Positions 1 to 64,000 of a stretch of DNA of 64,000 nt are shown here, in pieces. The notes beneath the pieces are model-generated. The model was given only the letters and a program-made list of their open reading frames with translations. It did no database searches and had not been told where the DNA came from. Positions within the stretch are counted from its first letter, which is position 1; every line of letters begins with the position of its first letter. The position numbers were made by a program, and so were the translations under genes. Source of the stretch: Candidatus Aenigmatarchaeota archaeon (GTDB taxonomy: Archaea; Aenigmatarchaeota; Aenigmatarchaeia; QMZP01); contig JBDRSV010000024.1 of the NCBI GenBank assembly GCA_043824495.1, forward strand, positions 91,056 to 155,055, given 5' to 3'.

Positions 1-767
1 TTTTCTATCCCAACCACTTTTCTATGCTGGGCGACATCCAAGTAAAAGGCGCCGTAAATGCTATTCCGAAAACGGCTACAGCAGAAATTTGGGTGGCATA
101 TCTCGATTCGAACGGAATCGAAGAGAGACTACGTCCCATCAGATCCGAGCTGAAAAAGGAATTTGCATCAAGCGATTCCAATCTCGCGATCATATTCAGG
201 TCTAGTTCTCGGACTGAGTTTATGGCAGACGAAGTGGCGCATGATGTGATCAATTTTCTCCTGGAGATGCCAGACGGTGTCATTAGCATGTCACTTGATC
301 TGGAGGATGTTCCATACACATCCTCGAATGTTGGAGTCGTGAAAATCGAAAACGACTCTCTGGTTGTGGAAATATTGTCCCGATCCTTCTCTGATGACGA
401 TCTTTCCTGTATGAAAATGGAGATCGATCGCATCTGCCAGAGTCACAGTGCCACTGTAGAGTTCCCTGTAGAATCTTCAGGTTGGGAACCAAACCCTGAC
501 TCATATCTCCTTCAGGTCGCGCAAAAAACATGGGGTGAATGCGTTGGTGAGAATCTCAAACTTGTGGCAGTTCACGCAGGGTTGGAAGCTGGCGCAATTC
601 AAAACCGATGTGAAATCCTGTTTCCTAACAGGATAATGGACGTCATCTCACTTGGCCCCCAAATCGAGAAATCACACACATCAGATGAGAGAGCGTCCAT
701 CACATCCGTCGTCCAACTCTACAATTTCATGAAAGTTTTCGTGCTCGAATTGGTACATGAAAACTGA
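1..767 (+). CDS. pepD: M20-family aminoacyl-histidine dipeptidase (PepD-like), C-terminal part; 5' end outside window
   Basis: Frame is open from nt 3 to the stop at 767. C-terminal HAGLEAGAI...SLGPQIEKSHTSDERASITSV resembles PepD/M20C. Confidence 0.55.
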   Translation, partial: FYPNHFSMLGDIQVKGAVNAIPKTATAEIWVAYLDSNGIEERLRPIRSELKKEFASSDSNLAIIFRSSSRTEFMADEVAHDVINFLLEMPDGVISMSLDLEDVPYTSSNVGVVKIENDSLVVEILSRSFSDDDLSCMKMEIDRICQSHSATVEFPVESSGWEPNPDSYLLQVAQKTWGECVGENLKLVAVHAGLEAGAIQNRCEILFPNRIMDVISLGPQIEKSHTSDERASITSVVQLYNFMKVFVLELVHEN

Positions 768-876
768 TTGAGGTCTGTAGTGAATCACGTAGAAAAAAAG
801 GAACAGAAGAGAATGTTAATTTTTTCAAATCAAGCAGCGAACAACAAAGTTCGCTCAGAAAACTGAGGTGATTTTC

Positions 877-2388
877 ATGACTCAACAGGAAGCCCTCACA
901 AGGCTTACAAAACTCTGGGGAAAGGCTGCACTTCTCGATTCTTGTGGCCAGCTTCTGGGATGGGACGAACGAGTTTACATGCCCAGAAAGGGTGCAAAAC
1001 ATCGCGCAGATCAGCTTGCCATGGTGGCGGGAATGGTGCATGAACTCCAGGTTGATCCCAGAATCGGTGATCTTCTGGGTGCAATCAGCGGAAGTGATCT
1101 GGTTCGCGACCCGAGTTCAGACGCTGACGTCATCGTCCGCGAAATCGGCCGGGCTCACTACCGGCTGGTGAAAATGCCGCAATCGCTGGTCGAAGAGATC
1201 ACGCGCGTCACTACGCTCGCCCAGGGTGCGTGGGGCGAGGCGCGCGCCAACTCCGACTTCAAGTCGTTCAAGCCATGGCTGGAGAAAGTCATCGCACTGA
1301 AGAAGCAGGAAGCCGAAGCCGTCGGGTACAAAGACGATCCATACGATGCCATGCTCGATGTTTACGAGCCGGGCGCAACGGTCACCTCAATCGACGAGAT
1401 CTTCGCCAAGAACCGTGAAGAACTCGTGATGCTCCTCGATAAGATCAAAGGCTCGGGCAAAGGCCCCGACACCACGATCATCACCCGTGAATATCCAATC
1501 GAAGCACAGAAGACATTCGGTCACGAGGGCGCTGCCGCAATCGGTTTCGACTTCGAGCGCGGTCGTCTCGATATCACGACCCACCCCTTTTGCGCCGGCA
1601 TCGGCCCCGGCGATACGCGCATCACCACTCGTTACGATGTCCATCATTTCCCCGGCGCGTTCTTCGGTATACTGCACGAGGCCGGACACGGTATCTACGA
1701 CCAATGTCTGCCCGATGACAAGTTTGGCAGTCCGCTGGGTGAGTATATCTCGCTCGGTATCCACGAGTCGCAGTCGCGCATGTGGGAAAATATGGTCGGA
1801 CGCTCACGCGCCTTCTGGACACGCATGTATCCCAAAGCGCAGAAGGCATTCCCCAAAGCGTTAGGCGATGTTCCGGTTGACGCGTTCTATTGGGCGATCA
1901 ACGACGTCCGTCCGTCGTTCATCCGTGTCGAAGCCGACGAGGCCACTTACAACCTGCACATTCTGCTGCGTTTCGAAATGGAGCGCGCGTTCTTCTCGGG
2001 TGACTTGAAGGTCGATGACATCCCGGGCGCCTGGAACGAGAAATTCAAATCATACTTCGGCATCACCCCGCCCAATGACGCGCAGGGCTGCATGCAGGAC
2101 GTTCACTGGAGCGCGGGACTGGTTGGCTATTTCCCGACCTACGCACTTGGCAATCTCTACTCTGCGCAGTTCTTCGCCAAAGCCAACGAGGATCTCGGCG
2201 ACCTCCACGCCCAATTCGCCAAGGGCGAGTTCGCACCGCTGAAGAAGTGGCTGCAAGACAACATCCACAGCCACGGCCGCCGCTATCTCGCATGCGAGCT
2301 GGTCGAACGTGTCACCGGCAAGCCGCTCGGCTCCGAAGCGGTGATGGCGTACATGAACAAGAAGTTCGGTGAACTCTACGGCTTCTGA
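877..2388 (+). CDS. Carboxypeptidase Taq-type metallocarboxypeptidase (peptidase family M32)
   Basis: HEAGHG (HExxH), HESQSR and DVHWS...GYFPTYALG motifs. GAGG lies 9 nt upstream of ATG 877 (the track ORF starts at GTG 868). Confidence 0.9.
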   Translation: MTQQEALTRLTKLWGKAALLDSCGQLLGWDERVYMPRKGAKHRADQLAMVAGMVHELQVDPRIGDLLGAISGSDLVRDPSSDADVIVREIGRAHYRLVKMPQSLVEEITRVTTLAQGAWGEARANSDFKSFKPWLEKVIALKKQEAEAVGYKDDPYDAMLDVYEPGATVTSIDEIFAKNREELVMLLDKIKGSGKGPDTTIITREYPIEAQKTFGHEGAAAIGFDFERGRLDITTHPFCAGIGPGDTRITTRYDVHHFPGAFFGILHEAGHGIYDQCLPDDKFGSPLGEYISLGIHESQSRMWENMVGRSRAFWTRMYPKAQKAFPKALGDVPVDAFYWAINDVRPSFIRVEADEATYNLHILLRFEMERAFFSGDLKVDDIPGAWNEKFKSYFGITPPNDAQGCMQDVHWSAGLVGYFPTYALGNLYSAQFFAKANEDLGDLHAQFAKGEFAPLKKWLQDNIHSHGRRYLACELVERVTGKPLGSEAVMAYMNKKFGELYGF

Positions 2389-2539
2389 GAAGTACAATAC
2401 ACCGAATAAACCAGAGTCACTAAAACCCGATAACCTTTAATCCCAGTGGCTAGTAGTGTCGGTCGCTGGGCTGTGGTTCGAGGGAGTTCGCCACAAGAGG
2501 CTCGATGTTCAAGGAGACTGGACTCGAAAGGTTGACAAC

Positions 2540-2947
2540 ATGATGAGACGCATGATTTTCTTGTTGCTGTCGCTTCTGCTGGTGATCAGTTGCTCAGACT
2601 CGGATACTTCAGACGGTTTCTTCCCAAGTCTTGACGAGCAGTATGCTCAGGGTCTGGGAATGTCTTCTGACAAACCATTTCAGGGATTTTATGATCTTAG
2701 TAGTGGATGCAAGATCATACCTGGTGGTCATGTCGAAATTTGCTGCAGAATCCAAGGCGGTCTTAGTCTGGCTGTCAAGGACGCAGTGAATCGCTCCGAT
2801 CGACTAAAAATAGAATTCGGTGGTATCGAGAGCGTCTTATTCGAATCTGGTCAGACAGAAGACACCTTGCGATTGACGGCGATTTCCGAAAAACACCGCG
2901 AGAAAAGGTTGTACATTGTGGTGGTGAACAGTGCTGTGGGGACATAG
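2540..2947 (+). CDS. Putative lipoprotein
   Basis: MMRRMIFLLLSLLLVISC is a signal peptide with a lipobox-like Cys. Start chosen at the in-frame ATG 2540. Confidence 0.5.
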   Translation: MMRRMIFLLLSLLLVISCSDSDTSDGFFPSLDEQYAQGLGMSSDKPFQGFYDLSSGCKIIPGGHVEICCRIQGGLSLAVKDAVNRSDRLKIEFGGIESVLFESGQTEDTLRLTAISEKHREKRLYIVVVNSAVGT

Positions 2948-2964
2948 GTTCTCGCCGCGAATCC

Positions 2965-3004
2965 AAACAGGTATTCAAGAAGAGTCAATTCCTTCTGCCT
3001 GTTT
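2965..3004 (+). terminator. Hairpin terminator after the last gene of block I1
   Basis: AAACAGG (2965-2971) pairs with CCTGTTT (2998-3004), with an inner AGAAG/CTTCT pairing, followed by TTTTTAATTT. Confidence 0.55.
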
Positions 3005-3009
3005 TTAAT

Positions 3010-3030
3010 TTGTCTAATTAAAGGGATATA
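3010..3030 (-). repeat. Junction motif copy a (reverse complement TATATCCCTTTAATTAGACAA)
   Basis: Read directly from the sequence. GC-rich block on the left, AT-rich r-protein operon on the right. Confidence 0.9.
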
Positions 3031-3110
3031 GAAAGAAAAAATTAGAAATGTTCAGACATATAAACCTTATAAACTATAATGCTCAATAATTGGTATAATT
3101 CGAAAGGAAA

Positions 3111-3458
3111 ATGACATATATGAAAGCTAAGACAGATATTGGGGTTGGTTTGAAGCCACCTGAGCATAAATGTGAAGAAGAAAACTGTGCATGGCACGGG
3201 AAATTGCCTGTCAGAGGCAGAGTGTTTAGAGGTAGAGTTAGGGCCGCTAAATCTCAGAAAACAGCTATAATCGACTGGGGATTCCATAGATTCGTGCCTA
3301 AATACGAGAGATATGAGAGAAGAAAATCAAGAGTGACTGTTCATAATCCTGGCTGTATGAATGCTAAAGAAGGGGATAATGTTGTAATAGCAGAATGCAG
3401 ACCAATTTCAAAGACAAAGCACTTTGTAATTGTTGGTGTGCAAAAGGAAGGAAAATAA
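3111..3458 (+). CDS. rps17: 30S ribosomal protein S17
   Basis: KCEEENCAWHGKLPVRGRVFRGRV...TVHNPGCMNAKEGDNVVIAECRPISKTK is archaeal S17-like. Operon context. Confidence 0.9.
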   Translation: MTYMKAKTDIGVGLKPPEHKCEEENCAWHGKLPVRGRVFRGRVRAAKSQKTAIIDWGFHRFVPKYERYERRKSRVTVHNPGCMNAKEGDNVVIAECRPISKTKHFVIVGVQKEGK

Positions 3459-3459
3459 T

Positions 3460-3858
3460 ATGAAAGCGATATCAGCCAATATGACAAGGTGTTTGCCTGT
3501 GGGAGCAAGAATTAATTGTGTAGATAATTCAGGAGCAAAAATAATTAGAATAATTTCTGTAAGAGGATTTAAAGGTATACGAAGAACAATTCCTTCAACT
3601 GGTATTGCTGGTTTATTCCAGTGTAAAGTACTCAAAGGAAATGAGAAAGTTCGACATCTGGTTCATAAAGCTGTTATTGTAAGACAAACAAAAGAATTCA
3701 GAAGAGCAGACGGAACAAGAGTGTCATTCGAAGATAATGCAGCTGTATTAGTGGATGACAAAGGGGATCCAAAGGGTAATAGCATCAAGGGTCCTATTGC
3801 AAGGGAAGTTGTTGAGAGATTCCCAACAATTGGTAAGATTGCAAGCACAGTAGTTTAA
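3460..3858 (+). CDS. rpl14: 50S ribosomal protein L14
   Basis: INCVDNSGAKIIRIISV... is L14-like. Start at ATG 3460 just after the S17 stop. Confidence 0.9.
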   Translation: MKAISANMTRCLPVGARINCVDNSGAKIIRIISVRGFKGIRRTIPSTGIAGLFQCKVLKGNEKVRHLVHKAVIVRQTKEFRRADGTRVSFEDNAAVLVDDKGDPKGNSIKGPIAREVVERFPTIGKIASTVV

Positions 3859-4211
3859 TGGTGACTGACATGACAGATAACATAGATTTCAGTGAATTCC
3901 AAAAAGTTAATATAAGAATAGGAACAATTGAAGCAGCTGAGCCTGTTGAGAACACAGAAAAGCTGTTGAGGCTTCAAATAAGTTTAGGCGAAGAGAAGAG
4001 ACAAATTGTTTCTAGTATAGCAAAGGATTTCACACCTGATCAACTCATTGGTAAGCAAATACCAATACTTACCAACCTGGAGCCAAAAAGTTTCAGAGGA
4101 ATTGAAAGTCAGGGTATGATCTTACTGGTCGTAGAGGAACAAGATGGTTCAGAAAAGCTCACATTAATAACGCCTGAAAATAAAGTTCCTACAGGATCTA
4201 CAGTCAGGTAA
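3858..4211 (+). CDS. tRNA-binding domain protein (Trbp111/CsaA/MetRS-C-like)
   Basis: FQKVNIRIGTIEAAEP...KLLRLQISLGEEKRQIVSSI...NLEPKSFRGIESQGMILL matches the OB-fold tRNA-binding domain pattern. Confidence 0.7.
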   Translation: MVTDMTDNIDFSEFQKVNIRIGTIEAAEPVENTEKLLRLQISLGEEKRQIVSSIAKDFTPDQLIGKQIPILTNLEPKSFRGIESQGMILLVVEEQDGSEKLTLITPENKVPTGSTVR

Positions 4212-4216
4212 GAGTA

Positions 4217-4561
4217 ATGTCAAAAAAGAGAACAGTTGCAATATTGGTGGGGATATTAATGTTGTTATTGGTATTCCTGGTCGTACTACCGCTATCATTC
4301 GACTCTTCATTGGGAGCTGACTCATTACCTGATTCAGCTTTTTATGAAATTGAATTAGCAGGTGAGAACATAGCATGTGGTATATCACTTGATAGAAAAG
4401 CATGTTTGCTTGAACTTGCTAATGAAAGAGACCAAGAAGTGGAAGAGTTAAATATAAAACAAAGAAGATTATTCGATGAAGATGAAAAGCAACAGTATGA
4501 ATTGCTCATAATTAAAACTGAAAACGCAGCTTCGAGATTAAGAATCGAGGCACTAAAATAG
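4217..4561 (+). CDS. Hypothetical membrane-anchored protein
   Basis: N-terminal TM helix (VAILVGILMLLLVFLVVLPL) with a charged, coiled-coil-like C-terminus. Confidence 0.5.
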   Translation: MSKKRTVAILVGILMLLLVFLVVLPLSFDSSLGADSLPDSAFYEIELAGENIACGISLDRKACLLELANERDQEVEELNIKQRRLFDEDEKQQYELLIIKTENAASRLRIEALK

Positions 4562-4569
4562 GAGATCAA

Positions 4570-5094
4570 ATGAAACAGACATGGTCTAAAGACTGGTTGA
4601 GTTCAAAACAACCAAGAAAGCAAAGGAAATATAGAGCTAATGCACCGCTCCATATTAGACGTAAGTTTATTTCTGCACACTTGAGTGAAGATTTGAGAAG
4701 ACAATTCAGTAGAAGAGCATTCCCTCTAAGAAAAGGTGATCAAGTAGAAATTATGAGAGGTAGCTTCAGAGGTAAGAAAGGTCAGGTAACTCGAGTAAAC
4801 TTGTCAAAAAGTAAAGTTTACGTTGAAGGTGTAAACGTGAAAAAAGTGGATGGATCTGAAGTTGCAAGAGGAATCCAACCTTCCAACATTAGAATAATCA
4901 GTCTGAACCTTGACGATAAAAAGAGAAGAATCGCTGTAGACAGAACAAGAGACCAGAAAAAATCTGTAAAAGAAACAGTCAAAGAAGTGAAAACAGAAAA
5001 AGAAACAAAACCGGTAGCTAAACCAGATAAATCAAAAGTTCCAGCGAAAGAAGCTAAAACCACTCCTAAAAAATTAACAAAGGAAGGGAAATGA
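4570..5094 (+). CDS. rpl24: 50S ribosomal protein L24 with Lys-rich C-terminal extension
   Basis: KQPRKQRKYRANAPLHIRRKF...KGDQVEIMRGSFRGKKGQV (KOW motif). Operon position. Confidence 0.9.
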   Translation: MKQTWSKDWLSSKQPRKQRKYRANAPLHIRRKFISAHLSEDLRRQFSRRAFPLRKGDQVEIMRGSFRGKKGQVTRVNLSKSKVYVEGVNVKKVDGSEVARGIQPSNIRIISLNLDDKKRRIAVDRTRDQKKSVKETVKEVKTEKETKPVAKPDKSKVPAKEAKTTPKKLTKEGK

Positions 5095-5135
5095 GTTACT
5101 TTATGCTTAAATAGTTAATAATTAAGAGGTTTGAT

Positions 5136-5846
5136 ATGTCACATTTAAAGAGATACGCGATGCCAAGGAACTGGCCAGTTGAGGTCAAGAAGAAAATTTT
5201 TATAGTTAGACCTATGCCTGGGCCTCATGCTATAAATAGATGCATACCTCTAAAAATTCTGATTAAAGATTCTCTAGACTATGCAGATACATCAAGAGAA
5301 GCAAAGAAAATTATCACATCAGGAAAAGTTAAAGTTGATGGTGTGATAAGAAGAGATGTTAAGTTTCCTGTGGGATTGATGGATGTTATAGAATTGCCTG
5401 ATGCAAAGGAAGCTTATAGAGTTGTTCTCAATAGAAGAGGAATAATATTGAAGAAGATAAAATCTGATTCTGATAAGAAATTATGTTTAATCAAAAACAA
5501 AGTGAGTGTTAAAAAAGGACATTTTCAACTAAATCTTCATGACGGTAGAAATATACTCCTAAAAACAGGAGCTGACGCTTACAAAACAGGCGATTCCATT
5601 GTTATCCAACTTTCTGATAATAAAATACTCAAGCACTACAAACTAGAAAAAGGAGTACCAGCTTTCATATACGCAGGAAAGAATATGGGTGTCTCAGGAA
5701 CAATAAAGGAAATCAAAAAGAAGAAAACAATGGTAGAGAAATCTGTTATTATATTTAAGACTGATGAAAAAGAAATGGAAACCCTTAAGGGTTACGTTTT
5801 CCCAGGTTACTTGGATTTGGGTGAATCTGGAAAGGAGAGTAAATGA
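5136..5846 (+). CDS. rps4e: 30S ribosomal protein S4e
   Basis: MSHLKRYAMPRNWPV...GPHA... is S4e-like. Operon position. Confidence 0.9.
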   Translation: MSHLKRYAMPRNWPVEVKKKIFIVRPMPGPHAINRCIPLKILIKDSLDYADTSREAKKIITSGKVKVDGVIRRDVKFPVGLMDVIELPDAKEAYRVVLNRRGIILKKIKSDSDKKLCLIKNKVSVKKGHFQLNLHDGRNILLKTGADAYKTGDSIVIQLSDNKILKHYKLEKGVPAFIYAGKNMGVSGTIKEIKKKKTMVEKSVIIFKTDEKEMETLKGYVFPGYLDLGESGKESK

Positions 5847-6352
5847 CAGAAAACCCAATGAGACAGATAAGAATAGAGAAGGTCACTGTAAACATGGGAG
5901 CAGGTGAAGCCGGAGCTAAGTTAGATAATTCTGTTAAGCTTATTGAAAAATTAACAGGAGCTAAAATTGTTATTACAAAAACACATAAAAGAACCACATT
6001 CGGTGGACCAAAGAAAAAACCTATTGGAGCCAAAACAACTCTAAGAGGTAAAAAAGCTGAAGAATTCTTAGAGCTAATGTTAAAAGCTGTTGAAAATAAA
6101 TTAAGAAAAAAACAATTTGATGTTAATGGAAATTTCTCTTTTGGTATAAAAGAATACATTGATATACCAGGTGTCAAATACGATCCAGATATTGGAATTA
6201 TGGGAATGGATATCTGTGTAACATTACAAAGACCTGGATATAGAGTTAAGAATAGAAAAATAAATCAAAGAAAGATTGGGATGAAACACAACATTAAAAA
6301 AGAGGACTCCATGGAATTCATGAAAACTAGATTTAAGGTAGAGGTAGTTTAG
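5843..6352 (+). CDS. rpl5: 50S ribosomal protein L5
   Basis: NPMRQIRIEKVTVNMGAGEAG...FGIKEYIDIPGVKYDPDIGIMGMD. Confidence 0.9.
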   Translation: MTENPMRQIRIEKVTVNMGAGEAGAKLDNSVKLIEKLTGAKIVITKTHKRTTFGGPKKKPIGAKTTLRGKKAEEFLELMLKAVENKLRKKQFDVNGNFSFGIKEYIDIPGVKYDPDIGIMGMDICVTLQRPGYRVKNRKINQRKIGMKHNIKKEDSMEFMKTRFKVEVV

Positions 6353-6574
6353 ATGTCATTTTTAAAAGTTAGAAAACAGATAGAGAAAAAACCTATCAAG
6401 GTTGCAAGATATGATAAATTTAACAAACCAAAAAAGAGAAAATTCGGAAAAAATATTCATAGATGCGCAAAATGTAACAGAACAGGCGGGATGATAAATA
6501 AGTACGATTTACATTATTGTAGACAGTGCTTCAGAGAACAAGCAGAAAAATTAGGATTTGTAAAATATAGTTAG
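6353..6574 (+). CDS. rps14: 30S ribosomal protein S14 (zinc-binding type)
   Basis: CAKCNRTGGMINKYDLHYCRQCFRE with CxxC...CxxC. Operon position. Confidence 0.85.
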   Translation: MSFLKVRKQIEKKPIKVARYDKFNKPKKRKFGKNIHRCAKCNRTGGMINKYDLHYCRQCFREQAEKLGFVKYS

Positions 6575-6582
6575 GAGTTAAT

Positions 6583-6969
6583 ATGAGACACGATTTAATT
6601 TCAGATGCATTATGCATAATAAAAAACGCAGAATTCATTGGTAAAAAGGAGTGTAAGGTTCCTGTGTCTAAGTTAATTAAAGGTATGTTGACAATCATAA
6701 AAACCAATGAATACATTAAGGATTTCAAGTTAACACATGAAGAGAAAGGAGATTATTTTCATGTTCATCTTGCAGGTAAAATAAATGATTGTAATTCTAT
6801 TAGACCACAATACTCATTCCAAGTAAAAGACGTTGTTAAATGGGAAAAAAGATTCCTTCCAGCAAGAGAGATAGGAATTTTAATTATTACCACATCAAAG
6901 GGCATAATGGATCAAAGACAAGCAGAAAAAGAAAAATCCGGTGGTAGATTACTGGGTTATGTTTACTAG
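6583..6969 (+). CDS. rps8: 30S ribosomal protein S8
   Basis: DLISDALCIIKNAE...ITTSKGIMDQRQAEKEKSGGRLLGYVY. Confidence 0.9.
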   Translation: MRHDLISDALCIIKNAEFIGKKECKVPVSKLIKGMLTIIKTNEYIKDFKLTHEEKGDYFHVHLAGKINDCNSIRPQYSFQVKDVVKWEKRFLPAREIGILIITTSKGIMDQRQAEKEKSGGRLLGYVY

Positions 6970-6977
6970 GTGATTAT

Positions 6978-7241
6978 ATGATAACAAGCAGAGACATTAA
7001 ACATGCAGAAGAGCAAAAAAAATTGTTGATTGGAACAAAAAGTATAGTGAAATCACTAAAAATCGGGGAACTGGAAAGAGTCATTTATGCTTCTAATTGC
7101 CCAGAATCCACATTGAAGGATATAAATTATTATTTAAAATTAACTAAAACTGAAGTGGAATTATTCGATGGAAATTCTTCAAAACTAGGTGAAACCTGCG
7201 GTAAACCCTTTAATATACTTATGATCGCAATAAAGAAGTAG
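6978..7241 (+). CDS. rpl30e: 50S ribosomal protein L30e
   Basis: LLIGTKSIVKSLKIGELERVIYASNCP...GNSSKLGETCGKPFNILMIAIK. Confidence 0.8.
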   Translation: MITSRDIKHAEEQKKLLIGTKSIVKSLKIGELERVIYASNCPESTLKDINYYLKLTKTEVELFDGNSSKLGETCGKPFNILMIAIKK

Positions 7242-7247
7242 ATAAAT

Positions 7248-7652
7248 ATGCCAATAAAACTAGAAACAATGACAATTAGAACTATTGCAACATTTGAAAA
7301 CGTAACGAACGTTCATGCGGTGGATTGCATAATTGCAGACGATTACATGTGTTTTCTTGTTGATCCTGAAAAAGTTGGCTTAGCAATTGGCAAAAACGGA
7401 TCAACAATAAAACAATTAAGAAAAATGTTTAATAAACAAATAAAAGTGTTCGGTTACTACAGAGATCCAGAATCTCTTGTAAAGGGGGTAATACCCGAAG
7501 TAATTGAAATAGAACAAAATAGTGGAGCTTTGGTAGCTACTCTCCCAAGCGGAGAAAAATTATCTATAATAGAGAAAAACAACAAGAATATTAAGATACT
7601 AAAGGAAATATTAAAGAGACATTTTTCCATCAAGACATTAAAACTCAGATAA
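7248..7652 (+). CDS. nusA: Archaeal NusA-like KH-domain protein
   Basis: KVGLAIGKNGSTIKQLRKMF (KH GxxG). Sits in the L30e-NusA-S12-S7 context typical of archaea. Confidence 0.8.
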   Translation: MPIKLETMTIRTIATFENVTNVHAVDCIIADDYMCFLVDPEKVGLAIGKNGSTIKQLRKMFNKQIKVFGYYRDPESLVKGVIPEVIEIEQNSGALVATLPSGEKLSIIEKNNKNIKILKEILKRHFSIKTLKLR

Positions 7653-7657
7653 GATAT

Positions 7658-8287
7658 ATGATTCAAATGAAAATTAAGATAATAAAAAAATCTGGAAATG
7701 ACCTTGAATTCACAGCTGAAAACATCAGTATACCTTTAGCAAATGCACTTAGAAGGATAATGATTTCTGAAGTGCCAACATTATCAGTTGACTGGATTGA
7801 TATTCATAATAATACATCTGTTTTGTTTGATGAGATGATATCTCACAGAATTGGTTTAATTCCAATAAAATTCAACCCTGATAAATTTAACTTTATAGAT
7901 GATTGTAAATGTGAAGGCAAAGGATGTACATTGTGTCAAGCAGTGTTCTCAGTGACCAAGAAAGGTCCATGTATTGTTTATTCGGGGGACATGAAACCTG
8001 CAAACAAAGAAGCAATTTTCACAGATCCTAAATTCCCTATAGTTGAACTTCTAGAAAATCAAGAAATCAAACTAGATGCTATTGCAAGACTTGGAATAGG
8101 ACAAAATCACTCAAAGAATCAAGCAGCTATAGCAGCATATGAATATGATGGTGACGGAAAAGCATTGAAATTTAAATTTAAGATAGAGTCTGTATCAGGT
8201 TTGAAACCTGATTACATTGTTGAAAAAGCAGCACATATATTAGAATTAAAAGCAGCGGAATTTAAGAAGGAAGTCAATAAGATATGA
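7658..8287 (+). CDS. rpoD: DNA-directed RNA polymerase subunit D (Rpo3)
   Basis: IPLANALRRIMISEVPTLSVDWIDIHNNTSVLFDEMISHRIGLIPI, with a Cys cluster CKCEGKGCTLC. Confidence 0.85.
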   Translation: MIQMKIKIIKKSGNDLEFTAENISIPLANALRRIMISEVPTLSVDWIDIHNNTSVLFDEMISHRIGLIPIKFNPDKFNFIDDCKCEGKGCTLCQAVFSVTKKGPCIVYSGDMKPANKEAIFTDPKFPIVELLENQEIKLDAIARLGIGQNHSKNQAAIAAYEYDGDGKALKFKFKIESVSGLKPDYIVEKAAHILELKAAEFKKEVNKI

Positions 8288-8496
8288 GCGCTCAATTGGT
8301 TGTATCCTGGATCCTTGGTAGCATATTCATGCTAGGAGGGGTATGGATAATAACAAACCTCGAGATGAATCTTGGGGTGACCGAGTCCTCTTATATTGTC
8401 GCTCTTATTATAGCATTTATCATGTTCCTTCTAGCTGGTTTCCTATGGATTTCGGTTGCCGTGGGTACAGAAAAACAGCCGCATCACCACCATTAA
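8284..8496 (+). CDS. Small two-TM membrane protein ending in HHHH
   Basis: Two hydrophobic helices. ATGA overlap with the rpoD stop. GC is higher than in neighbouring genes. Confidence 0.4.
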   Translation: MSAQLVVSWILGSIFMLGGVWIITNLEMNLGVTESSYIVALIIAFIMFLLAGFLWISVAVGTEKQPHHHH

Positions 8497-8606
8497 TTCC
8501 GAAATGAGCTATTCCTGCATTTATAAATATTTATATCAATAAGAACCAATATACTCACAAAATCTATATAAATCCTTGAGCTGAATAAGCTCATACAAGT
8601 GATATC

Positions 8607-9029
8607 ATGGGACAATTTGGAGCACGAGAATTAAAGAAAAAGAGGAAAAAGTTTAGATGGAAATCTACAAAACACAAGAGACATCAGCTAAAATTATGGA
8701 AGAAATCACCTCTTAGAGGAGCTCCTATCGGAAAAGGTATAGTTCTTAAGAAGAAGGGTATTGAACAAAAACAGCCACATTCTGGTATTATTAAAGCTGT
8801 CAGAGTACAGATAGTTAAAAACGGTATTAATGTTACAGCATTTGTACCAAAAACAGGTGCAATCAAGCATATAGACGAGCATGACGAAGTAACAATAGAA
8901 GGAATGGGCGGATCTCAGGGTGGAGCTGTCGGTTCTATGCACGGTATCAAGTTTAAGGTTTTCAAGGTGAATAATATTTCTTTGAAAGAAATTCTAAAGG
9001 GGAAAAAACAGAAGTCTAAGGGCGGTTAA
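8607..9029 (+). CDS. rps12: 30S ribosomal protein S12
   Basis: [40 protein letters not shown] is S12-like. Confidence 0.9.
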
Positions 9030-9031
9030 TT

Positions 9032-9622
9032 ATGTCAATATTACTTTTTAATAGATGGGATACGAGCAAAGTTGAAGTCCAAGATCCTAGTCTTAAGAGA
9101 TATGTTAATTTGGAACCTGTTATAGTACCTAGAACTAACGGTAAAATGAGAGGTCAGCACAAATATAAAGTTAATATAGTTGAAAGATTCACAAACAGAC
9201 TCATGGTTAATGGCCATAGAGGAAAAAAACATAAAATCACATCAGGTCATCATGTTGGAAATACAGCAACACTTTTCAATCACATGAAAGCTGCTTTCAC
9301 AGAAATAGAAAACAAGACAAAGAAAGATCCTGTGCAAGTTCTTGTACACGCAATAGAGAATTCTTCAGTAGTTGAAGAGGTTGCTTCTTACAGAATGGGT
9401 GGCATAATGGCTAGAAAAGCTGTTGTAGTGTCTCCTCAGAGAAGGCTAGACCTAGCATTAAGATACCTCACGCAAGGAATCTACAAGAAGAGCTTCAAAA
9501 ACAGGCAACCTCTCTCAAGAGTCATCGCAGATGAGCTCATAGCTGCTGCTAACAACGACACAAAAGTCTTCGCAATCCAAGAGAAAAACAGAATAGAAAG
9601 AGAAGCCGAAGGCGCTAGATAA
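9032..9622 (+). CDS. rps7: 30S ribosomal protein S7
   Basis: NIVERFTNRLMVNGHRGKKHKITSG...VASYRMGG...AIQEKNRIEREAEGAR. Confidence 0.9.
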   Translation: MSILLFNRWDTSKVEVQDPSLKRYVNLEPVIVPRTNGKMRGQHKYKVNIVERFTNRLMVNGHRGKKHKITSGHHVGNTATLFNHMKAAFTEIENKTKKDPVQVLVHAIENSSVVEEVASYRMGGIMARKAVVVSPQRRLDLALRYLTQGIYKKSFKNRQPLSRVIADELIAAANNDTKVFAIQEKNRIEREAEGAR

Positions 9623-9708
9623 TTTTAATGTGCTATTTTTAGTGTCAGTAATTTCGTATAACAGGTAGCTCACACTACTTTTTTCTAAAAATAAAAGAAA
9701 TTGGGTAT

Positions 9709-10134
9709 TTACCCAATGTAATTAGCTTGTCCTGCACCTTGAGGTTTCAAGACTGGGATACCTATTGGTGGTGGTAGCTGTAAATCGTCAGCCATGTAAG
9801 CTATCTTTAGAAGACATCTCCTGAATAAGTGATTCAAGATTTCTATGTTTATTTCTTCTGGTAATTTTTTGTCTTTTTTCCAAGCTTTCATTACTATTGC
9901 TAGTGTTTTTGGAAGATAGATAACTTCTCCGCCTACCTTGATGTCGGCCAAATCAGGTGCATATTTTGTCTCAAACTCGAATGTTACGGACATTCCTTTT
10001 TTGTTAAGTGTTCCGATGTTTACTTCTTTTACACCTATGATTTTTGGTGTTGAGTTTACTTTAATTTCACCCTTAATTGGCTTTGGTTTTTTATTTGCCT
10101 CAAATGAGGTAAATGCGAGTCCTATGATTGGCAT
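9709..10134 (-). CDS. Hypothetical protein
   Basis: 141 aa ORF with backbone composition and no family I can name. A faint SecB-like pattern was not relied on. Confidence 0.45.
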   Translation of the reverse strand: MPIIGLAFTSFEANKKPKPIKGEIKVNSTPKIIGVKEVNIGTLNKKGMSVTFEFETKYAPDLADIKVGGEVIYLPKTLAIVMKAWKKDKKLPEEINIEILNHLFRRCLLKIAYMADDLQLPPPIGIPVLKPQGAGQANYIG

Positions 10135-10248
10135 ACTAATCTCCTTAATATTATGTATACTATTACATATTGTTATTTAAATGCATATTATGCTCTCATT
10201 TACGAATATTTCTTCATATATTTATATTTCCGTACACAAATCTATACT

Positions 10249-10782
10249 ATGAATATTCTCATACCAATGGCAGAGGGCTTTGAGGAAATAGAAGCTATTA
10301 CAGTTATAGATGTTTTCAGGAGAGCTGGAATCAATACTATCAGCGTCGGTCTTCCTGGTACAATGGTCACAGGAGCTCACGGCATCAAAGTTTTTGCTGA
10401 TAAGAGACTTGATGAAGTGAATATAGACGATTTTGATGCTCTTGTTCTTGTTGGTGGAGATCCTGGATACCACAATCTAGGTAAATCACAGAAGATAATA
10501 GAAGCCATCAAGAGGTTTGAAGCAGCAAAGAAACCTGTAGGAGCTATATGTACTGCGCCAGCTATTCTAGGTAAGCTAGGTCTACTAGACGAAAGAAGAG
10601 CAACAATATATCCCGGAATGGAGAGAGAGATACCAAGACCAAGAGGAAACAGAGTCATAGACGATGATAATATAATAACATCACAAGGACCTGGAACAGC
10701 TATGGAATTTGCTATCCAGATTGTGGATAAACTCAAGGGTCCTTCAATAGCGGGTAAGGTAAGAAGGGAACTGGTGGCTTAA
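10249..10782 (+). CDS. DJ-1/PfpI (ThiJ) family protein
   Basis: MNILIPMAEGFEEIEAITVIDVFRRAGI...FDALVLVGG...AICTAP has the nucleophile-elbow Cys. Start moved to ATG 10249. Confidence 0.85.
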   Translation: MNILIPMAEGFEEIEAITVIDVFRRAGINTISVGLPGTMVTGAHGIKVFADKRLDEVNIDDFDALVLVGGDPGYHNLGKSQKIIEAIKRFEAAKKPVGAICTAPAILGKLGLLDERRATIYPGMEREIPRPRGNRVIDDDNIITSQGPGTAMEFAIQIVDKLKGPSIAGKVRRELVA

Positions 10783-11007
10783 ATGAGCGGATTAACTGCA
10801 GCCGAGAAAGAAATTCTAGAAATAATGTCAAAGAGACTTTTAGTAACAACAAGAGAGTTGAACAAATTCTTGAGCTCTGATAAATACAATGGAGGAACTG
10901 ATTTTAGTTTACAGAGACTTGTAGATCAAGGATACTTAGAAAGAGTAGAATCCTTAGGGACAACTGTTGTTGTAACTCAGAAAGGCTTGAGAGCTCTAAA
11001 AGCTTGA
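10783..11007 (+). CDS. Small winged-helix DNA-binding protein
   Basis: 74 aa; LLVTTRELNKFL...LQRLVDQGYLERV is wHTH-like. The start abuts the upstream stop. Confidence 0.5.
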   Translation: MSGLTAAEKEILEIMSKRLLVTTRELNKFLSSDKYNGGTDFSLQRLVDQGYLERVESLGTTVVVTQKGLRALKA

Positions 11008-11070
11008 GTAAAGATCTTTTTATAGTAAAATGACATATATAGAAGTACTTCGATCGAATGATCTTAGAAT

Positions 11071-11234
11071 AGCCCCGTAGTGTAGTGGTCAAAGTTTGAC
11101 AACCTGTGTGCTCGCATGTAGTTGTCTACACGACTAGGCATATCGGGCCTTGGTTTTCGCAACTAAGGATCTGAGCGAGAAATCGCTGTGAAAGAGGATA
11201 CCCGGTGACTGCGGTTCGAATCCGCACGGGGCTA
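11071..11234 (+). tRNA. Intron-containing tRNA, tentatively tRNA-Gln(UUG), with two putative introns (11093-11137 and 11154-11199)
   Basis: The 5' AGCCCCG-TA-GTGT-AGTGGTCAA and 3' TGCGG-TTCGAAT-CCGCA-CGGGGCT-A give acceptor (A1:U72), D and T arms. Removing the two inserts leaves a 73-nt cloverleaf with anticodon loop CCUUGGA. Confidence 0.6.
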
Positions 11235-11266
11235 TCATTTTTATTGTATACTTACAATTATTTCTT

Positions 11267-12952
11267 ATGTATCCACTAGAAAAGTTCAGAGACGATATTA
11301 AATCAGTGATAGCTGAATACAAAAAGATAAAGAAAGATGAAGTTGTTTTAGCAAAACCTCCTCAAGGTATTCCAGCAGATTTAGCCTATCCATGTTTTGG
11401 CTTGGCTAAAAGAGAAAAAAGAGATCCAGTAGAATTTGCTCTCACAACAGTGGAGAAAATAAAACCTAGAGGATTGATATCCAGAATAGAAGCTAATGGT
11501 CCATACATAAACTTCTATGCAGACTGGAGTAAGATGGGAAGCTTAGTTTTGAATGGAATAATAAAAGAAAAAAACGCTTATGGTAAAGGAAAGAAAAAGA
11601 ATAAGATTCTAGTGGAACACACTTCAGCCAATCCAGATGGTCCTTTACATCTAGGTCATTTCAGAAACACTGTTATAGGAGACTCTTTAGCAAGAATATT
11701 ACGATTCTATGGTCATGAAGTAAAAACAGATTTCTATGTAAATGATACAGGAAGACAAATAACTCTAGCTTCTTGGATGTATTTACAAAATGAGCCTAAA
11801 CCTAAAGGTAAGCTAGATTGGTGGGTTTATGACTTGTATTTCAAATGTAACCAGAAATTGAAAACCAATCCAAGTATAGAAAATGAAATAACAGATATGA
11901 TGCTTAAGTTTGAAAATGGAGATAAAGAACTAAGAAAAACACATGAGTTCATAGTTGATCAATGCTTGAAGGGGCATAAAGAAACTCTAGAAAGCATTGG
12001 AATTAAAATCGATAGATTCTCAAAGGAAAGCGAATTCCTATTCACTGGAAAAGTTGATGATGTTTTGAAGAAGATACTCAAAACAAAGGAAGGAAAATCG
12101 TCTGGTAAAAGAGTATGGGTTGACTTGAAACAATTCAAAATAGAAAGAGAATTCACTCTAACAAGATCTGATGGAACAACAATTTATCCAGCAAGAGATT
12201 TGGCATATCATGCAGACAAGTTTGAAAGAGCAGATCAAAACATAAATATTATAGGAACAGATCAGAAATTTTACTTCAAGCAGTTAACATCAACTCTTGG
12301 TTTACTATTTCCAAAGAAAACAGAGAATTATCATGTTTTGTTTTATGAGTTTTTGCTGTTGCCAGAAGGAACAATGTCTACACGTTTAGGTAAATTTATT
12401 TCAGTTGATGAACTTGTAAAGAAATTTACAGAAACTGCAAGAAAAAGTATAGAAATAAAAAATCCAAAATACTCAACTAAATTCAAGGATGATATAGCTA
12501 AGATGGTTGGTATAGGTGCATTGAAGTATGCAATGATAAAAGTTTCGCCTGAGAAAACATATTCTTTCAGTGTGGATGACAGCCTAAATTTCGAAGGTAA
12601 CACGGCACCTTATATTCAATATACTCATGCAAGAGCTTCTTCGATACTTCAGAAAGCTGGTAGTAGCAAACATGTAATCAAGTATATAGGAGAAGAAGAG
12701 AAACAAGTCATGAACAAGTTAATGGAATTCCCATATGCAGTGAAAAGAGCTTCTAAAGAATATAGACCACACATAATAGCTAACTATGCATATGATCTAG
12801 CAACGTCTTTCAATAACTTCTATCACTCGGTTCCTGTACTGAAAGCAGAAAAAGACTTAATAGGAACAAGACTAGCTATAGTAAAAGCTGCTCAGATAGT
12901 TTTGAAAACAAGTCTAGATCTTCTAGGTATAGAAGCACCTGATAAGATGTAG
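11267..12952 (+). CDS. argS: Arginine--tRNA ligase
   Basis: HTSANPDGPLHLGHFRNTVIGD (class I HIGH region typical of ArgRS). 561 aa with a C-terminal anticodon-binding-like region. Confidence 0.9.
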   Translation: MYPLEKFRDDIKSVIAEYKKIKKDEVVLAKPPQGIPADLAYPCFGLAKREKRDPVEFALTTVEKIKPRGLISRIEANGPYINFYADWSKMGSLVLNGIIKEKNAYGKGKKKNKILVEHTSANPDGPLHLGHFRNTVIGDSLARILRFYGHEVKTDFYVNDTGRQITLASWMYLQNEPKPKGKLDWWVYDLYFKCNQKLKTNPSIENEITDMMLKFENGDKELRKTHEFIVDQCLKGHKETLESIGIKIDRFSKESEFLFTGKVDDVLKKILKTKEGKSSGKRVWVDLKQFKIEREFTLTRSDGTTIYPARDLAYHADKFERADQNINIIGTDQKFYFKQLTSTLGLLFPKKTENYHVLFYEFLLLPEGTMSTRLGKFISVDELVKKFTETARKSIEIKNPKYSTKFKDDIAKMVGIGALKYAMIKVSPEKTYSFSVDDSLNFEGNTAPYIQYTHARASSILQKAGSSKHVIKYIGEEEKQVMNKLMEFPYAVKRASKEYRPHIIANYAYDLATSFNNFYHSVPVLKAEKDLIGTRLAIVKAAQIVLKTSLDLLGIEAPDKM

Positions 12953-13083
12953 AGTGATTAAACGGTAAGCATAATCAAGCTAATAGCACTTATTATAATT
13001 ATTTATTTAGTAGTTTCTATTTTCCAATGTTACTGGCCTGCGAGTATGCTTGAAGAAGTCTTATGTATTTATGGTCCACTATT

Positions 13084-13614
13084 CTAGACACTATTCCACA
13101 ATCTCTGAATTAGTTGATTCATTGTAATCTTTTTCTGGAACAGTTCTTTTACATCATTCTTTTCAATCTGCACTCTTATCTGTGCCTTATTCTCTAAATC
13201 ATTCTTATAAGATTCAACTCTTGCAACTAACTCTGGTTTTATCGCTTCATTTTCAGCTTCTACTGCAAATTTTCTTACAAAAGAAGCATCCATAGCTAAA
13301 AGATCATTTGCAATTCGTTCTCTGTAAAGAGACTTAACCATTTTTGTTATTGTAGCTGCTTTTTCTACAGTAGCTGAATCAGATGCTTTCTGTACCACAA
13401 AAGCTTCTACACTCCCTGCACTAACAGGAACAGCTTCTTCTATACCTAAAGTATCTCTGTAAATACTCTCTTTCTGTGCAGATGTTGTAGCTTGATGTTT
13501 TATTACATCAGATGATCTTATGTCTACTAGAGCAAATCTTCCAGAAGCTTGTACAAGAGACATTGATAAAACTAACAAAATTCCAATTATCATCAAAGTT
13601 AATTTATAGTTCAT
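13084..13614 (-). CDS. Hypothetical secreted protein
   Basis: N-terminal signal/TM MNYKLTLMIIGILLVLSMSLVQA. Confidence 0.5.
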   Translation of the reverse strand: MNYKLTLMIIGILLVLSMSLVQASGRFALVDIRSSDVIKHQATTSAQKESIYRDTLGIEEAVPVSAGSVEAFVVQKASDSATVEKAATITKMVKSLYRERIANDLLAMDASFVRKFAVEAENEAIKPELVARVESYKNDLENKAQIRVQIEKNDVKELFQKKITMNQLIQRLWNSV

Positions 13615-14410
13615 TGAACCACTCCGTTAATTTTATTGAGTGTGCTGGATATGTTTTATCCACCACCAATATTTTTTTCTTCTCTAAATTCTTAAGCGCC
13701 GCTGCAAGACTAGATTTTGATATTCCCGATTTCTTTTCCAGTTCACTTCTCCTGATAACTCCTTTATTTTCTACGACTATATTTACAATCTTCTTTTCAT
13801 TCACTGATAATGTTTTTATGACCGATTCCTTTTTGGATAACCCTGGTTTCATTTTGTGTATGATTAATCCAATTCCAATGATTATGATAATACCAATAGC
13901 TGCAAACACGAATATAATTGGGTCGGTAGTCTTTGGTAGTTCCTTTTCAAATGAATATGATATTTCAATTGAGTTTATTCCTGCCCACCGAAGTTCTGTT
14001 ATATCTCCAGTTTGTATGTAAGCTGAAGGATTTGATGAAATTATTTTTGTGTTGTCAGGCATCAAAATAACAATGTTGTTATTTTGTAATCCTGTATCCA
14101 TATTGAATTTCCAGTTACCGTCTGTTTTTGATGTGAGTAGAGATGTTGTGTACAAAACAACAGCTTCTCTAGTTTCTCCAATTGACACTTCTATATAATC
14201 ATCATGCACTAGATGCAACCCGCCTCTTACTAGTACCTCATCCACATCTGCTGGGATTGGTAGACGATAAATACCTGATCCTGTTATTGTTATGCTTACT
14301 AATGTGTTTCCATTATCTTCTATGATTATGTAATATTCGGTTGCTTCTTGCGCATACACTGTCGGTATCAGCGCGAGCAATCCTATCATGATCAGCAATA
14401 CAACTTTCAT
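13604..14410 (-). CDS. Membrane-anchored protein with extracellular domain and C-terminal winged-helix domain
   Basis: Signal peptide, central TM (IIFVFAAIGIIIIIGIGLII), then IVNIVVENKGVIRRSELEKKSGISKSSLAAALKNLEKKKIL (wHTH-like). Confidence 0.55.
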   Translation of the reverse strand: MKVVLLIMIGLLALIPTVYAQEATEYYIIIEDNGNTLVSITITGSGIYRLPIPADVDEVLVRGGLHLVHDDYIEVSIGETREAVVLYTTSLLTSKTDGNWKFNMDTGLQNNNIVILMPDNTKIISSNPSAYIQTGDITELRWAGINSIEISYSFEKELPKTTDPIIFVFAAIGIIIIIGIGLIIHKMKPGLSKKESVIKTLSVNEKKIVNIVVENKGVIRRSELEKKSGISKSSLAAALKNLEKKKILVVDKTYPAHSIKLTEWFNEL

Positions 14411-14475
14411 ACATGAAAGTTAATTTTTGCCTACTTAAATATGACCTGGGGGAAGGGTTCCCCAGGTATATAATT

Positions 14476-15171
14476 TTACCAGTAAAGACCTGGTCCGAAT
14501 GGGCCGATTGGTACTTCTATTGGTTTATTTGGTTTAGGTTGTGGTGTGTTCCACTCTTCAGGGAACCCTGGTCCTATACCACAGTCCCCGCATACTGCTA
14601 TTCGTGGGAATACTTTGTATTCACCGTATGAATAGTCTCCGTAGATATCCATGGCTTTCCAGTGATTTCCACTGTACCAACCAAAGAAGAGCTCATCTTC
14701 ATAGAAGCCAGCGAATTTGTGGTTCTCATAAATTCCCCATACTTTGACTCCATTATTATCTTCACCAACAAAATATCCATTTGCGTATGTTCCCCATATA
14801 ACATTTTCTCCGTCATGTGTCCATAGAATAAATCTATGTGGTCCTGTGTAGTAGGGCATTGTTTCTCCTGTTGTATCAGAAGATCCTGTACTTGGAGCTT
14901 CCATTTTGTCTACTGTAGCTTCGTAACTTGAAGGTATAGAAGCTGTAGCTTCTGTTTTAAACTCTTCTAGCTTATCTGCTACATTCGTTTTCACGATTTC
15001 TATATGCTCTGTGTTCACGCTGTTAGCGAATCCAAATCCCCTCTTCATATCATTCAGTTTCTGAATAAGAGGTTCATAATCCTCGCTTGAAACAGCTTGT
15101 GTTGAGGCAATTCCTAGTGCCAATACTGACACGAAAACAATTGCCATAATATATTTGGTGTCCATTTTCAC
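14476..15171 (-). CDS. Hypothetical secreted protein, Tyr/Gly/Trp-rich repeats
   Basis: Signal peptide MKMDTKYIMAIVFVSVLALGIAS, with repeated GxY/WG motifs. Confidence 0.5.
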   Translation of the reverse strand: MKMDTKYIMAIVFVSVLALGIASTQAVSSEDYEPLIQKLNDMKRGFGFANSVNTEHIEIVKTNVADKLEEFKTEATASIPSSYEATVDKMEAPSTGSSDTTGETMPYYTGPHRFILWTHDGENVIWGTYANGYFVGEDNNGVKVWGIYENHKFAGFYEDELFFGWYSGNHWKAMDIYGDYSYGEYKVFPRIAVCGDCGIGPGFPEEWNTPQPKPNKPIEVPIGPFGPGLYW

Positions 15172-15240
15172 ACCCCCTTGACATCACCAAGGAATGAACA
15201 GGATATAAAGACCATACCGAACAAAAGTGAACAATCATGT

Positions 15241-15264
15241 TATATCCCTCTAATTAGACAATAT
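15241..15264 (+). repeat. Junction motif copy b (TATATCCCTCTAATTAGACAATAT)
   Basis: Read directly from the sequence. AT-rich on the left, GC-richer block I2 on the right. Confidence 0.9.
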
Positions 15265-15267
15265 AAA

Positions 15268-15298
15268 ACAATCAGGTGCCGAGTGCACACCTAATTGT
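15268..15298 (-). terminator. Imperfect hairpin downstream of the last gene of block I2
   Basis: ACAATCAGGTG (15268-15278) pairs with CACCTAATTGT (15288-15298) with one mismatch. On the gene strand it is followed by TTTATATT. Confidence 0.5.
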
Positions 15299-15315
15299 CC
15301 TTGCCAATCCTCTTC

Positions 15316-16422
15316 TCATCTCAGCTTCAAAAACGCTATATGAGGTGCAGGCAGCCACTTGACTAACGATTCAGTCCAAGAGAAAGACCATTTCAGCTTC
15401 TTCTTCATCTCGTGAACCTTCATACATTTCACCGAGACTAGATTCCAGTTCAGGATGCCGAAAGCTGTGCCCAAGAGACCACCGACAAGCATAACGAAGC
15501 CCTGTCCTACAAGATCCATTCCGGCGGAGGAAACGAGAAATTTGTAAGCGAGAAATCCGCCCAAGACTCCGTCAACTGCACACAACACTCTCTGGAAACA
15601 GTGAACCATCTTGATGATGTTCCAGATAAACTGACCGATAAATGTGAGGACCACCGAGATGCACACCAAGACAACGAAAATGACGGTCAGTGCAGTGAGA
15701 ATTGGGTACCAGACAGAAAGTAGAAGCAAACTGAAGAGAATGTATCCCATCGCGTTGAGATACCCGAGTTTTATTTCTCGGCGGTTCTTCTCCTCAAGGA
15801 AATACCTCCTTCTTAACACACCGATGTCGTATTTTTGGTCCGTGTGTCTGCTTATTCCGAGAGCCTCCCCAATACTCTTATAGTTGTACAAAACGTCTTC
15901 CCCGCTAGCGTCTTTCTTATCGACCATCATGAAAGGATAGAAGAACCTTCCGCGATCACGACTTCCAACAAAAGCGAGGAAAGAAAGAACGCCGGAAAAG
16001 ATCACAACACAGGCACCAGAGAGCGCCAACAGAAGAATGCTGCTGAGAGCGAGTTGAAGGATGTTCAGTGTTTCAGCATCTGCGAAAAGACCGGAAAATA
16101 TGTGATGTGCTGGCCACAAGCCGAGCACAAGACTCGGAAAAAGGAACGGGTGTGGCTTCGAGCATAACCAGTCCTTGGCTTTTCCGTAGTTGTCTCTGAT
16201 ATAAAACGGCCAAGTTCCGATATCATCCAACATCTCTCCGAGCATCACTTGGATCGCTTTGGCCACCTCACGGAGGTCGTAACCAAAATAACCAGCTGCT
16301 CCGCCGGCCAGGAAAGCAGCAACCCACATGTACAACTTGTCCGGCATCAGCCACATGGCAGTTGCACAGAACACGATGCCTCCAATGAAGCATCCGATTC
16401 CGATCTTCATCCAATCTTTCAT
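15316..16422 (-). CDS. Hypothetical polytopic membrane protein
   Basis: 368 aa with multiple hydrophobic helices. No family recognised. Confidence 0.6.
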   Translation of the reverse strand: MKDWMKIGIGCFIGGIVFCATAMWLMPDKLYMWVAAFLAGGAAGYFGYDLREVAKAIQVMLGEMLDDIGTWPFYIRDNYGKAKDWLCSKPHPFLFPSLVLGLWPAHHIFSGLFADAETLNILQLALSSILLLALSGACVVIFSGVLSFLAFVGSRDRGRFFYPFMMVDKKDASGEDVLYNYKSIGEALGISRHTDQKYDIGVLRRRYFLEEKNRREIKLGYLNAMGYILFSLLLLSVWYPILTALTVIFVVLVCISVVLTFIGQFIWNIIKMVHCFQRVLCAVDGVLGGFLAYKFLVSSAGMDLVGQGFVMLVGGLLGTAFGILNWNLVSVKCMKVHEMKKKLKWSFSWTESLVKWLPAPHIAFLKLR

Positions 16423-16489
16423 GGCGAAAATCTCCTTCTCGTTGTATTTCTTTGTTTATAGTTATCGTCCTAGAATTAATTCAAAACAA

Positions 16490-17041
16490 TCATATCTGCA
16501 AAGGTTCAAGCAGATACATCAGACTTCGGTCTCGTAATTCTGTCCTCTTATAAGGAGGGAGATCTATGAGACAAAGACTGGAAATACTCACGTGCATGGT
16601 TTGATACTTGGTTTCGTCTGCTTGGTACATTCCCGTAAAGATTATATTATTCAGGACAAACCCGGAAACTACTGTCCAGATCCAGAATGCCATCCATCCA
16701 TCGTACAAGAAGACGCTGGCAATCGCTGAAATGATTGCACCCACTGCGAGAACACCTACCTCAAAGAGAAGCATCGTAAAGATATCTCCCACGGGGTCGT
16801 TTTTGTCCTCTTCCCACCAATCCTCCATGACGAGTTCGTGGATAATCATGTCAATGAGATTCTGCCTGTTCTGCATTTTCTCGTGGTAGGCTATGAAACG
16901 AGTTGGTTGACGAATGTTGTGCCAGATGATCAATCCAATTGGCACCCAGATGACTGCTGTAGTGACAAGCAGCCAGAGAACTACTCTAGTTTCCATGTCC
17001 CCTCCAGGATTGATTGTTAGAAAAAATACTAGTATAATCAC
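16490..17041 (-). CDS. Hypothetical membrane protein
   Basis: 183 aa with about 4 TM helices and a GTG start at 17039-17041. Confidence 0.5.
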   Translation of the reverse strand: MIILVFFLTINPGGDMETRVVLWLLVTTAVIWVPIGLIIWHNIRQPTRFIAYHEKMQNRQNLIDMIIHELVMEDWWEEDKNDPVGDIFTMLLFEVGVLAVGAIISAIASVFLYDGWMAFWIWTVVSGFVLNNIIFTGMYQADETKYQTMHVSISSLCLIDLPPYKRTELRDRSLMYLLEPLQI

Positions 17042-17221
17042 TCTCGTTAATTGACATTTCTGTCTTTCGTTGTCGTAGAGTATTGATTCCTAAATTACAG
17101 ATGATGACTTTACCTCGAACAAGAATCTTGTGCCAGGTGCTAAAAGTTGTCAGCGATGATAAATGTGGAACATGATGCATAGAATTTAACCTAAAATTTT
17201 ATAAACCTATACAAAACCTTT

Positions 17222-17244
17222 TTATACCTCTTAATTGACAATAT
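17222..17244 (+). repeat. Junction motif copy c, divergent (TTATACCTCTTAATTGACAATAT)
   Basis: 18 of 22 positions match copy b in my ungapped alignment. Lies 5 nt upstream of ATG 17250. Confidence 0.65.
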
Positions 17245-17249
17245 ATAGT

Positions 17250-17639
17250 ATGAAGAAAAAAGCAAAGAGGACCACAAAGAAAACAGTGAAAAAACCAGTC
17301 AAGAAAATAAAAATAGAAAAGAGAGTAACACCAAAACCAAAAAAAGAAGAGAAAATTAAATGTCCTTATTGTAAGAGTTCTAGAGTGGTTTGGAGAGGAT
17401 ATAGATACAACGAAAAGACTGACAAGCACTTAAGATTATGTAACAACTGTAAGAGAAAGTTCACAAAAAGAGACGAGTTCTTCCGTATGAGATTCGGTGA
17501 AGAAGAGATAAAAAGAGCTGTGGAATTATACAAGAAAGGTTATTCTTCTGCAGAAGTAGTTCAGAACCTGAAAAGAAATCATGGAATAAAGGTTTCAAGA
17601 TGGACTGTGATCTGTTGGCATAAGAGATACACTAAGTAA
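17250..17639 (+). CDS. Zinc-ribbon plus HTH protein, IS1 InsA-like / transposase N-terminal-domain-like, without a catalytic domain
   Basis: Lys-rich N-terminus, CPYCKS...LCNNCKRKF (CxxC...CxxC), then GYSSAEVVQNLKRNHGIKVSRWTVICWHKRY (HTH-like). AT-rich backbone composition. Confidence 0.6.
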   Translation: MKKKAKRTTKKTVKKPVKKIKIEKRVTPKPKKEEKIKCPYCKSSRVVWRGYRYNEKTDKHLRLCNNCKRKFTKRDEFFRMRFGEEEIKRAVELYKKGYSSAEVVQNLKRNHGIKVSRWTVICWHKRYTK

Positions 17640-17659
17640 TTATTTTTTTTATCAGTTAT

Positions 17660-17681
17660 TATATCCCTTTAAATGGACAAT
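17660..17681 (+). repeat. Junction motif copy d (TATATCCCTTTAAATGGACAAT)
   Basis: Read directly from the sequence. A T-run lies upstream and GC-rich block I3 lies downstream. Confidence 0.9.
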
Positions 17682-17686
17682 GCAAA

Positions 17687-17723
17687 GGGAGAGGTGCAGT
17701 ATTCCACATCTGCACACTCTCCC
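17687..17723 (-). terminator. Imperfect hairpin downstream of the T9SS-domain gene
   Basis: GGGAGAGGTGCAG (17687-17699) pairs with CTGCACACTCTCCC (17710-17723), with mismatches. Confidence 0.5.
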
Positions 17724-17754
17724 ACCACATCACCTTTTCAGGCTTTGCAGATTT

Positions 17755-19629
17755 TTACTTCAGAAGCGTCATCTTTTTGCTTTCCGTCAGGCTGGCCGTT
17801 TGCAACCGATAGAAGTACATACCGGACGCGACGGCCTTACCGTAGCGGTCGGTTCCGTCCCAGCTAACCTGATGTGTTCCTTCGGGCTGGGACCCGTTGA
17901 CGAGAGTGGCAACGTTGCGGCCGAGGATATCAAAGACCTCTAGCTTTACGTCTCCTCCCTGAGTCAACTGATAGGAAATCACGGTTCCGGCGTTGAAGGG
18001 GTTCGGGTAGTTCTGGTTCAAGCTGAATGATGTAGGAACGGCTCCTGTTGTCTTGTACGCGATGTTCAGCGTACCTAATGGAATCCACCCAGCCGGAACT
18101 GTCCGGCTGTTGTTGATCTCGTCAGCTATCGTTTTGGCCAACTCGTGATCGCCGAATGGATCGTCGATCAAGTTGTCGCAGTATGTTACCGCCTGTGACA
18201 CAGTCGCGCCGTCATCGCTAATCACAGCGGTTTGTGCCAGTTTGCCGCTAGCGACATTGAGTAGCAAAGCCATGAGTTGCTGTCTGGCTCGATCAATCAT
18301 GTCAACGCTGCCCTTGAGGTTCAGCAACGTCTTCGCGACTTCGAGCTTGTCTTCACAAAGATCCGACACGGGTGGATCGTACACGACGACCTCGTTCACT
18401 GCGTTCGAGTTGAAGTGGCCCGCGATGAGGTCGAGATAGCTACACAGAGTTGAAGCATCGATTTGCGCGCGGCCATTCCCACCAGTAGCGACGCCGACGT
18501 TGTGTTTCCAGAAGCCGATTGTTCGTTGTTCTCCAGCGTCTGACGGGCATCCCAATTCAAAGTCGATTTGGGCTGTGCCTTCACAATCGAGATCGACGGA
18601 CTGTTCGCTCGGAAATGCCGTATACCCGAGGGGGCCAACAAATGATACCATGTAGCTGGCCTCACCCGGGAGGTTCTCGAAATCGTAGTAACCGGCTTCA
18701 TCAGTCACAGCCGATTCTACAAGTACACCGGTGGCATCGAAGACATCAATCGTGATACCAAGAACAGAGCAGTCAGCACTCAGTGTGCCCTCAATTGCGG
18801 CGAAGCATTCTTCCTCTCCACCTCCGCATGCACACGTTCCATCTTCCACCTCAATGGCGGTGATGGTGTTGTCGTAGGCGTCCTTTGACCAGACGACGGT
18901 CAACGGCGCGAAGTTGATGACGTCGCATTCGAGATCCTCATCCCGACCACCGATCGTCGCGAAGTCACTGAGATACACGCCCGTTGTCTTGTCAATGCGA
19001 ACGATGTTGCCCAGACCATCGCGCCCGATGTAAAGGGTGTTCCCCGTCCCAACAATAACACCACTTATTCGATCCAGTGTATTGCCGGCCGCGTCGGTCG
19101 GATACAACGTTCCCAGATAGGCTCCCGAGCCCGCATCGAAGTGGTCAATGCCCGTTGATACATCATCGGAAACCCAGACACTGTTATCCGTCGCATCAAA
19201 GCCAATGCCGTCGATGAAACAGAAGCCCGGTGTTACCACAGAAAACTGGAAAGTGGCTACGCCGGTGGTGGGATCGATGAGATACACGTTCGCCGGACAT
19301 TCGTTGTCACTGCCTCCCCAGATCATGTTGCGCGTATTGTCCCATGCAATAGCGCCGATCGAAACTGGTGTGCCATCCGGTTTGAAAATGGAAACGAAGC
19401 CGAGATCGGTGCCGAATTTGTCTATCGAGTAGAGAGTTGGGTCGAAAGAGTTGGTGTAGAAAATCACACCATCACATCCAACTGCAACACCGATACCGAC
19501 ACCAGACGAGCTTGGAACAGGAACTGTGACGTTCGTGATGACATCACCGGGAGCTGCCATTGACGTAGCGGTGATAGCGGTGAAGAGGCAGAACACAACA
19601 AGCGCAGTGAAAGCTGTGAGACGCTTCAT
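17755..19629 (-). CDS. Secreted beta-propeller/CarboxypepD_reg-like protein with T9SS (Por) C-terminal sorting domain
   Basis: Signal peptide MKRLTAFTALVVFCLFTAITATSMA. The C-terminal NYPNPFNAGTVISYQL...VFDILGRNVATLV...GMYFYRLQT...KKMTLLK is the classic T9SS CTD pattern. GC-rich. Confidence 0.85.
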   Translation of the reverse strand: MKRLTAFTALVVFCLFTAITATSMAAPGDVITNVTVPVPSSSGVGIGVAVGCDGVIFYTNSFDPTLYSIDKFGTDLGFVSIFKPDGTPVSIGAIAWDNTRNMIWGGSDNECPANVYLIDPTTGVATFQFSVVTPGFCFIDGIGFDATDNSVWVSDDVSTGIDHFDAGSGAYLGTLYPTDAAGNTLDRISGVIVGTGNTLYIGRDGLGNIVRIDKTTGVYLSDFATIGGRDEDLECDVINFAPLTVVWSKDAYDNTITAIEVEDGTCACGGGEEECFAAIEGTLSADCSVLGITIDVFDATGVLVESAVTDEAGYYDFENLPGEASYMVSFVGPLGYTAFPSEQSVDLDCEGTAQIDFELGCPSDAGEQRTIGFWKHNVGVATGGNGRAQIDASTLCSYLDLIAGHFNSNAVNEVVVYDPPVSDLCEDKLEVAKTLLNLKGSVDMIDRARQQLMALLLNVASGKLAQTAVISDDGATVSQAVTYCDNLIDDPFGDHELAKTIADEINNSRTVPAGWIPLGTLNIAYKTTGAVPTSFSLNQNYPNPFNAGTVISYQLTQGGDVKLEVFDILGRNVATLVNGSQPEGTHQVSWDGTDRYGKAVASGMYFYRLQTASLTESKKMTLLK

Positions 19630-20175
19630 GGATTTTTATTCCTTAGGTTGTGAGGGAAATATGACCCTCCGGGTTTGTTTTTCGATTAGTTTCTGATTGT
19701 TTGTCGTTTACCACGTTTCCAAGTTAAGGTCCGCGAATCGCTATTTTCATTGGCATCCTCTCTTTGGGTTAATGTTGTCCGCACAAATTGCGGGATTAAA
19801 AGAAGGAAAGACACAAAAGATAGAGTATGTCTTATGTAGACTGAGAGTAAAATCATTCGAAGAATAAAGCTAATACTATTAAAACAAACATGCATGTTTG
19901 ATGTGTTTCTTTTCATGTTTTTTGTGTTAGCCAATGTACCGTTTCTATGGTTAATTGGATTGATTGAGTTGCAATCAATACAAATTTAAATGATGTTCGA
20001 ATGAGTAGCATGATTTAAATTGTATACAAAAATTGACGTTGATTCATCGTCGTTTTTTTGTGTTTTGGTATTTTTTTTGATTCTAGCTTGTCGCTTTTGT
20101 CAAGTCTTTAACTCAAGTATATAGCTTACAGGTATTTAAATGTTTTCTAACACATTTTTTTTAATTTTCTTTCTT

Positions 20176-20197
20176 TTATCCCTTTAAATAGACATAT
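20176..20197 (+). repeat. Junction motif copy e (TTATCCCTTTAAATAGACATAT)
   Basis: Read directly from the sequence. A T-run lies upstream and GC-rich block I4 lies downstream. Confidence 0.85.
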
Positions 20198-20206
20198 AAA
20201 AAGGCA

Positions 20207-20259
20207 AACGGGCGAAGATTTGGAGCCAAACTCTTCTTGATGTCTCACCTCCGCCCGTT
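20207..20259 (-). terminator. Compound hairpin next to motif copy e
   Basis: AACGGGCG (20207-20214) pairs with CGCCCGTT (20252-20259), with an inner GAAGATTTGG/CCAAACTCTTC stem. On the minus strand it is followed by TGCCTTTTTATAT. Confidence 0.4.
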
Positions 20260-21168
20260 AAATGCCGTTGTCCGGCCTATCAATTTACCCGCCGGTTAGG
20301 TGAGCACATGTGCTCGTGTCCCAGAGGCGCATGTTTTCATGCCCTCCTTTGCCGGGTTCTTACGCGAACGTGCTGCTTGACCGAGATAATGTAGCTGCCA
20401 GATTCCCCACAACCTTGTTATTGGTGGAACCGCGACAGCGGTCGGTCCAGTCCGTATGCATCGTAGCCTCACTTGGTGAAGGACTGCGAATCAAGAGACG
20501 GGGATTCAGAAGAATCCCCGTCTCACGAGTTGACGGTTGGTACGAGATATATCAAAGGAAGTCTTTATGCCATTGGGTGCATTCCGAAACCTTTAGCCTC
20601 GTCCGTCTCCGAGGGATCCTATCAAAGGTTTCATAAAGGAAATTTCATGGACCTCGTTACGATAGGATCGGAGTGGCGTAAAGCCACGGCCAGAACCTCG
20701 AGGTCCCCCAGGATAAGATCACCGTTTGAATATGAGTCAGCGGTGAACGTAAGGGTGCTGGCGATTCTTCTTCGCATTCAAACCCTCCAGGGAACACTTC
20801 GTAATTTGTGTTGTCAGCGGCTGTTTACGAATCGGCGGTGATCGTTTCCACCACGGTACATGTCGGCGTGGTGACAAACGATGAAGAAGCGACTTCAAAA
20901 CGCGCGCGGCCATTGCTCGGCGGCGGCGAATGAGCCCAGGCATTGACGGCGGTCGCGGCGGTATTCATCCAGGAAGCGACCACTGGTGACCCGCGAAGGG
21001 TCGGTAATCGGTTCATAGAGCAAGCTCCATTTCTTCCGATAGGAAAATTCCAATCCACTTTACAAACTCTCGCCTAAACAGAAAGTATTGTCACATAACT
21101 TTCCGTCGCAAAAGAGAATGTGAAGAGGAAACAATTTCGTACACCTCGTCAAGAGATCGTCTCCATTT

Positions 21169-21534
21169 TCACCCTACATGGGCTAGGCGAGAGGATAGAC
21201 CAGTTGCTGATAGAGATGTAGAGGGAACCGTTTTCATCCGAAGATCTCTCCCGTCCCTCAGGGAGTAAGTTGCTCGTCCACCAGGTTCCCATACCAAGGG
21301 AGCTGGCAACTCTGCCATTCTCTCTATCCGACTCTCTGTTGTCATCGCCACTACGGCAACAACTCTTAGCCTATCCGGCGTAGGATTATGAGAGTGTAGA
21401 GCGAATTCCTCGTTCCATGTTTGTTCTGTATCGCTGCCTGTTATGATATCCAATCCTGAAAACGGGATTGGGTCAGCGGTATAAACAATACAGGAACCAT
21501 ATATGAGGTAGCAGAGTGTCATGATTCCCAGCAT
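21169..21534 (-). CDS. Possible small secreted protein
   Basis: AAGGAG lies 5 nt upstream of the ATG, with a hydrophobic N-terminus MLGIMTLCYLIYGSCIVYTA. It is the only ORF in block I4 with a good RBS. Confidence 0.4.
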   Translation of the reverse strand: MLGIMTLCYLIYGSCIVYTADPIPFSGLDIITGSDTEQTWNEEFALHSHNPTPDRLRVVAVVAMTTESRIERMAELPAPLVWEPGGRATYSLRDGRDLRMKTVPSTSLSATGLSSRLAHVG

Positions 21535-23161
21535 GACAACTCCTTACAAGGGCACATGGTTATATGGTAAATGCTCTCTCCGTCAACAAATCGTGCCCTC
21601 TAAGACATGTTTAGGAGAGAAAGGCGACAACTCATGAAGTGTTCTTCAGGTGGACCCGTCATCACTGTTATTGCGTTGACGGCCTTCTCCTTGACCCGGA
21701 CTTAGACGTGTGGCTTTCGGTGTTTTCGCGGCGCGTTTCTGCTGTTTTGGACTACGCTTCTTGTTGCTCGGAAGCCCGTCTCGGGCACCACCGTGACACG
21801 TCATGAAAGACCTCGTTTGTGAGGAGTTCAGTTCAAGCTTGTGCTGGAACTGTTTGGAACGAGGAATTGTTACTCTTTACGGCGAGCGATTGTGTGTCAT
21901 CGTAACTCCTTGACAATGGTTTCCACAAGCTCCAAAATAAAAAAGAGCTGTTGTTTTCAAATTCAGTTGGGAATCTCCTAGCCCGCCCCCAGAACTGACT
22001 AGAGGAGATCCCCAACTTTTGTACAGCGCACCCCGTGCATTGTTTTCAGGGTGGAGGGGCCCGGCGGTCAACTGAGCCCCTCACTGGACGAATCGGTCAC
22101 AGATAACATGTTACGCATTACCGACTCGAAATCTATGCCACGGCAGTAGATGGAAGTGGTCGCATCTACCGCCGGGCTTCACGACGTTGTGCATTTTGTC
22201 GCCTTCAGCCTTACACAACGCCGTTATTTCCCCACCCACAGGGAATTTAATATCGCGGGGCCTCACTCAGGAGACCCCGCTTCCGTTGGGTTTACTACCG
22301 AATTGTTCGGTAGCGTTCTTCCACGACAGACATACGCACATGCGCACGTCTTCATTTCTTTGAGGACCTACTCATCTCCGATTTGAGTAGGTCCTCGGCT
22401 CCCCACAACCCCCCGATCAGCACCGGGAATTTTTTTGAGGGGAAATCTGAGCAGATATCTCAGACTCCCCTCCCGTCAGGTCTACCGACCAGCACTTCCG
22501 GTTGGACGCCGGAAATTCTTTATTAGAAGGGGTTTCCCCTCTCCAAGAAACCCCTTCCTCTTCGGCGTAGCGCGTCTCACGCGCTTTAGTGCATCGATCC
22601 CCACCGATCAGGTAAAACCCTTGGATGGTTCTCTCCCCGAACCCCCACTGAAATATTTTGGAACCCCTCATAGATCCCCGTAATCTCCGAGAGGTTCCGA
22701 CAGCAGCACCATACAAATGGGACTACCGTGACAATCAAAAATACCGGAATCCACCGCGTCAGAAGAGGATTCCGGTATTCTACATCGCTGGTTGTGTTGA
22801 GAGCTTACCCCTTACTGGTCTTAACGAGTATGTTACGTCGGACTTCCTTTCACCAAATATACGGGTCACTACAGAATACCCGATCGATCCGCTTTGTTGT
22901 CTTAATCTCACCAGCGGATAGTGACGCGGTTACAGCCAGCGATTTCGCCTTTATACAACAGGCGTCTCCAAACCAAAATGGAAATTGGAGTTGTTGCTTC
23001 CACACTTCCGGATTTCCCCCTCCGGTAAACTCTAAGGTACTGATAGGTGACCGCTCGTGTTTCTTGTGTTCGCAATTGCCGATTGCATCAAGCTCTTCGT
23101 AGATCTAGATCTGGAAGTAATTAGCAAACGATCACAATAAACAGACAACTGGGAGAAGTCC

Positions 23162-23788
23162 ATTTCTACCAGTACCTGGATTTTCTAACCCTCGGGAGGT
23201 GTGTACAAGCCTAAGCAGAGTTTGTCCTGTTGAATTGGCCCCGAGGGTAAGTGGCCTTCCGGAAGAGAATTGGTGAGGTCCTGTAACAGAACTCTATCTC
23301 ATTCCGGGGTAAAGCTCAAGGCACAGCCAGAAGGAGACGTATTACCTTGAGAAGTTGGTCTCCCGAGTGAAGAAATTCGAGATGTCCCATCGATGAAGGA
23401 CATCTCTTCTCCACTCGGGCTCATTCGTCAGCCTGGAAGGAGAAGTGCAAGAGTTTTCGCGCAATTACTCTCTCTCCTCCCGGGAAATTTATGACCTCCT
23501 GGTCCGAAACTTGTGCCGCGGTAAACCAGAAGGCGTAACTGCTAGGCTATGTGACGGCCACAGCAGTAGGGATCGAATCCAATACACGAAAGACAGCTAA
23601 GACTAACTCTGTCTCGTGTGGTTTACGAGTAAAATTCAGAAATCGATAGTCTTCGGCCTCTTCGAGGGAAACTGCTTAAGCGCTTAATTGCAGCGCGTTA
23701 TGTTTCCTGGTAAGTGACCTGTTCTCTAGGATGTACCGAAGGCTAACTTAGTTAGTCTCGGGAAATTCGCGTGTGATTGGTAGAAATG
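23162..23788. ncRNA. Candidate ~630-nt structured RNA (family unknown, strand undetermined)
   Basis: CATTTCTACCA (23162-23172) is complementary to TGGTAGAAATG (23778-23788). Internal helices include CCCTCGGG/CCCGAGGG and GAGATGTCC/GGACATCTC (23379-23406). No ORF. Confidence 0.35.
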
Positions 23789-23949
23789 AAACATGAAATG
23801 TCCTTATATATAAATGTAATTTAATTACTTAAATAGGTTGATGGATAGCTTTAAAAAGGTACTATTAAAATTATTTTTTTGTGAAGGGATCGATATACCA
23901 AGTGCTTCCAAAAATAAAGAGTAGAAAAAAATAAGAGTGAAAAAAGCAA

Positions 23950-25992
23950 TTAACCAATGAATTCAACCTTTTCAAAACTGCCGTTTTCTTCAAATTTGTC
24001 TAATGTTGATACGAAAATTATTACTTTTTTCTTGTCTTCTTTACAGATTCTAGCTGCTTGTTGTATTACCATGTTCTTGATTCTGTCTGAAGCACATATG
24101 AAATGATTGCTTTGTTTCAAGTCCTGATAAATTAATTCTCTATCATCTGTGTCTTCAACCATTATAGTTAATTCTTTTCCATCGTTCTGTAAATATATTC
24201 TGTTACCTTCTTGTTCACTCTTCCATCCGACTTCATTAAAGGTCTGCATGATACCTGTTAAGTTCAATTCTTTTTTCTGTGTTGAGTTACCAAATTTATT
24301 AGTGAAAACTTTCTCTCCTATATTTGTAAGAAAGTAATAACATAATCTATTCTTCTTAACTTTAGCATCAGCTGAATCAACTAATCCGTTATAAGTTAAG
24401 TTCTCAACCTTTTTCTTGAAAGTTGCTCCTGACATTTTTACATTTGTGTATATCTGAGATGTGTAAGCAGCACTACCATTACCAATGGTTTTCATCATAG
24501 CCCACTCTTGTTCTCCTAAATCCTCAATTGGAAGAGAGTTTATGAATTCTTCTTCCTTTACTGGAGGAGGTGAGTAGCTATCTTCTTTAGCTATTCTGTC
24601 TTTCATGTGCTCTCTGATATCATCATCTACAATAGAGTTCTTAACCAGTTTAGCCTTGTCGAATTTTACAAGGAATGGTTCTGGGAAATTCATAGAGTGT
24701 CTCAAAAGCATGAAACCGTGACCTACTGGCAGTCTTCTTAGATACTTACCTTCTTCTCTAGAATCAAGACCAAGCATGTTTGAAGCGTCTTGAATATCTG
24801 AAGTATGTTTTGTATCCAAACCTAGATTCATGTATATATGAGTAGAAGTATTACCAATTGCTGGATATGAAACTAAAGATGGATGCTGATCTATGTATAT
24901 CATTCCTAATCCTAATTCTCTAATTTCTCTAAATATTAATTCTACAACGGTTTCTGATCCTAATTTGGCAGATTTTTCTCTGTTAAGAACATGATGAGCT
25001 TCTTCCATCACTATACATCCTATGACTTCTTCTTTTCCGCCTTCTACGAGTAACCAATCTCTTATCCACTGTAGAATTATTTCTATGATAAAGCTCTTAT
25101 CATTAACATCAAGAGCATCTAATTCTAGAATTGTTACCTTTCCTTTCTTGAAGAAATCAGATGGTTTTATACCTTCTACACAGTCGAATATATGACCTGT
25201 GTCTTTGAAGCATAATGACTCTAATGGTCTTTCAGCTGTTGCTAACCAGTTTCTTTCTCTTGTTGGCAGCTTACCTTCTGCATATTCTGCTAAGTAATCT
25301 TTAAGGTCAAACAGTGTTGGATTTTTCTTTTCCTTGAAAACTCCATCTAAAGCTTTCAAGATTACGTGTCTTCCACCACCGAGTAACCAGTAAGAATGAT
25401 CGAATATTGAAGAGAACTCTTTCATCCACTGTGTTTGACTAATTCCTTTAGGACCTTTCAGTGGATTGAATTTGAAAGGAGCTACGCCTCTTCCGATTGT
25501 GTAAATATCTATTTTGTCTTTAATTTTAGTTGATAGTAAATCTTTATAATTTCTCTTAGAGAAATCAAATATCAAAACAGGAATATCCTTTTCTGCTAAT
25601 TCTTCAATTAAGTTATATGAAATATTTGTTTTACCATAACCAGATGAACCAAATATTCCTATATGTGTAAGTAAGTTTTTCTCTTCTAGCATGATTGGAT
25701 ATAAACCCTTTCTTCCGTATAAAACATCACCTAATCTAATTGTTCCTTTAGCTGCTGCTTCTTGGCTAGGAGGTTCCATTAGTACTGTATCTCTTAGATC
25801 TTCATCAGCAGAAACTGCGGCTTTTATAACATCAAGTAGTTCGAAGATTCTTTGTCTTACATCTTCGTTTCCAACTAAGTAAGCTTTACTTAATCTCAAA
25901 GCTTTGTCTTTACCCAAGATTGGAGTAAGCTTCTTAATTTCATCTGCAATTAGTTTTTCTTGAATATTAATCATTTGTACCACCCAAATCAT
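23950..25992 (-). CDS. HerA/DUF87-type P-loop ATPase with C-terminal winged-helix-like region
   Basis: Walker A GIFGSSGYGKTN and Walker B-like GCIVMEEAHHV. 680 aa. Confidence 0.7.
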   Translation of the reverse strand: MIWVVQMINIQEKLIADEIKKLTPILGKDKALRLSKAYLVGNEDVRQRIFELLDVIKAAVSADEDLRDTVLMEPPSQEAAAKGTIRLGDVLYGRKGLYPIMLEEKNLLTHIGIFGSSGYGKTNISYNLIEELAEKDIPVLIFDFSKRNYKDLLSTKIKDKIDIYTIGRGVAPFKFNPLKGPKGISQTQWMKEFSSIFDHSYWLLGGGRHVILKALDGVFKEKKNPTLFDLKDYLAEYAEGKLPTRERNWLATAERPLESLCFKDTGHIFDCVEGIKPSDFFKKGKVTILELDALDVNDKSFIIEIILQWIRDWLLVEGGKEEVIGCIVMEEAHHVLNREKSAKLGSETVVELIFREIRELGLGMIYIDQHPSLVSYPAIGNTSTHIYMNLGLDTKHTSDIQDASNMLGLDSREEGKYLRRLPVGHGFMLLRHSMNFPEPFLVKFDKAKLVKNSIVDDDIREHMKDRIAKEDSYSPPPVKEEEFINSLPIEDLGEQEWAMMKTIGNGSAAYTSQIYTNVKMSGATFKKKVENLTYNGLVDSADAKVKKNRLCYYFLTNIGEKVFTNKFGNSTQKKELNLTGIMQTFNEVGWKSEQEGNRIYLQNDGKELTIMVEDTDDRELIYQDLKQSNHFICASDRIKNMVIQQAARICKEDKKKVIIFVSTLDKFEENGSFEKVEFIG

Positions 25993-26515
25993 TAAAGATC
26001 TTTAAGATCTTATTTTCTGTTTGTAGTTGTTCCAGGAGCTCTCTTAGCTCTGTTTTTAATTCTAATCCATCTCTCCAAAAAAGAATATTTTCTTGTCTTT
26101 TTTCTTTTCTGAGAATAGAAACATCAAGTTTGAAATTTCTCTTTTCATCGATGTCTGTGATATGATTCATCATATCGTCTTTTTCTTCGATGTCTTCTTC
26201 AATTTCTTTTAAGAATGTTTTGTGGAGAACTTCTCTTTCTTTCATAGTGTTTTCAATTTCACTAACTCTTATTTGCAAGAATTCTACTTTATCGAATAAG
26301 CTTCCAATAACTAGAGGATCATCTCTTTTTAGAGCAGTGAGTTTACTTTCTTCAAATCTTGGCATTGATCTTTTCTTAATAATTTGAACTTCTCTAACTT
26401 CGGGTTCATCTAGATCAATCTCATCATGTCTAATTAAAGACTCACGTCTTCTCTTTTTTGTAATGTCTTCATACTCGTCAAGAGTTTTATAATAGGGTTC
26501 CATTAATCTGTCCAT
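25967..26515 (-). CDS. Coiled-coil protein, overlaps the start of the ATPase gene
   Basis: 182 aa, highly charged with a heptad-like E/K/L-rich sequence. Confidence 0.5.
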   Translation of the reverse strand: MDRLMEPYYKTLDEYEDITKKRRRESLIRHDEIDLDEPEVREVQIIKKRSMPRFEESKLTALKRDDPLVIGSLFDKVEFLQIRVSEIENTMKEREVLHKTFLKEIEEDIEEKDDMMNHITDIDEKRNFKLDVSILRKEKRQENILFWRDGLELKTELRELLEQLQTENKILKIFNDLGGTND

Positions 26516-27342
26516 AATAATTACCTCGAGTGACCATTTGTCACTATCTGATAGTTAAAATATGTATAAAGGGTTTATAAAGCTTTCGGTTAGCTTGCAG
26601 TGTGCTGTTTTTGAGCGTAAAAATCGTGTACGAAAGACAATTTTCTTGGGTTTCCATGACTTTTGTGCCAACGAAAGACATATTCTGTCTTTAGTAAGAG
26701 AGTTAATAAAGATTTCTGTCTCGCGCCTTATAAAGGATCCGAATTGGATATTTTATATAGTAATTAATTACTATTGTAGAGATCTTTATTTACTTAAGTC
26801 TTTACATAAATAATTCTCAAATACTTTTTGTCTTTGCTAAAGTTTAATGCAGATTTTCCTCGAAACTTTTGTGGAAATTCTTGAAATCAAATGTCTTCTA
26901 GTTTTGCTAGAGCTTTTGAAGACATGGAAACTCTCATAAAACCCCAACCGAAAAGTATTTAAACCCTTTGACTATAATTTCACTATAGATTAGTGACAAC
27001 AAATTAAGAAATGTCTGAGTTATGTGTGGTGTCAAATCCTACATAACTATCTTTACAATCTACGCAACTTTGAATAAAAAGAATTTCGGGTTAAACTCGC
27101 AATTCTAAACTCAGAGAAATTGAGTGCACAGGAATTTAGGCGCGGCCTAAAATCCCCATAAGAAATCCAAAAAAATGACACGCTTTGTGTCAAAAAATGT
27201 GATTTGAGGGGGTTTGATTTCCTTAGCTCTGAGTATCTACTTTTCGAAAACCACGAAGACTCGCGTAACAATTCTAAGCAATAAATATAGTGAAATTCCA
27301 GACTTCTGTAGACTTTCGCTGTCTGACATAGAAATTAACAAG

Positions 27343-27353
27343 TTGACAATAAA
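27343..27353 (+). promoter_or_regulatory. TTGACAATAAAC box (sigma70 -35-like), first of three copies
   Basis: The same box recurs at 29367 (CTGACAATAAAC) and 30278 (TTGACAATTAAC), each 35-55 nt upstream of a start codon. Confidence 0.4.
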
Positions 27354-27377
27354 CGGAAACTTCTGGGAGGGATTGTC

Positions 27378-27740
27378 ATGAGAAATATCATGAGCTGTGT
27401 TTTCCTGCTGCTCACATTATTCCTGGTGAGTTGTGCGAAAAGTGGTCCGGAGCTGGGGAGTGATATCCGGATCAGTGGAACAATCGTCGACATGAGCGAA
27501 GGAGGTAGTAGGGATTTCCTGATCCAGTCCGGAGGAAAACTCTACCATTTCGGTACTCGACTGCAATTTAAATGGAGTAAACTTCGTGCGGGACATTACG
27601 TCACCGTGGATGGGAAGTTTGGGGGACCGTGCGAGGAAGCCTCAATGTTCAGACGCTACATGTACGACGACGAAGGGAACTTCATCAAGTCCCTCGAGGT
27701 CTATGACATCATCCATGTTTCGAACGTGGAGAGGCAGTGA
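27378..27740 (+). CDS. Putative lipoprotein
   Basis: MRNIMSCVFLLLTLFLVSCAKSG (lipobox LVSC), with GGGAGGG upstream. Confidence 0.6.
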   Translation: MRNIMSCVFLLLTLFLVSCAKSGPELGSDIRISGTIVDMSEGGSRDFLIQSGGKLYHFGTRLQFKWSKLRAGHYVTVDGKFGGPCEEASMFRRYMYDDEGNFIKSLEVYDIIHVSNVERQ

Positions 27741-28098
27741 TCCCACTGAGTTCATCCAATTCATCGGGTGGACCCAGATGAGATTATTGTCTAAAGGCTA
27801 AATCAGCAGGCCTTGAATTGTTGGTAGGGATCATTGGAAGATTCCCAAAAACATGGCAAGGAGGGCAACATGTCGCAGGGAACCAAAAACACCAAAGACA
27901 CAGGAACAAGAGCGTTTCTGGTTATCGACGGAACTACAGGAGACCTCATTCCTGTGAAAGCATCGTCTGGACGAAAAGCTGAGCAAATCGCCGGCAGCGT
28001 AACCAGACAATCCCGCAAATAAAATTACCCACTGTGAATTCCCCAGGAGTATCATCCGCCCGGAAGATACTCTGTTCTCCCCCATACTACCATAGGCC

Positions 28099-28138
28099 AC
28101 ACGGAGCTCATCAGGTTTTCACTTGGTGGGCTCCAGTG
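28099..28138 (+). promoter_or_regulatory. Conserved intergenic hairpin element, copy 1
   Basis: CACGGAGCTCAT...GGTGGGCTCCAGTG. Shares the GAGCTCAT / GGTGGGC core with copies 2 and 3 but has a different, still complementary, outer stem. Confidence 0.45.
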
Positions 28139-28240
28139 AGATCTTTGGTGGTTAACGTTCCATAACCGTTTCATTCACAACCTTTTGCCGACCTTGTCTG
28201 CATTGCAGCTCAAGGAAGTGTGTAAAGGAAGGAGAGTGTC

Positions 28241-28942
28241 ATGTTATTGCATGTAACAGTAATAAGCCGCGGAGACAGAACAACGATCGATGTTCCCAGA
28301 ACAGAATTCAACTGGGATACCAATCAATGTCGCGTAGTTGAAGGTGCAGAGGAAGCTGAAAGAAATCTCGGGGTGGCGGAGAATCTCGAAATCCGTAAAC
28401 CCGCGGCTTACCAGGGACCCTATTTATACTGTATTGTAGAGGTGGGGTTCGAGGAAATTTGTTTTCCCCCGACTTTCCTCAAGTGGATCGAGAATGTTCC
28501 CGAGGATGAGAAAAGAGCCATCCTTATCGTTCCCACCAAAACCATCCGAAAGGCCGATGATAGTCACTATATGGGATCTATAGATCGTTATAGGTATTAT
28601 CCTCATGGTGAAGTCTTCCTGATTGGTCGCAGAATCATCGTGAGGAACATCTACCTATCACCTGATAACATCAAGATGGTGGTGGATAAAATCCTTGCCC
28701 GACTGAGTGACGGCCTGTTCCTCCGGTTGGCCTTTGAGTTTCTCCAGGCTACGCCGATCAGTGACAATCCTACGGTGACTGGAGAACATATCACCATGTT
28801 GGATAATCTCTTCACGGGGACGCGTTCCCTTCGGAGAGGAGATTCAACTCGTCGCGAACGGTTCAATCATGTTCGGGCCGTGATTGGACATATGGCCAAA
28901 CACGGGATAGTTCTGTCTGGCAAGATCGAACCCGTGAAGTAA
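28241..28942 (+). CDS. Hypothetical protein
   Basis: 233 aa with AAGGAAGGAGAG upstream. No family recognised. Confidence 0.6.
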   Translation: MLLHVTVISRGDRTTIDVPRTEFNWDTNQCRVVEGAEEAERNLGVAENLEIRKPAAYQGPYLYCIVEVGFEEICFPPTFLKWIENVPEDEKRAILIVPTKTIRKADDSHYMGSIDRYRYYPHGEVFLIGRRIIVRNIYLSPDNIKMVVDKILARLSDGLFLRLAFEFLQATPISDNPTVTGEHITMLDNLFTGTRSLRRGDSTRRERFNHVRAVIGHMAKHGIVLSGKIEPVK

Positions 28943-28995
28943 TCAACGGCTTGGAAACCAAGTCAAATCAACGACAATGAAAGTTGAGGTGTAAT

Positions 28996-29316
28996 ATGAA
29001 TAGGCGAATACAGAGTATGATTGTGATGACTGCGACTTTGATAGCTGTTGCAGTCTTTCTCCAAGTCTCACAGCTTCACGCGGCACATTTGATGGCAACC
29101 GCAATTGCAATTGCGGTTGTGGTGATGATCGTTGTTAACATGGGAAGAGTTCCCAACACTCGGCAGAAGTTTCGGAACTTCTCTGTCGGAGCCGTTTTCG
29201 GGAGCATCTTCCTGTGGGAGTTGTTCAAGGTTACGTTCTTGAATCACCCTGCGGCTCTTTGGAGTGTGGTTGTACTCGGAGCTGCGGCAGTCTCATTTCT
29301 GACGTTCCGCCGGTAG
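28996..29316 (+). CDS. Hypothetical membrane protein
   Basis: Three hydrophobic helices. GAGGTG lies 4-5 nt upstream of ATG 28996. Confidence 0.55.
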   Translation: MNRRIQSMIVMTATLIAVAVFLQVSQLHAAHLMATAIAIAVVVMIVVNMGRVPNTRQKFRNFSVGAVFGSIFLWELFKVTFLNHPAALWSVVVLGAAAVSFLTFRR

Positions 29317-29330
29317 TACTGAAGTTCACC

Positions 29331-29361
29331 GGGGATCCCGATCAATCTGGTTGGGATCCCC
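29331..29361 (+). terminator. Hairpin terminator (GGGGATCCC...GGGATCCCC)
   Basis: 9 bp perfect stem. A homologous copy lies at 30241-30273. Confidence 0.6.
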
Positions 29362-29414
29362 TCAACCTGACAATAAACTGTTGTTAAATGTTCCATTACA
29401 CCAAGGAGGGCGCA

Positions 29415-30233
29415 ATGCGTCACCAACGTTTCATCACCACAGTACTGGCACTCATGTTCTTGACTGTGCCGGCAATGTTCAGCAGTGCGGTTCTGGCCGA
29501 TCCGATTTCATCCGGAGACGGTCAAATGTATGTGGTCCAACAGGGAGATTGGTTGACGCGGCCGATCATCCCGACACTCTACTCGGATGTGTTGAAGCCA
29601 GGCGACTTGAAGAGTGCTCTCTGGATCGCTGACATCTTCGATACACTCAACATTAACATCACCCACCGCGACAAAATTCGGGCGTATGATACCATCATGG
29701 CGCCGTCATTCGCGGCGTTGAAGAAGTACAAACATCTCGCACCCGCCGACGTGGTCATCAACCTGTTCGCCACGTATGATATCGCGTCCATGGAACTTGT
29801 GGACGCCGAGTTTGTAAGAAAGCGCATCGAGGACTTTGAGGGTACTTACTGGTACAAAAATCGAGCCGCGTGGGCCCGAATTTTCGGAGTCGGTAATGGC
29901 ACGTATGTCTGCGGTGACACCGTGATGCCGTTCTCATGGTTCATGAGCTGCAATACGGACGGTAATACGGGAATGACTATCTCCATCTCCATGGACGAAG
30001 GAGATCTCACCGCAGTTCGCAAGGTTCCAGGTACACGTAACGGATTCTGGGGAGCCAGTCGTGACAATAAGTTCACATACGTGGGCTTCGGCAACGACTG
30101 GATCGATCGTTGCGACTGGAATGACGAGACCGAGAGCTGGGACATTCCACCAGTTCTGAATGAGATCGTCGGAACTCTCAACAACTTTCCATTCGTCCAG
30201 TATATGACCGTCGTCGCGTACGAACTGGAATAG
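29415..30233 (+). CDS. Hypothetical secreted protein (paralog of 30334..31659)
   Basis: Signal peptide MRHQRFITTVLALMFLTVPAMFSSAVLA, with AAGGAGGG upstream. The C-terminal half aligns with the next gene. Confidence 0.65.
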   Translation: MRHQRFITTVLALMFLTVPAMFSSAVLADPISSGDGQMYVVQQGDWLTRPIIPTLYSDVLKPGDLKSALWIADIFDTLNINITHRDKIRAYDTIMAPSFAALKKYKHLAPADVVINLFATYDIASMELVDAEFVRKRIEDFEGTYWYKNRAAWARIFGVGNGTYVCGDTVMPFSWFMSCNTDGNTGMTISISMDEGDLTAVRKVPGTRNGFWGASRDNKFTYVGFGNDWIDRCDWNDETESWDIPPVLNEIVGTLNNFPFVQYMTVVAYELE

Positions 30234-30240
30234 TTGTTAC

Positions 30241-30273
30241 AGGGGATCCTGACCAATTCGGTTGGGATCCCTT
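30241..30273 (+). terminator. Hairpin terminator, duplicate of 29331-29361
   Basis: AGGGGATCC...GGATCCCTT, followed by the same CAACTTGACAAT box. Confidence 0.55.
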
Positions 30274-30333
30274 CAACTTGACAATTAACGTAACATGTTA
30301 ACAATGAATACCAACAGAGAAGGAGAAAGTCAA

Positions 30334-31659
30334 ATGTGTAACATCATCATCCGTACCATCGTGGCACTGGCACTCATGGTTCTGATCGTGCCGGCCATCA
30401 CCAACATCGCAATTGCGGACGGAACGCCGTGTGGTCTCACCGTAGGTAATGGCAACGACATCGATCGCGACTTCGTTGCATTCCTCAACAAAGAAGGAAT
30501 CAGATGGTTAACAATCGAGGAATTCGTTGAGTGCTACTCCCAACTGATCGGTCCAGGTAGTACCATGTTGAGCACCACTCGGGGATATGGCTGGGGATAT
30601 ATTGACGTTCCTTTCAAGTTTGGCGATTCGGTCGCGTCTATAGTGAACATGGAGATCATGCCAGGCGTCCGGATCAATATGGCTTGGGATCAAGCGGTCA
30701 TCTTCTACAAATATGCGAATAATCATGGAATGCATATTCTGAAGAAGACGGAGAATGACCGTGAGGTTCCGGCCTGGAGCGGCTTGATTGATGAAGCTAC
30801 GGTGCGTCAACATGTCAACGGCTTCGAAGTGTCCGCGCAGATTCCGAGTGATGTTCTGGAATCGGATGTTGCGATTATCCGGATGCGAGATTTAAAGGAC
30901 GCCTACTTGGCCGAGAACACCGACGTTATCGAGTCTTACCTCATCGAGAAGTTTGACCTCGACGACGATTCCGAGCCGTATTCTGACAATCGGCCAAATA
31001 TATTTCATCGCAGTGGCGAAGTCTTACTGGACTCGGAGATGTTCTTCGTGTATGAAGGTCTGGAAATTCTCAATCTCATCATCAATGATCGGTGGATTGG
31101 TGTACGATTCCCCGGATCGACCTATATCCACTTCATCAACATCGGACCGAGAAAAGTCCACGACTTGAATGCCAACTTCGTCGAGACGAAAACTCCGAAC
31201 AACACCGGCGGTCAGATCAGTATCCCGCAGGATGTGATCGAAAAGATGACGTGGATCGATTCCGTCTATTCGGATAGGATGTCCCCGAATCCGATGTTAG
31301 GTTTCGGAAACGGTGAGTACCTGGCGAGCTCTGGGATCGTTTCGTTCGCGTGGGTTGCCTGGACCAACACCGATGGCAACCTCCAGTTCTATCTCAATGT
31401 TCTCCTTAACATTGATCATCAGGTGACGATCGAGACTGTGTCTCACTACGGTGGGCCTGATGTTTGGAGGGCGTGGAGTCCGAATCAGACCTGCACAGAG
31501 GTGGAGACTGGAAACGGCTGGTGTTATATTCACTGTTCCCAGTCGGAAAGTGGACCTCGAATCTGCGACTATAGACAAGCCTTGGACGATGCAGTCGCGG
31601 CGTTCAATGGCATCGATTTCTTCACGAACATGAAGGTGATCATGTACACGGTGAAGTAA
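30334..31659 (+). CDS. Hypothetical secreted protein (paralog of 29415..30233)
   Basis: Signal peptide MCNIIIRTIVALALMVLIVPAITNIAIA. GFGNGEYLASSGIVSFAWVAWTNTDGN aligns with GVGNGTYVCGDTVMPFSWFMSCNTDGN in the previous gene. Confidence 0.65.
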   Translation: MCNIIIRTIVALALMVLIVPAITNIAIADGTPCGLTVGNGNDIDRDFVAFLNKEGIRWLTIEEFVECYSQLIGPGSTMLSTTRGYGWGYIDVPFKFGDSVASIVNMEIMPGVRINMAWDQAVIFYKYANNHGMHILKKTENDREVPAWSGLIDEATVRQHVNGFEVSAQIPSDVLESDVAIIRMRDLKDAYLAENTDVIESYLIEKFDLDDDSEPYSDNRPNIFHRSGEVLLDSEMFFVYEGLEILNLIINDRWIGVRFPGSTYIHFINIGPRKVHDLNANFVETKTPNNTGGQISIPQDVIEKMTWIDSVYSDRMSPNPMLGFGNGEYLASSGIVSFAWVAWTNTDGNLQFYLNVLLNIDHQVTIETVSHYGGPDVWRAWSPNQTCTEVETGNGWCYIHCSQSESGPRICDYRQALDDAVAAFNGIDFFTNMKVIMYTVK

Positions 31660-31947
31660 AGCCGAACGCCACGAATTACTAATCCGCTCTTCTTCCCAAA
31701 GAAGTGTGGCTAGTGTGAAAGGAGTATGGGAAGGTTCCACAGTAGTAGCATCAACGGCAAAAAGTAAAAGACAAAAAAATGAAGGCCAAACCCGAGGAGG
31801 AACTCGAAGTGAAGACGAAACGAAGGTCATGCCAATATCCCATTTCGCCCATGATGGCGACTCATATTCTCATAGTCTGACCGGCCGCCGGCGACGCCAC
31901 GGGCCTCTTATATAGTTAGCGGGGCCCATCGCCAATGCAGTCAAAAT

Positions 31948-31975
31948 CCCGGGTAGGCTTCAACCCCTACCCGGG
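31948..31975 (+). terminator. Hairpin terminator CCCGGGTAGG...CCTACCCGGG
   Basis: 10 bp perfect stem. Confidence 0.6.
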
Positions 31976-31976
31976 G

Positions 31977-32028
31977 TTCCAAATGAGCTCATCTAGTTCA
32001 GATATTTTCTAGGTGGGCCCATTTGGAA
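31977..32028 (+). promoter_or_regulatory. Conserved intergenic hairpin element, copy 2
   Basis: TTCCAAATGAGCTCAT...AGGTGGGCCCATTTGGAA. Confidence 0.45.
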
Positions 32029-32092
32029 TTGTAAATGATTGTTGACTGTTCAATGAGCGTTCCGAAAGGAACATTGCAAGGAGATTTTTATC

Positions 32093-32557
32093 ATGACACA
32101 GCAGATGACATCAGTACCAGATGGTTGGGGCGGAGCAGGTGGCGACAGTCTCGGCACAGATGCACTCGAGCTTCTGAAGAAAATGGGATTCGACAATGCA
32201 ATGGGACAAGCGTTGCTCGGCAGCTTTAATCCACAGGGTTTCGTGGATGCGCTTCTCACGTTCCGACCGTTCCCGGTTGGCGGAGTCTCTCCCGAAGCTC
32301 GGAACGAGAGCAGAGAAGCTCAGTGGATTTATCTCACATGGATCTTCACCAGTCGGCAGAGAGCCTCCTTTCCCGTCGAAGGGGTGAGTGGCCTTGCTGA
32401 CTTCGTGGATATTGTCCGGAAAGCACAGAGCGATGCGGACGCGAACGAACATGCAGTTCGAATCTTGTCCAGGTTTGGGTGTGTCGATCTCCTCGTTGGT
32501 GAAGGTCGGACCTTCTTGCACACGAAAGCCATCGATTTCGCTAATTCCCAAACGTAA
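32093..32557 (+). CDS. Hypothetical protein
   Basis: 154 aa with AAGGAGA upstream. Confidence 0.55.
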   Translation: MTQQMTSVPDGWGGAGGDSLGTDALELLKKMGFDNAMGQALLGSFNPQGFVDALLTFRPFPVGGVSPEARNESREAQWIYLTWIFTSRQRASFPVEGVSGLADFVDIVRKAQSDADANEHAVRILSRFGCVDLLVGEGRTFLHTKAIDFANSQT

Positions 32558-32579
32558 GTCCGCGACATCACCAACCAAT

Positions 32580-32612
32580 CCCGGGAACAAGACAGTTCAA
32601 TCTGTTCCCGGG
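32580..32612 (+). terminator. Hairpin terminator CCCGGGAACA...TGTTCCCGGG
   Basis: 10 bp perfect stem. Confidence 0.6.
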
Positions 32613-32665
32613 TTCCAAATGAGTTCATGTGGTTTGATTTCTTGACTAGGTGGGCTCATTTGGAA
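32613..32665 (+). promoter_or_regulatory. Conserved intergenic hairpin element, copy 3
   Basis: TTCCAAATGAGTTCAT...(TTGACT)AGGTGGGCTCATTTGGAA, with an 11 bp outer stem. Confidence 0.45.
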
Positions 32666-32757
32666 TTGAGTTGTAGTAGAACCATAACCCATTCACGACC
32701 TTTTGTCGACCCTGTCTGATATCAGTTCAGGGAAGAATCTAAAGGAAGGAGAATTCA

Positions 32758-34749
32758 ATGCATTCACTCCAAGAAGTAAAAGAACACATCAAGACAACGA
32801 TGTGCAAAGCGGTTCAAGTGAATCGCTGGATGATGTGGATCGCGCTCGTCGTCATATGTATTGTGGCGATTGAGTTGTTCGTTTGGTTGCCTTCACTGCC
32901 AGAAGAGGCGCAAGACGTCCTTTCCCCATTCATAGAAGGTGGAAACAGGAATGCAGGCACGTTATTACTCCACTTCTTCTGTTTCATGGGTGCATTGGTG
33001 TCTATCTTCTTCAAAATCTTCGGTCCGATCACAAGATCTTATGATAATACACTTTTCTGGGAACTCCATCTGGGTGGAACAAAAAGGATCGGATTCCGCC
33101 TGGGTGACTGGCCTACTGGTGTGTTCATTGAAGCGGCAGACGTTCTCAGTGATTTACCAGCGAATGTCAGGAAAAGAATTCCGTGCACCCAGTATGCTGT
33201 TTCTCGAATTAAAAGCGTAACGGAATTCGACGACAGCGGTAGAGCCATCGTCCCACGGGATGAGAGTGTGTCTTCTGTGAGATTCGCCACAGTGGATGAT
33301 GGTCGACCGGGAACGCTCGACTTGGATAGGGTGTTCTCCTGGGCGCATAAGTACATCCGAGGCTATTATATCTGCCTGGCCTTTACATGTCTGTTCCTGG
33401 CTTGGCCGGTGATAACCGGCTACTCGATCGCGAGCTTCATGCACGACCTCCCGGTCCAGATCCACGACATCGCTGTTGACCCATCTCAGAATTCGACGAA
33501 AGTAATCGTCAGTTCTGATCGCAATGTCCGGTATGACTCAAGAATCGAGGTTGCAGATGACTGTGTCTGCTCCCGATTCATTCTGAACATATACCCGGCA
33601 AAGTGTGATTTCCTGGAGGAGATCTTTGCCAGTGACTATGTAATGAGAGGGTATTATGGGGCTCGAACCAACACCGGGCAGCTCTCCGAAGCAACTGGAT
33701 GGAATGGTGTCAGGCAAATCAACATCAGACAAGTTGGTGACACCATCAAGATTGTACTCGGCCTGAAAGATATGGTTGAGTACGCAATGAGTCGCTCGTC
33801 AGAGCACGGCACAAAGGATCTGGTCGTTGGTCTGGACACGCCAGTCGAGTCCAAACAGACATCGGGCGAATATTGGACCGCGAACAAGTTCGCAGATCAG
33901 TACGAAGTTCCTGACAACAATGCCCGTCGCGAGTCATCGTGTGGTGAATGGAAGTCGTTCGTCAGATTTGTATCTGCGGATAGTAACAACGTATACTTCT
34001 CTGCCAGATACGGTGGAGTGTACAGAGTGGATATGAATGGATGGATTGACACGATCGTCCCAAACAACGAGGTTGATTACTACCACACGCCAGTGAGTAG
34101 CGGTAATAAACTCGCTGGCATCCATGATGGGAATGATCTCTGTATTGTGGATATGGATACCAGAAAGGTCAAGAACGTCACCCATGGACAAATATGGGAC
34201 GTCGATTGGGTCTCGGACACCGGACTCGTGTTCTGGAGAGATCTTGATGGTGTCTGTTACTACTCCCTCTCTGCGGACTCGTCTTGGTCTTTGAACAAAA
34301 AGGCCAAATTCCCATCTGTGTGTGGGGATAAGATATTCTACCTCACACACTTACGCACCCATCGGGATGAGTGGGATTCCACACTAATCTGGGAGATGAG
34401 CCTTGACGGGTCTTCCAGAACCGTAGCTAGGTTGAAGGGAGGCTACTCACACCTGAGTATGTCTTCGGACTGCTCAATTGCAGTTCTGAAAGAGCCGTAT
34501 AGTTCTGACCGCACGTGGGTCAATAGAATCAAAACATTCTCCTTCAACGACTGCATTATGACAACACTGACGGAGTGTGGTGAGTCTCCAAGGATCACTA
34601 CAGACAATCGAATTGTTTATGTCAAGTTGTATCCTGTGGAGGGGCGTGGGGATTTCAACTCGAACTCAGAAGTCCGGATCATGGATCTGGACGGCAGAAA
34701 CGACACCTTGATTGTCAACAGAGAGGAACTCCGGAAGTTTCCGATGTAA
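32758..34749 (+). CDS. Membrane-anchored protein with C-terminal TolB-like beta-propeller region
   Basis: N-terminal TM helices. The C-terminal half has repeated short beta-strand/Asp-Gly motifs resembling PD40/WD40-like repeats (weak). Confidence 0.6.
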   Translation: MHSLQEVKEHIKTTMCKAVQVNRWMMWIALVVICIVAIELFVWLPSLPEEAQDVLSPFIEGGNRNAGTLLLHFFCFMGALVSIFFKIFGPITRSYDNTLFWELHLGGTKRIGFRLGDWPTGVFIEAADVLSDLPANVRKRIPCTQYAVSRIKSVTEFDDSGRAIVPRDESVSSVRFATVDDGRPGTLDLDRVFSWAHKYIRGYYICLAFTCLFLAWPVITGYSIASFMHDLPVQIHDIAVDPSQNSTKVIVSSDRNVRYDSRIEVADDCVCSRFILNIYPAKCDFLEEIFASDYVMRGYYGARTNTGQLSEATGWNGVRQINIRQVGDTIKIVLGLKDMVEYAMSRSSEHGTKDLVVGLDTPVESKQTSGEYWTANKFADQYEVPDNNARRESSCGEWKSFVRFVSADSNNVYFSARYGGVYRVDMNGWIDTIVPNNEVDYYHTPVSSGNKLAGIHDGNDLCIVDMDTRKVKNVTHGQIWDVDWVSDTGLVFWRDLDGVCYYSLSADSSWSLNKKAKFPSVCGDKIFYLTHLRTHRDEWDSTLIWEMSLDGSSRTVARLKGGYSHLSMSSDCSIAVLKEPYSSDRTWVNRIKTFSFNDCIMTTLTECGESPRITTDNRIVYVKLYPVEGRGDFNSNSEVRIMDLDGRNDTLIVNREELRKFPM

Positions 34750-34830
34750 GCGTGTAGTTATCATTCACACCCCGCCTGGATTCAATTCCAGGCGGGGTTG
34801 ATCATGAAATAAAGAGAAGGGGAGTGTACC

Positions 34831-35835
34831 ATGATAAAAATGTTTGGTAAACTGCTCTGCGGAGTTGCCATGGTTGTAGGCGGGTTGATCGCAGTGCTAG
34901 CGACGATCACTTTCTTCGCAGTCATTGGGAACATGGTAATCGATACTTACAAAATTGGCATGCATTTCTCTCCGTTGTTACCGACAGCCTTCATCAGCCT
35001 TTGGGTCGCCGCCGTCATGCTTTGGATTACCACCCTCGGCGCGAAAGGCCTCGGATGGTCGGTATCATGCCATTTGAAATTCAACATCGGTTACGGTTCC
35101 ATGCTGCTGGGAATCGTCGGCGTAATTGTGATCCTGGGATACTACACATATCTCTTCACCTTTGCTGACATCCCAGGACAACTGGTTGTCCTCAGTATTG
35201 ACGGTATGGAGACGTTCAGTCGGGTGGAAGTTCGTCTCATGAAAATCATGGATTTGGTGCCTCTACTATTCGCATCCATTTGCACCGGATTCACCGGACT
35301 GGCTCTCTGGTGGGGACGAATACAATCAATCCGGTTTCCGTTCTCCCGTTGGTTCGGAATCGCTGTCGCGATGATTCTTGTTATTGTCATGGCAGTGCCT
35401 GTTCTTGGTCAGGCCGATTCCACAGGCTTCACTGAGGCCAAGACCCATCTTTGTGGGATGCAGATGAATTATGCTGAATATTTCGGTGAGTTGTTCGCGG
35501 CGCGTTTCGCATCCCGGGAACTTGATATCAATATCTTCGATGCCGATGAAGAGTGGATGTGGAGAATGGTTGATTCAACATTCTACCGAAGGGATACACT
35601 CTTTGCTGTCAGAGACGGGTTCTCGTCGGTATTTAATATGGCCGAAGAGAAGGCCGAGCTTGTGGCCGCGACTGATCTGGCGAGAATTGTCGGGAAAATC
35701 AGGGGAATCCCGGAAGGTGAACGCGTTCCTTTAAGGTATTGTTTCCGTGGGGGACAGTTCATCAAGAAAGATACAAACAGAGGTTACCATGCGGTTGTAG
35801 TGCAGATTCTTCCGCTGTCTGAGAATCTGGAGTGA
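34831..35835 (+). CDS. Hypothetical polytopic membrane protein with cytoplasmic C-terminal domain
   Basis: 334 aa with about 6 TM helices, and GGGGAG upstream. Confidence 0.6.
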   Translation: MIKMFGKLLCGVAMVVGGLIAVLATITFFAVIGNMVIDTYKIGMHFSPLLPTAFISLWVAAVMLWITTLGAKGLGWSVSCHLKFNIGYGSMLLGIVGVIVILGYYTYLFTFADIPGQLVVLSIDGMETFSRVEVRLMKIMDLVPLLFASICTGFTGLALWWGRIQSIRFPFSRWFGIAVAMILVIVMAVPVLGQADSTGFTEAKTHLCGMQMNYAEYFGELFAARFASRELDINIFDADEEWMWRMVDSTFYRRDTLFAVRDGFSSVFNMAEEKAELVAATDLARIVGKIRGIPEGERVPLRYCFRGGQFIKKDTNRGYHAVVVQILPLSENLE

Positions 35836-35973
35836 AACCAACATTATCCTTTCAACATTTGATGGAGGACGGGTCATGAAACTAGTCTTAAATCGTAGGC
35901 ATCTTATAGATCCCGCCAGTGTCATTGGGCCACGCGTGAACTGGTTGTTCTCCTGAATGGCCAAGAGGTTCAG

Positions 35974-36222
35974 GTGCGTCCTATCGACCAGACGATAATT
36001 CTGATCGGACGCGATCCGGAATGTGACGTAATACTCGATAATCGCGCCGTCGACTTCTTCCATGCTCACATTGATTTCGGCGAGAATTTTGTAGTAATTG
36101 ACAACGTGTCACTCAACGGCACGTTTGTCAACGGAGAAAAGGTCGAGAAAGCGGTTCTCCGTCCTGGTGATGTGATCACAATAGCCAGGTATGAGATTCA
36201 CATCCGGTCCCTCCGGAAGTAG
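35974..36222 (+). CDS. FHA-domain protein (start uncertain; domain extends upstream of the annotated GTG)
   Basis: IILIGRDPECDVILDNRAVDFFHAHI...NVSLNGTFVNGEKV...PGDVITIARYEIHI is FHA-like. The frame is open back to 35899. Confidence 0.65.
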   Translation: MRPIDQTIILIGRDPECDVILDNRAVDFFHAHIDFGENFVVIDNVSLNGTFVNGEKVEKAVLRPGDVITIARYEIHIRSLRK

Positions 36223-36250
36223 ACGACGCGATGGTAGTCTTGTTCCAATT

Positions 36251-36279
36251 CCGTACAGGTGTTTACAAAATCTGTGCGG
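36251..36279 (+). terminator. Imperfect hairpin after the last gene of block I5
   Basis: CCGTACAG (36251-36258) pairs with CTGTGCGG (36272-36279) with one mismatch, followed by GATTTGTATT. Confidence 0.45.
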
Positions 36280-36286
36280 GATTTGT

Positions 36287-36308
36287 ATTGTCTAATTAAA
36301 GGGATATA
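36287..36308 (-). repeat. Junction motif copy f (reverse complement TATATCCCTTTAATTAGACAAT)
   Basis: Read directly from the sequence. GC-rich block on the left, AT-rich DNA on the right. Confidence 0.9.
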
Positions 36309-36316
36309 AGAGTTAA
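36308..36316. repeat. 9 bp target-site duplication AAGAGTTAA (left)
   Basis: Identical 9-mer at 45467-45475, each directly abutting a terminal inverted repeat. Confidence 0.85.
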
Positions 36317-36332
36317 GGCTTTGCACAAAAAC
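36317..36332 (+). repeat. Left terminal inverted repeat
   Basis: GGCTTTGCACAAAAAC is the exact reverse complement of 45451-45466. Confidence 0.9.
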
Positions 36333-36390
36333 TCTGTTTTACACAAAAACTGTGCTTAGCCTAAAAAATTCAAGAAAAAGGAGGTGAAGC

Positions 36391-36609
36391 GTGAAAAAGG
36401 TTAAAAGTTGGAAATCTAAAGATAATAATATGATGATTACTCCAAGATTAGTGTTAATGTTCATTTTTGGACTTATTGCTATTTATGGTCTTTTTGCTGC
36501 TCTTAGTCCAGAAAGGTATATAATTCCTCTAGTTTCAGGTGAATTTGCACAAATTATTGGGTTTATTATATTTATCATAGCAGGTTATTTTTTTGTTAGG
36601 TTTAGATAA
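36391..36609 (+). CDS. Small membrane protein
   Basis: Two TM helices, a GTG start and GGAGGTG upstream. Confidence 0.45.
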   Translation: MKKVKSWKSKDNNMMITPRLVLMFIFGLIAIYGLFAALSPERYIIPLVSGEFAQIIGFIIFIIAGYFFVRFR

Positions 36610-36610
36610 T

Positions 36611-36874
36611 ATGGACAAAATACAACTTAAAAAGAATAAGATAGATCTGGAAGCTAGATATATAATGCAAGAAAGAAATGCTATTTTATTGGCCCTCCCT
36701 GCTTTACCATTAACTTCTTTTAACTTGGGTTTGTTTGTAGGTCAACTTGATCCATTAGTCTCTGCATTCATTGCTTTGGTTGTTTTTGAATATCTTTATT
36801 TTATTAAGCTTCATTTTGATCGAAAATTAAAGGATAAAATAAAAGAAATTGATGATCTGATGAGAATTACCTAA
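36611..36874 (+). CDS. Small membrane protein
   Basis: ATG 36611 follows the previous stop. Two hydrophobic helices. Confidence 0.45.
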   Translation: MDKIQLKKNKIDLEARYIMQERNAILLALPALPLTSFNLGLFVGQLDPLVSAFIALVVFEYLYFIKLHFDRKLKDKIKEIDDLMRIT

Positions 36875-36935
36875 GGCGAATTCTGACCAAAAACCCTTGC
36901 ATTGATTTATATTCCTTTCCAACTAATTCTTTCCT

Positions 36936-37589
36936 ATGACAAAACCAATCGCACTATCGGCAAGTAGCATAAGACTTTTCCTAGAGTGCCCTCGATGCTT
37001 CTGGCTGCATATAAACAAGAAGGTAAGAAGGCCTTCGGGAGCTTTCCCATCGTTGCCAGCGGGTATGGACAAGATACTCAAGATACACTTTGATGAGTAC
37101 AGGGAGAAAGGCAAGATACCAAAAGAGCTAGAAGGCAAATTCAGCGGCAAGCTTTTTGGTGATACAGAAATATTGGGTGTGTGGCGTAACAACAGAAAAG
37201 GGCTAAGACATACAGACAAAAAGAGTGGCATTATTCTCATGGGAGCGTTAGATGACCTCTTTGTCACCAATAATGGACAGTTTGCACCATTGGACTTCAA
37301 AACAAGAGGCTATCCCCTCAAGGAAGACACACATGAACACTATCAGCACCAGATGGACATTTACTCATATCTTCTAGAAAAGAACAACATGAAGACTGCA
37401 GGCTATGCAATACTCATATTCTACCATCCGAAACGTGTTACAAGCACATGCAATGTTGAGTTTAATGCAGACCCTTTGAAGGTGAAGACCAGCATAAAGG
37501 ACGGTGAGAAGATATTTTTGGATGCTGTAAAATGCCTTTCGGGGAAAGAGCCCAATCCTGGCAAGGACTGTGGGTTTTGTAGATGGTGA
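36936..37589 (+). CDS. PD-(D/E)xK nuclease, Cas4/RecB-like with Cys cluster
   Basis: N-terminal ECPRCFW, central LDFKTRGY, and C-terminal C...CGFCRW cysteines as in Fe-S Cas4/AddB-type nucleases. No CRISPR array or other cas genes nearby. Confidence 0.55.
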   Translation: MTKPIALSASSIRLFLECPRCFWLHINKKVRRPSGAFPSLPAGMDKILKIHFDEYREKGKIPKELEGKFSGKLFGDTEILGVWRNNRKGLRHTDKKSGIILMGALDDLFVTNNGQFAPLDFKTRGYPLKEDTHEHYQHQMDIYSYLLEKNNMKTAGYAILIFYHPKRVTSTCNVEFNADPLKVKTSIKDGEKIFLDAVKCLSGKEPNPGKDCGFCRW

Positions 37590-37696
37590 TTCAAATCTAT
37601 TTTCAGTGTCAAACAAACCTATTTAAATAAAACAGACCACTTTCTATTGGAACTAATTAAATATATACCAACTGAAACCAATAATTAATAGTTCAT

Positions 37697-38329
37697 ATGC
37701 TTATGGACGAACGAAAACCAGAAATAAAAATTGTAGATAGGTCATTCTTACTTTACCTTCTATCGAAGGCCCAAGAAGCTAAAGCAGAATTAGGTAGAAC
37801 CTTATTACAGAAATTTGTTTTCGCTACTGAGGTTACTACGAAAGGAAAGGGTGGTGGAGGGCTAAATTATTATATTTATAAATGGAAACATGGTCCATTT
37901 AGCAAAGAGCTTGCACAAGATAGAGAAGTTCTTCTAAAAAACAATTTAATAACAGATAGTAATGAACTTACAAAAGAAGGGCATAAAATATTATCATATA
38001 TTAATCCCATTGTTGATAAAGATTCGGAATCTAAAGCCGTAATAAGTGTAATAACTAAAACTCTTTCTGGGAGAAGCTTGTCTCATATATTAGAAATTAT
38101 TTATAAGTCCGATTTTGATCTCCCAAATGGGAAAAGAATGAAAATAAAGACAATACCAGAGGGGACTCCAATGATTTTCAGATCGGAAGAACGAGATGTT
38201 AAAAACAGATCTCTCTTCACAGAATCTACGATAGAAACACTGGCCATAATGATGAATAAGGAAAAACATTCTTCTCTTAAGAAAGCCATGTCAATGCCGA
38301 TGATAGGAGAATTCAAATATGATATATGA
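37697..38329 (+). CDS. Panacea (DUF4065/SocA)-like putative antitoxin
   Basis: LLQKFVFATEV...YIYKWKHGPFSKEL resembles the KLQKLLY...W.YGP pattern. 4 bp overlap with the next ORF. Confidence 0.4.
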   Translation: MLMDERKPEIKIVDRSFLLYLLSKAQEAKAELGRTLLQKFVFATEVTTKGKGGGGLNYYIYKWKHGPFSKELAQDREVLLKNNLITDSNELTKEGHKILSYINPIVDKDSESKAVISVITKTLSGRSLSHILEIIYKSDFDLPNGKRMKIKTIPEGTPMIFRSEERDVKNRSLFTESTIETLAIMMNKEKHSSLKKAMSMPMIGEFKYDI

Positions 38330-38724
38330 TAAAAAAAAGATTTCTTGAAACTAGCGGATTTCGTGAATTCTTCCAAAGTTTGAGCGATTTCGACAAAAAA
38401 AATGTTAAAAAAATTATAGAAAAAATAAGAGAACGTGTGGAGTATAATATACTTAAACCAGATAGTTTTCTTCGCTATGAGTTTGCAGGCACGCGGAAAG
38501 AAAGAAGAGAAAGACTTAGAGTATTCTATCGCGTGTGTGAGGAATGCCGAAGACTAGGTCATGATAAAATCGAAGGCAGATGTCACGATTGCCCAAGAGA
38601 AGACGATATCATTTGTCTTATATGGGGAGACGATATTCGAGACGATGAAACATATAAAGATAAAACAATGCTTGACAGACCAGGAGCTAAAATAGATAAG
38701 AGGTCAAATGAATTCTGTGAATGA
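38326..38724 (+). CDS. RelE/ParE-like putative toxin with an inserted CxxC...CxxC zinc-ribbon
   Basis: F..FFQSL...KKIIEKIRE...LRVFYRV...IICLIWGDDIRDDETY follows the RelE/ParE pattern, with a CEECRRLGHDKIEGRCHDC insert. Confidence 0.4.
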   Translation: MIKKRFLETSGFREFFQSLSDFDKKNVKKIIEKIRERVEYNILKPDSFLRYEFAGTRKERRERLRVFYRVCEECRRLGHDKIEGRCHDCPREDDIICLIWGDDIRDDETYKDKTMLDRPGAKIDKRSNEFCE

Positions 38725-38761
38725 ATTAATTTTTTATTTTACGGCGATTTTGGCCTAAAAC

Positions 38762-38995
38762 CTATCTATCAACAGTCTCTACCCACGGCGCTTTTCTCTC
38801 AGGCAGTTTACTTCCTTTGATCACTATCTTGAATTTTAGTGGATTAGTAATATGCTTTCTGAATTCGTCTTTCCTCATTTCTGTCAAGTGTCTGACTATC
38901 TCAACAACATTGAGTCTGTATTCTTCGCTGAATCCTTCTTTTGGTGGTTTAGGGTCCTTTATTCTAATGTCTTTTAGAATTATATCTACCATCAT
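38762..38995 (-). CDS. Hypothetical small protein (last gene of the R-M operon)
   Basis: 77 aa, co-directional with and close to the two upstream genes. Confidence 0.4.
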   Translation of the reverse strand: MMVDIILKDIRIKDPKPPKEGFSEEYRLNVVEIVRHLTEMRKDEFRKHITNPLKFKIVIKGSKLPERKAPWVETVDR

Positions 38996-39018
38996 TATAT
39001 TTGGAGCAAAGAAATAAA

Positions 39019-39324
39019 TTAGCTTTCAATTCGCGTGGGGAGCCCCGATTCTCTGAGGCGTTTTATACGTTCCTCATGAGTCATTTTACCTGTGCCTCTT
39101 TCTATAGAGTCCTTTATTTCTGTTTTAGATGCTTTGCATTCAGGACATTTGGTATGGACATCGAGCTTTTCTGGATGATATTTTGGTATCAATTTACTTC
39201 TTCCTGCAGCATGAGCTCTCCCTTCGCTATACCAATCAAGTGTTTTGGTAATATCAATATCCGCCTTTTTACAGAATGGGCACCTGATACTTTCTCTTGT
39301 AAATTCAGGTTTTGATCTTGTCAT
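39019..39324 (-). CDS. Zinc-ribbon protein
   Basis: CPFCKK...CPECK. Starts 6 nt after the R-M gene stop. Confidence 0.5.
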   Translation of the reverse strand: MTRSKPEFTRESIRCPFCKKADIDITKTLDWYSEGRAHAAGRSKLIPKYHPEKLDVHTKCPECKASKTEIKDSIERGTGKMTHEERIKRLRESGLPTRIES

Positions 39325-39329
39325 ATATC

Positions 39330-42056
39330 TTATATTTTCTCTATTATTTTCTTCTCTTCTTCTGTTATCCCGTATATTCTATATATATATGAATCTATTT
39401 CTTTGTCAATTCTTTGTATCTCATTTTCTATATGTACTCTTCTATCCGTTTTTTTGTCACCTATCTCATTTAAACTGTTATTCATAGAAATTATTTTATC
39501 AACTAAGTTAATGACATCTTTCTCTGTTTCTTTACTAACTAGTTTAATAGGAAATTTCTTCGTATTAGCAATTAGTATTTTTTGGAATAGCCTTTTTGAA
39601 GGATCTAAATATTTCTCTTTATGGTAAAAAGTCATTAGCTTTGAGTTTAAAATTGCTAGAATATATTTAATTTGATCAGAACTACCGTTCTTGGGTATTA
39701 TATTAAATCCTATTTGTGTGTTATATAACTCCTTTTCGGTATATCCAGCGTATATTTTTGGAGGTTTACCACTGATAATCTGTCTCACGACTATACGAGG
39801 TTTTAAGAAAAATCTCTGTTCTCTGGGAGCGCCTAGCCATTTCCCATAACTAATATATTCTGTTTGGTTCCATTTTATACCATATCTTATAATGCCTGCT
39901 CCAGATAAGAGGGGTTTGAAAGTTTCATTCTTTTTTGTTTCTGAATGAAAAACTTTATTTTTTATTTGATCTTGTGTATGACCTTTGTATTTATCATAAG
40001 GTGTTAATCCTAGCGAGAAATCGCACAAATCTATCAAAGGTTTTGTACCTTCTTCAATCTTTTTAATTATTTTACTTATAGTAGGATTTCGAGATATATT
40101 GATAATGTTATCACGACTCCAGTCTAGTTGATTAAATGTTGTGTATGTATTGCAATTTTCTTTGTCTATGAAACTTATCTTTTCTTCACTAGGATAAATC
40201 AAAAGTTCACATTTAGTACTTTTTGTTGGCTTCTTTTTTTGGTATATGAGTATTATGGTCTCTACTTTAGCCTTCTCAAAAACATTATCAGGAAGTCTCA
40301 CAATCTTTTTAAGAGTCGCTTCGTTTAATAGTAATTTTCTTATTTTTGAATATGATTGATTATATAGGATTGAATTCGGTATAATAAAACCGAAGTATCC
40401 TCCATTCTTTAGTAGACGGAAAGATTTTTCAACAAAAACTGAGTACAGATTCATTCTATTTTCTACTGTTTCATATGCCGAAAATAAATATTTAACAATT
40501 AGAGGATCTAGCTGTTTTATATCTACATACGGTGGATTACCAATTATAATATCAAAGGAACCTCCTTCAAAATCGTCTATCCATTTAAAAGAGTCTAATC
40601 CAGCAACCTCTTCAGCATCTATTAAACTGTTTCCATGACATATATGAGTATCAATCTCTGTGGGTAGTTTTCTTCCCTTTTCTGCAGCCTTCAGTAATAA
40701 ATTCAGTTTTGTTATTTCTACTGCTTTATTGTCTAAGTCCACACCGTAAAAGTTATTCTTAAGCATGTGTGTTTTAACTGAATAAATTCCCTGATAATCT
40801 AATCTCATTTGTTTTGCTTCTGGTTTTTGCATCATACTATTCAACAAATGATCAAAAGACTTTATTAAGAATGAACCAGAACCACACGCAGGGTCTAATA
40901 TTTTAATTTCTAATGGCTTCGTTTTTTTATCTGTTATTAACTCTCCTAAAGTGTTTCTAATAATATAATCTACTACATAAGTCGGTGTGTAATAAATGCC
41001 TTGTTCCTTTCTATGTAGTCTCGAATCTCTTAATTGAGCTTTCCCTGATTTCTTTTGATCAAGAATTAGACCCAAGTATTGCTCATAAACTTGACCTAGA
41101 ACATCAGCATCTATCCAGTCAAAATTATAAATGTATGTTTTGTCTTTCGATTCGTATAAATAATAAATTAAATTTTTAATTATAGATCCGTTGATATTGA
41201 TTGTATCACAATCATTATCTCTCGATATAGCAAACAAACCACTGTTATATACATCATCATATGTTTTGAATATTTCCTTCAGTTTTGTGTAAGCTTTACT
41301 ATCATGTAGGTGTTTTATATCGCTAAGTATAACACCATCAGGATTTATGTTTATGTCTTCACAGCGTCGAATAAATATAAGTCTGTCTAGAATTCTCTGG
41401 ACTATATCATCCTTCTCATCAATAGAATACTTTTTTGCATAGGTTTTCTCAATGTCGCTAGCAATTAAACTTCTTATAAGCATCAAATCATTAAGCAGGG
41501 TTTTATCGATAGAAACCCTTTTCTTCAATCTACCTTCATCTTCAGCTTTTTTAAGGATAATATTTTCTTCAAAACTGTTTTTTGATAAGAAAAGCAAATC
41601 TTCAAAGCTGTTGATATAATCTTCTGGGGTATTGAAAACTCGGAATTTATTTCTTATAGAATTTTCTTCCTCTACACAAAATATTCTTGTTTCTTCAAAG
41701 TTGGTTGATACTGCAAAAGGTACTCTCTTTGATAGTGCATATGATATTACTTGTTTATCCGCTTCTCTATCTAAAGATACACCAACCTTTTTGACTTCAA
41801 GAAAGAAAACAGTTCTGCCATTAATCTTAAAGGCGTAATCTGCGCGTCCTCTTTGACTTCCTCTATGTGCTTGAGACTGTTTATCAAAATCATTTCGCTC
41901 CCAACCAAGCAACTGAAAAAGAGGTTCAATTAATCTAGTTTCTGTATCAGCTTCTGACAGTTTTTTATATGATTCTTTGTCAGCGTTGAATTCGTTAATT
42001 AATTTTTGAATTTCCTCCTTAATGATCTCTTTATCCATATAATTAGAATGAAACAA
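39330..42056 (-). CDS. Type IIG restriction-modification enzyme (N-terminal PD-(D/E)xK nuclease fused to gamma-class N6-adenine methyltransferase and target-recognition region)
   Basis: GRADYAF...FFLEVKK (D...ExK), LDPACGSGSFL (motif I) and IIGNPPYV (motif IV NPPY). 908 aa. Confidence 0.8.
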   Translation of the reverse strand: MFHSNYMDKEIIKEEIQKLINEFNADKESYKKLSEADTETRLIEPLFQLLGWERNDFDKQSQAHRGSQRGRADYAFKINGRTVFFLEVKKVGVSLDREADKQVISYALSKRVPFAVSTNFEETRIFCVEEENSIRNKFRVFNTPEDYINSFEDLLFLSKNSFEENIILKKAEDEGRLKKRVSIDKTLLNDLMLIRSLIASDIEKTYAKKYSIDEKDDIVQRILDRLIFIRRCEDININPDGVILSDIKHLHDSKAYTKLKEIFKTYDDVYNSGLFAISRDNDCDTININGSIIKNLIYYLYESKDKTYIYNFDWIDADVLGQVYEQYLGLILDQKKSGKAQLRDSRLHRKEQGIYYTPTYVVDYIIRNTLGELITDKKTKPLEIKILDPACGSGSFLIKSFDHLLNSMMQKPEAKQMRLDYQGIYSVKTHMLKNNFYGVDLDNKAVEITKLNLLLKAAEKGRKLPTEIDTHICHGNSLIDAEEVAGLDSFKWIDDFEGGSFDIIIGNPPYVDIKQLDPLIVKYLFSAYETVENRMNLYSVFVEKSFRLLKNGGYFGFIIPNSILYNQSYSKIRKLLLNEATLKKIVRLPDNVFEKAKVETIILIYQKKKPTKSTKCELLIYPSEEKISFIDKENCNTYTTFNQLDWSRDNIINISRNPTISKIIKKIEEGTKPLIDLCDFSLGLTPYDKYKGHTQDQIKNKVFHSETKKNETFKPLLSGAGIIRYGIKWNQTEYISYGKWLGAPREQRFFLKPRIVVRQIISGKPPKIYAGYTEKELYNTQIGFNIIPKNGSSDQIKYILAILNSKLMTFYHKEKYLDPSKRLFQKILIANTKKFPIKLVSKETEKDVINLVDKIISMNNSLNEIGDKKTDRRVHIENEIQRIDKEIDSYIYRIYGITEEEKKIIEKI

Positions 42057-42193
42057 ATTCTAATAAGCTTTATCTTCACCAATAATTTCTGTTTCTCCTT
42101 TTCTGCCGCTGTACAAGTTCTGGTTCAGTGCGGTTCAACTTAGTTCAACTGAACTGTAGAAAACTTTATAAGCCCTATAAACAAGGATAATGT

Positions 42194-43213
42194 ATGCAAA
42201 AAAAATATTCAGCAGATTGGCTTGAAAAAGCTGAGATTGTGAAAAGAAAAATAAAGGACCTACAACTGGATCCAGAAAATGTTAGGTTTAGCCATATACC
42301 ACAAATTCATAAGAGCACAAAAAACATAGAAGAAATAATGAAGGAGGATGACGGCATCTTTGACCTTTATGATCAAATACTTTCTTCAAATGGTATTATA
42401 GAGCCTATTGTAATTGATTCAAATAATATGGTCATCGAGGGTAATCGAAGATTAACTTGTTTGAGGCTCTTGGATGACCAGGCAAAAAAAGGAGAATTAG
42501 ATGATGAAGGCATATCTAGAACCCAGTTTGAAGAGGTGCAATGCAGACTCTTGCCTAAAATAGATGACGAAACAAGGGATCTTTTCCTTGCAACAATACA
42601 TGTGAAAGGCAAGAAGCCTTGGAAAAGATTTAATAAAGCCAAGCATATATACAGGCTTAACAGAATGCACAAAATAAGTTATGACGAAATAGCAAGACTT
42701 CTTGGGATGGGAAAAGCCACCGTCCAGAGAAATGTTTCTGTTTATGTGGAGGTCAGTAAATATCACACAAGATTCTCTGACGATAAAGAATGGTTTAAGA
42801 AATTCATGCTCTATGAGCAGTTTTTTATGAGAAAAGATTTAAGAGATTTTAGAGAAGATCAAGAAAACATAAACATTTTTGCTAAATGGGTTTATTCTGG
42901 AAAATTTCAAAATCATAAAGATATTAGAAGATTATATGAAGTCCTAAATGATGAGGACTCAAAAAATGAATTTGAAAAGACAAATATGGAGAACGCCATA
43001 AAAACATTGGAAACCAAGAATCCTGAGCTCGTAGACGCTGACTTTAAGAAAATAAACGACACTATAAGTGTTTTACAAGAAATTTCAAGAGCTAAGCTCA
43101 ATGATATTGTCTCAAACCCAGAGAAAATAAAACTATTAAATTCGCTTGAGCATGAACTGAAAAACTTACTGATTGATATAGAAAGCAGAAAAGACAGCTT
43201 AAGGAAAAAATAA
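42194..43213 (+). CDS. ParB/sulfiredoxin-domain (ParB-like nuclease) protein
   Basis: LDPENVRF...IVIDSNNMVIEGNRRLTCLRLL (GxRR motif). Divergent from the R-M gene. Confidence 0.65.
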   Translation: MQKKYSADWLEKAEIVKRKIKDLQLDPENVRFSHIPQIHKSTKNIEEIMKEDDGIFDLYDQILSSNGIIEPIVIDSNNMVIEGNRRLTCLRLLDDQAKKGELDDEGISRTQFEEVQCRLLPKIDDETRDLFLATIHVKGKKPWKRFNKAKHIYRLNRMHKISYDEIARLLGMGKATVQRNVSVYVEVSKYHTRFSDDKEWFKKFMLYEQFFMRKDLRDFREDQENINIFAKWVYSGKFQNHKDIRRLYEVLNDEDSKNEFEKTNMENAIKTLETKNPELVDADFKKINDTISVLQEISRAKLNDIVSNPEKIKLLNSLEHELKNLLIDIESRKDSLRKK

Positions 43214-43214
43214 T

Positions 43215-43301
43215 GACCAGGGTGGTGGAAGGGGCGACTGACGGGTGGCCCTCCATAACTTCCTTTGTCAGGAAGCGAACACGGTAAAACGTGCCCTGGT
43301 C
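43215..43301 (+). ncRNA. GC-rich 87-nt multi-helix element (unknown RNA or DNA structure; strand assumed)
   Basis: GACCAGGG (43215-43222) pairs with CCCTGGTC (43294-43301). Inner hairpins are GGA-GGG/CCC-TCC, CTTCC-TTTGTCA-GGAAG and CACG-GTAAAA-CGTG. It stands out in AT-rich surroundings. Confidence 0.4.
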
Positions 43302-43371
43302 TTCATAATCTTAATGTTTGATTAATATTTATATGTTATTTATATATTCTTTTTCTATCTTATTAACTAAT

Positions 43372-43590
43372 CTATAGTTTCCAATAAGTAACTCCACCTC
43401 TGGTTTTACCTCTAGATAAGTACCCGCGTTTAAATAATCTCTTAAGTGTTTTATCTGCACTATGCCAACTCATTTTCGTTCTTTTCGCTATCTTATTTGT
43501 TGTTATGGGTCTCTGGGTTCTTCTAAGAAGATTAAGTATAGCAGATTCCTTTGGACTGAATCTTGAATGTCCGTTTACCATTTTAATCAC
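43372..43590 (-). CDS. Small winged-helix DNA-binding protein
   Basis: ILNLLRRTQRPITTNKIAKRTKMSWHSADKTLKRLFKRGYL is wHTH-like. Confidence 0.5.
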   Translation of the reverse strand: MIKMVNGHSRFSPKESAILNLLRRTQRPITTNKIAKRTKMSWHSADKTLKRLFKRGYLSRGKTRGGVTYWKL

Positions 43591-43849
43591 GCCTTATCAA
43601 CTTGAAGCTGACTTTAATATCTTTCTTGTCCTTAAGTGGAATTGGAGTTTCTACAGTATACTCTAAAAGATCTTCTTCAGAGAATTTTATTGCATCCGAT
43701 ATCTCTCTTGGAAACCTCACGAAAAACAAGTCTCGTGAGTCCTTGCTTATTTTTGCTGATTTTGTTATAATCTCTTTATCATATGGGAGCTCTTTTTCCA
43801 GTGATCTCTTTTTTTCAGGTTTTTCCCATTGTATGTTTTTTCTTCCCAT
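43583..43849 (-). CDS. Hypothetical small protein, overlaps the downstream wHTH gene by 8 nt
   Basis: 88 aa, in a two-gene cassette arrangement. Confidence 0.4.
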   Translation of the reverse strand: MGRKNIQWEKPEKKRSLEKELPYDKEIITKSAKISKDSRDLFFVRFPREISDAIKFSEEDLLEYTVETPIPLKDKKDIKVSFKLIRRD

Positions 43850-44027
43850 ACTTAATATATTGCATGTGTTCTTTATAAAAGTTATGGTGTATTTTTAAAG
43901 CTTTGTATGCAAAATGCAAACCTTTATAAGGATAAACATTCTAAATTACATATGTAACTTACAAACTCATAAAATATAAGGAGGTGATAACGAGACTGGC
44001 GATAAGGTATAACTTCGCCAGTCTCTC

Positions 44028-45038
44028 ATGCTTATGAAAACGAAACAACTTACTTTAGATCGAGACTGGAGCCAATATAACTTGGCCCAAACACAGGAGA
44101 AACTTCTATTCATGAGAATACTGAGTGATGCCGTTAATTCCATGAATATAGAATATACATACAAAGGCAACGGAAGACCAAGCATAGGCATAGAGGACAT
44201 GATAAAAGTCCTCGTGATAAAGGTTTTCAACGGCTTCTCGCAGAGGAGGACAATACCAGATTTGTATATGGCTAAAGGTTTAGGCTACATACCTGAAGTC
44301 CCACACTTCAATTCCATAAGCAACTACTTCAACAGCACTGAATTGACTTATTATCTTGAGCAGCTCTACAGGATATTGGCTATGCCATTCATTCCTATAG
44401 AACAGTACTTTGCTATCGATTCTACTGGTTTTGGTAAATACAATACCAATTGGACTGCCAGCAAATATAAAAACGCAAGCATGAGAAGCTTCAACAAGCT
44501 GCATATAATATGCGGAGTGCGGACAAACATAATTGTGATAGCTAAAGTGACAGATGCACACCAACACGATTCTCTTCAGTTTCCTAAGATGCTTAAGGAG
44601 ACATGCAAAATATTCACAGTAAAAGAGATCTCTGCAGACAAAGGATATCTAGCACTCTATAATGTGAATGCAGCTAAAGAATTAGGCGTAGTACCCTACA
44701 TAATGCCCAAGAAGAACACAAAGTTATATTCCAAAAAGAGATGGGTGGATGGAGAGGCATGGGATAGAATGGTACTCATGTGGAGACATAAAGAGGAAGA
44801 ATTCAGAAAACACTACCATCTGAGATCGAATGTTGAGAGCAGCTTCTCAATGATGAAGAGGAAGTTTCTTCCTTTCATAAGGAGTAAGAACCCTATTGCA
44901 CAGAAGAATGAAATTCTGGCTAAGGTTGCTTGTCACAATATATCCGTTCTTGTCCACTCAATCTTTGAATTGGGTTTAAACATAGATTTTAAAAATATAG
45001 ATTCAACAGATGAAAGGAGGGAATATTATGACGCCTGA
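44028..45038 (+). CDS. DDE transposase, IS4/IS5 superfamily (DDE_Tnp_1-like)
   Basis: FAIDSTGF, ISADKGY and the Y-x2-R-x3-E-x6-K signature (YHLRSNVESSFSMMK). Confidence 0.85.
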   Translation: MLMKTKQLTLDRDWSQYNLAQTQEKLLFMRILSDAVNSMNIEYTYKGNGRPSIGIEDMIKVLVIKVFNGFSQRRTIPDLYMAKGLGYIPEVPHFNSISNYFNSTELTYYLEQLYRILAMPFIPIEQYFAIDSTGFGKYNTNWTASKYKNASMRSFNKLHIICGVRTNIIVIAKVTDAHQHDSLQFPKMLKETCKIFTVKEISADKGYLALYNVNAAKELGVVPYIMPKKNTKLYSKKRWVDGEAWDRMVLMWRHKEEEFRKHYHLRSNVESSFSMMKRKFLPFIRSKNPIAQKNEILAKVACHNISVLVHSIFELGLNIDFKNIDSTDERREYYDA

Positions 45039-45444
45039 AGAAGGGATGAAAATATTAAACCAGTATCTAAGTGATATGAATAAATTAAGGGAGAAAAGAT
45101 ATTATGAGGGTAAAGATGAATTAAACTTACTTGATAGAAAAATAAAAACTTTCATAAATAGAGTTTTCCCAGATTATGAAGAAAGGCAGAAAGACTATTA
45201 TAGAACTGTACATGCTTGGTTTATTGCTACAATGCATGAAGAGACAGAAGAAGAAAAACAAACGGATTACATGAATCAAATAAGAAAAATGACACTATTT
45301 GTCAATACTTTGTTGGATGAATTACAAGTTTTTGGGTTGGCATCAGAAAAATTTGGACCAACAAAAACTGAGACAGAAAAAGAAATAAGCGGTGGAATTC
45401 CAGGCATTCTAAAAGGTAAATACAAACGAACTAAAAGCGAATAG
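45010..45444 (+). CDS. Hypothetical protein inside the transposon right end
   Basis: 144 aa. Overlaps the transposase 3' end and ends 6 nt before the right TIR. Confidence 0.45.
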   Translation: MKGGNIMTPEEGMKILNQYLSDMNKLREKRYYEGKDELNLLDRKIKTFINRVFPDYEERQKDYYRTVHAWFIATMHEETEEEKQTDYMNQIRKMTLFVNTLLDELQVFGLASEKFGPTKTETEKEISGGIPGILKGKYKRTKSE

Positions 45445-45450
45445 TAAAAG

Positions 45451-45466
45451 GTTTTTGTGCAAAGCC
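45451..45466 (-). repeat. Right terminal inverted repeat
   Basis: GTTTTTGTGCAAAGCC. Confidence 0.9.
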
Positions 45467-45475
45467 AAGAGTTAA
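45467..45475. repeat. 9 bp target-site duplication AAGAGTTAA (right)
   Basis: Identical to 36308-36316. Confidence 0.85.
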
Positions 45476-45513
45476 ACATAAACTATAAATAAAAGAAGAT
45501 ACAAGAAGTCCAC

Positions 45514-46281
45514 ATGGAACCAATTATATGTTTTGGGCAACAGCCTAATGGAATATTTCCTAAGAATTTCTTTGTGGCTAAGATAGATTCAGCTAGAAAG
45601 CTTCAGCGGGAAATTGGTGGAAAAATAATATGGTTCTGTCACGATTCAGATCATGATCACAGAGAAACAAAAACAAGAATAGAATCTAATATGCATAAAG
45701 AAGGTTTTGTTGATCTTAACTTCTCGATTAAGAACAAAACCCAAAGGAAATATACTCCTTTATACCTAAAAGAAATAACTCCGGAATGGAAAGAAGAAAC
45801 AAGAAAAATTCTAGAAAGAATTGTTTCACTAGAATTGCTTATAATATTCTATTCTGTGAATGAAACAAGAGTAGCGGATTTCTGTATAGAGATGTATAAG
45901 AGAATGGGATTACTTGATGGTATAGATATTGTAAGAAGTAGTGATCCTAGGTTTAGAGAAGAAGCAGAGAAGCCAGAAGAAGAATTCATAGATGTGGAAT
46001 ATGATGGAGAAATAGTAAGAGCTAGGTGTATGAAAGATGGGTTATATTTACATGAAGGCGGAGATAGTTACAAGAAGATGGCGGATATGTGTGATTATTC
46101 AAAGAAACAAGTCTCCGCTGCTAGAGATTCTAGGTTTCCCTGGATGCAATCTGTAATTAAAGCAACTCATTATGTGTATGGAATGTCAGAGAAAGAATAT
46201 ATAAAGAAACAACAAATAGAGATGGTTCCTAGAGATGAAATAGATAAGAAAGATTTTGCATTTATTCAATTACTTAAATAA
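45514..46281 (+). CDS. Hypothetical protein
   Basis: 255 aa with backbone composition. No family recognised. Confidence 0.5.
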   Translation: MEPIICFGQQPNGIFPKNFFVAKIDSARKLQREIGGKIIWFCHDSDHDHRETKTRIESNMHKEGFVDLNFSIKNKTQRKYTPLYLKEITPEWKEETRKILERIVSLELLIIFYSVNETRVADFCIEMYKRMGLLDGIDIVRSSDPRFREEAEKPEEEFIDVEYDGEIVRARCMKDGLYLHEGGDSYKKMADMCDYSKKQVSAARDSRFPWMQSVIKATHYVYGMSEKEYIKKQQIEMVPRDEIDKKDFAFIQLLK

Positions 46282-46944
46282 ATCTAAATTAAGTTCTAGT
46301 GGTCTATCAACTATGAAGGATTCTCCATATTTAGAACCAATTAGACTACCTACACTTTGTCTATAGAAGCTTAGTCTATCTACAACACCTTCTGTTTGTG
46401 ATTTGTGACAATTTGCTAATTCTTTCCATTTCTCAAAATAGTCTGTTACATCACATACTAGATTAGGTTCTAGATGTCTTGGAATCATGTAATAAATTAC
46501 ATGTGGAACAAAATGATGATCATGGTCTAATTTGATATTCTTGAATTTAGCTAATCTCAGTGCATGTTTCACTATATTTCCTGTAGTGAAATGATCAGAG
46601 TGAGCTACTCCATCGTGATGCCCTGCATTGTTCTCATAATATGGAGCAAATACAATATCTGGTTTATGCTTTCTAATAACGGAAGCTATTTTTTCTCTAC
46701 TTTTATAATTGTCTTCTATTTGACAATCTTTGAAACCGAGGAATTCGAAAGAAGCTCCTGCGAATTTAGCAGCTTCCTCAACCTCTTTTTCTCGTATTTC
46801 AGGAGAACCCTTTGTCCCTGCTTCACCCTTGGTTAGTACAGCTAAGCTAACCTTGAAACCCTGGTCTACTAGCTTGAGTAGGGTCCCACCCATAGCAAAT
46901 TCTACATCGTCTGGATGAGCACCAAAAATTAGAACGCTTTTCAT
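46270..46944 (-). CDS. PIG-L/LmbE family N-acetylglucosaminyl deacetylase
   Basis: LIFGAHPDDVEFAMGGT (AHPDD motif) and HSDH. Confidence 0.8.
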   Translation of the reverse strand: MKSVLIFGAHPDDVEFAMGGTLLKLVDQGFKVSLAVLTKGEAGTKGSPEIREKEVEEAAKFAGASFEFLGFKDCQIEDNYKSREKIASVIRKHKPDIVFAPYYENNAGHHDGVAHSDHFTTGNIVKHALRLAKFKNIKLDHDHHFVPHVIYYMIPRHLEPNLVCDVTDYFEKWKELANCHKSQTEGVVDRLSFYRQSVGSLIGSKYGESFIVDRPLELNLDLFK

Positions 46945-47034
46945 GTGTATTTGTTCTCGTCTGAGTTTATATGCGTTTTTGTATAGAATATAGTGGCATA
47001 GATAGATTCAATAACTTTTGTTACTAATGAAAAT

Positions 47035-49560
47035 TTATTTTATGATATGAATTGCAACTGATTTTTCATATCCTTTTATGAAATCTTCTACCATGTCTCT
47101 TGCTGTAGTGTCTGAATGTTGTATTGGTGGATGCTTCATGAAATAAGCTGATGGACCTTCTAAGTAGCCTCCGATACCTCTATCTTTTGCTATTTTTGCA
47201 CAGCGAATACCATCTATTACTACACCAGCAGAATTTGGAGAATCTTCTACAGAAAGTCTGAGTTCTAAATTAAGAGGAACATCTCCGAATTTTCTTCCTT
47301 CCATTCTAATGAAACAAATCTTGTTATCTTTCTGCCATGGAACATAATCACTTGGTCCAATATGAATATTTTCTGGTTCTAGTGGTATTGGTAATTGAGA
47401 CTGAACAGCTTCTGTCTTGCTGATTTTTTTGCTCTTGAGTCTTGATCTCTCAAGCATGTTTAGGAAATCTGTGTTATGAACTAATATGTTTGAACAAATA
47501 AACCGTTCAAATGGTTTTGTGCTTATGTCATAAACATACACATCTTTTAATTTTATTTTTCTAATGTTTTTTATCTTAAGGAAGCGAGTATCGCCTGTAC
47601 ATAATTGTTTAATTTTTTCTCTTTCAAACTCACTTTTAACTTTATCCAATTGAGAAAGAACTATATGAGTTCTAATTGATCCGTGTTTGTACCACGTTGT
47701 TGATTTTATTTTCCATTTTTTCAAAAGTTTTATATTTGGTATTCGATGTGTTCCATAACGTTTTAATTTATTATTAGTATTGAGCATTGCCTTTTTCTTG
47801 TAATCTTGTAAAAATCCTACTTTATTTATGAACAATTCCATATCAATTTTTGATGATATTAATCCATGCCAAGCATACCCTAGTTTGCTGTTATATGCAG
47901 TTCTAGTGCTACTATATCTTTCCTTGAAAATTGTTGAATTTATTCCTAATCTCAAAAACAATGTCTGTATATCATTCAAAAGGTCACGAGAAACAGATGT
48001 CCATCTTATCTGTTTTCCTGTAACACCACCATCACCACTTAAATAACCTCTTAAAACTAATGATATTTGTCTATCTGATAAATTAAAAATCCATTCTGGT
48101 ATCCGTTTTGTATAAGCATTTCCCCCTAAACCAATAGCTAACTTAAATATTTTAGACAATATTTTTGAATGAATCCTTACACTAATACCGTCATTTCTAA
48201 CGCTATATCCAATATTAAATCTATCTGTTAAACTATCTATAAGGTACATACACTCAGGTTCAGCACCGCATGCAATTTCTATATTAGATGAACCTTCTCT
48301 ATCATAATTACCATCTGCAATCCATAAACCAACCAACTGTAAAAGATCATCTGTAATTGGGAATTTAACAGGAATTTTTATTTCAGGATGACCACGGACA
48401 TTTATATGACCGTCTGATACACCATCAACTAATAATTTATTACTATATGGACTTAGATCTATACTTTCAATTTCTTCTGATTTAGCATGTGGTAACACTC
48501 TAGGAACAGCAATATACGTTTCATTTCCTTTTAGTATTTTTACAGGGATTTCATTTAATATACCGTCATCGCTTAATGTAAAGACATTATGATCCCCTGT
48601 GATTTTTATTGTCCTACCTTCTTCGGTAGTTATTTCATAAATAGGTTCAGATACCTTATGTCGTATTAGTGCATTTATATCTGATAGGACAACGTTATAA
48701 TTATCATTTATAGTAAAACATCGCATATTTTCATTAATTTCTTTCATAATTACAATGTCTTTTCCATCAGATCTTTTCTTACCATAAAGCTCCAAATAAG
48801 AGTCTATCAAATCTCCAATTTTAACCCGCTTTAATTGATTGTTTATAACTACAGGAACCTCCTGATCTCCTGTTACACTGTTCCCCCCAGTATTCAATTG
48901 ATATGTCCTATCAATCTTTATTCCTCTATCAGAGAATAACTTTGTTAAAACTCTATGTGTAATTGTTGCACCTAATTGACTCTTAATATCATCACCAATA
49001 ATAGGAATTCCTTTTTCCTTGAACTTATCACCCCATTCAGGATTTGATGCAATGAAAACAGGCATACAGTTAATGAATCCAACACCTGCATCTAAACAAG
49101 CTTGTGCATAGAACTTAGTTGCTTCTTCACTTCCAACAGGCATGTAATTAATTAGCACATCAGCCTGACTATCCTTCAACACTTGAACAACATCCACATT
49201 TTTTTTCCCTGATTTTTTAAATCTATTATCTTCAGGATAATTATTCATATGATCTGCTACACCATCTAACACAGGTCCCATCTGAACTTCCACTCCAATG
49301 TGAGGAACATCCTTATAAAATATAGTAGTGTTGTTAGGCTTTGCGAATATTGCTTCCGACAAATCTTTATCTACCTTTCTCTCATCAATATCAAAAGCAG
49401 CTACTGGTTTAATATCAGATATTTTATATTCACCTAGAATATTATGCATTAGACCTGATACTGGTTTACTAGAATCTACATCTTTGTAATAGAATAATCC
49501 CTGAACAAGACTAGAACAACAATTACCAACTCCAGCAAATGCAACCTTTATTTCTGTCAT
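47035..49560 (-). CDS. myo-Inositol-1-phosphate synthase interrupted by an in-frame intein
   Basis: Exteins (227 + 145 aa): [16 protein letters not shown]...YQLNTGGN | [23 protein letters not shown]... are typical of archaeal-type MIPS. Confidence 0.85.
47473..48879 (-). mobile_element. Intein (469 aa) with LAGLIDADG homing-endonuclease domain
   Basis: Begins with Ser (SVTGDQ...) and ends ...ILVHN, followed by Thr+1. [12 protein letters not shown] and [11 protein letters not shown] are LAGLIDADG-type blocks. Confidence 0.8.
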
Positions 49561-49626
49561 GTTTTACACCTGTAAAATAGTTGGTCAAGAAAGTATATAT
49601 ACTTTACGTGTGTAAATTATTCAATA

Positions 49627-49938
49627 ATGAAACCTTTAGAGAGACTAGAGAAATTGAATACAAGTGATTGTTTGTGGGTCTACATTCTTAGTATACTGAA
49701 TAAGACTCCTATGCATGCATATGCGGTAAGAAAAGAAGTGGAAAAAAGGTTTGGTTTTACACCAGGAAATGTGACATCTTACAAGGTTTTATATTTACTC
49801 AAAAGAAATGGTTATGTAAGTAAGAGTAAATATGGTAGAACAATTGTATACGACATAACTACAGATGGAAAGAAAGAACTGAAAAAAGCAGCAGGCTTCT
49901 ACAGAAGTCTTGCTCAAAAGCTTGAGGCGAGAAAATGA
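49627..49938 (+). CDS. PadR-family transcriptional regulator
   Basis: PMHAYAVRKEVEKRFGFTPGNVTSYKVLYLLKRNGYV. Confidence 0.75.
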   Translation: MKPLERLEKLNTSDCLWVYILSILNKTPMHAYAVRKEVEKRFGFTPGNVTSYKVLYLLKRNGYVSKSKYGRTIVYDITTDGKKELKKAAGFYRSLAQKLEARK

Positions 49939-50525
49939 CACTGTATAAGAAAAGAAAAAAATTCGATTCACATTCAAAAAAACTAGGATCGTTTTTCTCT
50001 AAGTTTGGTCTATCTCCAAATCAGTGGACTATGGTTGGTTTTATTCCAGCCATAATAACTGCTTATTTTCTGTATGTAGGAAGCTTGTCTCTAGCTGCTT
50101 TATTCTTCATAATTACTATAGTAGTTGATGTGATAGATGGTTCTGTTGCAAGACATATGGGAAAATCAACTAAACTAGGAGCATATTTGGACACTGTGGT
50201 TGATAGATATGTAGAACTCATAATCATCATAGGATTGCTATTCGTATCAATGCCTGTTATACTTCTACCCATGTATGCATGGATCTTCTTGTTCTTATTC
50301 GGATCAATGATGACTACGTATGTAAAAGCAGCTGCAGTTGAAAAGGGTTTAACTACAAAGGAAATCAAAGGTGGACTGCTTGAAAGAACAGATAGAATGG
50401 TTATTCTGCTGATTGGACTTCTTTTGGGTATAGTTAATCCATTATATTTGAGTTATGTTATTATCTTGTTAGCAATACTCACAAACATTTCTGCTTTACA
50501 AAGATTTTCTATTGCAACGAGTTAA
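49935..50525 (+). CDS. CDP-alcohol phosphatidyltransferase (candidate archaetidylinositol-phosphate synthase by context)
   Basis: DVIDGSVARHMGKSTKLGAYLDTVVDR matches D-x2-DG-x2-AR...G-x3-D-x3-D. Polytopic membrane protein next to MIPS. Confidence 0.75.
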   Translation: MTLYKKRKKFDSHSKKLGSFFSKFGLSPNQWTMVGFIPAIITAYFLYVGSLSLAALFFIITIVVDVIDGSVARHMGKSTKLGAYLDTVVDRYVELIIIIGLLFVSMPVILLPMYAWIFLFLFGSMMTTYVKAAAVEKGLTTKEIKGGLLERTDRMVILLIGLLLGIVNPLYLSYVIILLAILTNISALQRFSIATS

Positions 50526-50563
50526 GGATAAATTATTTAAACAGGAACATACATCTTGTTCTC

Positions 50564-50827
50564 ATGACAGATTTAGATCTCAGTGATTATTTAGTAGCTA
50601 GAACATACTTAACGGAATTTCCTGAAGATCCTACACATGAGGATATAGGGACACTTATTCAGCTGGCAGATTCTCATGACCATTTCGTGATAAGAGAAAG
50701 AGCTTATGATATCTTAGGCAGACTTGGATATCCTACTGAGTTACATGTAGCTGCAGTTGATCCTCATCTTGTTGTAAGAAAAACTGGAAATAGATGGTTG
50801 AATGAGTGGAAAGTGTTATATGTCTAG
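50564..50827 (+). CDS. Hypothetical protein
   Basis: 87 aa ORF. Confidence 0.35.
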   Translation: MTDLDLSDYLVARTYLTEFPEDPTHEDIGTLIQLADSHDHFVIRERAYDILGRLGYPTELHVAAVDPHLVVRKTGNRWLNEWKVLYV

Positions 50828-50857
50828 ATATTTAAACCCCTTTTCTATAGTCCTACT

Positions 50858-52045
50858 ATGAGTCAATTCTCAAACATAGAAGATGCTATACATGATGTAA
50901 AACAAGGAAAACCTATCATAGTTGTAGATGATGAACACAGGGAAAATGAGGGAGATTTAATTGTTGCTGCAGAAAAAGCCACTCCAGAAAATATTAATTT
51001 CATGGCTAAATTTGGAAGGGGTTTAATTTGTACTCCTATTACCAGAGAAAGAGCATCAGAACTTGGTTTAGATTTAATGGCTAGAACAACAGATAGACAT
51101 GGTACTGCTTTTACTGTTTCAATAGATCACAAAGATACAACAACAGGAATATCTGCCACTGAAAGATCACTTACAATACAAAAAATTATAGACGAGAATT
51201 CTAAAAAAGAAGATTTTTATCAACCTGGTCATGTGTTTCCTTTAATCAGCCTAAAAGGTGGAGTGCTACATAGAGCAGGTCATACAGAAGCTACTGTAGA
51301 CTTAGCTGTTCTAGCTGGTTTGAAACCAGCTGGTGTTTGTTGTGAAATAATGAAAGAAGATGGAGAAATGGCAAGACTCCCTGATTTATTAGAATTTGCT
51401 AAAACACATGAATTGAAAATCATAACAATAGCTGATTTAATTCAGTATAGAACAAAGAAAGACAAGCTCATAGAAAGAATCACAGAAATCAAGATGCCAA
51501 TAAAATATGGAGAATTCAGAGCATTTGGTTACAAAGACAAAGTGTATGGTGAAGAATTTTTGGTTCTAGTAAAAGGTGAAATTAAAGATAATGTTCTAGT
51601 TAGAGTGCATTCAGGGTGTGTTACAGGTGATATTTTCGGTTCTAAAAGATGTGATTGTGGTCCTCAGTTAGATGCAGCTTTGAAACAAATTTCAGAAGCT
51701 GGCAATGGTGTTTTACTATACATACAACATCACGAAGGAAGAGGAATTGGTTTGCTAAATAAACTAAAAGCTTACGAGCTTCAGGATCAAGGTCATGATA
51801 CAGTGGAAGCAAATGAGAAATTAGGATTCAAACCAGATTTGAGAGATTATGGTTTAGGAGCTCAAGTTCTTGTTGATCTAGGACTGAAAAAGATACGATT
51901 ACTTACAAATAATCCAACAAAAATAGTCGGTTTAGAAGGATATGGACTCGAGATAACAGAGAGAGTTCCTCTCAAAACAGTACCAAATGAATACAACCAT
52001 AAATACCTAGAAACTAAGAAAGAGAAGATGGGTCACGAGTTATAG
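50858..52045 (+). CDS. ribBA: Bifunctional 3,4-dihydroxy-2-butanone-4-phosphate synthase / GTP cyclohydrolase II
   Basis: [18 protein letters not shown] (RibB) and [24 protein letters not shown]...[14 protein letters not shown] (RibA). Confidence 0.9.
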
Positions 52046-52144
52046 CTACTTTTGAACGTATTTAAGTCAAAAAGCTTATAAATCCTATATAAATAATACA
52101 AACCTAAGGGATGAAATCCCTCTTATGGGATGGAGGTAAAAAAT

Positions 52145-52516
52145 ATGGCAAAACCAAGTTTTGTAACATTCGATGTTCCTGCAGATGTAGTAAATAAAAT
52201 ATATGAGGCACTTTCCCTAGCAAACACTACAGGTAAGATAAGAAGAGGAGTAAACGAAGCAACAAAAGCAATAGAAAGAGGAAGCGCAAAGTTTATTGTT
52301 ATTGCAGAAGATGTAACTCCTGAAGAAGTAATCATGCACTTACCGTTGTTATGTAAGGAAAAGAAAATACCTTATGCATTTGTTCCTACAAAAGCAGAAT
52401 TGGGAAAAGCATCAGGAATAGATGTTCCAACATCTTCATTAGCTGTGCTTGAAGAAGGCGATTCTAAGAAAATCTTCGCAGAAGTTAAAGCTAAATTAGA
52501 TGCTTTGATCAAGTGA
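52145..52516 (+). CDS. rpl7ae: 50S ribosomal protein L7Ae
   Basis: TGKIRRGVNEATKAIERGSAKFIVIAEDVTPEEV...IPYAFVPTKAELGKA. Confidence 0.9.
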   Translation: MAKPSFVTFDVPADVVNKIYEALSLANTTGKIRRGVNEATKAIERGSAKFIVIAEDVTPEEVIMHLPLLCKEKKIPYAFVPTKAELGKASGIDVPTSSLAVLEEGDSKKIFAEVKAKLDALIK

Positions 52517-52521
52517 TTGTT

Positions 52522-52722
52522 ATGGTAGTATCAGCAGAAGTAGTTCAAGTCGCAGGTAAATTGGGCGTCAAAGGCGTAAGCAGAGTTAGATGTAAGGTTC
52601 TTGACGGTCGTGATAAGGACAAAATAGTCACAAGAAACGTTTCAGGTCCTATCAGAAAAGGCGATATTATACTATTAAAAGACACCTCAATGGATAGCGT
52701 GTCTTCACTTCAGAAGAGATAG
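52522..52722 (+). CDS. rps28e: 30S ribosomal protein S28e
   Basis: AEVVQVAGKLGVKGVSRVRCKVLDGRDKDKIVTRNVSGPIRKGDIILL. Confidence 0.85.
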   Translation: MVVSAEVVQVAGKLGVKGVSRVRCKVLDGRDKDKIVTRNVSGPIRKGDIILLKDTSMDSVSSLQKR

Positions 52723-52824
52723 ATTCTCTGACTTCTGATAATAAATTCCTTCTTATTAGAAAGAATATCTTTGGATGAGAGGGGGGACTAAACGCTCCTC
52801 GAGGGTTCATATGTCCTACCTATA

Positions 52825-52920
52825 GGCAAAATAGAGCATGTGGGGCACGTAAAAGACGCTCCTATAAGAGAAACCCTAGAAGAAACTGGTATAACTCCCT
52901 TATTTGAGCAAGTTTGGTAG
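52825..52920 (+). pseudogene. Nudix-box-like remnant (short fragment, no intact ORF)
   Basis: Translates to GKIEHVGHVKDAPIRETLEETGITP, close to G-x5-E-x7-REUxEExGU but with Gly at the first Glu. An in-frame stop lies immediately upstream. Confidence 0.3.
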
Positions 52921-52952
52921 GGTCATTTCAGATATTCTTGAAAAGGATAAAT

Positions 52953-53366
52953 ATGAAATTATGTAGTGCTTGTTTGCTTGGAGTTAAGTGTAGATACAAT
53001 GGGAAAGATAAAGCAGACGAAAAAATACTAGAACTATCCAAGAAAGAAGAATTGATACCCGTTTGTCCAGAACAACTTGGTGGATTATCTACTCCTAGAG
53101 AGCCAGCTGAACGGAAGGGAGACAGAATGATAACAATATCAGGTAAAGATGTTACTGAAAATTTTGAAAGGGGAGCTGAAGAGACACTCAGAATAGCCAA
53201 AATGATGGGAGTGAAAGAGGCCATATTAAAACAAAAAAGTCCTTCTTGTGGATGTGGAAAAGTTTATGATGGAACATTCACTGGAAAAATAATTAAAGAG
53301 GATGGTATAACGGCATCTTTATTGAAAAGGAATGGTATTAAAGTGATGTCTGAAGAGGATTTATGA
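52953..53366 (+). CDS. DUF523-family protein
   Basis: MKLCSACLLGVKCRYNGKDK...SPSCGCGKVYDG. Confidence 0.7.
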   Translation: MKLCSACLLGVKCRYNGKDKADEKILELSKKEELIPVCPEQLGGLSTPREPAERKGDRMITISGKDVTENFERGAEETLRIAKMMGVKEAILKQKSPSCGCGKVYDGTFTGKIIKEDGITASLLKRNGIKVMSEEDL

Positions 53367-53427
53367 TAAGTCCCTTCATGTAAACTATATAAATACCCAG
53401 GACAAATAAAACCAGATAGGTGATCAC

Positions 53428-53595
53428 ATGAAGTGTAGTTTTTGTGGTGAAGCAATAAAAGAAGGAACTGGAAAGATGTTTGTTAGAACTGATGCTAGAG
53501 TTTTTCATTTCTGCGGTTCTAAGTGCCAGAAAAACCAGAGAATGGGTAGAGTAGGAAAGAACCTAAAGTGGACTAGTAAGTTCGAGAAGGGTTAA
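53428..53595 (+). CDS. rpl24e: 50S ribosomal protein L24e (55 aa, below the ORF-track cutoff)
   Basis: My translation is MKCSFCGEAIKEGTGKMFVRTDARVFHFCGSKCQKNQRMGRVGKNLKWTSKFEKG. Expected partner of L7Ae-S28e. Confidence 0.85.
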   Translation: MKCSFCGEAIKEGTGKMFVRTDARVFHFCGSKCQKNQRMGRVGKNLKWTSKFEKG

Positions 53596-53601
53596 TTTTG
53601 T

Positions 53602-53793
53602 ATGAGAAAATATACTCTTACTTTCAGAGATGATCCAACATTTCTACTAGAAGAATCCGGTGTTGATGTTCTAGCTAATATGACAAAACCACCTGTACGA
53701 TTTTATCCATCAGGTGATATTAGAAATGACCTTCCTGACTCAAGAGATTTTCTGCTTCAGATGCTTAGAGATCGTGGTTACGGGGACAGGTAA
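53602..53793 (+). CDS. Hypothetical small protein
   Basis: 63 aa ORF. Confidence 0.35.
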   Translation: MRKYTLTFRDDPTFLLEESGVDVLANMTKPPVRFYPSGDIRNDLPDSRDFLLQMLRDRGYGDR

Positions 53794-54543
53794 CTAAACA
53801 GATTCAATAAACTCTTTTTCTAAGAAGTGTAATTCACCAGGAATGAGTATTACTGATGGTGTTGTTTTGATATTTTTAGTTATCAATTCTTTTGCTTTAC
53901 CTGAAACTATTTGTTGTTCTCCACCAATTTGATAAACACCTATAACAAGAGTTTCTTCTGTTATTACGTCTTGTTTCTTTTCTTTTTCCATGTCTATGAG
54001 AATTTCTAACCCTTCTTTGACTGTCATGTATCTGTTTTCTTCTGATTTTACATCAAGCAAAACAAGTGTGTGTAGGCCATTTTTCTTGTTTTTCTGAATT
54101 GTTTCATAACAACTTGTAGGTTTGTAATTATCTTGTGGATAAGCTATAGTTGTGGTGGCTCCGAATTTGTATGGTTGTAAACCACTTTCTCCTATAGCTG
54201 AGTAAATACTAGAACCATGAATTACTTGAGTTTCAATTCCTGCTTTCTTTGCATCAAGAATAATAGATGTGTGTGTAGTTGCTACTAGAGCATCTCCACC
54301 TACTAGAATTCCTACGTTCTTTTCTTTTGCTTCCTTCAGAATTGTTTCAATACCCTCTTCTAAATCACTTCTTTTGATCTCTTTTACTGGTTTTCCTATT
54401 AGCTTATTTAGTTTCTTCTCGTCTATATTCATTCTGGTTGTGTATAGTTCCAAGTAAAGAATGTCACATTTCTGAGCTGTTTCTAAAGCTCTGATACTCA
54501 TATCTTTCTCATCATACAATCCAAGTGAAATTAAGTATAACAT
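53794..54543 (-). CDS. dphB: Diphthine synthase
   Basis: MLYLISLGLYDEKDMSIRALETAQKCDILYLELYT... is a tetrapyrrole-methylase-fold Dph5 pattern. Confidence 0.85.
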   Translation of the reverse strand: MLYLISLGLYDEKDMSIRALETAQKCDILYLELYTTRMNIDEKKLNKLIGKPVKEIKRSDLEEGIETILKEAKEKNVGILVGGDALVATTHTSIILDAKKAGIETQVIHGSSIYSAIGESGLQPYKFGATTTIAYPQDNYKPTSCYETIQKNKKNGLHTLVLLDVKSEENRYMTVKEGLEILIDMEKEKKQDVITEETLVIGVYQIGGEQQIVSGKAKELITKNIKTTPSVILIPGELHFLEKEFIESV

Positions 54544-54642
54544 ATTTATCCCATCTGAGCAAGCAATCCCTTTCTTCTTACTCTCTTAAATGAATAGTAG
54601 TATAACGGTATTTAAAGAATAAGTTTTACCTGTTTAAATGTT

Positions 54643-55014
54643 TCATGTATAAAGTGGTTTTAGATCATCTACAGGATACACACCAAGAGTTTTAATGTAG
54701 GTTCTAGTTCCTTTTAGTGAATAAGCGTGTCTGATGTGGACACCCAATCTTCTTTTAAATCCACCAAGTGTCGACTCTGCGCTAACTAGTTTATCAGAAA
54801 ATTCATCTAGATCATATTCTGTTCCAAATGAAGCCAAATCGTCTCTTAATCTCCTACTTCTCTCTCTAGATGATATATTTATTTCTGCTGGATTTGTGTA
54901 ATCTATTCCATGTTTTCCACAGAAATCGGATATCTGGGTAAGTGTAAGAAGATCATCCAGAAGAACTCCACTAGCTTCTCTTAGAAAAGCTGCTGTGTTA
55001 TCGTTATTTGCCAT
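54643..55014 (-). CDS. Hypothetical protein
   Basis: Start moved to the internal ATG (MANNDNTAAF...) to avoid overlap with the upstream gene. Confidence 0.4.
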   Translation of the reverse strand: MANNDNTAAFLREASGVLLDDLLTLTQISDFCGKHGIDYTNPAEINISSRERSRRLRDDLASFGTEYDLDEFSDKLVSAESTLGGFKRRLGVHIRHAYSLKGTRTYIKTLGVYPVDDLKPLYT

Positions 55015-55055
55015 ACGGAGTAATAATAAGAAATAATTTAAATAAGTTTTCCATG

Positions 55056-55337
55056 CTAAACAGAACCTATAATGATTAGAGCTACTACGATAACCAAAGC
55101 TAGCATAAGCATAAATATCTGTTTCCATGAACTGAAAAAGAATTTTGCCATGAAGAATAATATTATCAGTATTAGTACACCGGCTAGAATAGTTCCTTCT
55201 ATACCTATGTTACTAACAGGGTTGAGAGAACCCATTAATTCTAGAAATAGACCAAAGATACCACTCAGTGTACTCATAGTGTTCCCTATAACAAGTTGTA
55301 TCATTTCAAGTATCACAATCAATGGAGCATCTGCCAT
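55056..55337 (-). CDS. Small membrane protein
   Basis: Three hydrophobic helices. Confidence 0.45.
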   Translation of the reverse strand: MADAPLIVILEMIQLVIGNTMSTLSGIFGLFLELMGSLNPVSNIGIEGTILAGVLILIILFFMAKFFFSSWKQIFMLMLALVIVVALIIIGSV

Positions 55338-55362
55338 TGATTAATAATTAGTCTGAGTGCAT

Positions 55363-56547
55363 TTATTTCTTTGTGAGGATCTCAACTATGTCTCCATCCT
55401 TGAGCTCGTACTCTGCACCCACTTTCTTACGATCTGTCTTCATTCCACCTATGAATTTATCTGCTAAATCTGTGTGGATTTTTCCAGCGAACTGTTTCAA
55501 ATGAGTTCCTCTAGGAACTAAATGTACGTCTGGTAGAACATTTCCATCTTTATCTGTCATTTTACCTATGTTTGTAACTGGATAAACAGCTATCATATCG
55601 AGTGTTTCAAAAACAGTATGATTCAATATATTTTGTATACCAGTAGATTCATATTTAACAAGAATTTTTTCTTTTATGAACTCTAAAGCTGAGATTTGTT
55701 TTGGTGTTAGTCTATGCGCAACAACTATCTCAAAGTCTTTATCTCCTGGATTATATTTGATGAAACCATGCTCATTAGCTTCTCTTAAAGCTAGTTCACA
55801 CTCGGCTGTACATGGAATTATATGTTTATGTTTATCATGTAAAAGTTTGAAATTCTTCTGACCATCCTCTGTATCTATTTTATTTCCTGCTATCACAATA
55901 GGTTTGTTTCTTTTTCTTAGCTCACTTACTAAATGTATTAAATGATCTTCTTTTGTGTGCACTTCTATGTCTAATTTCTTAACTTCGTCTCTAACAGTTT
56001 CATAATCTAATTGTAAACCTGACAATTGTTCGTAAATTAAATCTTCTAGTTTTGCATCAGTTGTTTCAGCTTTTTTAGAGAGTTGTTTCCAGTTGTTTTT
56101 TAATATTTGAAACATCCAATAATCTATTTCTCTAGGTAAGAAATGGATATCTTCTTCAGGATCATGCGAACCTGCTTTTACAGGATTACCTTCCCCGTCT
56201 GTTCCTCCAGATAGATCAACTACATGAATTAGTCCTGATGCTGTCATAATGTCTGTTAGAAATTGATTACCTAAACCCTTTCCCTTATGTGCATCCGGAA
56301 CAAGTCCTGCTATGTCTATAAGTCTGACTGGTATGTATCTAATTCCGTCAATACATTTAGAATTCTTAGGCTTGCAAGTAACTCCTTGTGTCTTACAAGG
56401 ACATTCTGCTGTTACGTAAGCAACACCTTGGTTAGGTTTGATTGTTGTGAATATTCTGTTGCTTATTTCTATGTCTATCAGAGTAGCTGCTTTGAAGAAT
56501 GTTGATTTACCTGTGTTTGATTTACCTACAACCCCTATTTGGATCAT
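55363..56547 (-). CDS. Obg-like GTPase/ATPase (YchF/Drg-type) with C-terminal TGS-like domain
   Basis: GVVGKSNTGKSTFF (G1), DIAGLV (G3), AGNKID (G4) and a C-terminal ...LKDGDIVEI. Confidence 0.8.
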   Translation of the reverse strand: MIQIGVVGKSNTGKSTFFKAATLIDIEISNRIFTTIKPNQGVAYVTAECPCKTQGVTCKPKNSKCIDGIRYIPVRLIDIAGLVPDAHKGKGLGNQFLTDIMTASGLIHVVDLSGGTDGEGNPVKAGSHDPEEDIHFLPREIDYWMFQILKNNWKQLSKKAETTDAKLEDLIYEQLSGLQLDYETVRDEVKKLDIEVHTKEDHLIHLVSELRKRNKPIVIAGNKIDTEDGQKNFKLLHDKHKHIIPCTAECELALREANEHGFIKYNPGDKDFEIVVAHRLTPKQISALEFIKEKILVKYESTGIQNILNHTVFETLDMIAVYPVTNIGKMTDKDGNVLPDVHLVPRGTHLKQFAGKIHTDLADKFIGGMKTDRKKVGAEYELKDGDIVEILTKK

Positions 56548-56582
56548 ATGATATATTTATTTAGTAAATTTAAAAACGATTC

Positions 56583-56951
56583 ATGGGCTTCAATTCCGGT
56601 AACCAGTTCAGAATTGCAGGTATACTTTTGATATTGGAAACTATAGCTCTTCTATATTTCTCTATCGTTCCGTATGCATCTATAGACACTGGGATAGAAG
56701 CATTGCGCCTCGGAGACTTCGAACACTTGATGGCTTATCTCATCTATGCTCTTTTAGCTGAGCGAGTATTAAGTCAGACAAAATTCAAGAAGCATAGAGT
56801 TATACTAGCATTCTTAATTGCAGCAGCTTTTGGTGGAATAAATGAGGTTATACAATCTTTCATTCCTTTGAGAGAAGCAGATATGATTGATTTAGCCTTT
56901 GATACTGTTGGTTCTGTCATCGGTAGCTTTTTGCTTGGTCTTAAGAAATGA
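56583..56951 (+). CDS. VanZ-like membrane protein
   Basis: GGINEVIQSFIPLREADMIDLAFDTVGSVIGS. Confidence 0.65.
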   Translation: MGFNSGNQFRIAGILLILETIALLYFSIVPYASIDTGIEALRLGDFEHLMAYLIYALLAERVLSQTKFKKHRVILAFLIAAAFGGINEVIQSFIPLREADMIDLAFDTVGSVIGSFLLGLKK

Positions 56952-56966
56952 TTTTTTATAACCTTC

Positions 56967-56990
56967 TATATCCCTTTAAATAGACAATAT
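56967..56990 (+). repeat. Junction motif copy g (TATATCCCTTTAAATAGACAATAT)
   Basis: Read directly from the sequence. VanZ stop plus a T-run on the left, GC-rich block I6 on the right. Confidence 0.9.
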
Positions 56991-56991
56991 A

Positions 56992-57032
56992 AAGGGGAAA
57001 GTGTGATTGGTGGTCACACTTTTTCTCCCCTT
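56992..57032 (-). terminator. Hairpin downstream of the last gene of block I6
   Basis: AAGGGGAAAGTGTGA (56992-57006) pairs with TCACACTTTTTCTCCCCTT (57014-57032), with bulges. Confidence 0.55.
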
Positions 57033-57063
57033 GTAGCACCCGGAGAAGCTGCTCGCGTTGCAG

Positions 57064-57528
57064 TTAATCGTCGAGGTCGAGATCCTGAATGGGACCGTCT
57101 GCGGGATCGATCGCCTTGTCGGTACATGTGAACTCATTGCCGTGACCCTCACCGAAGTTGGCTCGGGCCGTGATCTGGAACGTGCCGTCTGTTGACGCCG
57201 CGGGGACAATTGTGGTAGGCGAAGTAACCGCGAAGAACATTGTGTCCTTGGACCCACTGGCAGGAGCAGGTTTGAACTCGATCGTTGTGTCGCTGTCGCC
57301 ATAGTCGAAGCGGGCAGCGGGAGCCAATGAGCGAGTTAAACTGCTACTGCGAAAGGCTTCAATGCCTCCGGACAAACCGAGGTCGATAGCCTTGTCCCTG
57401 GCGATCTTCTCGATTGTTGTGCTTCTTACGTCTACTTTTACATCATTCAGAACTGTGTCCCCGAACTTCAGGTTGATTTTAATGCTGTCGGCCACGATAC
57501 CCCTCCGTTTCTGCGTGATCAATGTCAC
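57064..57528 (-). CDS. Hypothetical acidic protein
   Basis: 154 aa, ends ...DLDLDD. No signal peptide seen. Confidence 0.55.
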   Translation of the reverse strand: MTLITQKRRGIVADSIKINLKFGDTVLNDVKVDVRSTTIEKIARDKAIDLGLSGGIEAFRSSSLTRSLAPAARFDYGDSDTTIEFKPAPASGSKDTMFFAVTSPTTIVPAASTDGTFQITARANFGEGHGNEFTCTDKAIDPADGPIQDLDLDD

Positions 57529-57536
57529 GTCTGTGA

Positions 57537-58082
57537 TTAGTCCTTCTCAGCCTTCTGAAGTTTCAGACAAATGGTCTCACCGTCAGTTGCGTGGTCGTAG
57601 TCAAATGTAGTCGCAAATTTGGCGCTCCCGATCTTGATTCGAGCGTGAATCTGACACTTCTTGGGAATACTCGGGAGAGTTATCTCCCCACGAATGATCG
57701 TAGAGCCGCCTTCAGTGTCCTCATCATCTATCTTGAAGTAGACGATGGTCCCATTCGGAGTTGCGATACAGTCATCGCCGTGGCATACTTCGGCTTTGAC
57801 GGTGACTGAAGCACGAACAAAGTCGAGATCGAAATCGGTGTTCCCATCAGCCGTGTCATAATCCAGACGTGCTTCGTACAACTCGCCGTCGATTGTTACG
57901 AATGCTTCAAGCGATCCAGCCGCGAGGACGCCCATTAAGACGATGATACCGTTTTCTTTCACGGTGGCACGATTTTCTTCGCTTGCGTCGCCTGCGTCAT
58001 TACCAAATAATACTGAGATGCCTTTTGGTATTAGCTCAGTATCTTCGTAATAGGCGGTCAGTTGAAGTGTCGTTTTATCCAT
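57537..58082 (-). CDS. Hypothetical acidic beta-rich protein
   Basis: 181 aa. AAGGAGGG-type RBS upstream (the reverse complement of 58090-58100 contains GGAGGG). Confidence 0.55.
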   Translation of the reverse strand: MDKTTLQLTAYYEDTELIPKGISVLFGNDAGDASEENRATVKENGIIVLMGVLAAGSLEAFVTIDGELYEARLDYDTADGNTDFDLDFVRASVTVKAEVCHGDDCIATPNGTIVYFKIDDEDTEGGSTIIRGEITLPSIPKKCQIHARIKIGSAKFATTFDYDHATDGETICLKLQKAEKD

Positions 58083-58127
58083 TTATCCTTTGCCCTCCTT
58101 GTATGGTTTGCCTGTTCCATATAGGCG

Positions 58128-59030
58128 TTATAAACTGACTGTCACAAGAATGTGGTGTGACTTGTCCCCATATTCACTTTGGCGCATTGGCAAGAGCATT
58201 ACTCTACCAATCTTGCCTCCTATATAGTACCAGGAGGATTTAACACCGAACTCGTATCCGCCTCCGAGAAGAAGGAGGTATTTCCCATGCTGCCAGGCAA
58301 ACGCCTTGTCAGCACCGATTCCAACATTTCCGGATTTCGTATCACCGAAGGTCTCAAAGCCCAGGCCGTGGAAGAGGCCAACAGAACTAGAGAAGACCCA
58401 TTTACCCTTTCTGAAGTTCTGGTAGGCATCGAATCGTGTAGCTTGAATTCTTGCAGATCTCAGAAAACCGAGAACTGATGATTCTTTGTGATTAAGTTTC
58501 CATTCAAACCTGGTTCCAAAGTCCAAGTCCCACATGTTCTGGGATGGTTCGGTGATCCATATGGGACCGCCAGGAATGTACTCGGTTCCGGGAGCAATGA
58601 AATTGACAGTTCTCGTTCTCACCCAGATTCTTCGAGCCCCGATAGCAAGTCGAAATTTTCCAGGAAGAACTCCGAGAGCAAACCGAATATTCGTCGTTGT
58701 GGCGATTTTTTGGAAGTCGGTCTGTGCAGGTGGTACGCCTTCTGATTGAGTGTAACCACCGAGACCCATTAGAGTAAAGCTAGTCTCGGTACCCAGTGGG
58801 CGGAGAAGGAACGGGAGCTTGTACGAGGCTCCAGATTCTATTACCCAGAAATCTGTCCGCGAACCATACATCCCGTCTGTTGGGGTCTTGAGAATGTAGG
58901 TGAAGACTGACGAGTTGTCGTAAATTGGTGGTGGTTTGGCATCCACTTTCACCGGAGACACTACCACCACAAACAGTGTCACTGCTGCGATGATGTTACG
59001 CATCGAGACCCTCGCGATAACTTTATGCAT
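58128..59030 (-). CDS. Signal-peptide protein with alternating beta-strand pattern (outer-membrane beta-barrel-like)
   Basis: N-terminal hydrophobic signal (NIIAAVTLFVVVVSPVKVDA), with an aromatic/Gly-rich alternating pattern throughout. Confidence 0.5.
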   Translation of the reverse strand: MHKVIARVSMRNIIAAVTLFVVVVSPVKVDAKPPPIYDNSSVFTYILKTPTDGMYGSRTDFWVIESGASYKLPFLLRPLGTETSFTLMGLGGYTQSEGVPPAQTDFQKIATTTNIRFALGVLPGKFRLAIGARRIWVRTRTVNFIAPGTEYIPGGPIWITEPSQNMWDLDFGTRFEWKLNHKESSVLGFLRSARIQATRFDAYQNFRKGKWVFSSSVGLFHGLGFETFGDTKSGNVGIGADKAFAWQHGKYLLLLGGGYEFGVKSSWYYIGGKIGRVMLLPMRQSEYGDKSHHILVTVSL

Positions 59031-59263
59031 CGAAACCCCCTTGGCTGAACGCCGTGACCGAGTCTATAGAAATCTCTCTACTTCTATCTCAACACGAAAG
59101 ACGATTTACTTGACTTTCGTGATTAAGTGGTTACCTAAATACAAATACCAGCACTGAGATGAGATTAATCTTCTCAGATAAATGCTGGGTTAAAGGTGTG
59201 TTTAGTTGAAAAACATGAATATAGAGGATTCTTGATAATAAACTTTTAAAAAGTAGGTGAACC

Positions 59264-60091
59264 TTAAAATAGGCCGAATTTCTTCTTTTTGAACTGTTTA
59301 TAGAATTCTGTCTGAGTTTTGATGGTAAATGTTTGTGTTATTGAGATTCCCAATAACATTATTATTGCTCCTATTATTATGCTAACAGATCCTGATTGTA
59401 ATGCTTTGAATAGTTCTGCTTCACTTCCGCCCATCATTGCGGCTGGTCCCAATGCTAGTGCAATTGCTCCTAATAATGGTAATGAGAATATGAATAATAT
59501 TACCAACACAAGAAGTGTGATTATTATCCAAATTAAAATTACACGAAGAGGACTCTTTGTGACTATGTGGTAAGAGTCTTTTAGGGAATTGAGTATTCCA
59601 TTCTTCTTAATGACTAATGACTGTAAGCTGAAGAAGAACAGTATTGAGATTATTACAGATACTATGGTTGATAGAACAGGACCAGCAAATGGTATTGCTC
59701 CGGCTATGGTACTGAAAATCATTGATATTATTGATATTAGTATAACCAAACCTAAACCTGGTAAGAATTTAGAGTAACCAACACTCCAGCTCTTACTCAC
59801 TTCCTTTTCTTTATCGCTCTGATGTATAAGAGCTATTGTTAAGTATAGATTTAGTAATGTCCATACAGCAAACAAGAACACAAGTGAGACGATGAATCCA
59901 CCTAAACTAAACAGAGCAAGTGGGTTTATAGCAGCTTCAGTTATCACAGATAATATTGATTCTAAATTAGTTGCTGCGAGACCAAATGCTACTAAGAAGA
60001 ATACTAAATGGAGTATGAAAAATGGTAACCATCTTCGAGGTGAAAACCCGAATTTGAATCCCTTCTCCAATGCATCTCCATAATTGAGCAT
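59264..60091 (-). CDS. Polytopic membrane protein
   Basis: 275 aa with about 6-7 TM helices. AT-rich backbone. Confidence 0.6.
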   Translation of the reverse strand: MLNYGDALEKGFKFGFSPRRWLPFFILHLVFFLVAFGLAATNLESILSVITEAAINPLALFSLGGFIVSLVFLFAVWTLLNLYLTIALIHQSDKEKEVSKSWSVGYSKFLPGLGLVILISIISMIFSTIAGAIPFAGPVLSTIVSVIISILFFFSLQSLVIKKNGILNSLKDSYHIVTKSPLRVILIWIIITLLVLVILFIFSLPLLGAIALALGPAAMMGGSEAELFKALQSGSVSIIIGAIIMLLGISITQTFTIKTQTEFYKQFKKKKFGLF

Positions 60092-60105
60092 AATTATACT
60101 TTACC

Positions 60106-60441
60106 TTACTTTCTTATAAACATTGATTTTCGCTTATCTATTATTATAATGTAACCTATTATTGCAAAGAATAGCATAACCAATGTATATGGGAATAGTA
60201 TTCCGGTTATGAAAAACAGATAACCTATAAATCCCCCAACAATAGCGAATATGACAACTGTCCACCCATAAAAATTCCCATCAGATGGCATTACAGCTTC
60301 AATTAAAACTAATAGACCGACAACGAAAACTATAGAACTTATGAATAAATCGAGAGCGCCAAATACACCTGAAAAAAGTAAAGCCCCAGCAACAAATCCC
60401 TTTGCTGCACTCTTGGGATGAAAAAATGGTTGTTCAATCAT
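60106..60441 (-). CDS. Small membrane protein (start uncertain)
   Basis: Three TM helices. The track ORF extends to 60513 but would then overlap the upstream gene. Confidence 0.45.
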   Translation of the reverse strand: MIEQPFFHPKSAAKGFVAGALLFSGVFGALDLFISSIVFVVGLLVLIEAVMPSDGNFYGWTVVIFAIVGGFIGYLFFITGILFPYTLVMLFFAIIGYIIIIDKRKSMFIRK

Positions 60442-60445
60442 ATAC

Positions 60446-60961
60446 CTATCCATAAACCCCATGTGAAGTTGGTGTGTCTGTCTTTTCAATAGCAAAATAA
60501 TCTTTGATTCCATTTCTGTAATTGAGTATTAAATTTCTACACTTTGCTATGTAACCTTGTCTAACTCTATCGTAAAACAAATAGGAATACATGTACCATA
60601 TAGGTTTTAAGATAATACTTTTGCCACCAAAACTTGTTCTAATAGCGCCTTGTAGTTGTAAACTAAAATCTCCAGATTTGTCTTTTTTTGATGTGTGCCC
60701 TTGAACTTTTATTTTTATGTAAGCATCAGAATGTCTACTGAGTTTTACTCTCACCCACCATTTAGAGAAAAAAGAAGTTGGATCACTTGAAACGTCCCAA
60801 TTAAGTTGTGTTTGAGCAGTACCTGAGGAACTCACGTGGAAAAATGGCTTTAGACTTCCCGATATTCTTTTAACAACATCAAATGAATTTGGACCTTGGT
60901 ATTTAACATAGCTAAATCTGTCTGGTGCAAGACAGTCATCTTGAATTTGCAACTTTCCCAT
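60446..60961 (-). CDS. Hypothetical protein, paralog of 60969..61508
   Basis: Shared pattern: ...QGPNSFDVV / VGPNVIKLY, WWVRVKL / RWWIHKD, LQGAIRTSF / IRGLLRTEY. Confidence 0.55.
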   Translation of the reverse strand: MGKLQIQDDCLAPDRFSYVKYQGPNSFDVVKRISGSLKPFFHVSSSGTAQTQLNWDVSSDPTSFFSKWWVRVKLSRHSDAYIKIKVQGHTSKKDKSGDFSLQLQGAIRTSFGGKSIILKPIWYMYSYLFYDRVRQGYIAKCRNLILNYRNGIKDYFAIEKTDTPTSHGVYG

Positions 60962-60968
60962 AATTACC

Positions 60969-61508
60969 TCAGCTCGTTTCTACTTTAACATCTTCTGAGT
61001 TCTTGTTTAATTCCTCGAAGAATTCTCTCATTTTTCTTTGTAAATAAACAGTCATGTGTCTACAGTCTTCTGCATACTCTTCTCTTTTTCCGTGATAGAA
61101 TAATCTATGCCAAAGAGTTCTCATCATTTCGTAAAATAATGTTCTTTGCCATATTGTATCTTGTGGATATTCTGTTCTTAATAGGCCCCTGATATCTATT
61201 TTTGCATTCCCCGTCTTCTCATTTCCTTGTGCAGATAGGTCTATTCTAACAAAAAGATATGTGTTCAAATCCATATCTTTGTGTATCCACCATCGTACCT
61301 TTATCTTATCTCCCTCTTTACCTTTTCCGTAAGAATAATCAGTTTCTTGTATATCGCTATCAGCGACTTTGAATATATTTTTCATGCCTTCGTATAGGCC
61401 GTTATAGAGCTTGATTACGTTCGGACCAACAAACTTCATTGTTATTCCACCTGGCTCTTCCTCAAAGCAATTGTCCTCCATAACTAACTTTGTTCTTGCA
61501 AAAACCAT
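60969..61508 (-). CDS. Hypothetical protein, paralog of 60446..60961
   Basis: See the paralog entry. 179 aa. Confidence 0.55.
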   Translation of the reverse strand: MVFARTKLVMEDNCFEEEPGGITMKFVGPNVIKLYNGLYEGMKNIFKVADSDIQETDYSYGKGKEGDKIKVRWWIHKDMDLNTYLFVRIDLSAQGNEKTGNAKIDIRGLLRTEYPQDTIWQRTLFYEMMRTLWHRLFYHGKREEYAEDCRHMTVYLQRKMREFFEELNKNSEDVKVETS

Positions 61509-61532
61509 TAAATCACCAACTTATGTATTTAT

Positions 61533-61742
61533 TTGTCTCTAGGAAATAAATATAAGTATAGGTGTTCTATGTTTGGATTGATAGGTATCATTGTAGGAAT
61601 TCTAATGTTCCTTATTGGAGTATTTTTATTTTTCTTTTTTCCGTCGAATGCGTCTCATCAGTCAAGTAGTTTCGCTCTAACGGGTATTTTAATAGGACTC
61701 TTGTTAATGATTATAGGTGCAGTTTTAATATTTTTACCGTAG
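61533..61742 (+). CDS. Small two-TM membrane protein
   Basis: GIIVGILMFLIGVFLFFFF and ALTGILIGLLLMIIGAVLIFL. Confidence 0.45.
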   Translation: MSLGNKYKYRCSMFGLIGIIVGILMFLIGVFLFFFFPSNASHQSSSFALTGILIGLLLMIIGAVLIFLP

Positions 61743-61749
61743 GTGAATT

Positions 61750-63300
61750 ATGGGATTAATAATAGATGACTTTAGGGATTGGGCAATGGAGTCAGGACCT
61801 TTGACAGGCACAGCTGTATGTGGATCTCCTTTCGAAATGCAGATAATTTTAGATTATACAGGACTTAGGGGAAGCGGTTCTAACATATATTATTCTCTAA
61901 TATACCAAGCACCTAAATGGAACTTCAAGGTCAAAAAAGTAGACGAATGGATAGAAGTTACACCAGCTTTTGCTGATTATTATAATATAACTATTGCACA
62001 AAAGCAAAAGATAGAGGGTGCAATTAAATCTGGGTTAGCTTCTGCTTCCCAATCTGTTGCTGATTATGAACTACTTGCTCACGATGCAAGAAGATATAGA
62101 GAAATAATAGATTATTTCAAGGAGGGTCAAAAAGACGATCATGTTCTACGTTCTCTGTTCCTTGACAGAGTGGATGTGTATACAGGAGATAATTACTCTC
62201 TTGTTACAATGGCTAAGAGGTGGCCAACAATAATAACTGATTTCATAAGAATGGAGAGTGCTTGGACGAATCCAGACATAATTCCGGAGGATAAGCAAGT
62301 TAAGCTCATAATGAATAATCTTGATGTTTCTCAAGCTGAAGCTACTATTCTGAAAACAAAGAATCAGCTGTTCAGAAAGTGGAAAGTAATGTTTTTCCCT
62401 GTTGTTAAGGATAGATATGCAAGAATACAGGCCATGGTTGAAGCAAGAAGAAAATCAATTGACGAATACAAGAACTGGCTTAAACCGTATGTGGCTAAAT
62501 ACAGAATGATAAGAGAGAAAACCGAATTAAATCCAAAAGAATATGTTTCAAATGCTTATATGACTCCTGGTTTTGGTCAATCCCAAGCATCTACAGGAGT
62601 AAGATTATGGTTCTTTAAAGTGTTCCCTCCAGAACAAATGGGTAAATCAGAATCAGTTAGAAGTGACGGAAAATTCATGATAAATCCTTATGATGACTTA
62701 GTCAAAGAGTGGAAAAAGAAAATAGAAGAAAAGTATGGCGTTGAAATAACAGATGACGAAGTAAAAAAACTCCTCAAAGAAAAATCATCAGGAGACAATC
62801 CTGAAATGGATCCTGGTGAGATATATTATATTCTAATAGACCTGAATATAGAACTTGCTCTAACCAAAACACCTCCTCCACAAGGGTCAGAACAAGACAA
62901 TTTGATGTTTAAACCTGTGAGAGCATGGGTAATGTCTCAGAATGTTTTGTTAATTCATTTACTTGAAATATATGCAATAGAGAAAAGTTTTGATAAATAT
63001 GTAAATGAGATGGTTGGAGCTCCTAGTATAGAAAAAAATATTCTAGAAAATATAGAAAAGGAGTTTGAGGAGCCTAAAACAGAGAAAATGACAGGATTGA
63101 AAAACGCTGGAAGAAAGATCAATAGAGCTGGAAGAATATTTAGGAAGGGTGGAGAAAAGATATTTTACGTGTTTGTAAAGAAAGGTCCATATGAAACCGT
63201 TTTCGAGGAAAGAGTATCAAAGATGTATATGCGTGGTGCTGGTGGACAGTATGGTAGGGTAATAGGCTTCATACAACAAAAAATGGGCGTTGGTAATTAG
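61750..63300 (+). CDS. Hypothetical protein (516 aa)
   Basis: Long ORF with backbone composition. No family recognised. Confidence 0.6.
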   Translation: MGLIIDDFRDWAMESGPLTGTAVCGSPFEMQIILDYTGLRGSGSNIYYSLIYQAPKWNFKVKKVDEWIEVTPAFADYYNITIAQKQKIEGAIKSGLASASQSVADYELLAHDARRYREIIDYFKEGQKDDHVLRSLFLDRVDVYTGDNYSLVTMAKRWPTIITDFIRMESAWTNPDIIPEDKQVKLIMNNLDVSQAEATILKTKNQLFRKWKVMFFPVVKDRYARIQAMVEARRKSIDEYKNWLKPYVAKYRMIREKTELNPKEYVSNAYMTPGFGQSQASTGVRLWFFKVFPPEQMGKSESVRSDGKFMINPYDDLVKEWKKKIEEKYGVEITDDEVKKLLKEKSSGDNPEMDPGEIYYILIDLNIELALTKTPPPQGSEQDNLMFKPVRAWVMSQNVLLIHLLEIYAIEKSFDKYVNEMVGAPSIEKNILENIEKEFEEPKTEKMTGLKNAGRKINRAGRIFRKGGEKIFYVFVKKGPYETVFEERVSKMYMRGAGGQYGRVIGFIQQKMGVGN

Positions 63301-63408
63301 TTTAGAATTTTCTTTTCGTAGTGGTTTATATAAACTGAAATCAATATACATTCAGCTATTGGTATAAACTTTATAAACTAATAATTTGTTTATCAAACAG
63401 TGATTTGG

Positions 63409-64000
63409 ATGGCTAAAAATAAAAAAATAACTAAGAGAGCAGTTAAGAAATCGGTTAAGAAAACAGCTGAAAAGCCAGCTAAGACTGCCAAATCAAAATC
63501 TAAACCTACTCCTAAGACCAAGAAACTAACACCAGAACAAGAAGCAAAAGAGCTTGATGATGAAAAGCTAGAAAGAATAGATCTTCTAAAGAAATTCACA
63601 AAGGATGTTTTGAAAGAGTATGGTCAGCTAATTAGAGCTATAGTATTATTTGGTTCTACTGCTAGAGGCGGGTTCAAGAAGCACTCTGATATTGATATTT
63701 TTGTTATAGTTGATGATACAAGAGAGAAAATCACTCCTATGCTTAGAGATAAACTAGAAGACGATTTAGACAAAATAGCTAAGAGCTGCTCAAAGAAAAT
63801 GTCTGTGCAGCAACCTTACATGCTCACTGAATTCTGGAGACTTGTGAGAGAAGGTCATCCAATTGTTTTCAATTTCATAAGAGAAGGAGTTCCCGTATTT
63901 GACAGAGACATGTTTTTACCTATCAAGAGATTACTTCAAATAGGAGAGATAAAGCCGTCTCAAGAAGCTGTTGAGAAATTTATTGAGAGAGGACCTAAGA
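63409..64000 (+). CDS. Nucleotidyltransferase-domain (Pol-beta superfamily) protein with Lys-rich N-terminus; 3' end outside window
   Basis: My translation from ATG 63409 is open to the window end. AIVLFGSTARGGFKKHSDIDIFVIVDD matches GS-x-ArG...SDiDi. Confidence 0.65.
   Translation, partial: MAKNKKITKRAVKKSVKKTAEKPAKTAKSKSKPTPKTKKLTPEQEAKELDDEKLERIDLLKKFTKDVLKEYGQLIRAIVLFGSTARGGFKKHSDIDIFVIVDDTREKITPMLRDKLEDDLDKIAKSCSKKMSVQQPYMLTEFWRLVREGHPIVFNFIREGVPVFDRDMFLPIKRLLQIGEIKPSQEAVEKFIERGPK

Follow-up and report, generated by a model that had tools for sequence, protein, structure and literature searches.

The retention by a host of a transposase DNA-binding domain together with scattered old transposon sites is a classic route to regulatory networks in eukaryotes, while in prokaryotes it is barely documented, and to our knowledge neither in archaea nor in the IS6 family. 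[quoted passage not shown] RAYTs are domesticated IS200/IS605 TnpA proteins that keep the catalytic HUH/Tyr domain and act on single-stranded hairpins. In the IS6/IS26 family, the segment M1-P56 of the IS26 transposase Tnp26 suffices for the specific recognition of the terminal inverted repeat (TIR), binding needs F4, F9, R49 and W50, and a G-to-T change in the TGT triplet of the TIR abolishes it (Pong et al., PMC8477213). Hallmarks of IS6-family ends are GG tips, an internal TGT and 8-bp duplications, and in the longer members a zinc ribbon precedes the HTH (PMC7986276).

The locus considered here lies in a stretch of 64,000 nt from a Candidatus Aenigmatarchaeota genome (hereafter, the window; Table 1), and related loci are indicated by L numbers. 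Taken as a whole, we read it as a domesticated IS6 DNA-binding module accompanied by a TIR-derived motif, with the protein acting as a repressor of motif-derived promoters, and assign to this reading a probability of roughly 55%.

Table 1. Coordinates of the features discussed in the text (positions in the window).
Feature	Position	Strand	Remark
Stand-alone zinc ribbon and HTH (ZnF-HTH) gene, 129 aa	17250..17639	+	homology to the N-terminus of IS6-family transposases
Lys-rich tail, residues 1-35	17250-17354	+	
C4 zinc ribbon, residues about 36-72	17355-17465	+	
Phe-rich arm and three-helix HTH, residues 73-127	17466-17630	+	
Promoter-type motif copy, TTTATACCTCTTAATTGACAATATATA	17221..17247	+	ends 2 nt before the ATG
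Canonical motif copy, TIR-derived site in right-end position	17660..17686	+	starts 20 nt after the stop
Canonical motif copy	15241..15267	+	tip abuts GC-rich island 15268 to about 17100
Canonical motif copy	20175..20201	+	tip abuts ORF-poor GC-rich stretch 20202 to about 23790, facing the DUF87 gene
Canonical motif copy	3004..3030	-	tip abuts left GC-rich island holding the M32 carboxypeptidase
Canonical motif copy	36282..36308	-	tip abuts GC-rich island about 27340 to 36281
Canonical motif copy, perfect consensus match	56967..56993	+	tip abuts GC-rich island 56994 to about 59100
GC-rich hairpin, GGGAGAGGTGCAG...CTGCACACTCTCCC	17687..17723	+	starts at motif tip; -23.8 vs -6.9 kcal/mol in shuffles
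Arginyl-tRNA synthetase (ArgRS) gene	11267..12952	+	directly adjoins the ZnF-HTH gene in some twenty distinct related loci
DUF87/HerA-like ATPase (680 aa) and 182-aa protein	23950..26515	-	conserved syntenic neighbours
Foreign islands	1-3003, 15268-~17100, 17687-~19860, 20202-~23790, ~27340-36281, 56994-~59100		composition
624-aa protein with T9SS sorting domain	17755..19629	-	convergent with the copy at 17660
Two island genes, 368 aa and 183 aa	15316..17041	-	GC3 0.57 and 0.51; converge on the 15241 copy
M32 carboxypeptidase	868-2388		E 3e-178; foreign island left of the 3004 copy

The open reading frame on the + strand (ATG at 17250, stop codon at 17637-17639) codes for 129 aa and is present in a single copy in the 64-kb window. 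An in-frame TTG at 17235 precedes this ATG, falls within the motif copy at 17221-17247 and is unlikely to serve as start codon. The identical protein is found at NCBI (ABIJ92_04335, hypothetical protein, 171,815-bp contig of a Candidatus Aenigmatarchaeota MAG) and is carried as well by an independent Logan contig. The preliminary description of this DNA had recognised a Lys-rich tail, a CxxC...CxxC ribbon and an HTH in a gene of this length, and all three are confirmed. C38/C41 and C64/C67 are invariant in the alignment of homologues, and 38 columns are invariant across 12 homologues. In the AlphaFold model, for which the alignment input consisted of 12 sequences, two ribbon strands (46-52 and 60-64) are followed by helices at 73-81, 84-95, 100-111 and 117-127, with residues 84-127 forming a three-helix bundle and pLDDT values of 84-95 across this HTH region. 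Matches of the modelled fold to solved structures were weak (all E > 0.1), the DNA-binding domain of SETMAR on its TIR being among them, and no sequence relative with a solved structure was found. The Lys-rich residues 1-35 are missing in 12 out of 12 of the closest homologues, and the tail was discarded as a conserved feature; the apparent match in L135 crosses a stop codon. The backbone composition claimed earlier for the gene, in the midst of the array, was also observed: its GC3 of 0.35 is close to that of the backbone (0.19-0.33), whereas the array neighbours have values of 0.51-0.61.

A scan of metagenomes with an alignment of homologues returned 56 loci (265 kb), which mostly code for stand-alone proteins of 94-109 aa; a more distant group, consisting of L163, L165 and the cut L164, is full-length. 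The proteins of L163 and L165 (292-312 aa) score 138.9 and 127.4 bits on NF033587, above the IS6 transposase cut-off of 125, they contain DDE_Tnp_IS240 (E 2e-19 and 9e-17), and their closest relatives are annotated IS6 transposases from several archaeal phyla. When used as tblastn queries against the window, both align with 17361-17636 over about 91 residues at 47-49% identity (E 1e-23 to 4e-25). In archaeal metagenomes, 583 matches were obtained for full-length relatives carrying this TIR, mostly on contigs of ~1 kb, as would be expected of multi-copy insertion sequences. Pfam revealed no DDE domain in the window protein, and tblastn detected neither a DDE remnant (E<=10) nor a full-length IS6 copy within the 64 kb.

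The protein had been likened both to IS1 InsA and to the N-terminal DNA-binding domains of transposases, and of this comparison only the second part, together with the absence of a catalytic domain, holds. In Pfam and NCBIfam the window protein gave only sub-threshold matches (a Terminase_5-type HTH, assorted zinc ribbons, Zn_ribbon_InsA), with the exception of a local match of residues 78-128 to positions 2-52 of the IS6 transposase model (E 5e-5). Zn_ribbon_InsA (PF03811) reached 12.7 bits (E 0.11) against a cut-off of 26.1, the IS1 transposase model was matched weakly and by the full-length relatives only, and no insB-like ORF lies downstream of the gene; an identity as InsA was therefore rejected, and the family is IS6/IS26. 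In the alignment with Tnp26, the sequence of which had been verified on annotated plasmids, F4, F9, W50 and Y54 correspond to F77, F82, W123 and Y127 of the window protein and R49 is not conserved, its counterpart being C122. The C-terminus of the stand-alone proteins falls at the equivalent of Tnp26 residue ~57, i.e., at the end of the M1-P56 segment. Judged by these homologies, the window protein is a stand-alone version of the ZnF-HTH N-terminal module of an archaeal IS6-family transposase, devoid of the DDE domain, and by homology with Tnp26 it very probably binds the 27-nt motif that accompanies its gene.

The consensus of this motif is TATATCCCTTTAAnTTGACAATAnAAA. Seven copies are found in the window, with none expected by chance, and a search allowing <=3 mismatches gave 5 matches compared to 0 expected from 100 shuffles; when a loose pattern was run over genome contigs, it returned mostly chance bacterial matches and few archaeal ones. 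The copies reported to flank the gene are in place on either side of it, and they are direct repeats, both on the + strand, rather than inverted ones. Inverted arms that begin with GG occur in the full-length relatives, at 502-526 and 1490-1514 in L165, where a 7-8-bp direct repeat lies outside, and at 176-200 and 1164-1188 in L163; these elements measure about 1015 bp and the 3' end of the motif is outermost. ACA at motif positions 18-20 is invariant, and its reverse complement is TGT. The copies beside the window gene retain this TGT and end in AAA or ATA instead of CC, and the canonical copies in the window and in the other stand-alone loci keep the inner part of the motif while the terminal ..ATATCC has become ..ATAyAAA and the GG/CC tip is gone. 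With the inner part conserved and the tip replaced, they resemble binding sites that can no longer be cleaved. Compared in this way, the 27-nt motif descends from the TIR of an archaeal IS6-family element.

Five of the seven copies (3004, 15241, 20175, 36282 and 56967) have TAGACA at positions 15-20, where other genomes have mostly TTGACA; the TAGACA variant also occurs in the closest relative, L126, and suggests a concerted evolution of the sites or their co-evolution with the protein.

A prior prediction was that a DNA binder located here would recognise the motif, in which case homologues and motif should occur together, and this is what the 56 loci indicate. Motif copies within 120 nt of the gene were found in 31 of them (37 copies), to be compared with 15 copies elsewhere in the 265 kb, and in block shuffles there were 0 copies near the gene and about 0.3 elsewhere; besides, in the full-length relatives the motif is the TIR itself. 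Full-length loci carry it as the usual inverted ends, while the stand-alone layout comprises a canonical copy 4-91 nt after the stop, which is kept in most stand-alone loci, and a degenerate copy, equally oriented, immediately ahead of the ATG. The protein could in principle be a generic small zinc-ribbon transcription factor unrelated to the motif, the latter being the standard strong promoter of the lineage and their adjacency a matter of chance. The Pfam matches, weak and scattered among zinc-ribbon and HTH families, would suit such a factor, and the motif does resemble other promoters of the genome, e.g., TATTTAAACCCCTTTT at 50829. Nonetheless, the scarcity of the motif away from the gene and its frequency beside it are difficult to ascribe to chance, and elements encoding a transposase with a homologous N-terminus are bounded by the motif at both ends, so that we consider a generic factor very improbable.

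The stand-alone gene might also represent the remnant of a decaying insertion sequence, a functionless truncated transposase pseudogene with left-over ends, given that the gene is flanked by TIR-like repeats and that its product amounts to the N-terminal third of a transposase. The comparative data speak strongly against it. The ORF is intact, at 94-109 aa, in >35 loci, dN/dS among stand-alone genes is 0.04-0.11 where dS is unsaturated, denoting purifying selection, and the 38 invariant columns mentioned above tell against decay as well. In a neighbour-joining tree of 100 columns, calculated without bootstrap support, the stand-alone proteins all fall into a single clade, with the full-length transposases carrying this TIR as its sister group. 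The gene adjoins ArgRS even where ArgRS is only 34-39% identical to that of the window, in which a 4.3-kb insertion separates the two genes, and the position between ArgRS and DUF87 is kept across lineages. The flanking copies are, moreover, direct and not inverted repeats. We regard a decaying remnant as next to impossible, and the conservation described points to an old, vertically inherited domestication of the IS6 DNA-binding module.

On the other side of the gene, a motif tip faces the 3' end of the DUF87/182-aa gene pair across a variable spacer; the pair is present in at least 6 lineages, and in L147 the gene order is rearranged with the tip still directed toward the DUF87 3' end. The DUF87 ATPase (23950-25992, - strand) is linked to the ZnF-HTH gene and motif even with other flanking genes (L005, L152). 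It partially matches the "DNA-translocating ATPase CedD" (E 8e-17) and anti-phage HerA models, and its C-terminal region matches CARF-associated models. With PADLOC, the DUF87 protein gave only weak HerA-type matches and the ZnF-HTH protein no meaningful ones, and a defence system was rejected on these results.

The gene had also been proposed to be expressed from a motif copy, and as far as sequence can tell this appears to be so. TTTATA-type boxes occur about 27-32 nt before many backbone ATGs in the window, a distance that leaves room for a short leader at most. The TATA-like 5' end of the 17221 copy lies about 31 nt before the ZnF-HTH ATG, as in the other promoters of the window, and with the ATG 2 nt past the motif the mRNA would be leaderless or nearly so. 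The layout recurs in other lineages, where the ATG is 0-11 nt after the upstream copy, as in L002, L126, L127, L135 and L138; in a second lineage group the central TTTAAATA of the motif appears, from a reading of the sequence, to serve as TATA box. Because a TATA-like box stands at promoter spacing and the arrangement is recurrent, the TIR derivative is a putative promoter of the gene; the motif, with its archaeal TATA-like box, has the appearance of a promoter of archaeal type, from which transcripts would begin close to the 3' end of the motif.

From the biochemistry of Tnp26, the protein would contact the inner part of the motif with TTGACA (TGTCAA on the other strand), and the binding site would lie downstream of the TATA box and ahead of the start site, the usual place of action of archaeal repressors. 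The predicted binding core is located between the TATA-like box and the ATG, with the geometry of an archaeal repressor acting on its promoter, and at such a site the protein would repress its own promoter copy (17221) as well as the outward canonical copies. The latter would fire outward, giving RNAs with a 5' stem-loop that extend into the neighbouring imported genes in antisense. Against the repressor model stands the replacement by C122 of a residue, R49, that Tnp26 needs for binding. The model also leaves unexplained the presence of foreign DNA at the motif tips and the turnover beside the tips between close relatives.

Stems usually follow the motif tips, with a mean folding energy of -10.3 kcal/mol, vs. 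-7.0 kcal/mol in shuffles, and long-range stems at the tips score 20.8 vs. 16.0. L130 and L132, which are 96% identical, show two compensatory changes in the post-motif stem. With their T/A runs, the tip hairpins may just as well terminate the transcription of the convergent genes as form the 5' ends of outward RNAs. The long-range stem right after the motif differs between the same two loci (GGGAGGGGAGGAG/CTCCTCCCCTC vs. GGGGGGAGAGGAG/CTCCTCTCCCC, L130 5261-5400 vs. L132 3524-3660), and a TCCCGGCrACCTAC-like block follows the stem in L139 (2199-2300), L141 (5889-5990) and at the 20175 copy of the window. A Shine-Dalgarno sequence with a small ORF after the motif was considered and rejected, as it fits few loci and the conserved nucleotides are out of frame between L139 and L141.

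Besides repressing promoters, the same protein could primarily be an inhibitor of transposition or an immunity factor, occupying the ends of active IS6-family elements and the solo TIRs and blocking the full-length transposase, with any effect on transcription being secondary. A TIR-recognition module, by homology, without a catalytic domain is what such a factor would require, full-length relatives that carry this TIR occur widely, and in multiple copies, across archaeal metagenomes, and the loss of the terminal GG/CC with retention of the inner TIR part is as expected for sites that are only bound. On the other hand, the 64-kb window holds no full-length IS6 copy against which to act, and inhibition explains neither the retention of solo copies at syntenic positions across genomes nor the motif-derived promoter of the gene itself. 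A role as inhibitor is accordingly an unlikely explanation, albeit one with some credit, and repression of motif-derived promoters is preferred.

The window is a mosaic of a backbone with about 33% GC and islands with about 50% GC, about one third of it being foreign by composition, and 6 of the 6 canonical copies abut an island exactly at their tip. Island genes have GC3 values of 0.5-0.7 (0.19-0.33 in the backbone), and all named homologues of the 624-aa island protein belong to Zixibacteria (45-62% identity). The foreign composition, the M32 carboxypeptidase and the Zixibacteria-like protein with its T9SS tail point to a cross-domain transfer into a DPANN genome. Considering all loci, the ORFs of at least 200 codons beside the tips are convergent in 12 cases and co-directional in 0, and the GC jump at the tips is strong in low-GC genomes and weak overall (+0.04, p = 0.04). 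Island 3, which includes 29328-30289, has Shine-Dalgarno sites of bacterial style and terminator hairpins.

In the same island, at 29328-29378 and 30239-30289, gene starts are preceded by a repeated hairpin (GGGGATCC...GGGATCCCC) and then by CAACyTGACAATwAAC, in which the TGACAAT, similar to the core of the motif, is probably a bacterial -35-like element.

A comparison of the window with L002, L126 and L152 shows a conserved backbone and unrelated blocks at the motif tips, the copy at 17665(-) in L002 having the same relative position as that at 36282-36308(-) in the window. L139 and L141 have flanks that are 84-89% identical and give no alignment for 500-700 nt after the tip, and the unit of motif plus cargo measures 143 nt in L130 vs. 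1368 nt in the 96% identical L132. An origin of the mosaic from chimeric assembly was rejected and is unlikely because an independent Logan contig of 48 kb runs from 17094 to past the window end, over all junctions right of the gene, and because the motif-then-island layout is repeated in the unrelated assemblies L126, L135, L137 and L161. That contig begins at ~17094, 157 nt upstream of the gene and in the spacer after the 15268-17100 island, which may reflect a branch of the assembly graph due to strain heterogeneity at the insertion.

A backbone-composition segment of the window is missing from L002, namely that with an MmeI-type fused restriction-modification enzyme (39330-42056, -) and a DDE_Tnp_1 (IS4/IS5-like) transposase (44028-45038, +). 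The inositol-1-phosphate synthase gene at 47035-49560 (-) contains an intein with a LAGLIDADG endonuclease, and its L002 orthologue (360 aa) is intein-free.

An ORF-poor stretch of 1.9-3.6 kb separates the motif tip from the DUF87 3' end in the window (20202-23790), L002 (10327-12614), L005 (10339-12830) and L152 (6327-8221), with frequent stems and tetraloop-like hairpins. Rfam at gathering thresholds and ARAGORN (tRNA) gave nothing in the window, Rfam at E<=1 nothing in 20100-24000, and seven related loci showed no known RNA in their corresponding gaps; rRNA, tRNA or other known RNAs in the GC-rich stretches were rejected on these grounds. A large conserved non-coding RNA between motif and DUF87 was likewise rejected, as blastn found no similarity between lineages beyond the motif and no 8-9-mers are shared by 15 lineages. 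L152 has a match to the archaeal RNase P RNA at 11126-11474 (41.9 bits vs. a gathering threshold of 84, E 1.5e-8), which probably represents a divergent RNase P RNA of the DPANN kind.

In this genome, solo TIR sites and imported DNA are truly linked. Candidate causes are an IS6-type cointegration followed by decay, an ongoing capture, and a selection for insulation or silencing. In the case of capture, the solo sites would be recombination hot spots, where a transposase provided in trans integrates or exchanges foreign DNA next to the TIR tip and the ZnF-HTH protein marks or synapses the sites; the mode would be that of IS26, by cointegration or targeted conservative insertion. The exact abutment of foreign DNA on all canonical copies, the unrelated blocks beside the tips of syntenic genomes, the abrupt loss of alignment between L139 and L141, the unequal units of L130 and L132 and the Zixibacteria-like cargo gene agree with a capture platform, and the copies of the array, being in direct orientation, resemble those around IS26 cargo (PMC7986276). 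However, neither the window nor the related loci yielded a recombinase or a transposase with this TIR, the GG tip that the IS6 family uses for cleavage (PMC7986276) has been lost from the canonical copies, the motif is present at one border only of each island, the GC jump is weak overall and the strict convergence of cargo genes is not predicted by IS26-type capture. We consider a capture platform quite improbable.

A broader view combines several of these elements: an IS6 element would have been turned into a fixed device of Aenigmatarchaeota-type DPANN archaea for integron-like docking, exchange and antisense or roadblock silencing of foreign cassettes. The TIR-binding protein and the immobile solo TIR sites would define docking points on the chromosome, foreign and even bacterial cassettes would be repeatedly inserted or exchanged beside the TIR tip, and transcription from the TIR promoter would then control them by an antisense or roadblock effect. 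This view is speculative and, in our opinion, improbable.

Under the preferred reading, i.e., a domesticated module repressing motif-derived promoters, the novelty resides in the ancient domestication, in archaea, of the IS6 DNA-binding module, accompanied by immobilised TIR sites that are putative promoters and markers of island borders; a limited literature search found no description of an archaeal IS6-family case of this kind. It is a clean case, as the ancestor family, the cognate site, the loss of catalysis and tips and the long vertical inheritance can all be read from the sequence, and the sites fall on the borders of cross-domain imports into a genome of reduced, symbiont type. If the link between sites and imports were causal, it would bear on how DPANN archaea acquire and tame foreign genes.

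With IS6/IS26 the locus shares a homologous Phe-rich arm and three-helix HTH, a zinc ribbon ahead of the HTH as in longer members, such as archaeal and clostridial ones, and a cognate repeat with the TGT of the family, which in full-length relatives comes with GG tips and a 7-8-bp target duplication (L165). It differs in that the window protein lacks the DDE domain and ends where Tnp26 M1-P56 ends, its gene is single-copy, syntenic and vertically inherited, and the flanking repeats are direct, with an A-run in place of the GG cleavage tip. IS1 InsA, from a different family, is the closest functional analogy; InsA is, however, made within an active IS1 upstream of insB, while the window protein has no partner ORF and stands outside a mobile element. 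The repeated site separating foreign cassettes of one orientation and the variable hairpin beside a conserved core recall integrons, but conservation here is limited to one side of the hairpin, without an R''/R' pair, the site is an IS6 TIR derivative, and no integron integrase was found among the Pfam matches of the genes called in 17-62 kb. As for RAYT and REP sequences, a single-copy transposase-derived gene is flanked by cognate repeats and further copies are dispersed in intergenic positions, typically at the 3' ends of convergent genes, with the difference that here the DNA-binding domain alone survives and the repeat is a double-stranded TIR derivative. The eukaryotic KP repressor, SETMAR and the THAP and BED factors likewise keep a transposase DNA-binding domain without catalysis and recognise scattered old transposon ends, but they derive from other superfamilies and belong to another domain of life.

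Follow-up and report, generated by a model that had tools for sequence, protein, structure and literature searches.

The 64,000-nt stretch of Aenigmatarchaeota DNA analysed here (the window) contains a 2.5-kb unit, at 17660-20174, whose only gene encodes a 624-aa protein ending in a T9SS C-terminal sorting domain (CTD). The unit is bordered on both sides by copies of a 27-nt site, with a small Zn-ribbon/HTH gene on one side and a GC-rich block devoid of ORFs on the other. The features are:

17221-17247, plus strand: weak (16.5-bit) copy of the site, immediately upstream of the Zn-ribbon gene
17250-17639, plus strand: gene for a Zn-ribbon and HTH protein, an IS6/IS1-type DNA-binding module without the catalytic domain
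17660-17686, plus strand: site copy TATATCCCTTTAAATGGACAATGCAAA, proximal border of the T9SS unit, 21 nt past the stop of the Zn-ribbon gene
17687-17723, no strand: GC-rich hairpin GGGAGAGGTGCAG..CTGCACACTCTCCC, terminator-like for the T9SS gene, 31 nt past its stop codon
17755-19629, minus strand: T9SS-CTD protein gene, 624 aa, an intact ORF with an ATG start (GC 0.54, GC3 0.61)
17770-18009, minus strand: type A T9SS C-terminal sorting domain, aa 541-620 (TIGR04183, PF18962)
18112-18519, minus strand: helical domain, aa ~371-506 (homolog comparison and model)
18550-18804, minus strand: SdrD_B / CarboxypepD_reg-like (Ig-like) beta-sandwich, aa ~276-360 (profile match and model)
18850-19542, minus strand: N-terminal beta-propeller, aa ~30-260 (AlphaFold model and Foldseek)
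19552-19629, minus strand: Sec-type signal peptide, aa 1-26, read off the sequence, with a likely cleavage between SMA and AP
19850-20174, no strand: tail of the unit, AT-rich and upstream of the T9SS gene (GC ~0.2-0.3, boundary approximate)
20175-20201, plus strand: site copy TTTATCCCTTTAAATAGACATATAAAA, far border of the T9SS unit, from which the ORF-less block starts; 2515 nt separate it from the first copy
20202-23780, no strand: ORF-less GC-rich block of 3.6 kb, filling a syntenic variable gap
23950-25992, minus strand: HerA/DUF87 ATPase gene, the conserved far border of the gap

A surface-protein gene with a type A T9SS sorting domain

This ORF represents a genuine, intact gene whose product is a surface protein made up of a Sec signal, a beta-propeller, an Ig-like sandwich, a helical domain and a type A T9SS-CTD. 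The signal peptide (MKRLTAFTALVVFCLFTAITATSMA, with AP following the cleavage point) reads as MKR, a hydrophobic core and SMA before the A, and residues 2-20 are helical in the AlphaFold model of the protein (mean pLDDT 79.6). The modelled propeller, in which confidence drops past about residue 200, was matched by Foldseek to YVTN, NHL and YWTD propellers and to glutaminyl cyclase, all at a probability of 1.0. The middle sandwich passes the cut-off for SdrD_B (34.3 bits; cut-off 29.7), while CarboxypepD_reg scores 23.6 bits, under its cut-off of 32.3, so the latter label stands for a fold-level resemblance and not for a curated match. Both curated cut-offs for the sorting domain are passed (TIGR04183, 51.5 bits against 23; PF18962, 30.4 bits against 27), and the C-terminal tail reads NYPNPFN ... 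GMYFYRL ... KKMTLLK, which is textbook type A. An earlier sequence-only reading of this DNA had proposed a Sec signal, propeller-like repeats, a CarboxypepD_reg-like segment and a T9SS domain; the signal, the propeller and the sorting domain are borne out, and the remaining segment keeps its resemblance in fold but takes SdrD_B as its curated match.

The protein is built like the type A T9SS cargo of FCB-group bacteria, in which a Sec signal is combined with a variable N-terminal domain. Its module of SdrD_B sandwich, helical domain and CTD (Por_Secre_tail) shows 50-62% identity to Zixibacteria-type proteins, and the N-terminal propeller is common only to one homolog, P0002. Unlike such cargo, the gene is carried on an archaeal chromosome, a setting in which one expects no outer membrane and no T9SS. 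So far, the T9SS has been described only in the FCB superphylum (for example PMC12398890), and none of its machinery (PorK/L/M/N, SprA/Sov, PorU/V) was found among the scanned window ORFs, which were mainly the larger, non-ribosomal ones. With both the outer membrane and the T9SS presumably absent from an archaeon, the CTD would not work as a sorting signal there. At most, Sec export of the product is conceivable, the CTD then remaining as a spare Ig-like domain, and the gene is most likely a passenger in the archaeon.

A 27-nt site bordering every GC-rich block of the window

The T9SS unit starts straight after one copy of the lineage-specific 27-nt site, TATATCCCTTTAAATAGACAATATAAA. Six copies with at most three mismatches are found in the window, where 0.15 would be expected, and none of 100 shuffles reached six; these strong copies have PWM scores of 32-39 bits. 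All six lie at the edge of a GC-rich block and are directed into it, GC rising at each of them from 0.28-0.39 in the 300 nt upstream to 0.48-0.57 downstream, and the site borders every GC-rich block of the window, always pointing inward. Genes are present in five of the six blocks, in every case on the opposite strand from the site. The remaining blocks and the copies that border them are:

24-2947, plus strand: block A genes, including an M32 carboxypeptidase (GC3 0.61); the far end runs off the window
3004-3030, minus strand: site copy bordering block A
15241-15267, plus strand: site copy bordering block B1
15316-17041, opposite strand from its site copy: block B1, with two genes for membrane proteins (ORF list)
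~27.1-36.3 kb, all plus strand: block C, at least eight genes (ORF list)
36282-36308, minus strand: site copy bordering block C
56967-56993, plus strand: site copy bordering block D
57064-59030, all minus strand: block D, three genes (ORF list)

The copies at 15241, 17221 (weak), 17660 and 20175 form a same-orientation series, and the solitary blocks have no second site or half-site of 8 bits or more at their far ends. Position 17660, where the sequence-only reading had its region begin, is the first base of a site copy. Genes inside any one block are all on the same strand, and inspection by eye of the ORF lists and the sequence revealed no truncated genes at the visible block ends (the far end of block A being beyond the window). 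Within the site is a TATA-like TTTAAATA core, flanked by ATCCC and GACA as against the host promoter pattern AAARCTTTATAAAYCC; an oligo-T tract precedes the site, and an A-run and a hairpin often follow it.

At the T9SS gene, the hairpin that follows the site has a 13-bp stem and a 10-nt loop, and the surrounding 70-nt window folds at -27.7 kcal/mol, with none of 43 control windows of the same block as stable. The T-run after it (TTTGCATTGT) is weak, and because of this tail and the 10-nt loop the terminator consensus scan made no call at this position. Across the site copies there is a tendency for a hairpin to follow (mean z -0.83, p 0.01), those at blocks A, B1 and C being unexceptional, and an A-run and then a hairpin tend to trail the site even where there is no downstream gene. 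That the gene retains its bacterial terminator is plausible, a view weakened by the hairpins at gene-less sites.

The ORF-less block carries many perfect 10-13-bp hairpins, and these palindromes drive its MFE z of about -1.4 to -1.6 on both strands (window-wise mean), a modest value for a conserved large structured RNA. There is no period-3 signal, and reassigning any one stop codon fails to open a long frame, so that pseudogene remnants are unlikely. Rfam gave no matches in the window at gathering thresholds, nor in 19500-24100 at an E value of up to 1, and ARAGORN predicted zero tRNA genes in the window. The syntenic gaps of the relatives compared have no common sequence except the site, which would still be compatible with a fast-evolving RNA, and contig pairs of the same species are identical across the gap, with no polymorphism seen between them.

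The 27-nt site is also present in further Aenigmatarchaeota MAGs. A homolog of the Zn-ribbon/HTH protein, the fold of which is like the site-binding domains of transposases and terminases, adjoins the site in eight of the nine distinct loci that have one (the window, L005, L016, L024, L026, L028, L030 and L033). Five relatives' loci (L024, L026, L028, L030 and L033) share a module consisting of the Zn-HTH gene, the site, an ORF-poor variable gap and the HerA-like ATPase. Locus L024 holds an array of five same-orientation sites (2333, 3304, 4327, 5480 and 6236), spaced 0.8-1.15 kb apart. Where site copies elsewhere bear ORFs, the cargo mostly has the same orientation by our own count, L005 being a clear exception. 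As the site also adjoins native-looking genes, following native tRNA genes in L024 and lying by a same-strand lipoprotein gene in L005, it could be an ordinary regulatory or terminator-associated element.

How the blocks may have come to lie beside the site

The arrangement suggests a site- and orientation-specific process that would set whole transcription units beside the 27-nt site, and the transposase-derived Zn-ribbon/HTH protein is predicted to be the likely site-binding factor. A different origin of the link, which we regard as rather unlikely, is that the site is a native element of convergent intergenic regions, either terminator-proximal or a bidirectional promoter/operator, bound by the Zn-HTH protein. 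Foreign DNA would then enter by unspecific recombination and survive where it is insulated, and the link would reflect selection and not dedicated integration. The TATA-like TTTAAATA core fits such a native role, as does the position of the site 42-90 nt upstream of divergent host genes (S17 at 3111, 14476..15171 and 36391) and, likewise, of the Zn-HTH genes in L005, L016 and L033. The tRNA genes that precede it in L024, and its setting between an oligo-T tract and a frequent A-run and hairpin, like a bidirectional terminator zone, point the same way. No recombinase, site-adjacent transposase catalytic domain or reverse transcriptase was found in the scanned window ORFs and the relatives' loci, and the lack of a recombinase would also be consistent with unspecific entry. 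However, all six strong copies in the window border GC-rich blocks, cargo almost always lies in the same orientation with respect to the site, two copies bracket the T9SS unit where the collinear locus L026 has one, and the array in L024 is a regular one of five copies. Moreover, the promoters of the host's housekeeping genes differ from the site (AAARCTTTATAAAYCC), and random insertion followed by selection does not predict visible block ends at which no truncated gene was seen.

Capture through RNA, in which the blocks would be cDNA made from complete transcripts of bacterial origin or of other archaea, appears improbable. The 3' hairpin and U-tail of a transcript would anneal to the A-run of the site and a nick would prime reverse transcription in a LINE/R2-like manner, which would fix both the junction and the antisense orientation. 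Such a route would account for blocks that are all unidirectional, with complete visible ends and starts comprising a full first gene and a short leader, and for the A-run and hairpin found consistently at the junction. In L024, a tRNA-like 3' end in reverse complement forms the start of one unit and directly abuts the A-run, and in L005 the site copies have a group II intron at a distance of 2.8 kb. On the other hand, no reverse transcriptase or RVT domain is present in the scanned window ORFs or the relatives' gene lists, no 5'-truncated units were observed, the AT-rich tail at 19850-20174 is unexpected in a bacterial transcript, and the hairpin statistic is modest. The same comparison can be made with TPRT (LINE processed pseudogenes, R2), in which a homopolymer run of the target also meets the 3' end of the captured unit and whole transcription units are in fixed orientation, whereas here no reverse transcriptase and no 5' truncations were found. 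We know of no TPRT of cellular RNAs in archaea.

Among known mobile systems, integron cassettes, described in archaea by Ghaly et al. 2022 (PMC9668308), are similar in that foreign genes lie at a fixed orientation beside a short recurring site, in same-orientation arrays (of four sites in the window and five in L024), on a platform at a conserved chromosomal position, and with cargo that is cross-domain and of a composition off that of the host. They differ in that the conserved 27-mer here lies outside the hairpin and the units, of 0.8-9 kb, can be multi-gene and have their own upstream region. A classical integron was rejected as no IntI and no attC were found: the larger window ORFs and the Pfam lists of L026-L034 include no IntI or other tyrosine recombinase, the window has zero attC candidates (RYYYAAC/GTTRRRY boxes) versus 1.1 in shuffles, and the 27-mer has no such boxes. 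Insertion at attTn7 (guided by TnsD/TniQ) and by the Xer-exploiting IMEX/pdif systems also proceeds at a fixed position and in one orientation through a recognised sequence, producing islands that grow by successive insertions, with a small Zn-finger/HTH protein encoded nearby; in contrast, the present blocks have neither transposon ends nor a transposase, and the 27-nt site occurs many times per genome. A dif site is 28 bp long, with two 11-bp inverted arms that are palindromic at their inner ends and separated by a 6-bp spacer. The 27-nt site was rejected as a dif/Xer site of this 11-6-11 type, since its TTATAT/ATATAA hexamers are outermost, 15 nt apart, and its arms match poorly the dif of P. 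abyssi (ATTGGATATAA-TCGGCC-TTATATCTAAA; PMC2958812). Ced/Ted DNA import relies on HerA/VirB4-like ATPases, and the DUF87 ATPase beside the variable region has CedD as its best specific NCBIfam match; the match is weak, however (61 bits against a cut-off of 600), genes for CedA-like membrane proteins or for pilins did not turn up, and the similarity may be just that of the shared HerA/FtsK fold.

Bacterial ancestry of the gene and its archaeal setting

The search with the 624-aa protein returned 211 homologs, and every named one besides the query's own record is from Zixibacteria, which supports descent of the gene from FCB-group bacteria. The nearest full-length homolog, P0002 (45% identity across 98% of the query), has a bacterial context, with RuvA/B/C, RecJ, UvrA and another Por_Secre_tail gene as neighbours, and P0005 (60% identity) is on a contig binned as Zixibacteria. 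The closest homologs are just 45-62% identical, so they do not pin down the actual donor. The codon usage of the gene (GC3 0.61, compared with 0.24 for the host) is anti-correlated with that of the host (RSCU r -0.39), and its tetranucleotide correlation is 0.02-0.06 with the host versus 0.56-0.67 with blocks A, C and D.

The surroundings are a genuine Aenigmatarchaeota chromosome. The MAG is labelled Aenigmatarchaeota at NCBI, and the window carries archaeal genes for S17, L14, S4e, L5, S14, S8, RpoD, S12, S7, L7Ae, S28e and ArgRS. Locus L026 is collinear with the window (identities of 64% for ArgRS, 74% for Zn-HTH, 68% for DUF87 and 70% for MIPS), has one site copy and lacks the T9SS gene, the 2.5-kb single-gene unit as a whole being missing from this relative. 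In an independent assembly of SRR26275509 (Logan), one contig spans the window from 17094 to ~65148, is 100% identical across the 12.5 kb compared, and has the same junctions at the T9SS unit, the ORF-less block and blocks C and D. Such agreement between assemblies speaks against an assembly or binning chimera, in which pieces of a co-occurring bacterial genome were fused to an archaeal contig, and we regard this reading as very improbable. A chimera would explain the abrupt GC shifts at block edges and a share of GC-rich blocks (~40% of the window) that is high for a DPANN genome, but it would need twelve separate events, with one join per block at the same AT-rich 27-nt archaeal site, in blocks that are flanked on both sides by host-like AT-rich DNA and in an architecture that recurs with the site in other Aenigmatarchaeota MAGs and metagenomes. 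The chance is negligible that the gene belongs to an old, vertically inherited archaeal family with a superficial likeness to T9SS cargo, for although FlgD_ig / Por_Secre_tail is an Ig-like sandwich of a generic kind, this reading is already contradicted by a query that is the lone archaeal label among 211 homologs, by the absence of the gene from L026 and by its anti-correlated codon usage.

An archaeal chromosome, a relative without the gene and donor-like codons together indicate a recent cross-domain transfer, and neither contaminating DNA nor an adapted archaeal gene. The sequence-only reading had already placed an unadapted gene of bacterial origin in archaeal surroundings, and all three points agree with the present results; it had named archaeal homologs with the same gene context as the evidence that would count against it, and none were found among the 211. 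Its view of the block as raw bacterial DNA, if this is taken to mean an arbitrary fragment or contamination, does not agree with unidirectional blocks that look complete at their visible ends and each abut the same 27-nt site in the same orientation, nor with a T9SS unit that is a precise insertion relative to L026. Nor is a single donor lineage, the possibility that it had wanted checked, upheld, as the best homolog of the 300-aa protein of block D is native in a Micrarchaeota MAG and the ORF-less block is a syntenic variable region found in all relatives.

The locus is thus probably the product of a recent transfer of a Zixibacteria-type gene together with site- and orientation-specific placement of whole units. 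More tentatively, and with some doubt on our part, the site (TATATCCCTYTAAWTRGACA and the A-run), the Zn-ribbon/HTH binder and the HerA/CedD-like translocase could constitute an undescribed gene-capture platform in Aenigmatarchaeota/DPANN. Whole foreign units from bacteria and other archaea would go in with a single fixed orientation, both at a conserved chromosomal hot spot, giving arrays, and at dispersed site copies, and the T9SS gene would be a freshly caught cassette.

To our knowledge, the uptake of bacterial genes by archaea is largely unexplained apart from a few archaeal integrons. The locus provides a concrete, testable case: a cross-domain transfer, recent and unadapted, whose borders are known to single-base precision, with a 27-nt site that recurs at six blocks within 64 kb and a conserved pair of proteins encoded next to it. 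For annotation, a 'T9SS sorting domain protein' met with in the MAG of an archaeon is not necessarily contamination, and does not imply an archaeal T9SS. Should the site prove to direct insertion, this would account for the gain of surface proteins by genome-reduced symbionts, and would provide a sequence tag for freshly acquired genes in DPANN archaea.

The T9SS gene and its ancestry

The minus-strand ORF at 17755..19629 (the T9SS gene) encodes a 624-aa protein that the sequence-only reading had described as a T9SS-sorted secreted protein. That description is correct, since domain scores, an AlphaFold model (54 homologs as input, mean pLDDT 79.6), Foldseek matches and a hairpin agree with it, and the sorting domain, signal helix and propeller were all recovered. 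NCBIfam TIGR04183 (T9SS type A sorting domain, here CTD) scored 51.5 bits at aa 541-620 (cut-off 23), and Pfam cut-offs were passed by Por_Secre_tail (30.4 vs 27), SdrD_B (34.3 vs 29.7) and FlgD_ig. The proposed CarboxypepD_reg-like segment stands as a beta-sandwich at aa 276-360, but CarboxypepD_reg itself is below its Pfam cut-off (23.6 vs 32.3). The N-terminal part matched YVTN, NHL and YWTD propellers and glutaminyl cyclase in Foldseek.

Table. The T9SS gene and its product (aa rows from the AlphaFold model).
17755..19629, minus strand, T9SS gene, ORF of 624 aa
aa 2-20, signal helix
about aa 30-260, beta-propeller, confidence dropping past about aa 200
aa 276-360, beta-sandwich
aa 371-506, helical domain
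aa 549-622, C-terminal beta-sandwich
17687-17723, 13-bp GC-rich hairpin, 31 nt past the stop codon

The hairpin is more stable than all 43 control windows of the same block; a terminator consensus scan did not call it, and the T-run behind it is weak.

The gene is of bacterial ancestry, as had been anticipated. Searching 5.8 billion proteins yielded 211 homologs, among which, the query's own NCBI record aside (MFH1978528.1, 'Candidatus Aenigmatarchaeota archaeon', contig 171,815 bp), all named ones are Zixibacteria. Most share only the sandwich, helical and CTD module, with 50–62% identity and about 56% query coverage. The one homolog that spans the full length is P0002 (45% identity), and its gene neighbors (RuvA/B/C, RecJ, UvrA, YebC and a second Por_Secre_tail gene) form a bacterial context. 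P0005 (60% identity) lies on a contig binned as Zixibacteria. No near-identical donor sequence was found among these homologs. The composition of the gene is unadapted to the host: GC3 is 0.61 vs 0.24 in host genes, relative synonymous codon usage shows a negative correlation with that of the host (r = -0.39), and composition-normalised tetranucleotide usage correlates at r 0.02–0.06 with host DNA and 0.56–0.67 with the GC-rich blocks A, C and D, compared with 0.89 between two host segments.

The archaeal chromosome and the insertion

The host is archaeal. Ribosomal-protein genes of archaeal type (S17, L14, S4e, L5, S14, S8, S12, S7, L7Ae and S28e), RpoD, ArgRS and an intein-containing inositol-1-phosphate synthase (MIPS) lie in a low-GC background of about 33%. 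The analysis covered 64 kb of the 171.8-kb contig and, in each relative, at most about 20 kb surrounding the gene. The independent Logan assembly of SRR26275509 includes a 48-kb contig corresponding to window positions 17094 to about 65148, with 100% identity across the 12.5 kb compared, and the borders of four GC-rich blocks are therefore crossed by a second assembly. This contig ends at 17094, in an AT-rich spacer between block B1 and a weak copy of the site described below; contigs L009, L020, L029 and L032 likewise stop within a few hundred bases of a site copy, and such ends may reflect graph branching at these loci.

The relative L026 (ERZ27293400), which comes from a different sample, and the window are collinear: both have, in order, the ribosomal genes, ArgRS (64% identity), a small Zn-ribbon gene (74%), a DUF87 ATPase (68%) and its 182-aa partner (61%), MIPS and PadR. 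L026 does not carry the T9SS gene, which is thus a precise insertion relative to this genome. Three host-like secreted-protein genes (13084-15171, GC 0.33–0.41) form with block B1 a 4.3-kb insertion between ArgRS and the Zn-ribbon + HTH (Zn-HTH) gene, which lie 33 nt apart in L026. The myo-inositol-1-phosphate synthase gene (47035-49560, minus strand) is split by an intein that bears a LAGLIDADG endonuclease domain, and its L026 ortholog (360 aa) is intein-free. A Cas4-like PD-(D/E)XK nuclease (36936-37589) lies ~630 nt away from the 36308 copy of the site. Behind it come an Eco57I/MmeI-like restriction-modification fusion (39330-42056) and then a DDE_Tnp_1 transposase (44028-45038), and the collinear relative has none of the three.

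A 27-nt site at the edges of GC-rich blocks

The sequence TATCCCTTTAAATRGACA occurs six times at <=3 mismatches in the window (0.15 expected; 0 of 100 shuffles reach six), and alignment of the copies gave the conserved element TATATCCCTTTAAATAGACAATATAAA. A weight-matrix scan of the window found six strong copies and one weak one.

Table. Site copies and the ORF-less block.
3004-3030, minus strand, site copy, 32-39 bits
15241-15267, plus strand, site copy, 32-39 bits
17221-17247, plus strand, weak site copy, 16.5 bits
17660-17686, plus strand, site copy, 32-39 bits
20175-20201, plus strand, site copy, 32-39 bits
20202-23780, ORF-less block adjoining the T9SS unit, 3.6 kb, ~49% GC (genome 33%)
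36282-36308, minus strand, site copy, 32-39 bits
56967-56993, plus strand, site copy, 32-39 bits

At all six strong copies GC rises from 0.28–0.39 in the 300 nt upstream to 0.48–0.57 downstream, and the association of site and GC-rich blocks is consistent and has a single orientation: A, B1, T9SS, ORF-less, C and D each have exactly one copy, at one edge and directed inwards. Genes within blocks always lie on the strand opposite to the site (three in A, two in B1, one in T9SS, at least eight in C, three in D). Two site copies, at 17660 and 20175, enclose the T9SS gene and are 2515 nt apart; L026 has one copy in this place. The block had been taken for raw bacterial DNA. This reading is not supported: the T9SS unit is a precise insertion relative to L026, and by eye the blocks start with an intact first gene plus short leader and show no truncated genes at their visible ends (the far end of block A is outside the window).

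Nor do all blocks share one donor lineage, a point that the sequence-only reading had proposed to check. Homologs of the 300-aa protein of block D (genes at 57064-59030), whose sequence pattern had at first hinted at a possible outer-membrane beta-barrel, form about 18 clusters. The best homolog (53% identity) is in a Micrarchaeota MAG (L037, 5370-6419), where the gene has native composition, no site copy and native archaeal neighbors (PolD, PurP, split transketolase, TYW3); a single bacterial donor for all blocks is therefore not tenable, and block D suggests archaeon-to-archaeon transfer. That MAG has a similar NCBI accession and locus-tag series. Block A includes an M32 carboxypeptidase gene. 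The last gene of block C encodes an FHA-domain protein; the remaining block C proteins scanned had no significant Pfam match, and no convincing homolog of its 663-aa protein was found in 1.84 billion cluster representatives. At the left edge of block C, 54-nt inverted repeats (26538-26591 and 26946-26999, 74% complementary) surround 354 nt of non-coding DNA, and one arm holds the conserved promoter-like TATAAAGGGTTTATAAAGCTTT, also present in L026. Stop codons interrupt every frame of the ORF-less block, and no single stop-codon reassignment opens an ORF; the block shows neither a period-3 signal nor an Rfam match, and contains many perfect 10-13-bp hairpins (e.g., 20494-20525, 22365-22393, 22740-22780 and 23378-23406).

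The conserved module and proposed capture

In exact-pattern scans the site turned up on four contigs of archaeal genomes (two labelled Aenigmatarchaeota), on 15 metagenome contigs and on no viral contig; several further matches lie within ORFs and look like chance. Typically an oligo-T tract precedes the site, and an A-run, in many cases a GC-rich hairpin of unique sequence, and an opposite-strand gene come after it. This hairpin is a tendency that does not hold everywhere: across 26 copies, z averaged -0.83 relative to downstream windows (Wilcoxon p = 0.01), and at 9 of them it was among the most stable tenth.

The Zn-HTH protein is an IS6/IS1-like DNA-binding module. Among 5.8 billion proteins it has just 30 homologs, which are about 95-100 aa long and encoded on DPANN-labelled or unlabelled contigs. 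In each relative fetched, a site lies 8-44 nt behind the Zn-HTH gene and is directed away from it; next come 1.3-3.6 kb poor in ORFs and without sequence in common between genomes, and then, in convergent orientation, a DUF87/HerA ATPase and its partner of 182-234 aa. The ORF-less block occupies this syntenic gap. The DPANN trio of Zn-HTH gene, variable region and ATPase with partner is seen in the window (17250-17639 and 23950-26515), L026, L028, L030 and L033; the ATPase matches CedD best, weakly, and the partner is of no known family. In L024 (SMTZ1_10011072, 2004-7200) the Zn-HTH gene also follows ArgRS, and behind it five same-orientation copies (2333, 3304, 4327, 5480 and 6236) are spaced 0.8–1.15 kb apart, with GC going up past each and down ahead of the next. 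The intervening units encode, always on the opposite strand, tRNAs, a membrane protein and a lipoprotein; others are without an ORF. Divergent back-to-back pairs, 13-14 nt apart with GC-rich DNA on either side, occur in L007 (4259/4273) and L014 (1792/1805). An uncultured archaeon contig (L005, 4288-4579) has group II intron RNA domains ~2.8 kb from two site copies (RF02012, 63 bits; RF00029, 39.3 bits, just below the gathering score of 40). In L012 (4222-6096) a 624-aa protein with PASTA domains, a bacterial peptidoglycan-binding module, is encoded beside a site copy on the opposite strand and could be another instance of bacterial-type cargo.

The site was compared with several known elements. 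It does not resemble the promoters that the host has upstream of housekeeping genes, AAARCTTTATAAAYCC; it lacks the RYYYAAC/GTTRRRY boxes of attC (0 candidates vs 1.1 in shuffles), and comparison with P. abyssi dif (PMC2958812) ruled out a dif-type 11-6-11 site. Neither IntI nor another recombinase was found among the ORFs scanned in the window.

The favoured reading of the arrangement is the capture of whole transcription units by a site- and orientation-specific process, with the Zn-HTH protein as the likely recogniser. Such a process would work like an integron or an attTn7-type hot spot, yet the tests for membership of either were negative. Alternatively, the site is an ordinary terminator or promoter element and its association with blocks reflects the survival of insulated insertions, an unlikely reading that keeps some weight. 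RNA-mediated capture is improbable. An assembly chimera, given the borders spanned by the Logan contig, is very improbable, and a vertically inherited archaeal family, with Zixibacteria as the named homologs, can practically be dismissed.

T9SS is known only from the FCB superphylum (e.g., PMC12398890), and the CTD would lack cognate machinery in an archaeon; for this reason the product would undergo Sec export at most, and the T9SS gene is probably a passenger.

What the first reader, a model, noticed from the sequence alone, without database searches (positions are those of the whole stretch)
20198..23800. 3.6 kb GC-rich block with almost no coding potential but packed with perfect hairpins
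No ORF exceeds 124 aa in any frame, and only 21169-21534(-) has a good RBS. The block contains many long perfect stems of unrelated sequence:
- 20497-20522 (11 bp)
- 20615-20623/20661-20669 (9 bp)
- 22362-22396 (13 bp)
- 22435-22470 (about 14 bp)
- 22526-22557 (11 bp)
- 22740-22779 (13 bp)
- 23379-23406 (9 bp)
Translations are R/P/S-rich, as expected for structured non-coding GC-rich sequence. This could be one or several large ornate ncRNAs, an array of structured DNA sites, or badly decayed genes. It is preceded by motif copy e, like the coding blocks.
Basis: seen in the sequence. Interest (0 to 1): 0.7.

Follow-up and report, generated by a model that had tools for sequence, protein, structure and literature searches.

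The report
Gene-free hairpin-chain RNA unit, DPANN archaeon
A 3.6 kb stretch in a tiny symbiotic archaeon's genome (Aenigmatarchaeota) encodes no protein and instead looks like a separately transcribed RNA built from about 45 unrelated hairpins; related genomes carry similar gene-free blocks at the same spot, and its function is unknown.

Summary
Window 20198-23800 is 50% GC in a 33% GC genome. No ORF exceeds 124 aa. It has 8 perfect stems of at least 9 bp, against 0.56 in shuffles.

It is not decayed coding DNA:
- there is no period-3 signal anywhere;
- six-frame Pfam finds nothing;
- a BLASTX-like search of 5.8 billion proteins finds nothing;
- the only ORF with an RBS (121 aa) has no coding signature and no homologue.

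No Rfam family, tRNA, CRISPR array, C/D-box sRNA or terminal repeats were found.

The helices carry a strand signature. Isolated mismatches inside strand-neutral helices are A.C on the + strand 12 times and G.T twice. They are therefore G.U wobbles only in a minus-strand RNA. The 921-nt core (21930-22850) folds at -421 kcal/mol on the minus strand and -330 on the plus strand.

The organism is an Aenigmatarchaeota MAG. Relatives with about 55-70% HerA identity carry gene-free, structure-rich blocks of 1.2-3.9 kb in the same HerA-ArgRS interval. These blocks share a promoter-like leader, and four of the six relatives' blocks end at the same hairpin plus 27-nt motif. Their bodies are not alignable.

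Best reading: an independently transcribed, fast-evolving, non-coding hairpin-chain RNA cassette on the minus strand. Covariation could not be tested, and function is unknown.

The parts
20198..23800 (-). Body of the gene-free unit: about 3.6 kb, 50% GC, about 45 local stem-loops on the minus strand
   Evidence: Composition. No coding signal. Local folds. Strand signature.
21930..22850 (-). Densest part: about 21 consecutive, unrelated hairpins in 921 nt
   Evidence: MFE is -420.7 kcal/mol (z -12.1) on the minus strand and -329.9 (z -8.1) on the plus strand. Allowing G.U pairs gains 94.5 kcal on minus (shuffles 62.8 +/- 8.5) and 17.0 on plus (shuffles 33.5 +/- 6.3). Helix mismatches: A.C 7, G.T 0, other 2.
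20203..20266 (-). Terminal stem-loop (22 pairs, dG -27), followed in minus sense by U5 (20202-20198). This is the 3' end of the unit and looks like an intrinsic terminator.
   Evidence: A hairpin next to the motif is seen in most of the 31 motif copies folded (my reading of the structures); downstream z<-2 in 55% of copies against 13% upstream.
20175..20201 (+). Motif copy e (TTTATCCCTTTAAATAGACATATAAAA), the boundary element shared with the other GC-rich blocks. In + sense it reads as an archaeal TATA promoter pointing into the block.
   Evidence: The same motif lies 18-20 nt upstream of the ATG of a conserved Zn-ribbon/HTH gene in L089, L122 and L123.
23786..23796 (-). Conserved 5' box TCATGTTTCAT, the inferred start region of the transcript
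   Evidence: The box TCATRYTCAY lies about 30 nt downstream of a TATA-like box after HerA in L119, L123, L124, L129 and L132, and at both cassettes of L116. A similar box lies at the 5' end of GC block A (window 17175, minus).
23805..23856 (-). Three TATA-like boxes (TTTTTAAAG, CTATTTAAGT, TTTATATATA), the inferred promoter of the unit
   Evidence: Read from the sequence. TTTAAAGCTAWCYAT is shared with the L116 leader. Transcription was not measured.
23910..23945 (-). T6, T7 and T5 tracts directly after the HerA stop, the likely terminator of the HerA operon. They argue that the block is a separate transcription unit.
   Evidence: Read from the sequence. Oligo-T as an archaeal termination signal is general knowledge, not tested here.
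20491..20528 (-). Hairpin with a 13-bp perfect stem (GAGACGGGGATTC/GAATCCCCGTCTC), dG -26.9
22362..22396 (-). Hairpin with a 13-bp perfect stem, dG -21.8
22731..22788 (-). Hairpin with a 13-bp perfect core extended by G.U pairs on the minus strand (22 pairs, dG -27.4)
23362..23419 (-).
21169..21534 (-). 121-aa ORF with an AAGGAG Shine-Dalgarno sequence; probably not a gene
   Evidence: Codon log-likelihood is -0.08 bits/codon, against +0.15 to +0.36 for genes of the GC-rich blocks and the same as chance ORFs. Period-3 score is 2.2. It hits only itself among 5.8e9 proteins and among 1.8e9 cluster representatives. By my estimate, about one stop-free run of this length is expected by chance in 3.6 kb read in six frames.

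Best explanation
The block is a separate, non-coding transcription unit read on the minus strand, in the same direction as the neighbouring HerA-like gene.

Proposed sequence of events:
1. Transcription of the HerA operon ends at oligo-T tracts (23945-23910).
2. A TATA-type promoter (about 23856-23805) and a conserved 5' box (23796-23786) start a new RNA.
3. The roughly 3.6 kb RNA folds co-transcriptionally into a chain of about 45 independent hairpins. It is densest at 22850-21930.
4. It ends at a 22-pair stem-loop plus U5 (20266-20198), next to the 27-nt boundary motif.

It is one of several modular 'cassettes' inserted among core genes of this AT-rich Aenigmatarchaeota chromosome. Each cassette has an AT-rich promoter-leader, a body of about 45-50% GC, then a hairpin and the motif. 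This one carries RNA structure instead of a protein gene.

Relatives keep a gene-free, hairpin-rich block at the same place but with unrelated sequence. The RNA therefore most likely acts through generic hairpin content: as a stable protein- or nuclease-binding scaffold or decoy, or as a precursor of hairpin-derived small RNAs. It is unlikely to act through one conserved fold.

Shown: non-coding status, excess structure, strand asymmetry, recurrence in relatives, conserved ends.
Inferred: promoter, terminator, independent transcription, and any function.
For: Non-coding:
- The median period-3 score is 0.93 in 351-nt windows and none exceeds 4. Coding GC-rich blocks give medians from about 2 to 7.
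- Six-frame Pfam gives 0 hits at E<=1.
- All stop-free pieces of at least 45 aa give no hit at E<=0.1 among 5.8e9 proteins.
- The 121-aa ORF is an orphan with chance-level codon usage.

Structure:
- 8 perfect stems of at least 9 bp against 0.56 expected.
- With G.U pairs forbidden, every sub-region still scores z -4.4 to -8.
- Coding GC-rich blocks score only z -0.5 to -2.2.

Strand:
- With G.U forbidden, the two strands of the core fold equally well (-289 and -293 kcal/mol).
- Allowing G.U gains 94.5 kcal on minus (z +3.7 against shuffles) and 17 on plus (z -2.6).
- In helices found by Watson-Crick pairing alone, isolated mismatches are A.C 12, G.T 2 and other 11 on the + strand. Shuffles give 3.4, 3.0 and 11.8.

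Unit boundaries:
- The conserved TATA-plus-box leader appears after HerA in six relatives and at other cassettes.
- A hairpin next to the motif is seen in most of 31 motif copies from W and 15 other loci, at least 13 distinct assemblies. Mean fold z is -2.4 downstream of the motif and -0.6 upstream.

Recurrence:
- Gene-free blocks of 1.2-3.9 kb lie in the same HerA-ArgRS interval in L116, L119, L123, L124, L129 and L132.
- L116 and L119, the two tested, lack period-3 signal.
- They have excess structure.
- In HerA-sense orientation their helix mismatches sum to G.T 37 against A.C 12.
- Block GC stays at 41-50% while host GC ranges 34-55%.

Not an assembly artefact: an independent Logan contig is 100% identical over 17094-29629.
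Against: - No transcription data exist.
- No alignable homologue exists. The closest HerA is 70% identical and only on a 3.2-kb contig; the closest usable loci are 68-69%. blastn and nhmmer find nothing in the body. The classical covariation test therefore could not be run.
- The lack of any conserved body sequence or shared k-mers among the blocks of relatives is unusual for a functional RNA. It would also fit neutral filler DNA in a variable island.
- Other relatives (L122, L127, L139) have small genes at this position instead.
- The G.U asymmetry could partly reflect transcription-associated C-to-T mutation bias rather than selection for pairing. That would still imply minus-strand transcription.
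- Coding controls also show some asymmetry in the energy-based test.
- The boundary motif reads as a promoter pointing the other way, so the plus strand may be transcribed too.
Confidence: 0.55

Rival explanations
1. Neutral or decaying foreign DNA. A GC-richer fragment was acquired horizontally into a variable island. It either lost its genes or never had any. Its hairpins are left-over gene-terminal hairpins of the donor and have no present function.
For: - The HerA-ArgRS interval is variable among relatives and holds different cargo.
- Bodies of the gene-free blocks share nothing.
- Aenigmarchaeota are reported to have many HGT-derived genes (PMC8407114).
- Gene-terminal hairpins of the same type follow genes in the coding block 28241-35835.
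Against: - There is no residual period-3 signal in any window and no protein match. Decay would have to be very old.
- Yet three 13-bp stems are still perfect, and most isolated mismatches in the core helices (7 of 9; 12 of 25 block-wide) are wobble-compatible on one strand only.
- About 21 hairpins lie back to back without motif remnants between them.
- The genomes of this phylum are small, 0.5-0.9 Mb (PMC8407114), and gene-free blocks recur in six relatives with conserved leaders.
- The GC-rich block proteins tested have no relative at 90% identity or above, so no recent donor is visible.
Confidence: 0.2
2. A very long structured 5' and 3' UTR around one real small gene, the 121-aa ORF at 21169-21534(-). 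The hairpins would then be mRNA-stabilising or regulatory elements of that gene.
For: - The ORF is on the inferred sense strand and has an AAGGAG sequence 6 nt upstream of its ATG.
- NCBI annotates it as a hypothetical protein.
- In L116 the gene-free stretch is followed by two small called ORFs before the hairpin-motif end.
- Other cassettes have 130-200 nt leaders.
Against: - Its codon log-likelihood of -0.08 equals that of chance ORFs in the block, while real cassette genes score +0.15 to +0.36.
- Period-3 score is 2.2.
- It has no homologue among 5.8e9 proteins or 1.8e9 representatives.
- By my estimate, about one ORF of this size is expected by chance.
- A 2.3-kb 5' UTR would be unprecedented.
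Confidence: 0.1
3. DNA-level hairpin or cruciform sites, such as recombination sites (integron attC-like), a replication origin, or protein-binding palindromes.
For: - There are many perfect palindromes.
- The organisation is cassette-like, with a conserved boundary motif.
- The location is a variable island.
Against: - The wobble asymmetry is an RNA property and a DNA site would not show it.
- The hairpins share no sequence, so there are no R/L-box-like cores.
- No integrase or recombinase domain was found in the window ORFs scanned.
- There are no ORB-like repeats or an AT-rich unwinding element; the block is the GC-rich part.
- There are no terminal direct or inverted repeats.
Confidence: 0.05
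4. Convergently transcribed region. The 27-nt motif is an active promoter that drives plus-strand (antisense) RNA into the block. The functional product is then an antisense or double-stranded RNA.
For: - The motif contains a consensus TTTAAATA box.
- In L089, L122 and L123 it sits 18-20 nt upstream of the ATG of a conserved Zn-ribbon/HTH gene, so it can act as a promoter in that sense.
- The hairpin starts where its transcript would start.
Against: - No plus-strand RNA signature: the G.U gain on plus is below shuffles in every sub-region.
- In the other cassettes this orientation is antisense to real genes.
- The hairpin-plus-U-tract reading explains the same geometry.
Confidence: 0.1

Closest known systems
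GC-rich ncRNA islands in AT-rich archaeal genomes (Klein, Misulovin & Eddy 2002; the Hgc RNAs), and the long GC-rich intergenic-region criterion used for ncRNA discovery (PMC11109978)
   Same: An ORF-free segment whose GC content stands far above an AT-rich genome and which folds much better than shuffles. This is the classical signature of structured RNA genes.
   Different: - Those RNAs are tens to hundreds of nt long and conserved; this unit is 3.6 kb with no conserved body.
- The Rfam Hgc families and all other families gave no hit.
- In this genome, protein-coding blocks are also GC-rich, so GC alone is not diagnostic here.
- The 2002 paper is cited from memory.
Large ornate bacterial ncRNAs (GOLLD, ROOL, OLE, HEARO/omega RNA)
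   Same: Large size, no ORF, heavy secondary structure, frequent association with mobile or variable regions.
   Different: - They have conserved sequence cores and long-range architecture supported by covariation.
- Here the fold is a string of local hairpins, there is no Rfam match, and relatives' blocks are not alignable.
Integron cassette arrays (attC hairpins; archaeal integrons were reported by Ghaly et al. 2022, cited from memory)
   Same: Modular units in one orientation, each ending in a hairpin next to a conserved boundary. ORF-less cassettes exist. The cargo has foreign composition.
   Different: - No IntI-type integrase was found in the window.
- The hairpins are perfect or wobble-paired and lack R/L cores.
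- The conserved element is an AT-rich 27-mer outside the hairpin.
- The units carry their own promoters and are scattered among core genes.
- The helix signature is at the RNA level.
CRISPR arrays and eukaryotic piRNA clusters (as an analogy of organisation only)
   Same: A conserved leader or promoter and a conserved genomic position, with a non-coding body that is not conserved between relatives.
   Different: - There are no direct repeats of any period.
- There are no cas genes nearby.
- No evidence exists that small RNAs are made.
Intrinsic-terminator and REP/BIME-type intergenic hairpins
   Same: Stable GC-rich stem-loops at gene ends. The cassette genes in 28241-35835 are each followed by one.
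   Different: - About 45 hairpins occur in a row without genes.
- Their sequences are unrelated, whereas REP elements form families.
- Few have T tails: 10 terminator-like sites against 4.5 in shuffles.

Membership tests
Any Rfam 15 family (rRNA, RNase P, SRP, group I/II introns, GOLLD, ROOL, OLE, HEARO, Hgc RNAs and others) | Covariance-model score at or above the family's gathering threshold | tested here: not met
   Zero hits at gathering threshold in the whole window and in L116 and L119. In E-value mode on 19500-24500, only 4 chance-level snoRNA/pseudoknot hits with E 4-7.
tRNA / tmRNA | ARAGORN-detectable cloverleaf | tested here: not met
   Zero genes in the 64 kb window.
Pseudogene / decayed protein-coding DNA | Residual similarity to proteins in some frame | tested here: not met
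   Pfam in six frames gave 0 hits at E<=1. All 41 stop-free pieces of at least 45 aa other than the 121-aa ORF (searched) gave nothing at E<=0.1 against 5.8e9 proteins. tblastn against relatives and the rest of the window gave nothing.
Pseudogene / decayed protein-coding DNA | Residual 3-base periodicity or codon bias in local windows | tested here: not met
   The median period-3 score is 0.93 and no 351-nt window exceeds 4; coding blocks give medians from about 2 to 7. Codon log-likelihood of all ORFs is -0.12 to +0.03, against +0.15 to +0.36 for genes.
Coding under an alternative genetic code | Long ORFs appear when one stop codon is read through | tested here: not met
   All three stop codons occur in all frames. 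The longest run with one stop reassigned is 316 codons.
Integron cassette array | Tyrosine-recombinase IntI next to the array | tested here: not met
   No integrase domain was found in the window ORFs of at least 150 aa that were scanned. A few ORFs were not scanned.
Integron cassette array | attC sites: imperfect hairpins with conserved R''/L''-L'/R' cores and extrahelical bases | tested here: not met
   The hairpins share no sequence. The stems are perfect or wobble-paired. A dedicated attC model was not run.
CRISPR array | Regularly spaced direct repeats | tested here: not met
   No direct-repeat family and no tandem repeat inside the block.
Archaeal C/D-box sRNA cluster | C box RUGAUGA and D box CUGA at the correct spacing | tested here: not met
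   Zero candidates on either strand.
TIR- or att-bounded mobile element (transposon, MITE, integrated plasmid or virus) | Terminal inverted or direct repeats at the two ends; similarity to known mobile DNA | tested here: not met
   Only low-complexity matches of 10 nt or less between the two ends. No match in phages, plasmids or IMG/VR.
Archaeal replication origin | Clustered ORB repeats around an AT-rich unwinding element, usually next to orc1/cdc6 | tested here: not met
   No repeated boxes inside the block. The block is the GC-rich part. The neighbours are a HerA-like ATPase and a T9SS-domain protein.
Structured ncRNA (generic) | Folding energy significantly below shuffles, with a strand-specific G.U signature | tested here: met
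   z -12.1 (minus) against -8.1 (plus) for 21930-22850. G.U gain z +3.7 against -2.6. Mismatches A.C 12, G.T 2.
Structured ncRNA (generic) | Compensatory base changes in homologues (covariation) | not testable with these tools
   No alignable homologue: the closest HerA is 68-70% identical, and blastn and nhmmer of the body are negative. Strain-level copies of the relatives are identical or nearly so.
Structured ncRNA (generic) | Evidence of transcription | not testable with these tools
   No RNA-seq tool was available. The promoter and terminator are inferred from sequence only.

The most novel reading that the evidence does not exclude
Aenigmatarchaeota carry a lineage-wide class of long hairpin-chain RNAs. 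These are independent transcription units with a conserved promoter-leader and a conserved hairpin-motif end. Their position is conserved next to the HerA-like ATPase, but their bodies turn over completely.

They would be the non-coding members of a previously undescribed cassette system. That system moves cargo of about 45-50% GC between genomes and is policed by a motif-binding Zn-ribbon/HTH regulator.

The RNA would act through generic hairpins: as a decoy or scaffold, or as a source of hairpin-derived small RNAs. In organisation it would resemble a CRISPR array or a piRNA cluster, but without repeats.
Probability: 0.2. Interest if true: 0.85.

Novelty: new variant of a known kind. Interest (0 to 1): 0.6.

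Why it matters
Genomes of this phylum are small (0.5-0.9 Mb; PMC8407114). Multi-kilobase stretches without a gene are therefore unexpected, and I know of no large non-coding RNA described for DPANN archaea.

This window gives a concrete, bounded candidate. Its strand, start and end are predicted, and comparable gene-free blocks exist in six related genomes. A strand-specific metatranscriptome or population SNP data could test it directly.

If real, it would be a long prokaryotic RNA whose position and hairpin-rich character are conserved while its sequence is not. That behaviour is familiar from eukaryotic lncRNAs and from CRISPR or piRNA loci; I know of no described prokaryotic structured RNA that behaves this way.

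It also exposes a modular cassette organisation (promoter-leader, GC-richer body, hairpin plus 27-nt motif). This may explain how these symbionts take up and control foreign genes, including surface proteins.

If it is junk instead, it shows that even these streamlined genomes tolerate kilobases of non-functional DNA.

Tried and rejected
Readings tested and rejected:
- Alternative genetic code: rejected.
- Pseudogene remnants. Pfam in six frames, a BLASTX-like search with concatenated stop-free pieces, and tblastn against relatives and the window were all negative.
- The 121-aa ORF as a real gene. It has no homologues and chance-level codon usage.
- Known RNA families and tRNAs.
- C/D-box sRNAs.
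- Direct or tandem repeats, i.e. a CRISPR-like array.
- Terminal repeats of a mobile element.
- Bacterial-type promoters and terminators: uninformative.

Searches for homologues or a donor:
- No similarity to phages or plasmids.
- No exact hairpin matches in IMG/VR.
- The genome-contig scan with a 14-specified-base motif pattern was too degenerate and was largely spent on chance hits. It did yield about 10 archaeal loci carrying the motif.
- The metagenome scan with HerA found no relative closer than 68%.
- Strain-level copies of the relatives are identical, or differ by 1-2 bases, and were not mined for stem changes.
- Shared k-mers among the gene-free blocks: none beyond the leader.
- nhmmer of the block against 1.2 Mb of fetched loci: nothing.
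- Donor search through 90% identity clusters of the GC-rich block proteins: five are singletons and three exact sequences were not in the collection.

Other:
- A literature search found no description of such a locus.
- The first z-score scan and one control run hit the time limit and were repeated in smaller form.

Full report
1. The observation

Window 20198-23800 is 50.1% GC in a background of about 33% GC. The composition changes within about 100 nt at both edges. No ORF exceeds 124 aa. All six frames carry 35-59 stops of all three kinds, so no reassigned stop codon opens a long frame.

- 20495-20524 is longer than reported, with a 13-bp perfect stem.
- 22435-22470 is imperfect.
- Two further 9-bp stems exist.

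Perfect stems of at least 9 bp number 8, against 0.56 +/- 0.73 in dinucleotide shuffles. Stems of at least 12 bp number 3, against 0 in 100 shuffles.

2. Source and reliability of the sequence

The only protein match of the 121-aa ORF is an NCBI entry from a 'Candidatus Aenigmatarchaeota archaeon' MAG, on a contig of 171,815 bp.

The AT-rich backbone encodes core archaeal genes:
- ribosomal proteins L24, S4e, L5 and S7;
- RNA polymerase subunit D;
- ArgRS;
- an Obg-like GTPase;
- an intein-containing inositol-1-phosphate synthase.

An independent Logan assembly is 100% identical over 17094-29629. The GC mosaic is therefore not an assembly chimera.

3. The block is not coding and not recently decayed coding DNA

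- Period-3 power is at noise level in every 351-nt window: median 0.93, none above 4. Coding GC-rich blocks of the same window give medians from about 2 to 7. Local periodicity would survive frameshifts, so this argues against young pseudogenes.
- Six-frame translations hit no Pfam family at E<=1.
- A BLASTX-like query built from 41 of the 42 stop-free pieces of at least 45 aa (the 121-aa ORF piece was left out, having been searched) found nothing at E<=0.1 among 5.8 billion proteins.
- The 121-aa ORF with an AAGGAG RBS (21169-21534, minus) matches only itself, both there and in an exhaustive phmmer of 1.84 billion representatives.
- Its codon log-likelihood is -0.08 bits/codon, the same as the chance ORFs of the block. 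Real cassette genes score +0.15 to +0.36.
- By my estimate, about one stop-free run of that length is expected by chance in this much sequence.

4. The block matches no known RNA or repeat class

- Rfam gave no hit at gathering threshold in the window or in two related loci. In E-value mode it gave only chance-level hits.
- There are no tRNAs.
- There are no C/D-box candidates.
- There are no direct or tandem repeats.
- There are no terminal repeats.
- There is no similarity to phages, plasmids or IMG/VR.

5. The structure is real and belongs to the minus-strand RNA

Folding energies:
- Sliding-window folding concentrates the excess structure in 20198-20680, 21940-22840 and 23320-23500.
- The 921-nt core folds at -420.7 kcal/mol (z -12.1) on the minus strand and -329.9 (z -8.1) on the plus strand.
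- With G.U pairs forbidden, the two strands are equal (-289 and -293). Allowing G.U gives the minus strand 94.5 kcal (shuffles 62.8 +/- 8.5) and the plus strand only 17.0 (shuffles 33.5 +/- 6.3).

A strand-neutral test gives the same answer. Helices were found by Watson-Crick pairing alone, and their isolated internal mismatches were classified on the + strand.

| Region | A.C | G.T | Other |
|---|---|---|---|
| Core 21930-22850 | 7 | 0 | 2 |
| Core, shuffles | 0.81 | 0.84 | 2.8 |
| Whole block | 12 | 2 | 11 |
| Whole block, shuffles | 3.4 | 3.0 | 11.8 |

The mismatches are therefore G.U wobbles only in a minus-strand transcript.

Caveat: transcription-associated C-to-T bias could contribute to this asymmetry. 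That would still imply minus-strand transcription.

On that strand the whole block resolves into about 45 local stem-loops with dG <= -12 kcal/mol. It is a chain of hairpins, not an obviously long-range 'ornate' fold.

6. Comparative context

The HerA-like gene (23950-25992, minus) has many close homologues, several annotated as Aenigmatarchaeota. The closest is only 70% identical, and that one sits on a 3.2-kb contig. Loci fetched through it show a conserved gene order, with a variable interval between HerA and ArgRS.

| Locus | Gene-free stretch | Position |
|---|---|---|
| Window | 3.75 kb | After HerA |
| L119 | 2.3 kb | After HerA |
| L124 | 1.4 kb | After HerA |
| L129 | 1.9 kb | After HerA |
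| L132-134 | 2.0 kb | After HerA |
| L123 | about 1.2 kb | After HerA |
| L116 | 3.3 kb ORF-free (3.9 kb leader to motif) | After one intervening coding cassette |

L122, L127 and L139 have small genes at this position instead.

Properties of the relatives' blocks:
- The L116 and L119 blocks lack period-3 signal; the other blocks were not tested as blocks.
- They fold better than shuffles: with G.U forbidden, z is -4.7 to -9 for L116, L119 and L124.
- In HerA-sense orientation their helix mismatches sum to G.T 37 against A.C 12.
- Their GC content is 41-50% whatever the host GC, which ranges 34-55%.
- Their bodies share no alignable sequence or k-mers with each other or with the target.

Covariation therefore could not be tested. 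Strain-level copies of the relatives are identical or differ by 1-2 bases, which were not examined.

7. Conserved ends define a unit

5' side:
- A TATA-like box followed about 30 nt later by TCATRYTCAY is shared by the window (box at 23796-23786, minus), L119, L123, L124, L129 and L132, and by both cassettes of L116.
- A similar box heads GC block A (window 17175, minus). A similar one heads the 59030 block.
- Oligo-T tracts directly after the HerA stop separate the two units (sequence).

3' side:
- A 22-pair stem-loop (20266-20203) plus U5 abuts the 27-nt motif.
- The motif has 7 copies in the window, one of them weak. Six lie at the 3' side of a GC-rich block relative to its genes. The weak copy at 17221 heads the Zn-ribbon gene.
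- It is conserved in the window and 15 other archaeal loci (at least 13 distinct assemblies; several are annotated as Aenigmatarchaeota).
- In most of the 31 copies it is followed by ATATAAA and a hairpin of unrelated sequence. Mean fold z is -2.4 downstream and -0.6 upstream.

The target therefore has the anatomy of the coding cassettes but lacks a gene.

The motif remains ambiguous.
- In its own sense it has a consensus TTTAAATA box. It sits 18-20 nt upstream of the ATG of a conserved Zn-ribbon/HTH gene in L089, L122 and L123, and a diverged copy precedes that gene in the window (17235-17639).
- It may therefore be a regulated promoter that fires antisense into cassettes, a companion of the terminator hairpin, or both.

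8. Interpretation

Best-supported reading (confidence about 0.55): an independently transcribed, minus-strand, non-coding RNA of about 3.6 kb made of many unrelated hairpins. It is one member of a positionally recurrent but sequence-unconstrained class in Aenigmatarchaeota.

Because nothing but hairpin richness, composition and the two ends is conserved, the function most likely depends on generic stem-loops. Candidates are a stable scaffold or decoy, or a precursor of hairpin-derived small RNAs. This last step is inference only.

Rivals:
- neutral foreign filler DNA (0.2);
- an antisense or double-stranded RNA product driven from the motif (0.1);
- an oversized UTR around the 121-aa ORF (0.1);
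- DNA-level sites (0.05).

9. Novelty and score

The block belongs to no described family. The nearest concepts are:
- GC-rich ncRNA islands of AT-rich archaea;
- large bacterial ncRNAs;
- in organisation, integron cassettes or CRISPR/piRNA-type loci.

It fails the defining tests of each (see the membership table). I rate it a new variant of a known kind (a long structured ncRNA locus), with interest 0.6. The anatomy is striking and testable, but transcription, covariation and function are all still unproven.

Noticed in passing
window 3004-3030(-), 15241-15267(+), 17221-17247(+, weak), 17660-17686(+), 20175-20201(+), 36282-36308(-), 56967-56993(+): A 27-nt motif, TATATCCCTTTAAATAGACAATATAAA. 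Six of its seven copies lie at the 3' side of a roughly 50% GC block relative to that block's genes. It is conserved in the window and 15 other archaeal loci (several annotated as Aenigmatarchaeota; host GC 34-62%) and is nearly always followed by a hairpin of unrelated sequence. Whether it is a promoter firing antisense into the cassettes, part of a terminator, or a regulator's operator is unresolved.
   Followed up: partly
window 17235-17639(+); L119 14336-14626; L122 16106-16420; L089, L123, L124, L129, L141, L006: A small Zn-ribbon plus HTH protein (CPxC...CxxC, 96-134 aa) is conserved next to motif copies. In several genomes the motif is 18-20 nt upstream of its ATG. It is a candidate motif-binding regulator. 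Pfam gives only weak zinc-ribbon and Terminase_5 (HTH) hits.
   Followed up: partly
window 868-2947, 15316-17041, 17755-19629, 27300-36280, 57064-59030: Protein-coding blocks of 45-58% GC are inserted among core genes of a 33% GC chromosome. Relative L119 has a uniform 41% GC and keeps the same core gene order without them. Most products are ORFans. The five GC-block proteins found in the collection are singletons at 90% identity, so no recent donor is visible.
   Followed up: partly
window 17755-19629(-): A 624-aa protein with a bacterial-type T9SS C-terminal sorting domain (Por_Secre_tail), FlgD Ig-like and SdrD B-like domains, encoded in an archaeon at 54% GC. L116 has a FlgD_ig protein of more than 1174 aa at the corresponding place.
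   Followed up: no
window 29328-29378 and 30239-30289: A repeated 51-nt element: a GGGGATCCC hairpin followed by a motif variant (ATCCCYTCAACYTGACAATWAAC). It lies just upstream (within about 10 nt) of the ATGs of the ORFs at 29388 and 30295. Here the TATA part of the boundary motif is replaced.
   Followed up: no
window 29096-29119, 31948-31975, 32580-32612, 34769-34798: Some genes of the 28-36 kb GC-rich block are followed by a 10-12 bp perfect hairpin; four such intergenic hairpins were found. These are the same type of stem-loop that fills the gene-free block.
   Followed up: partly
window 47035-49560(-): A myo-inositol-1-phosphate synthase interrupted by an intein with a LAGLIDADG endonuclease domain. 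The orthologues in L119, L122 and L123 are 360-440 aa and lack the intein.
   Followed up: no
window 39330-42056(-), 44028-45038(+), 36936-37589(+): A type IIG Eco57I/MmeI-like restriction-modification fusion, a DDE transposase and a PD-(D/E)XK nuclease lie in the AT-rich part between the GC-rich blocks. This looks like a defence and mobile-element neighbourhood.
   Followed up: no
window 26956-26986 and 50829-50859: A repeated promoter-like 31-mer (TATTTAAACCCTTTGACTATAATTTCACTAT). One copy heads the 27-36 kb GC-rich block and another lies upstream of the RibBA gene (50858-52045).
   Followed up: no
window 20391-20414 and 22387-22410: A short shared sequence inside the block (...CCCCACAACC; GGUUGUGGGG in the minus-strand RNA) lies next to two different hairpins. 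There are only two copies, so this may be chance.
   Followed up: no
L122 7817-8806; L124 12500-13409: Further gene-free stretches bounded by a motif copy occur elsewhere in relatives: a 1-kb gap in L122 with the motif pointing into it, and a 50-54% GC segment in a 37% GC region of L124. This suggests that non-coding cassettes are not confined to the HerA locus.
   Followed up: partly
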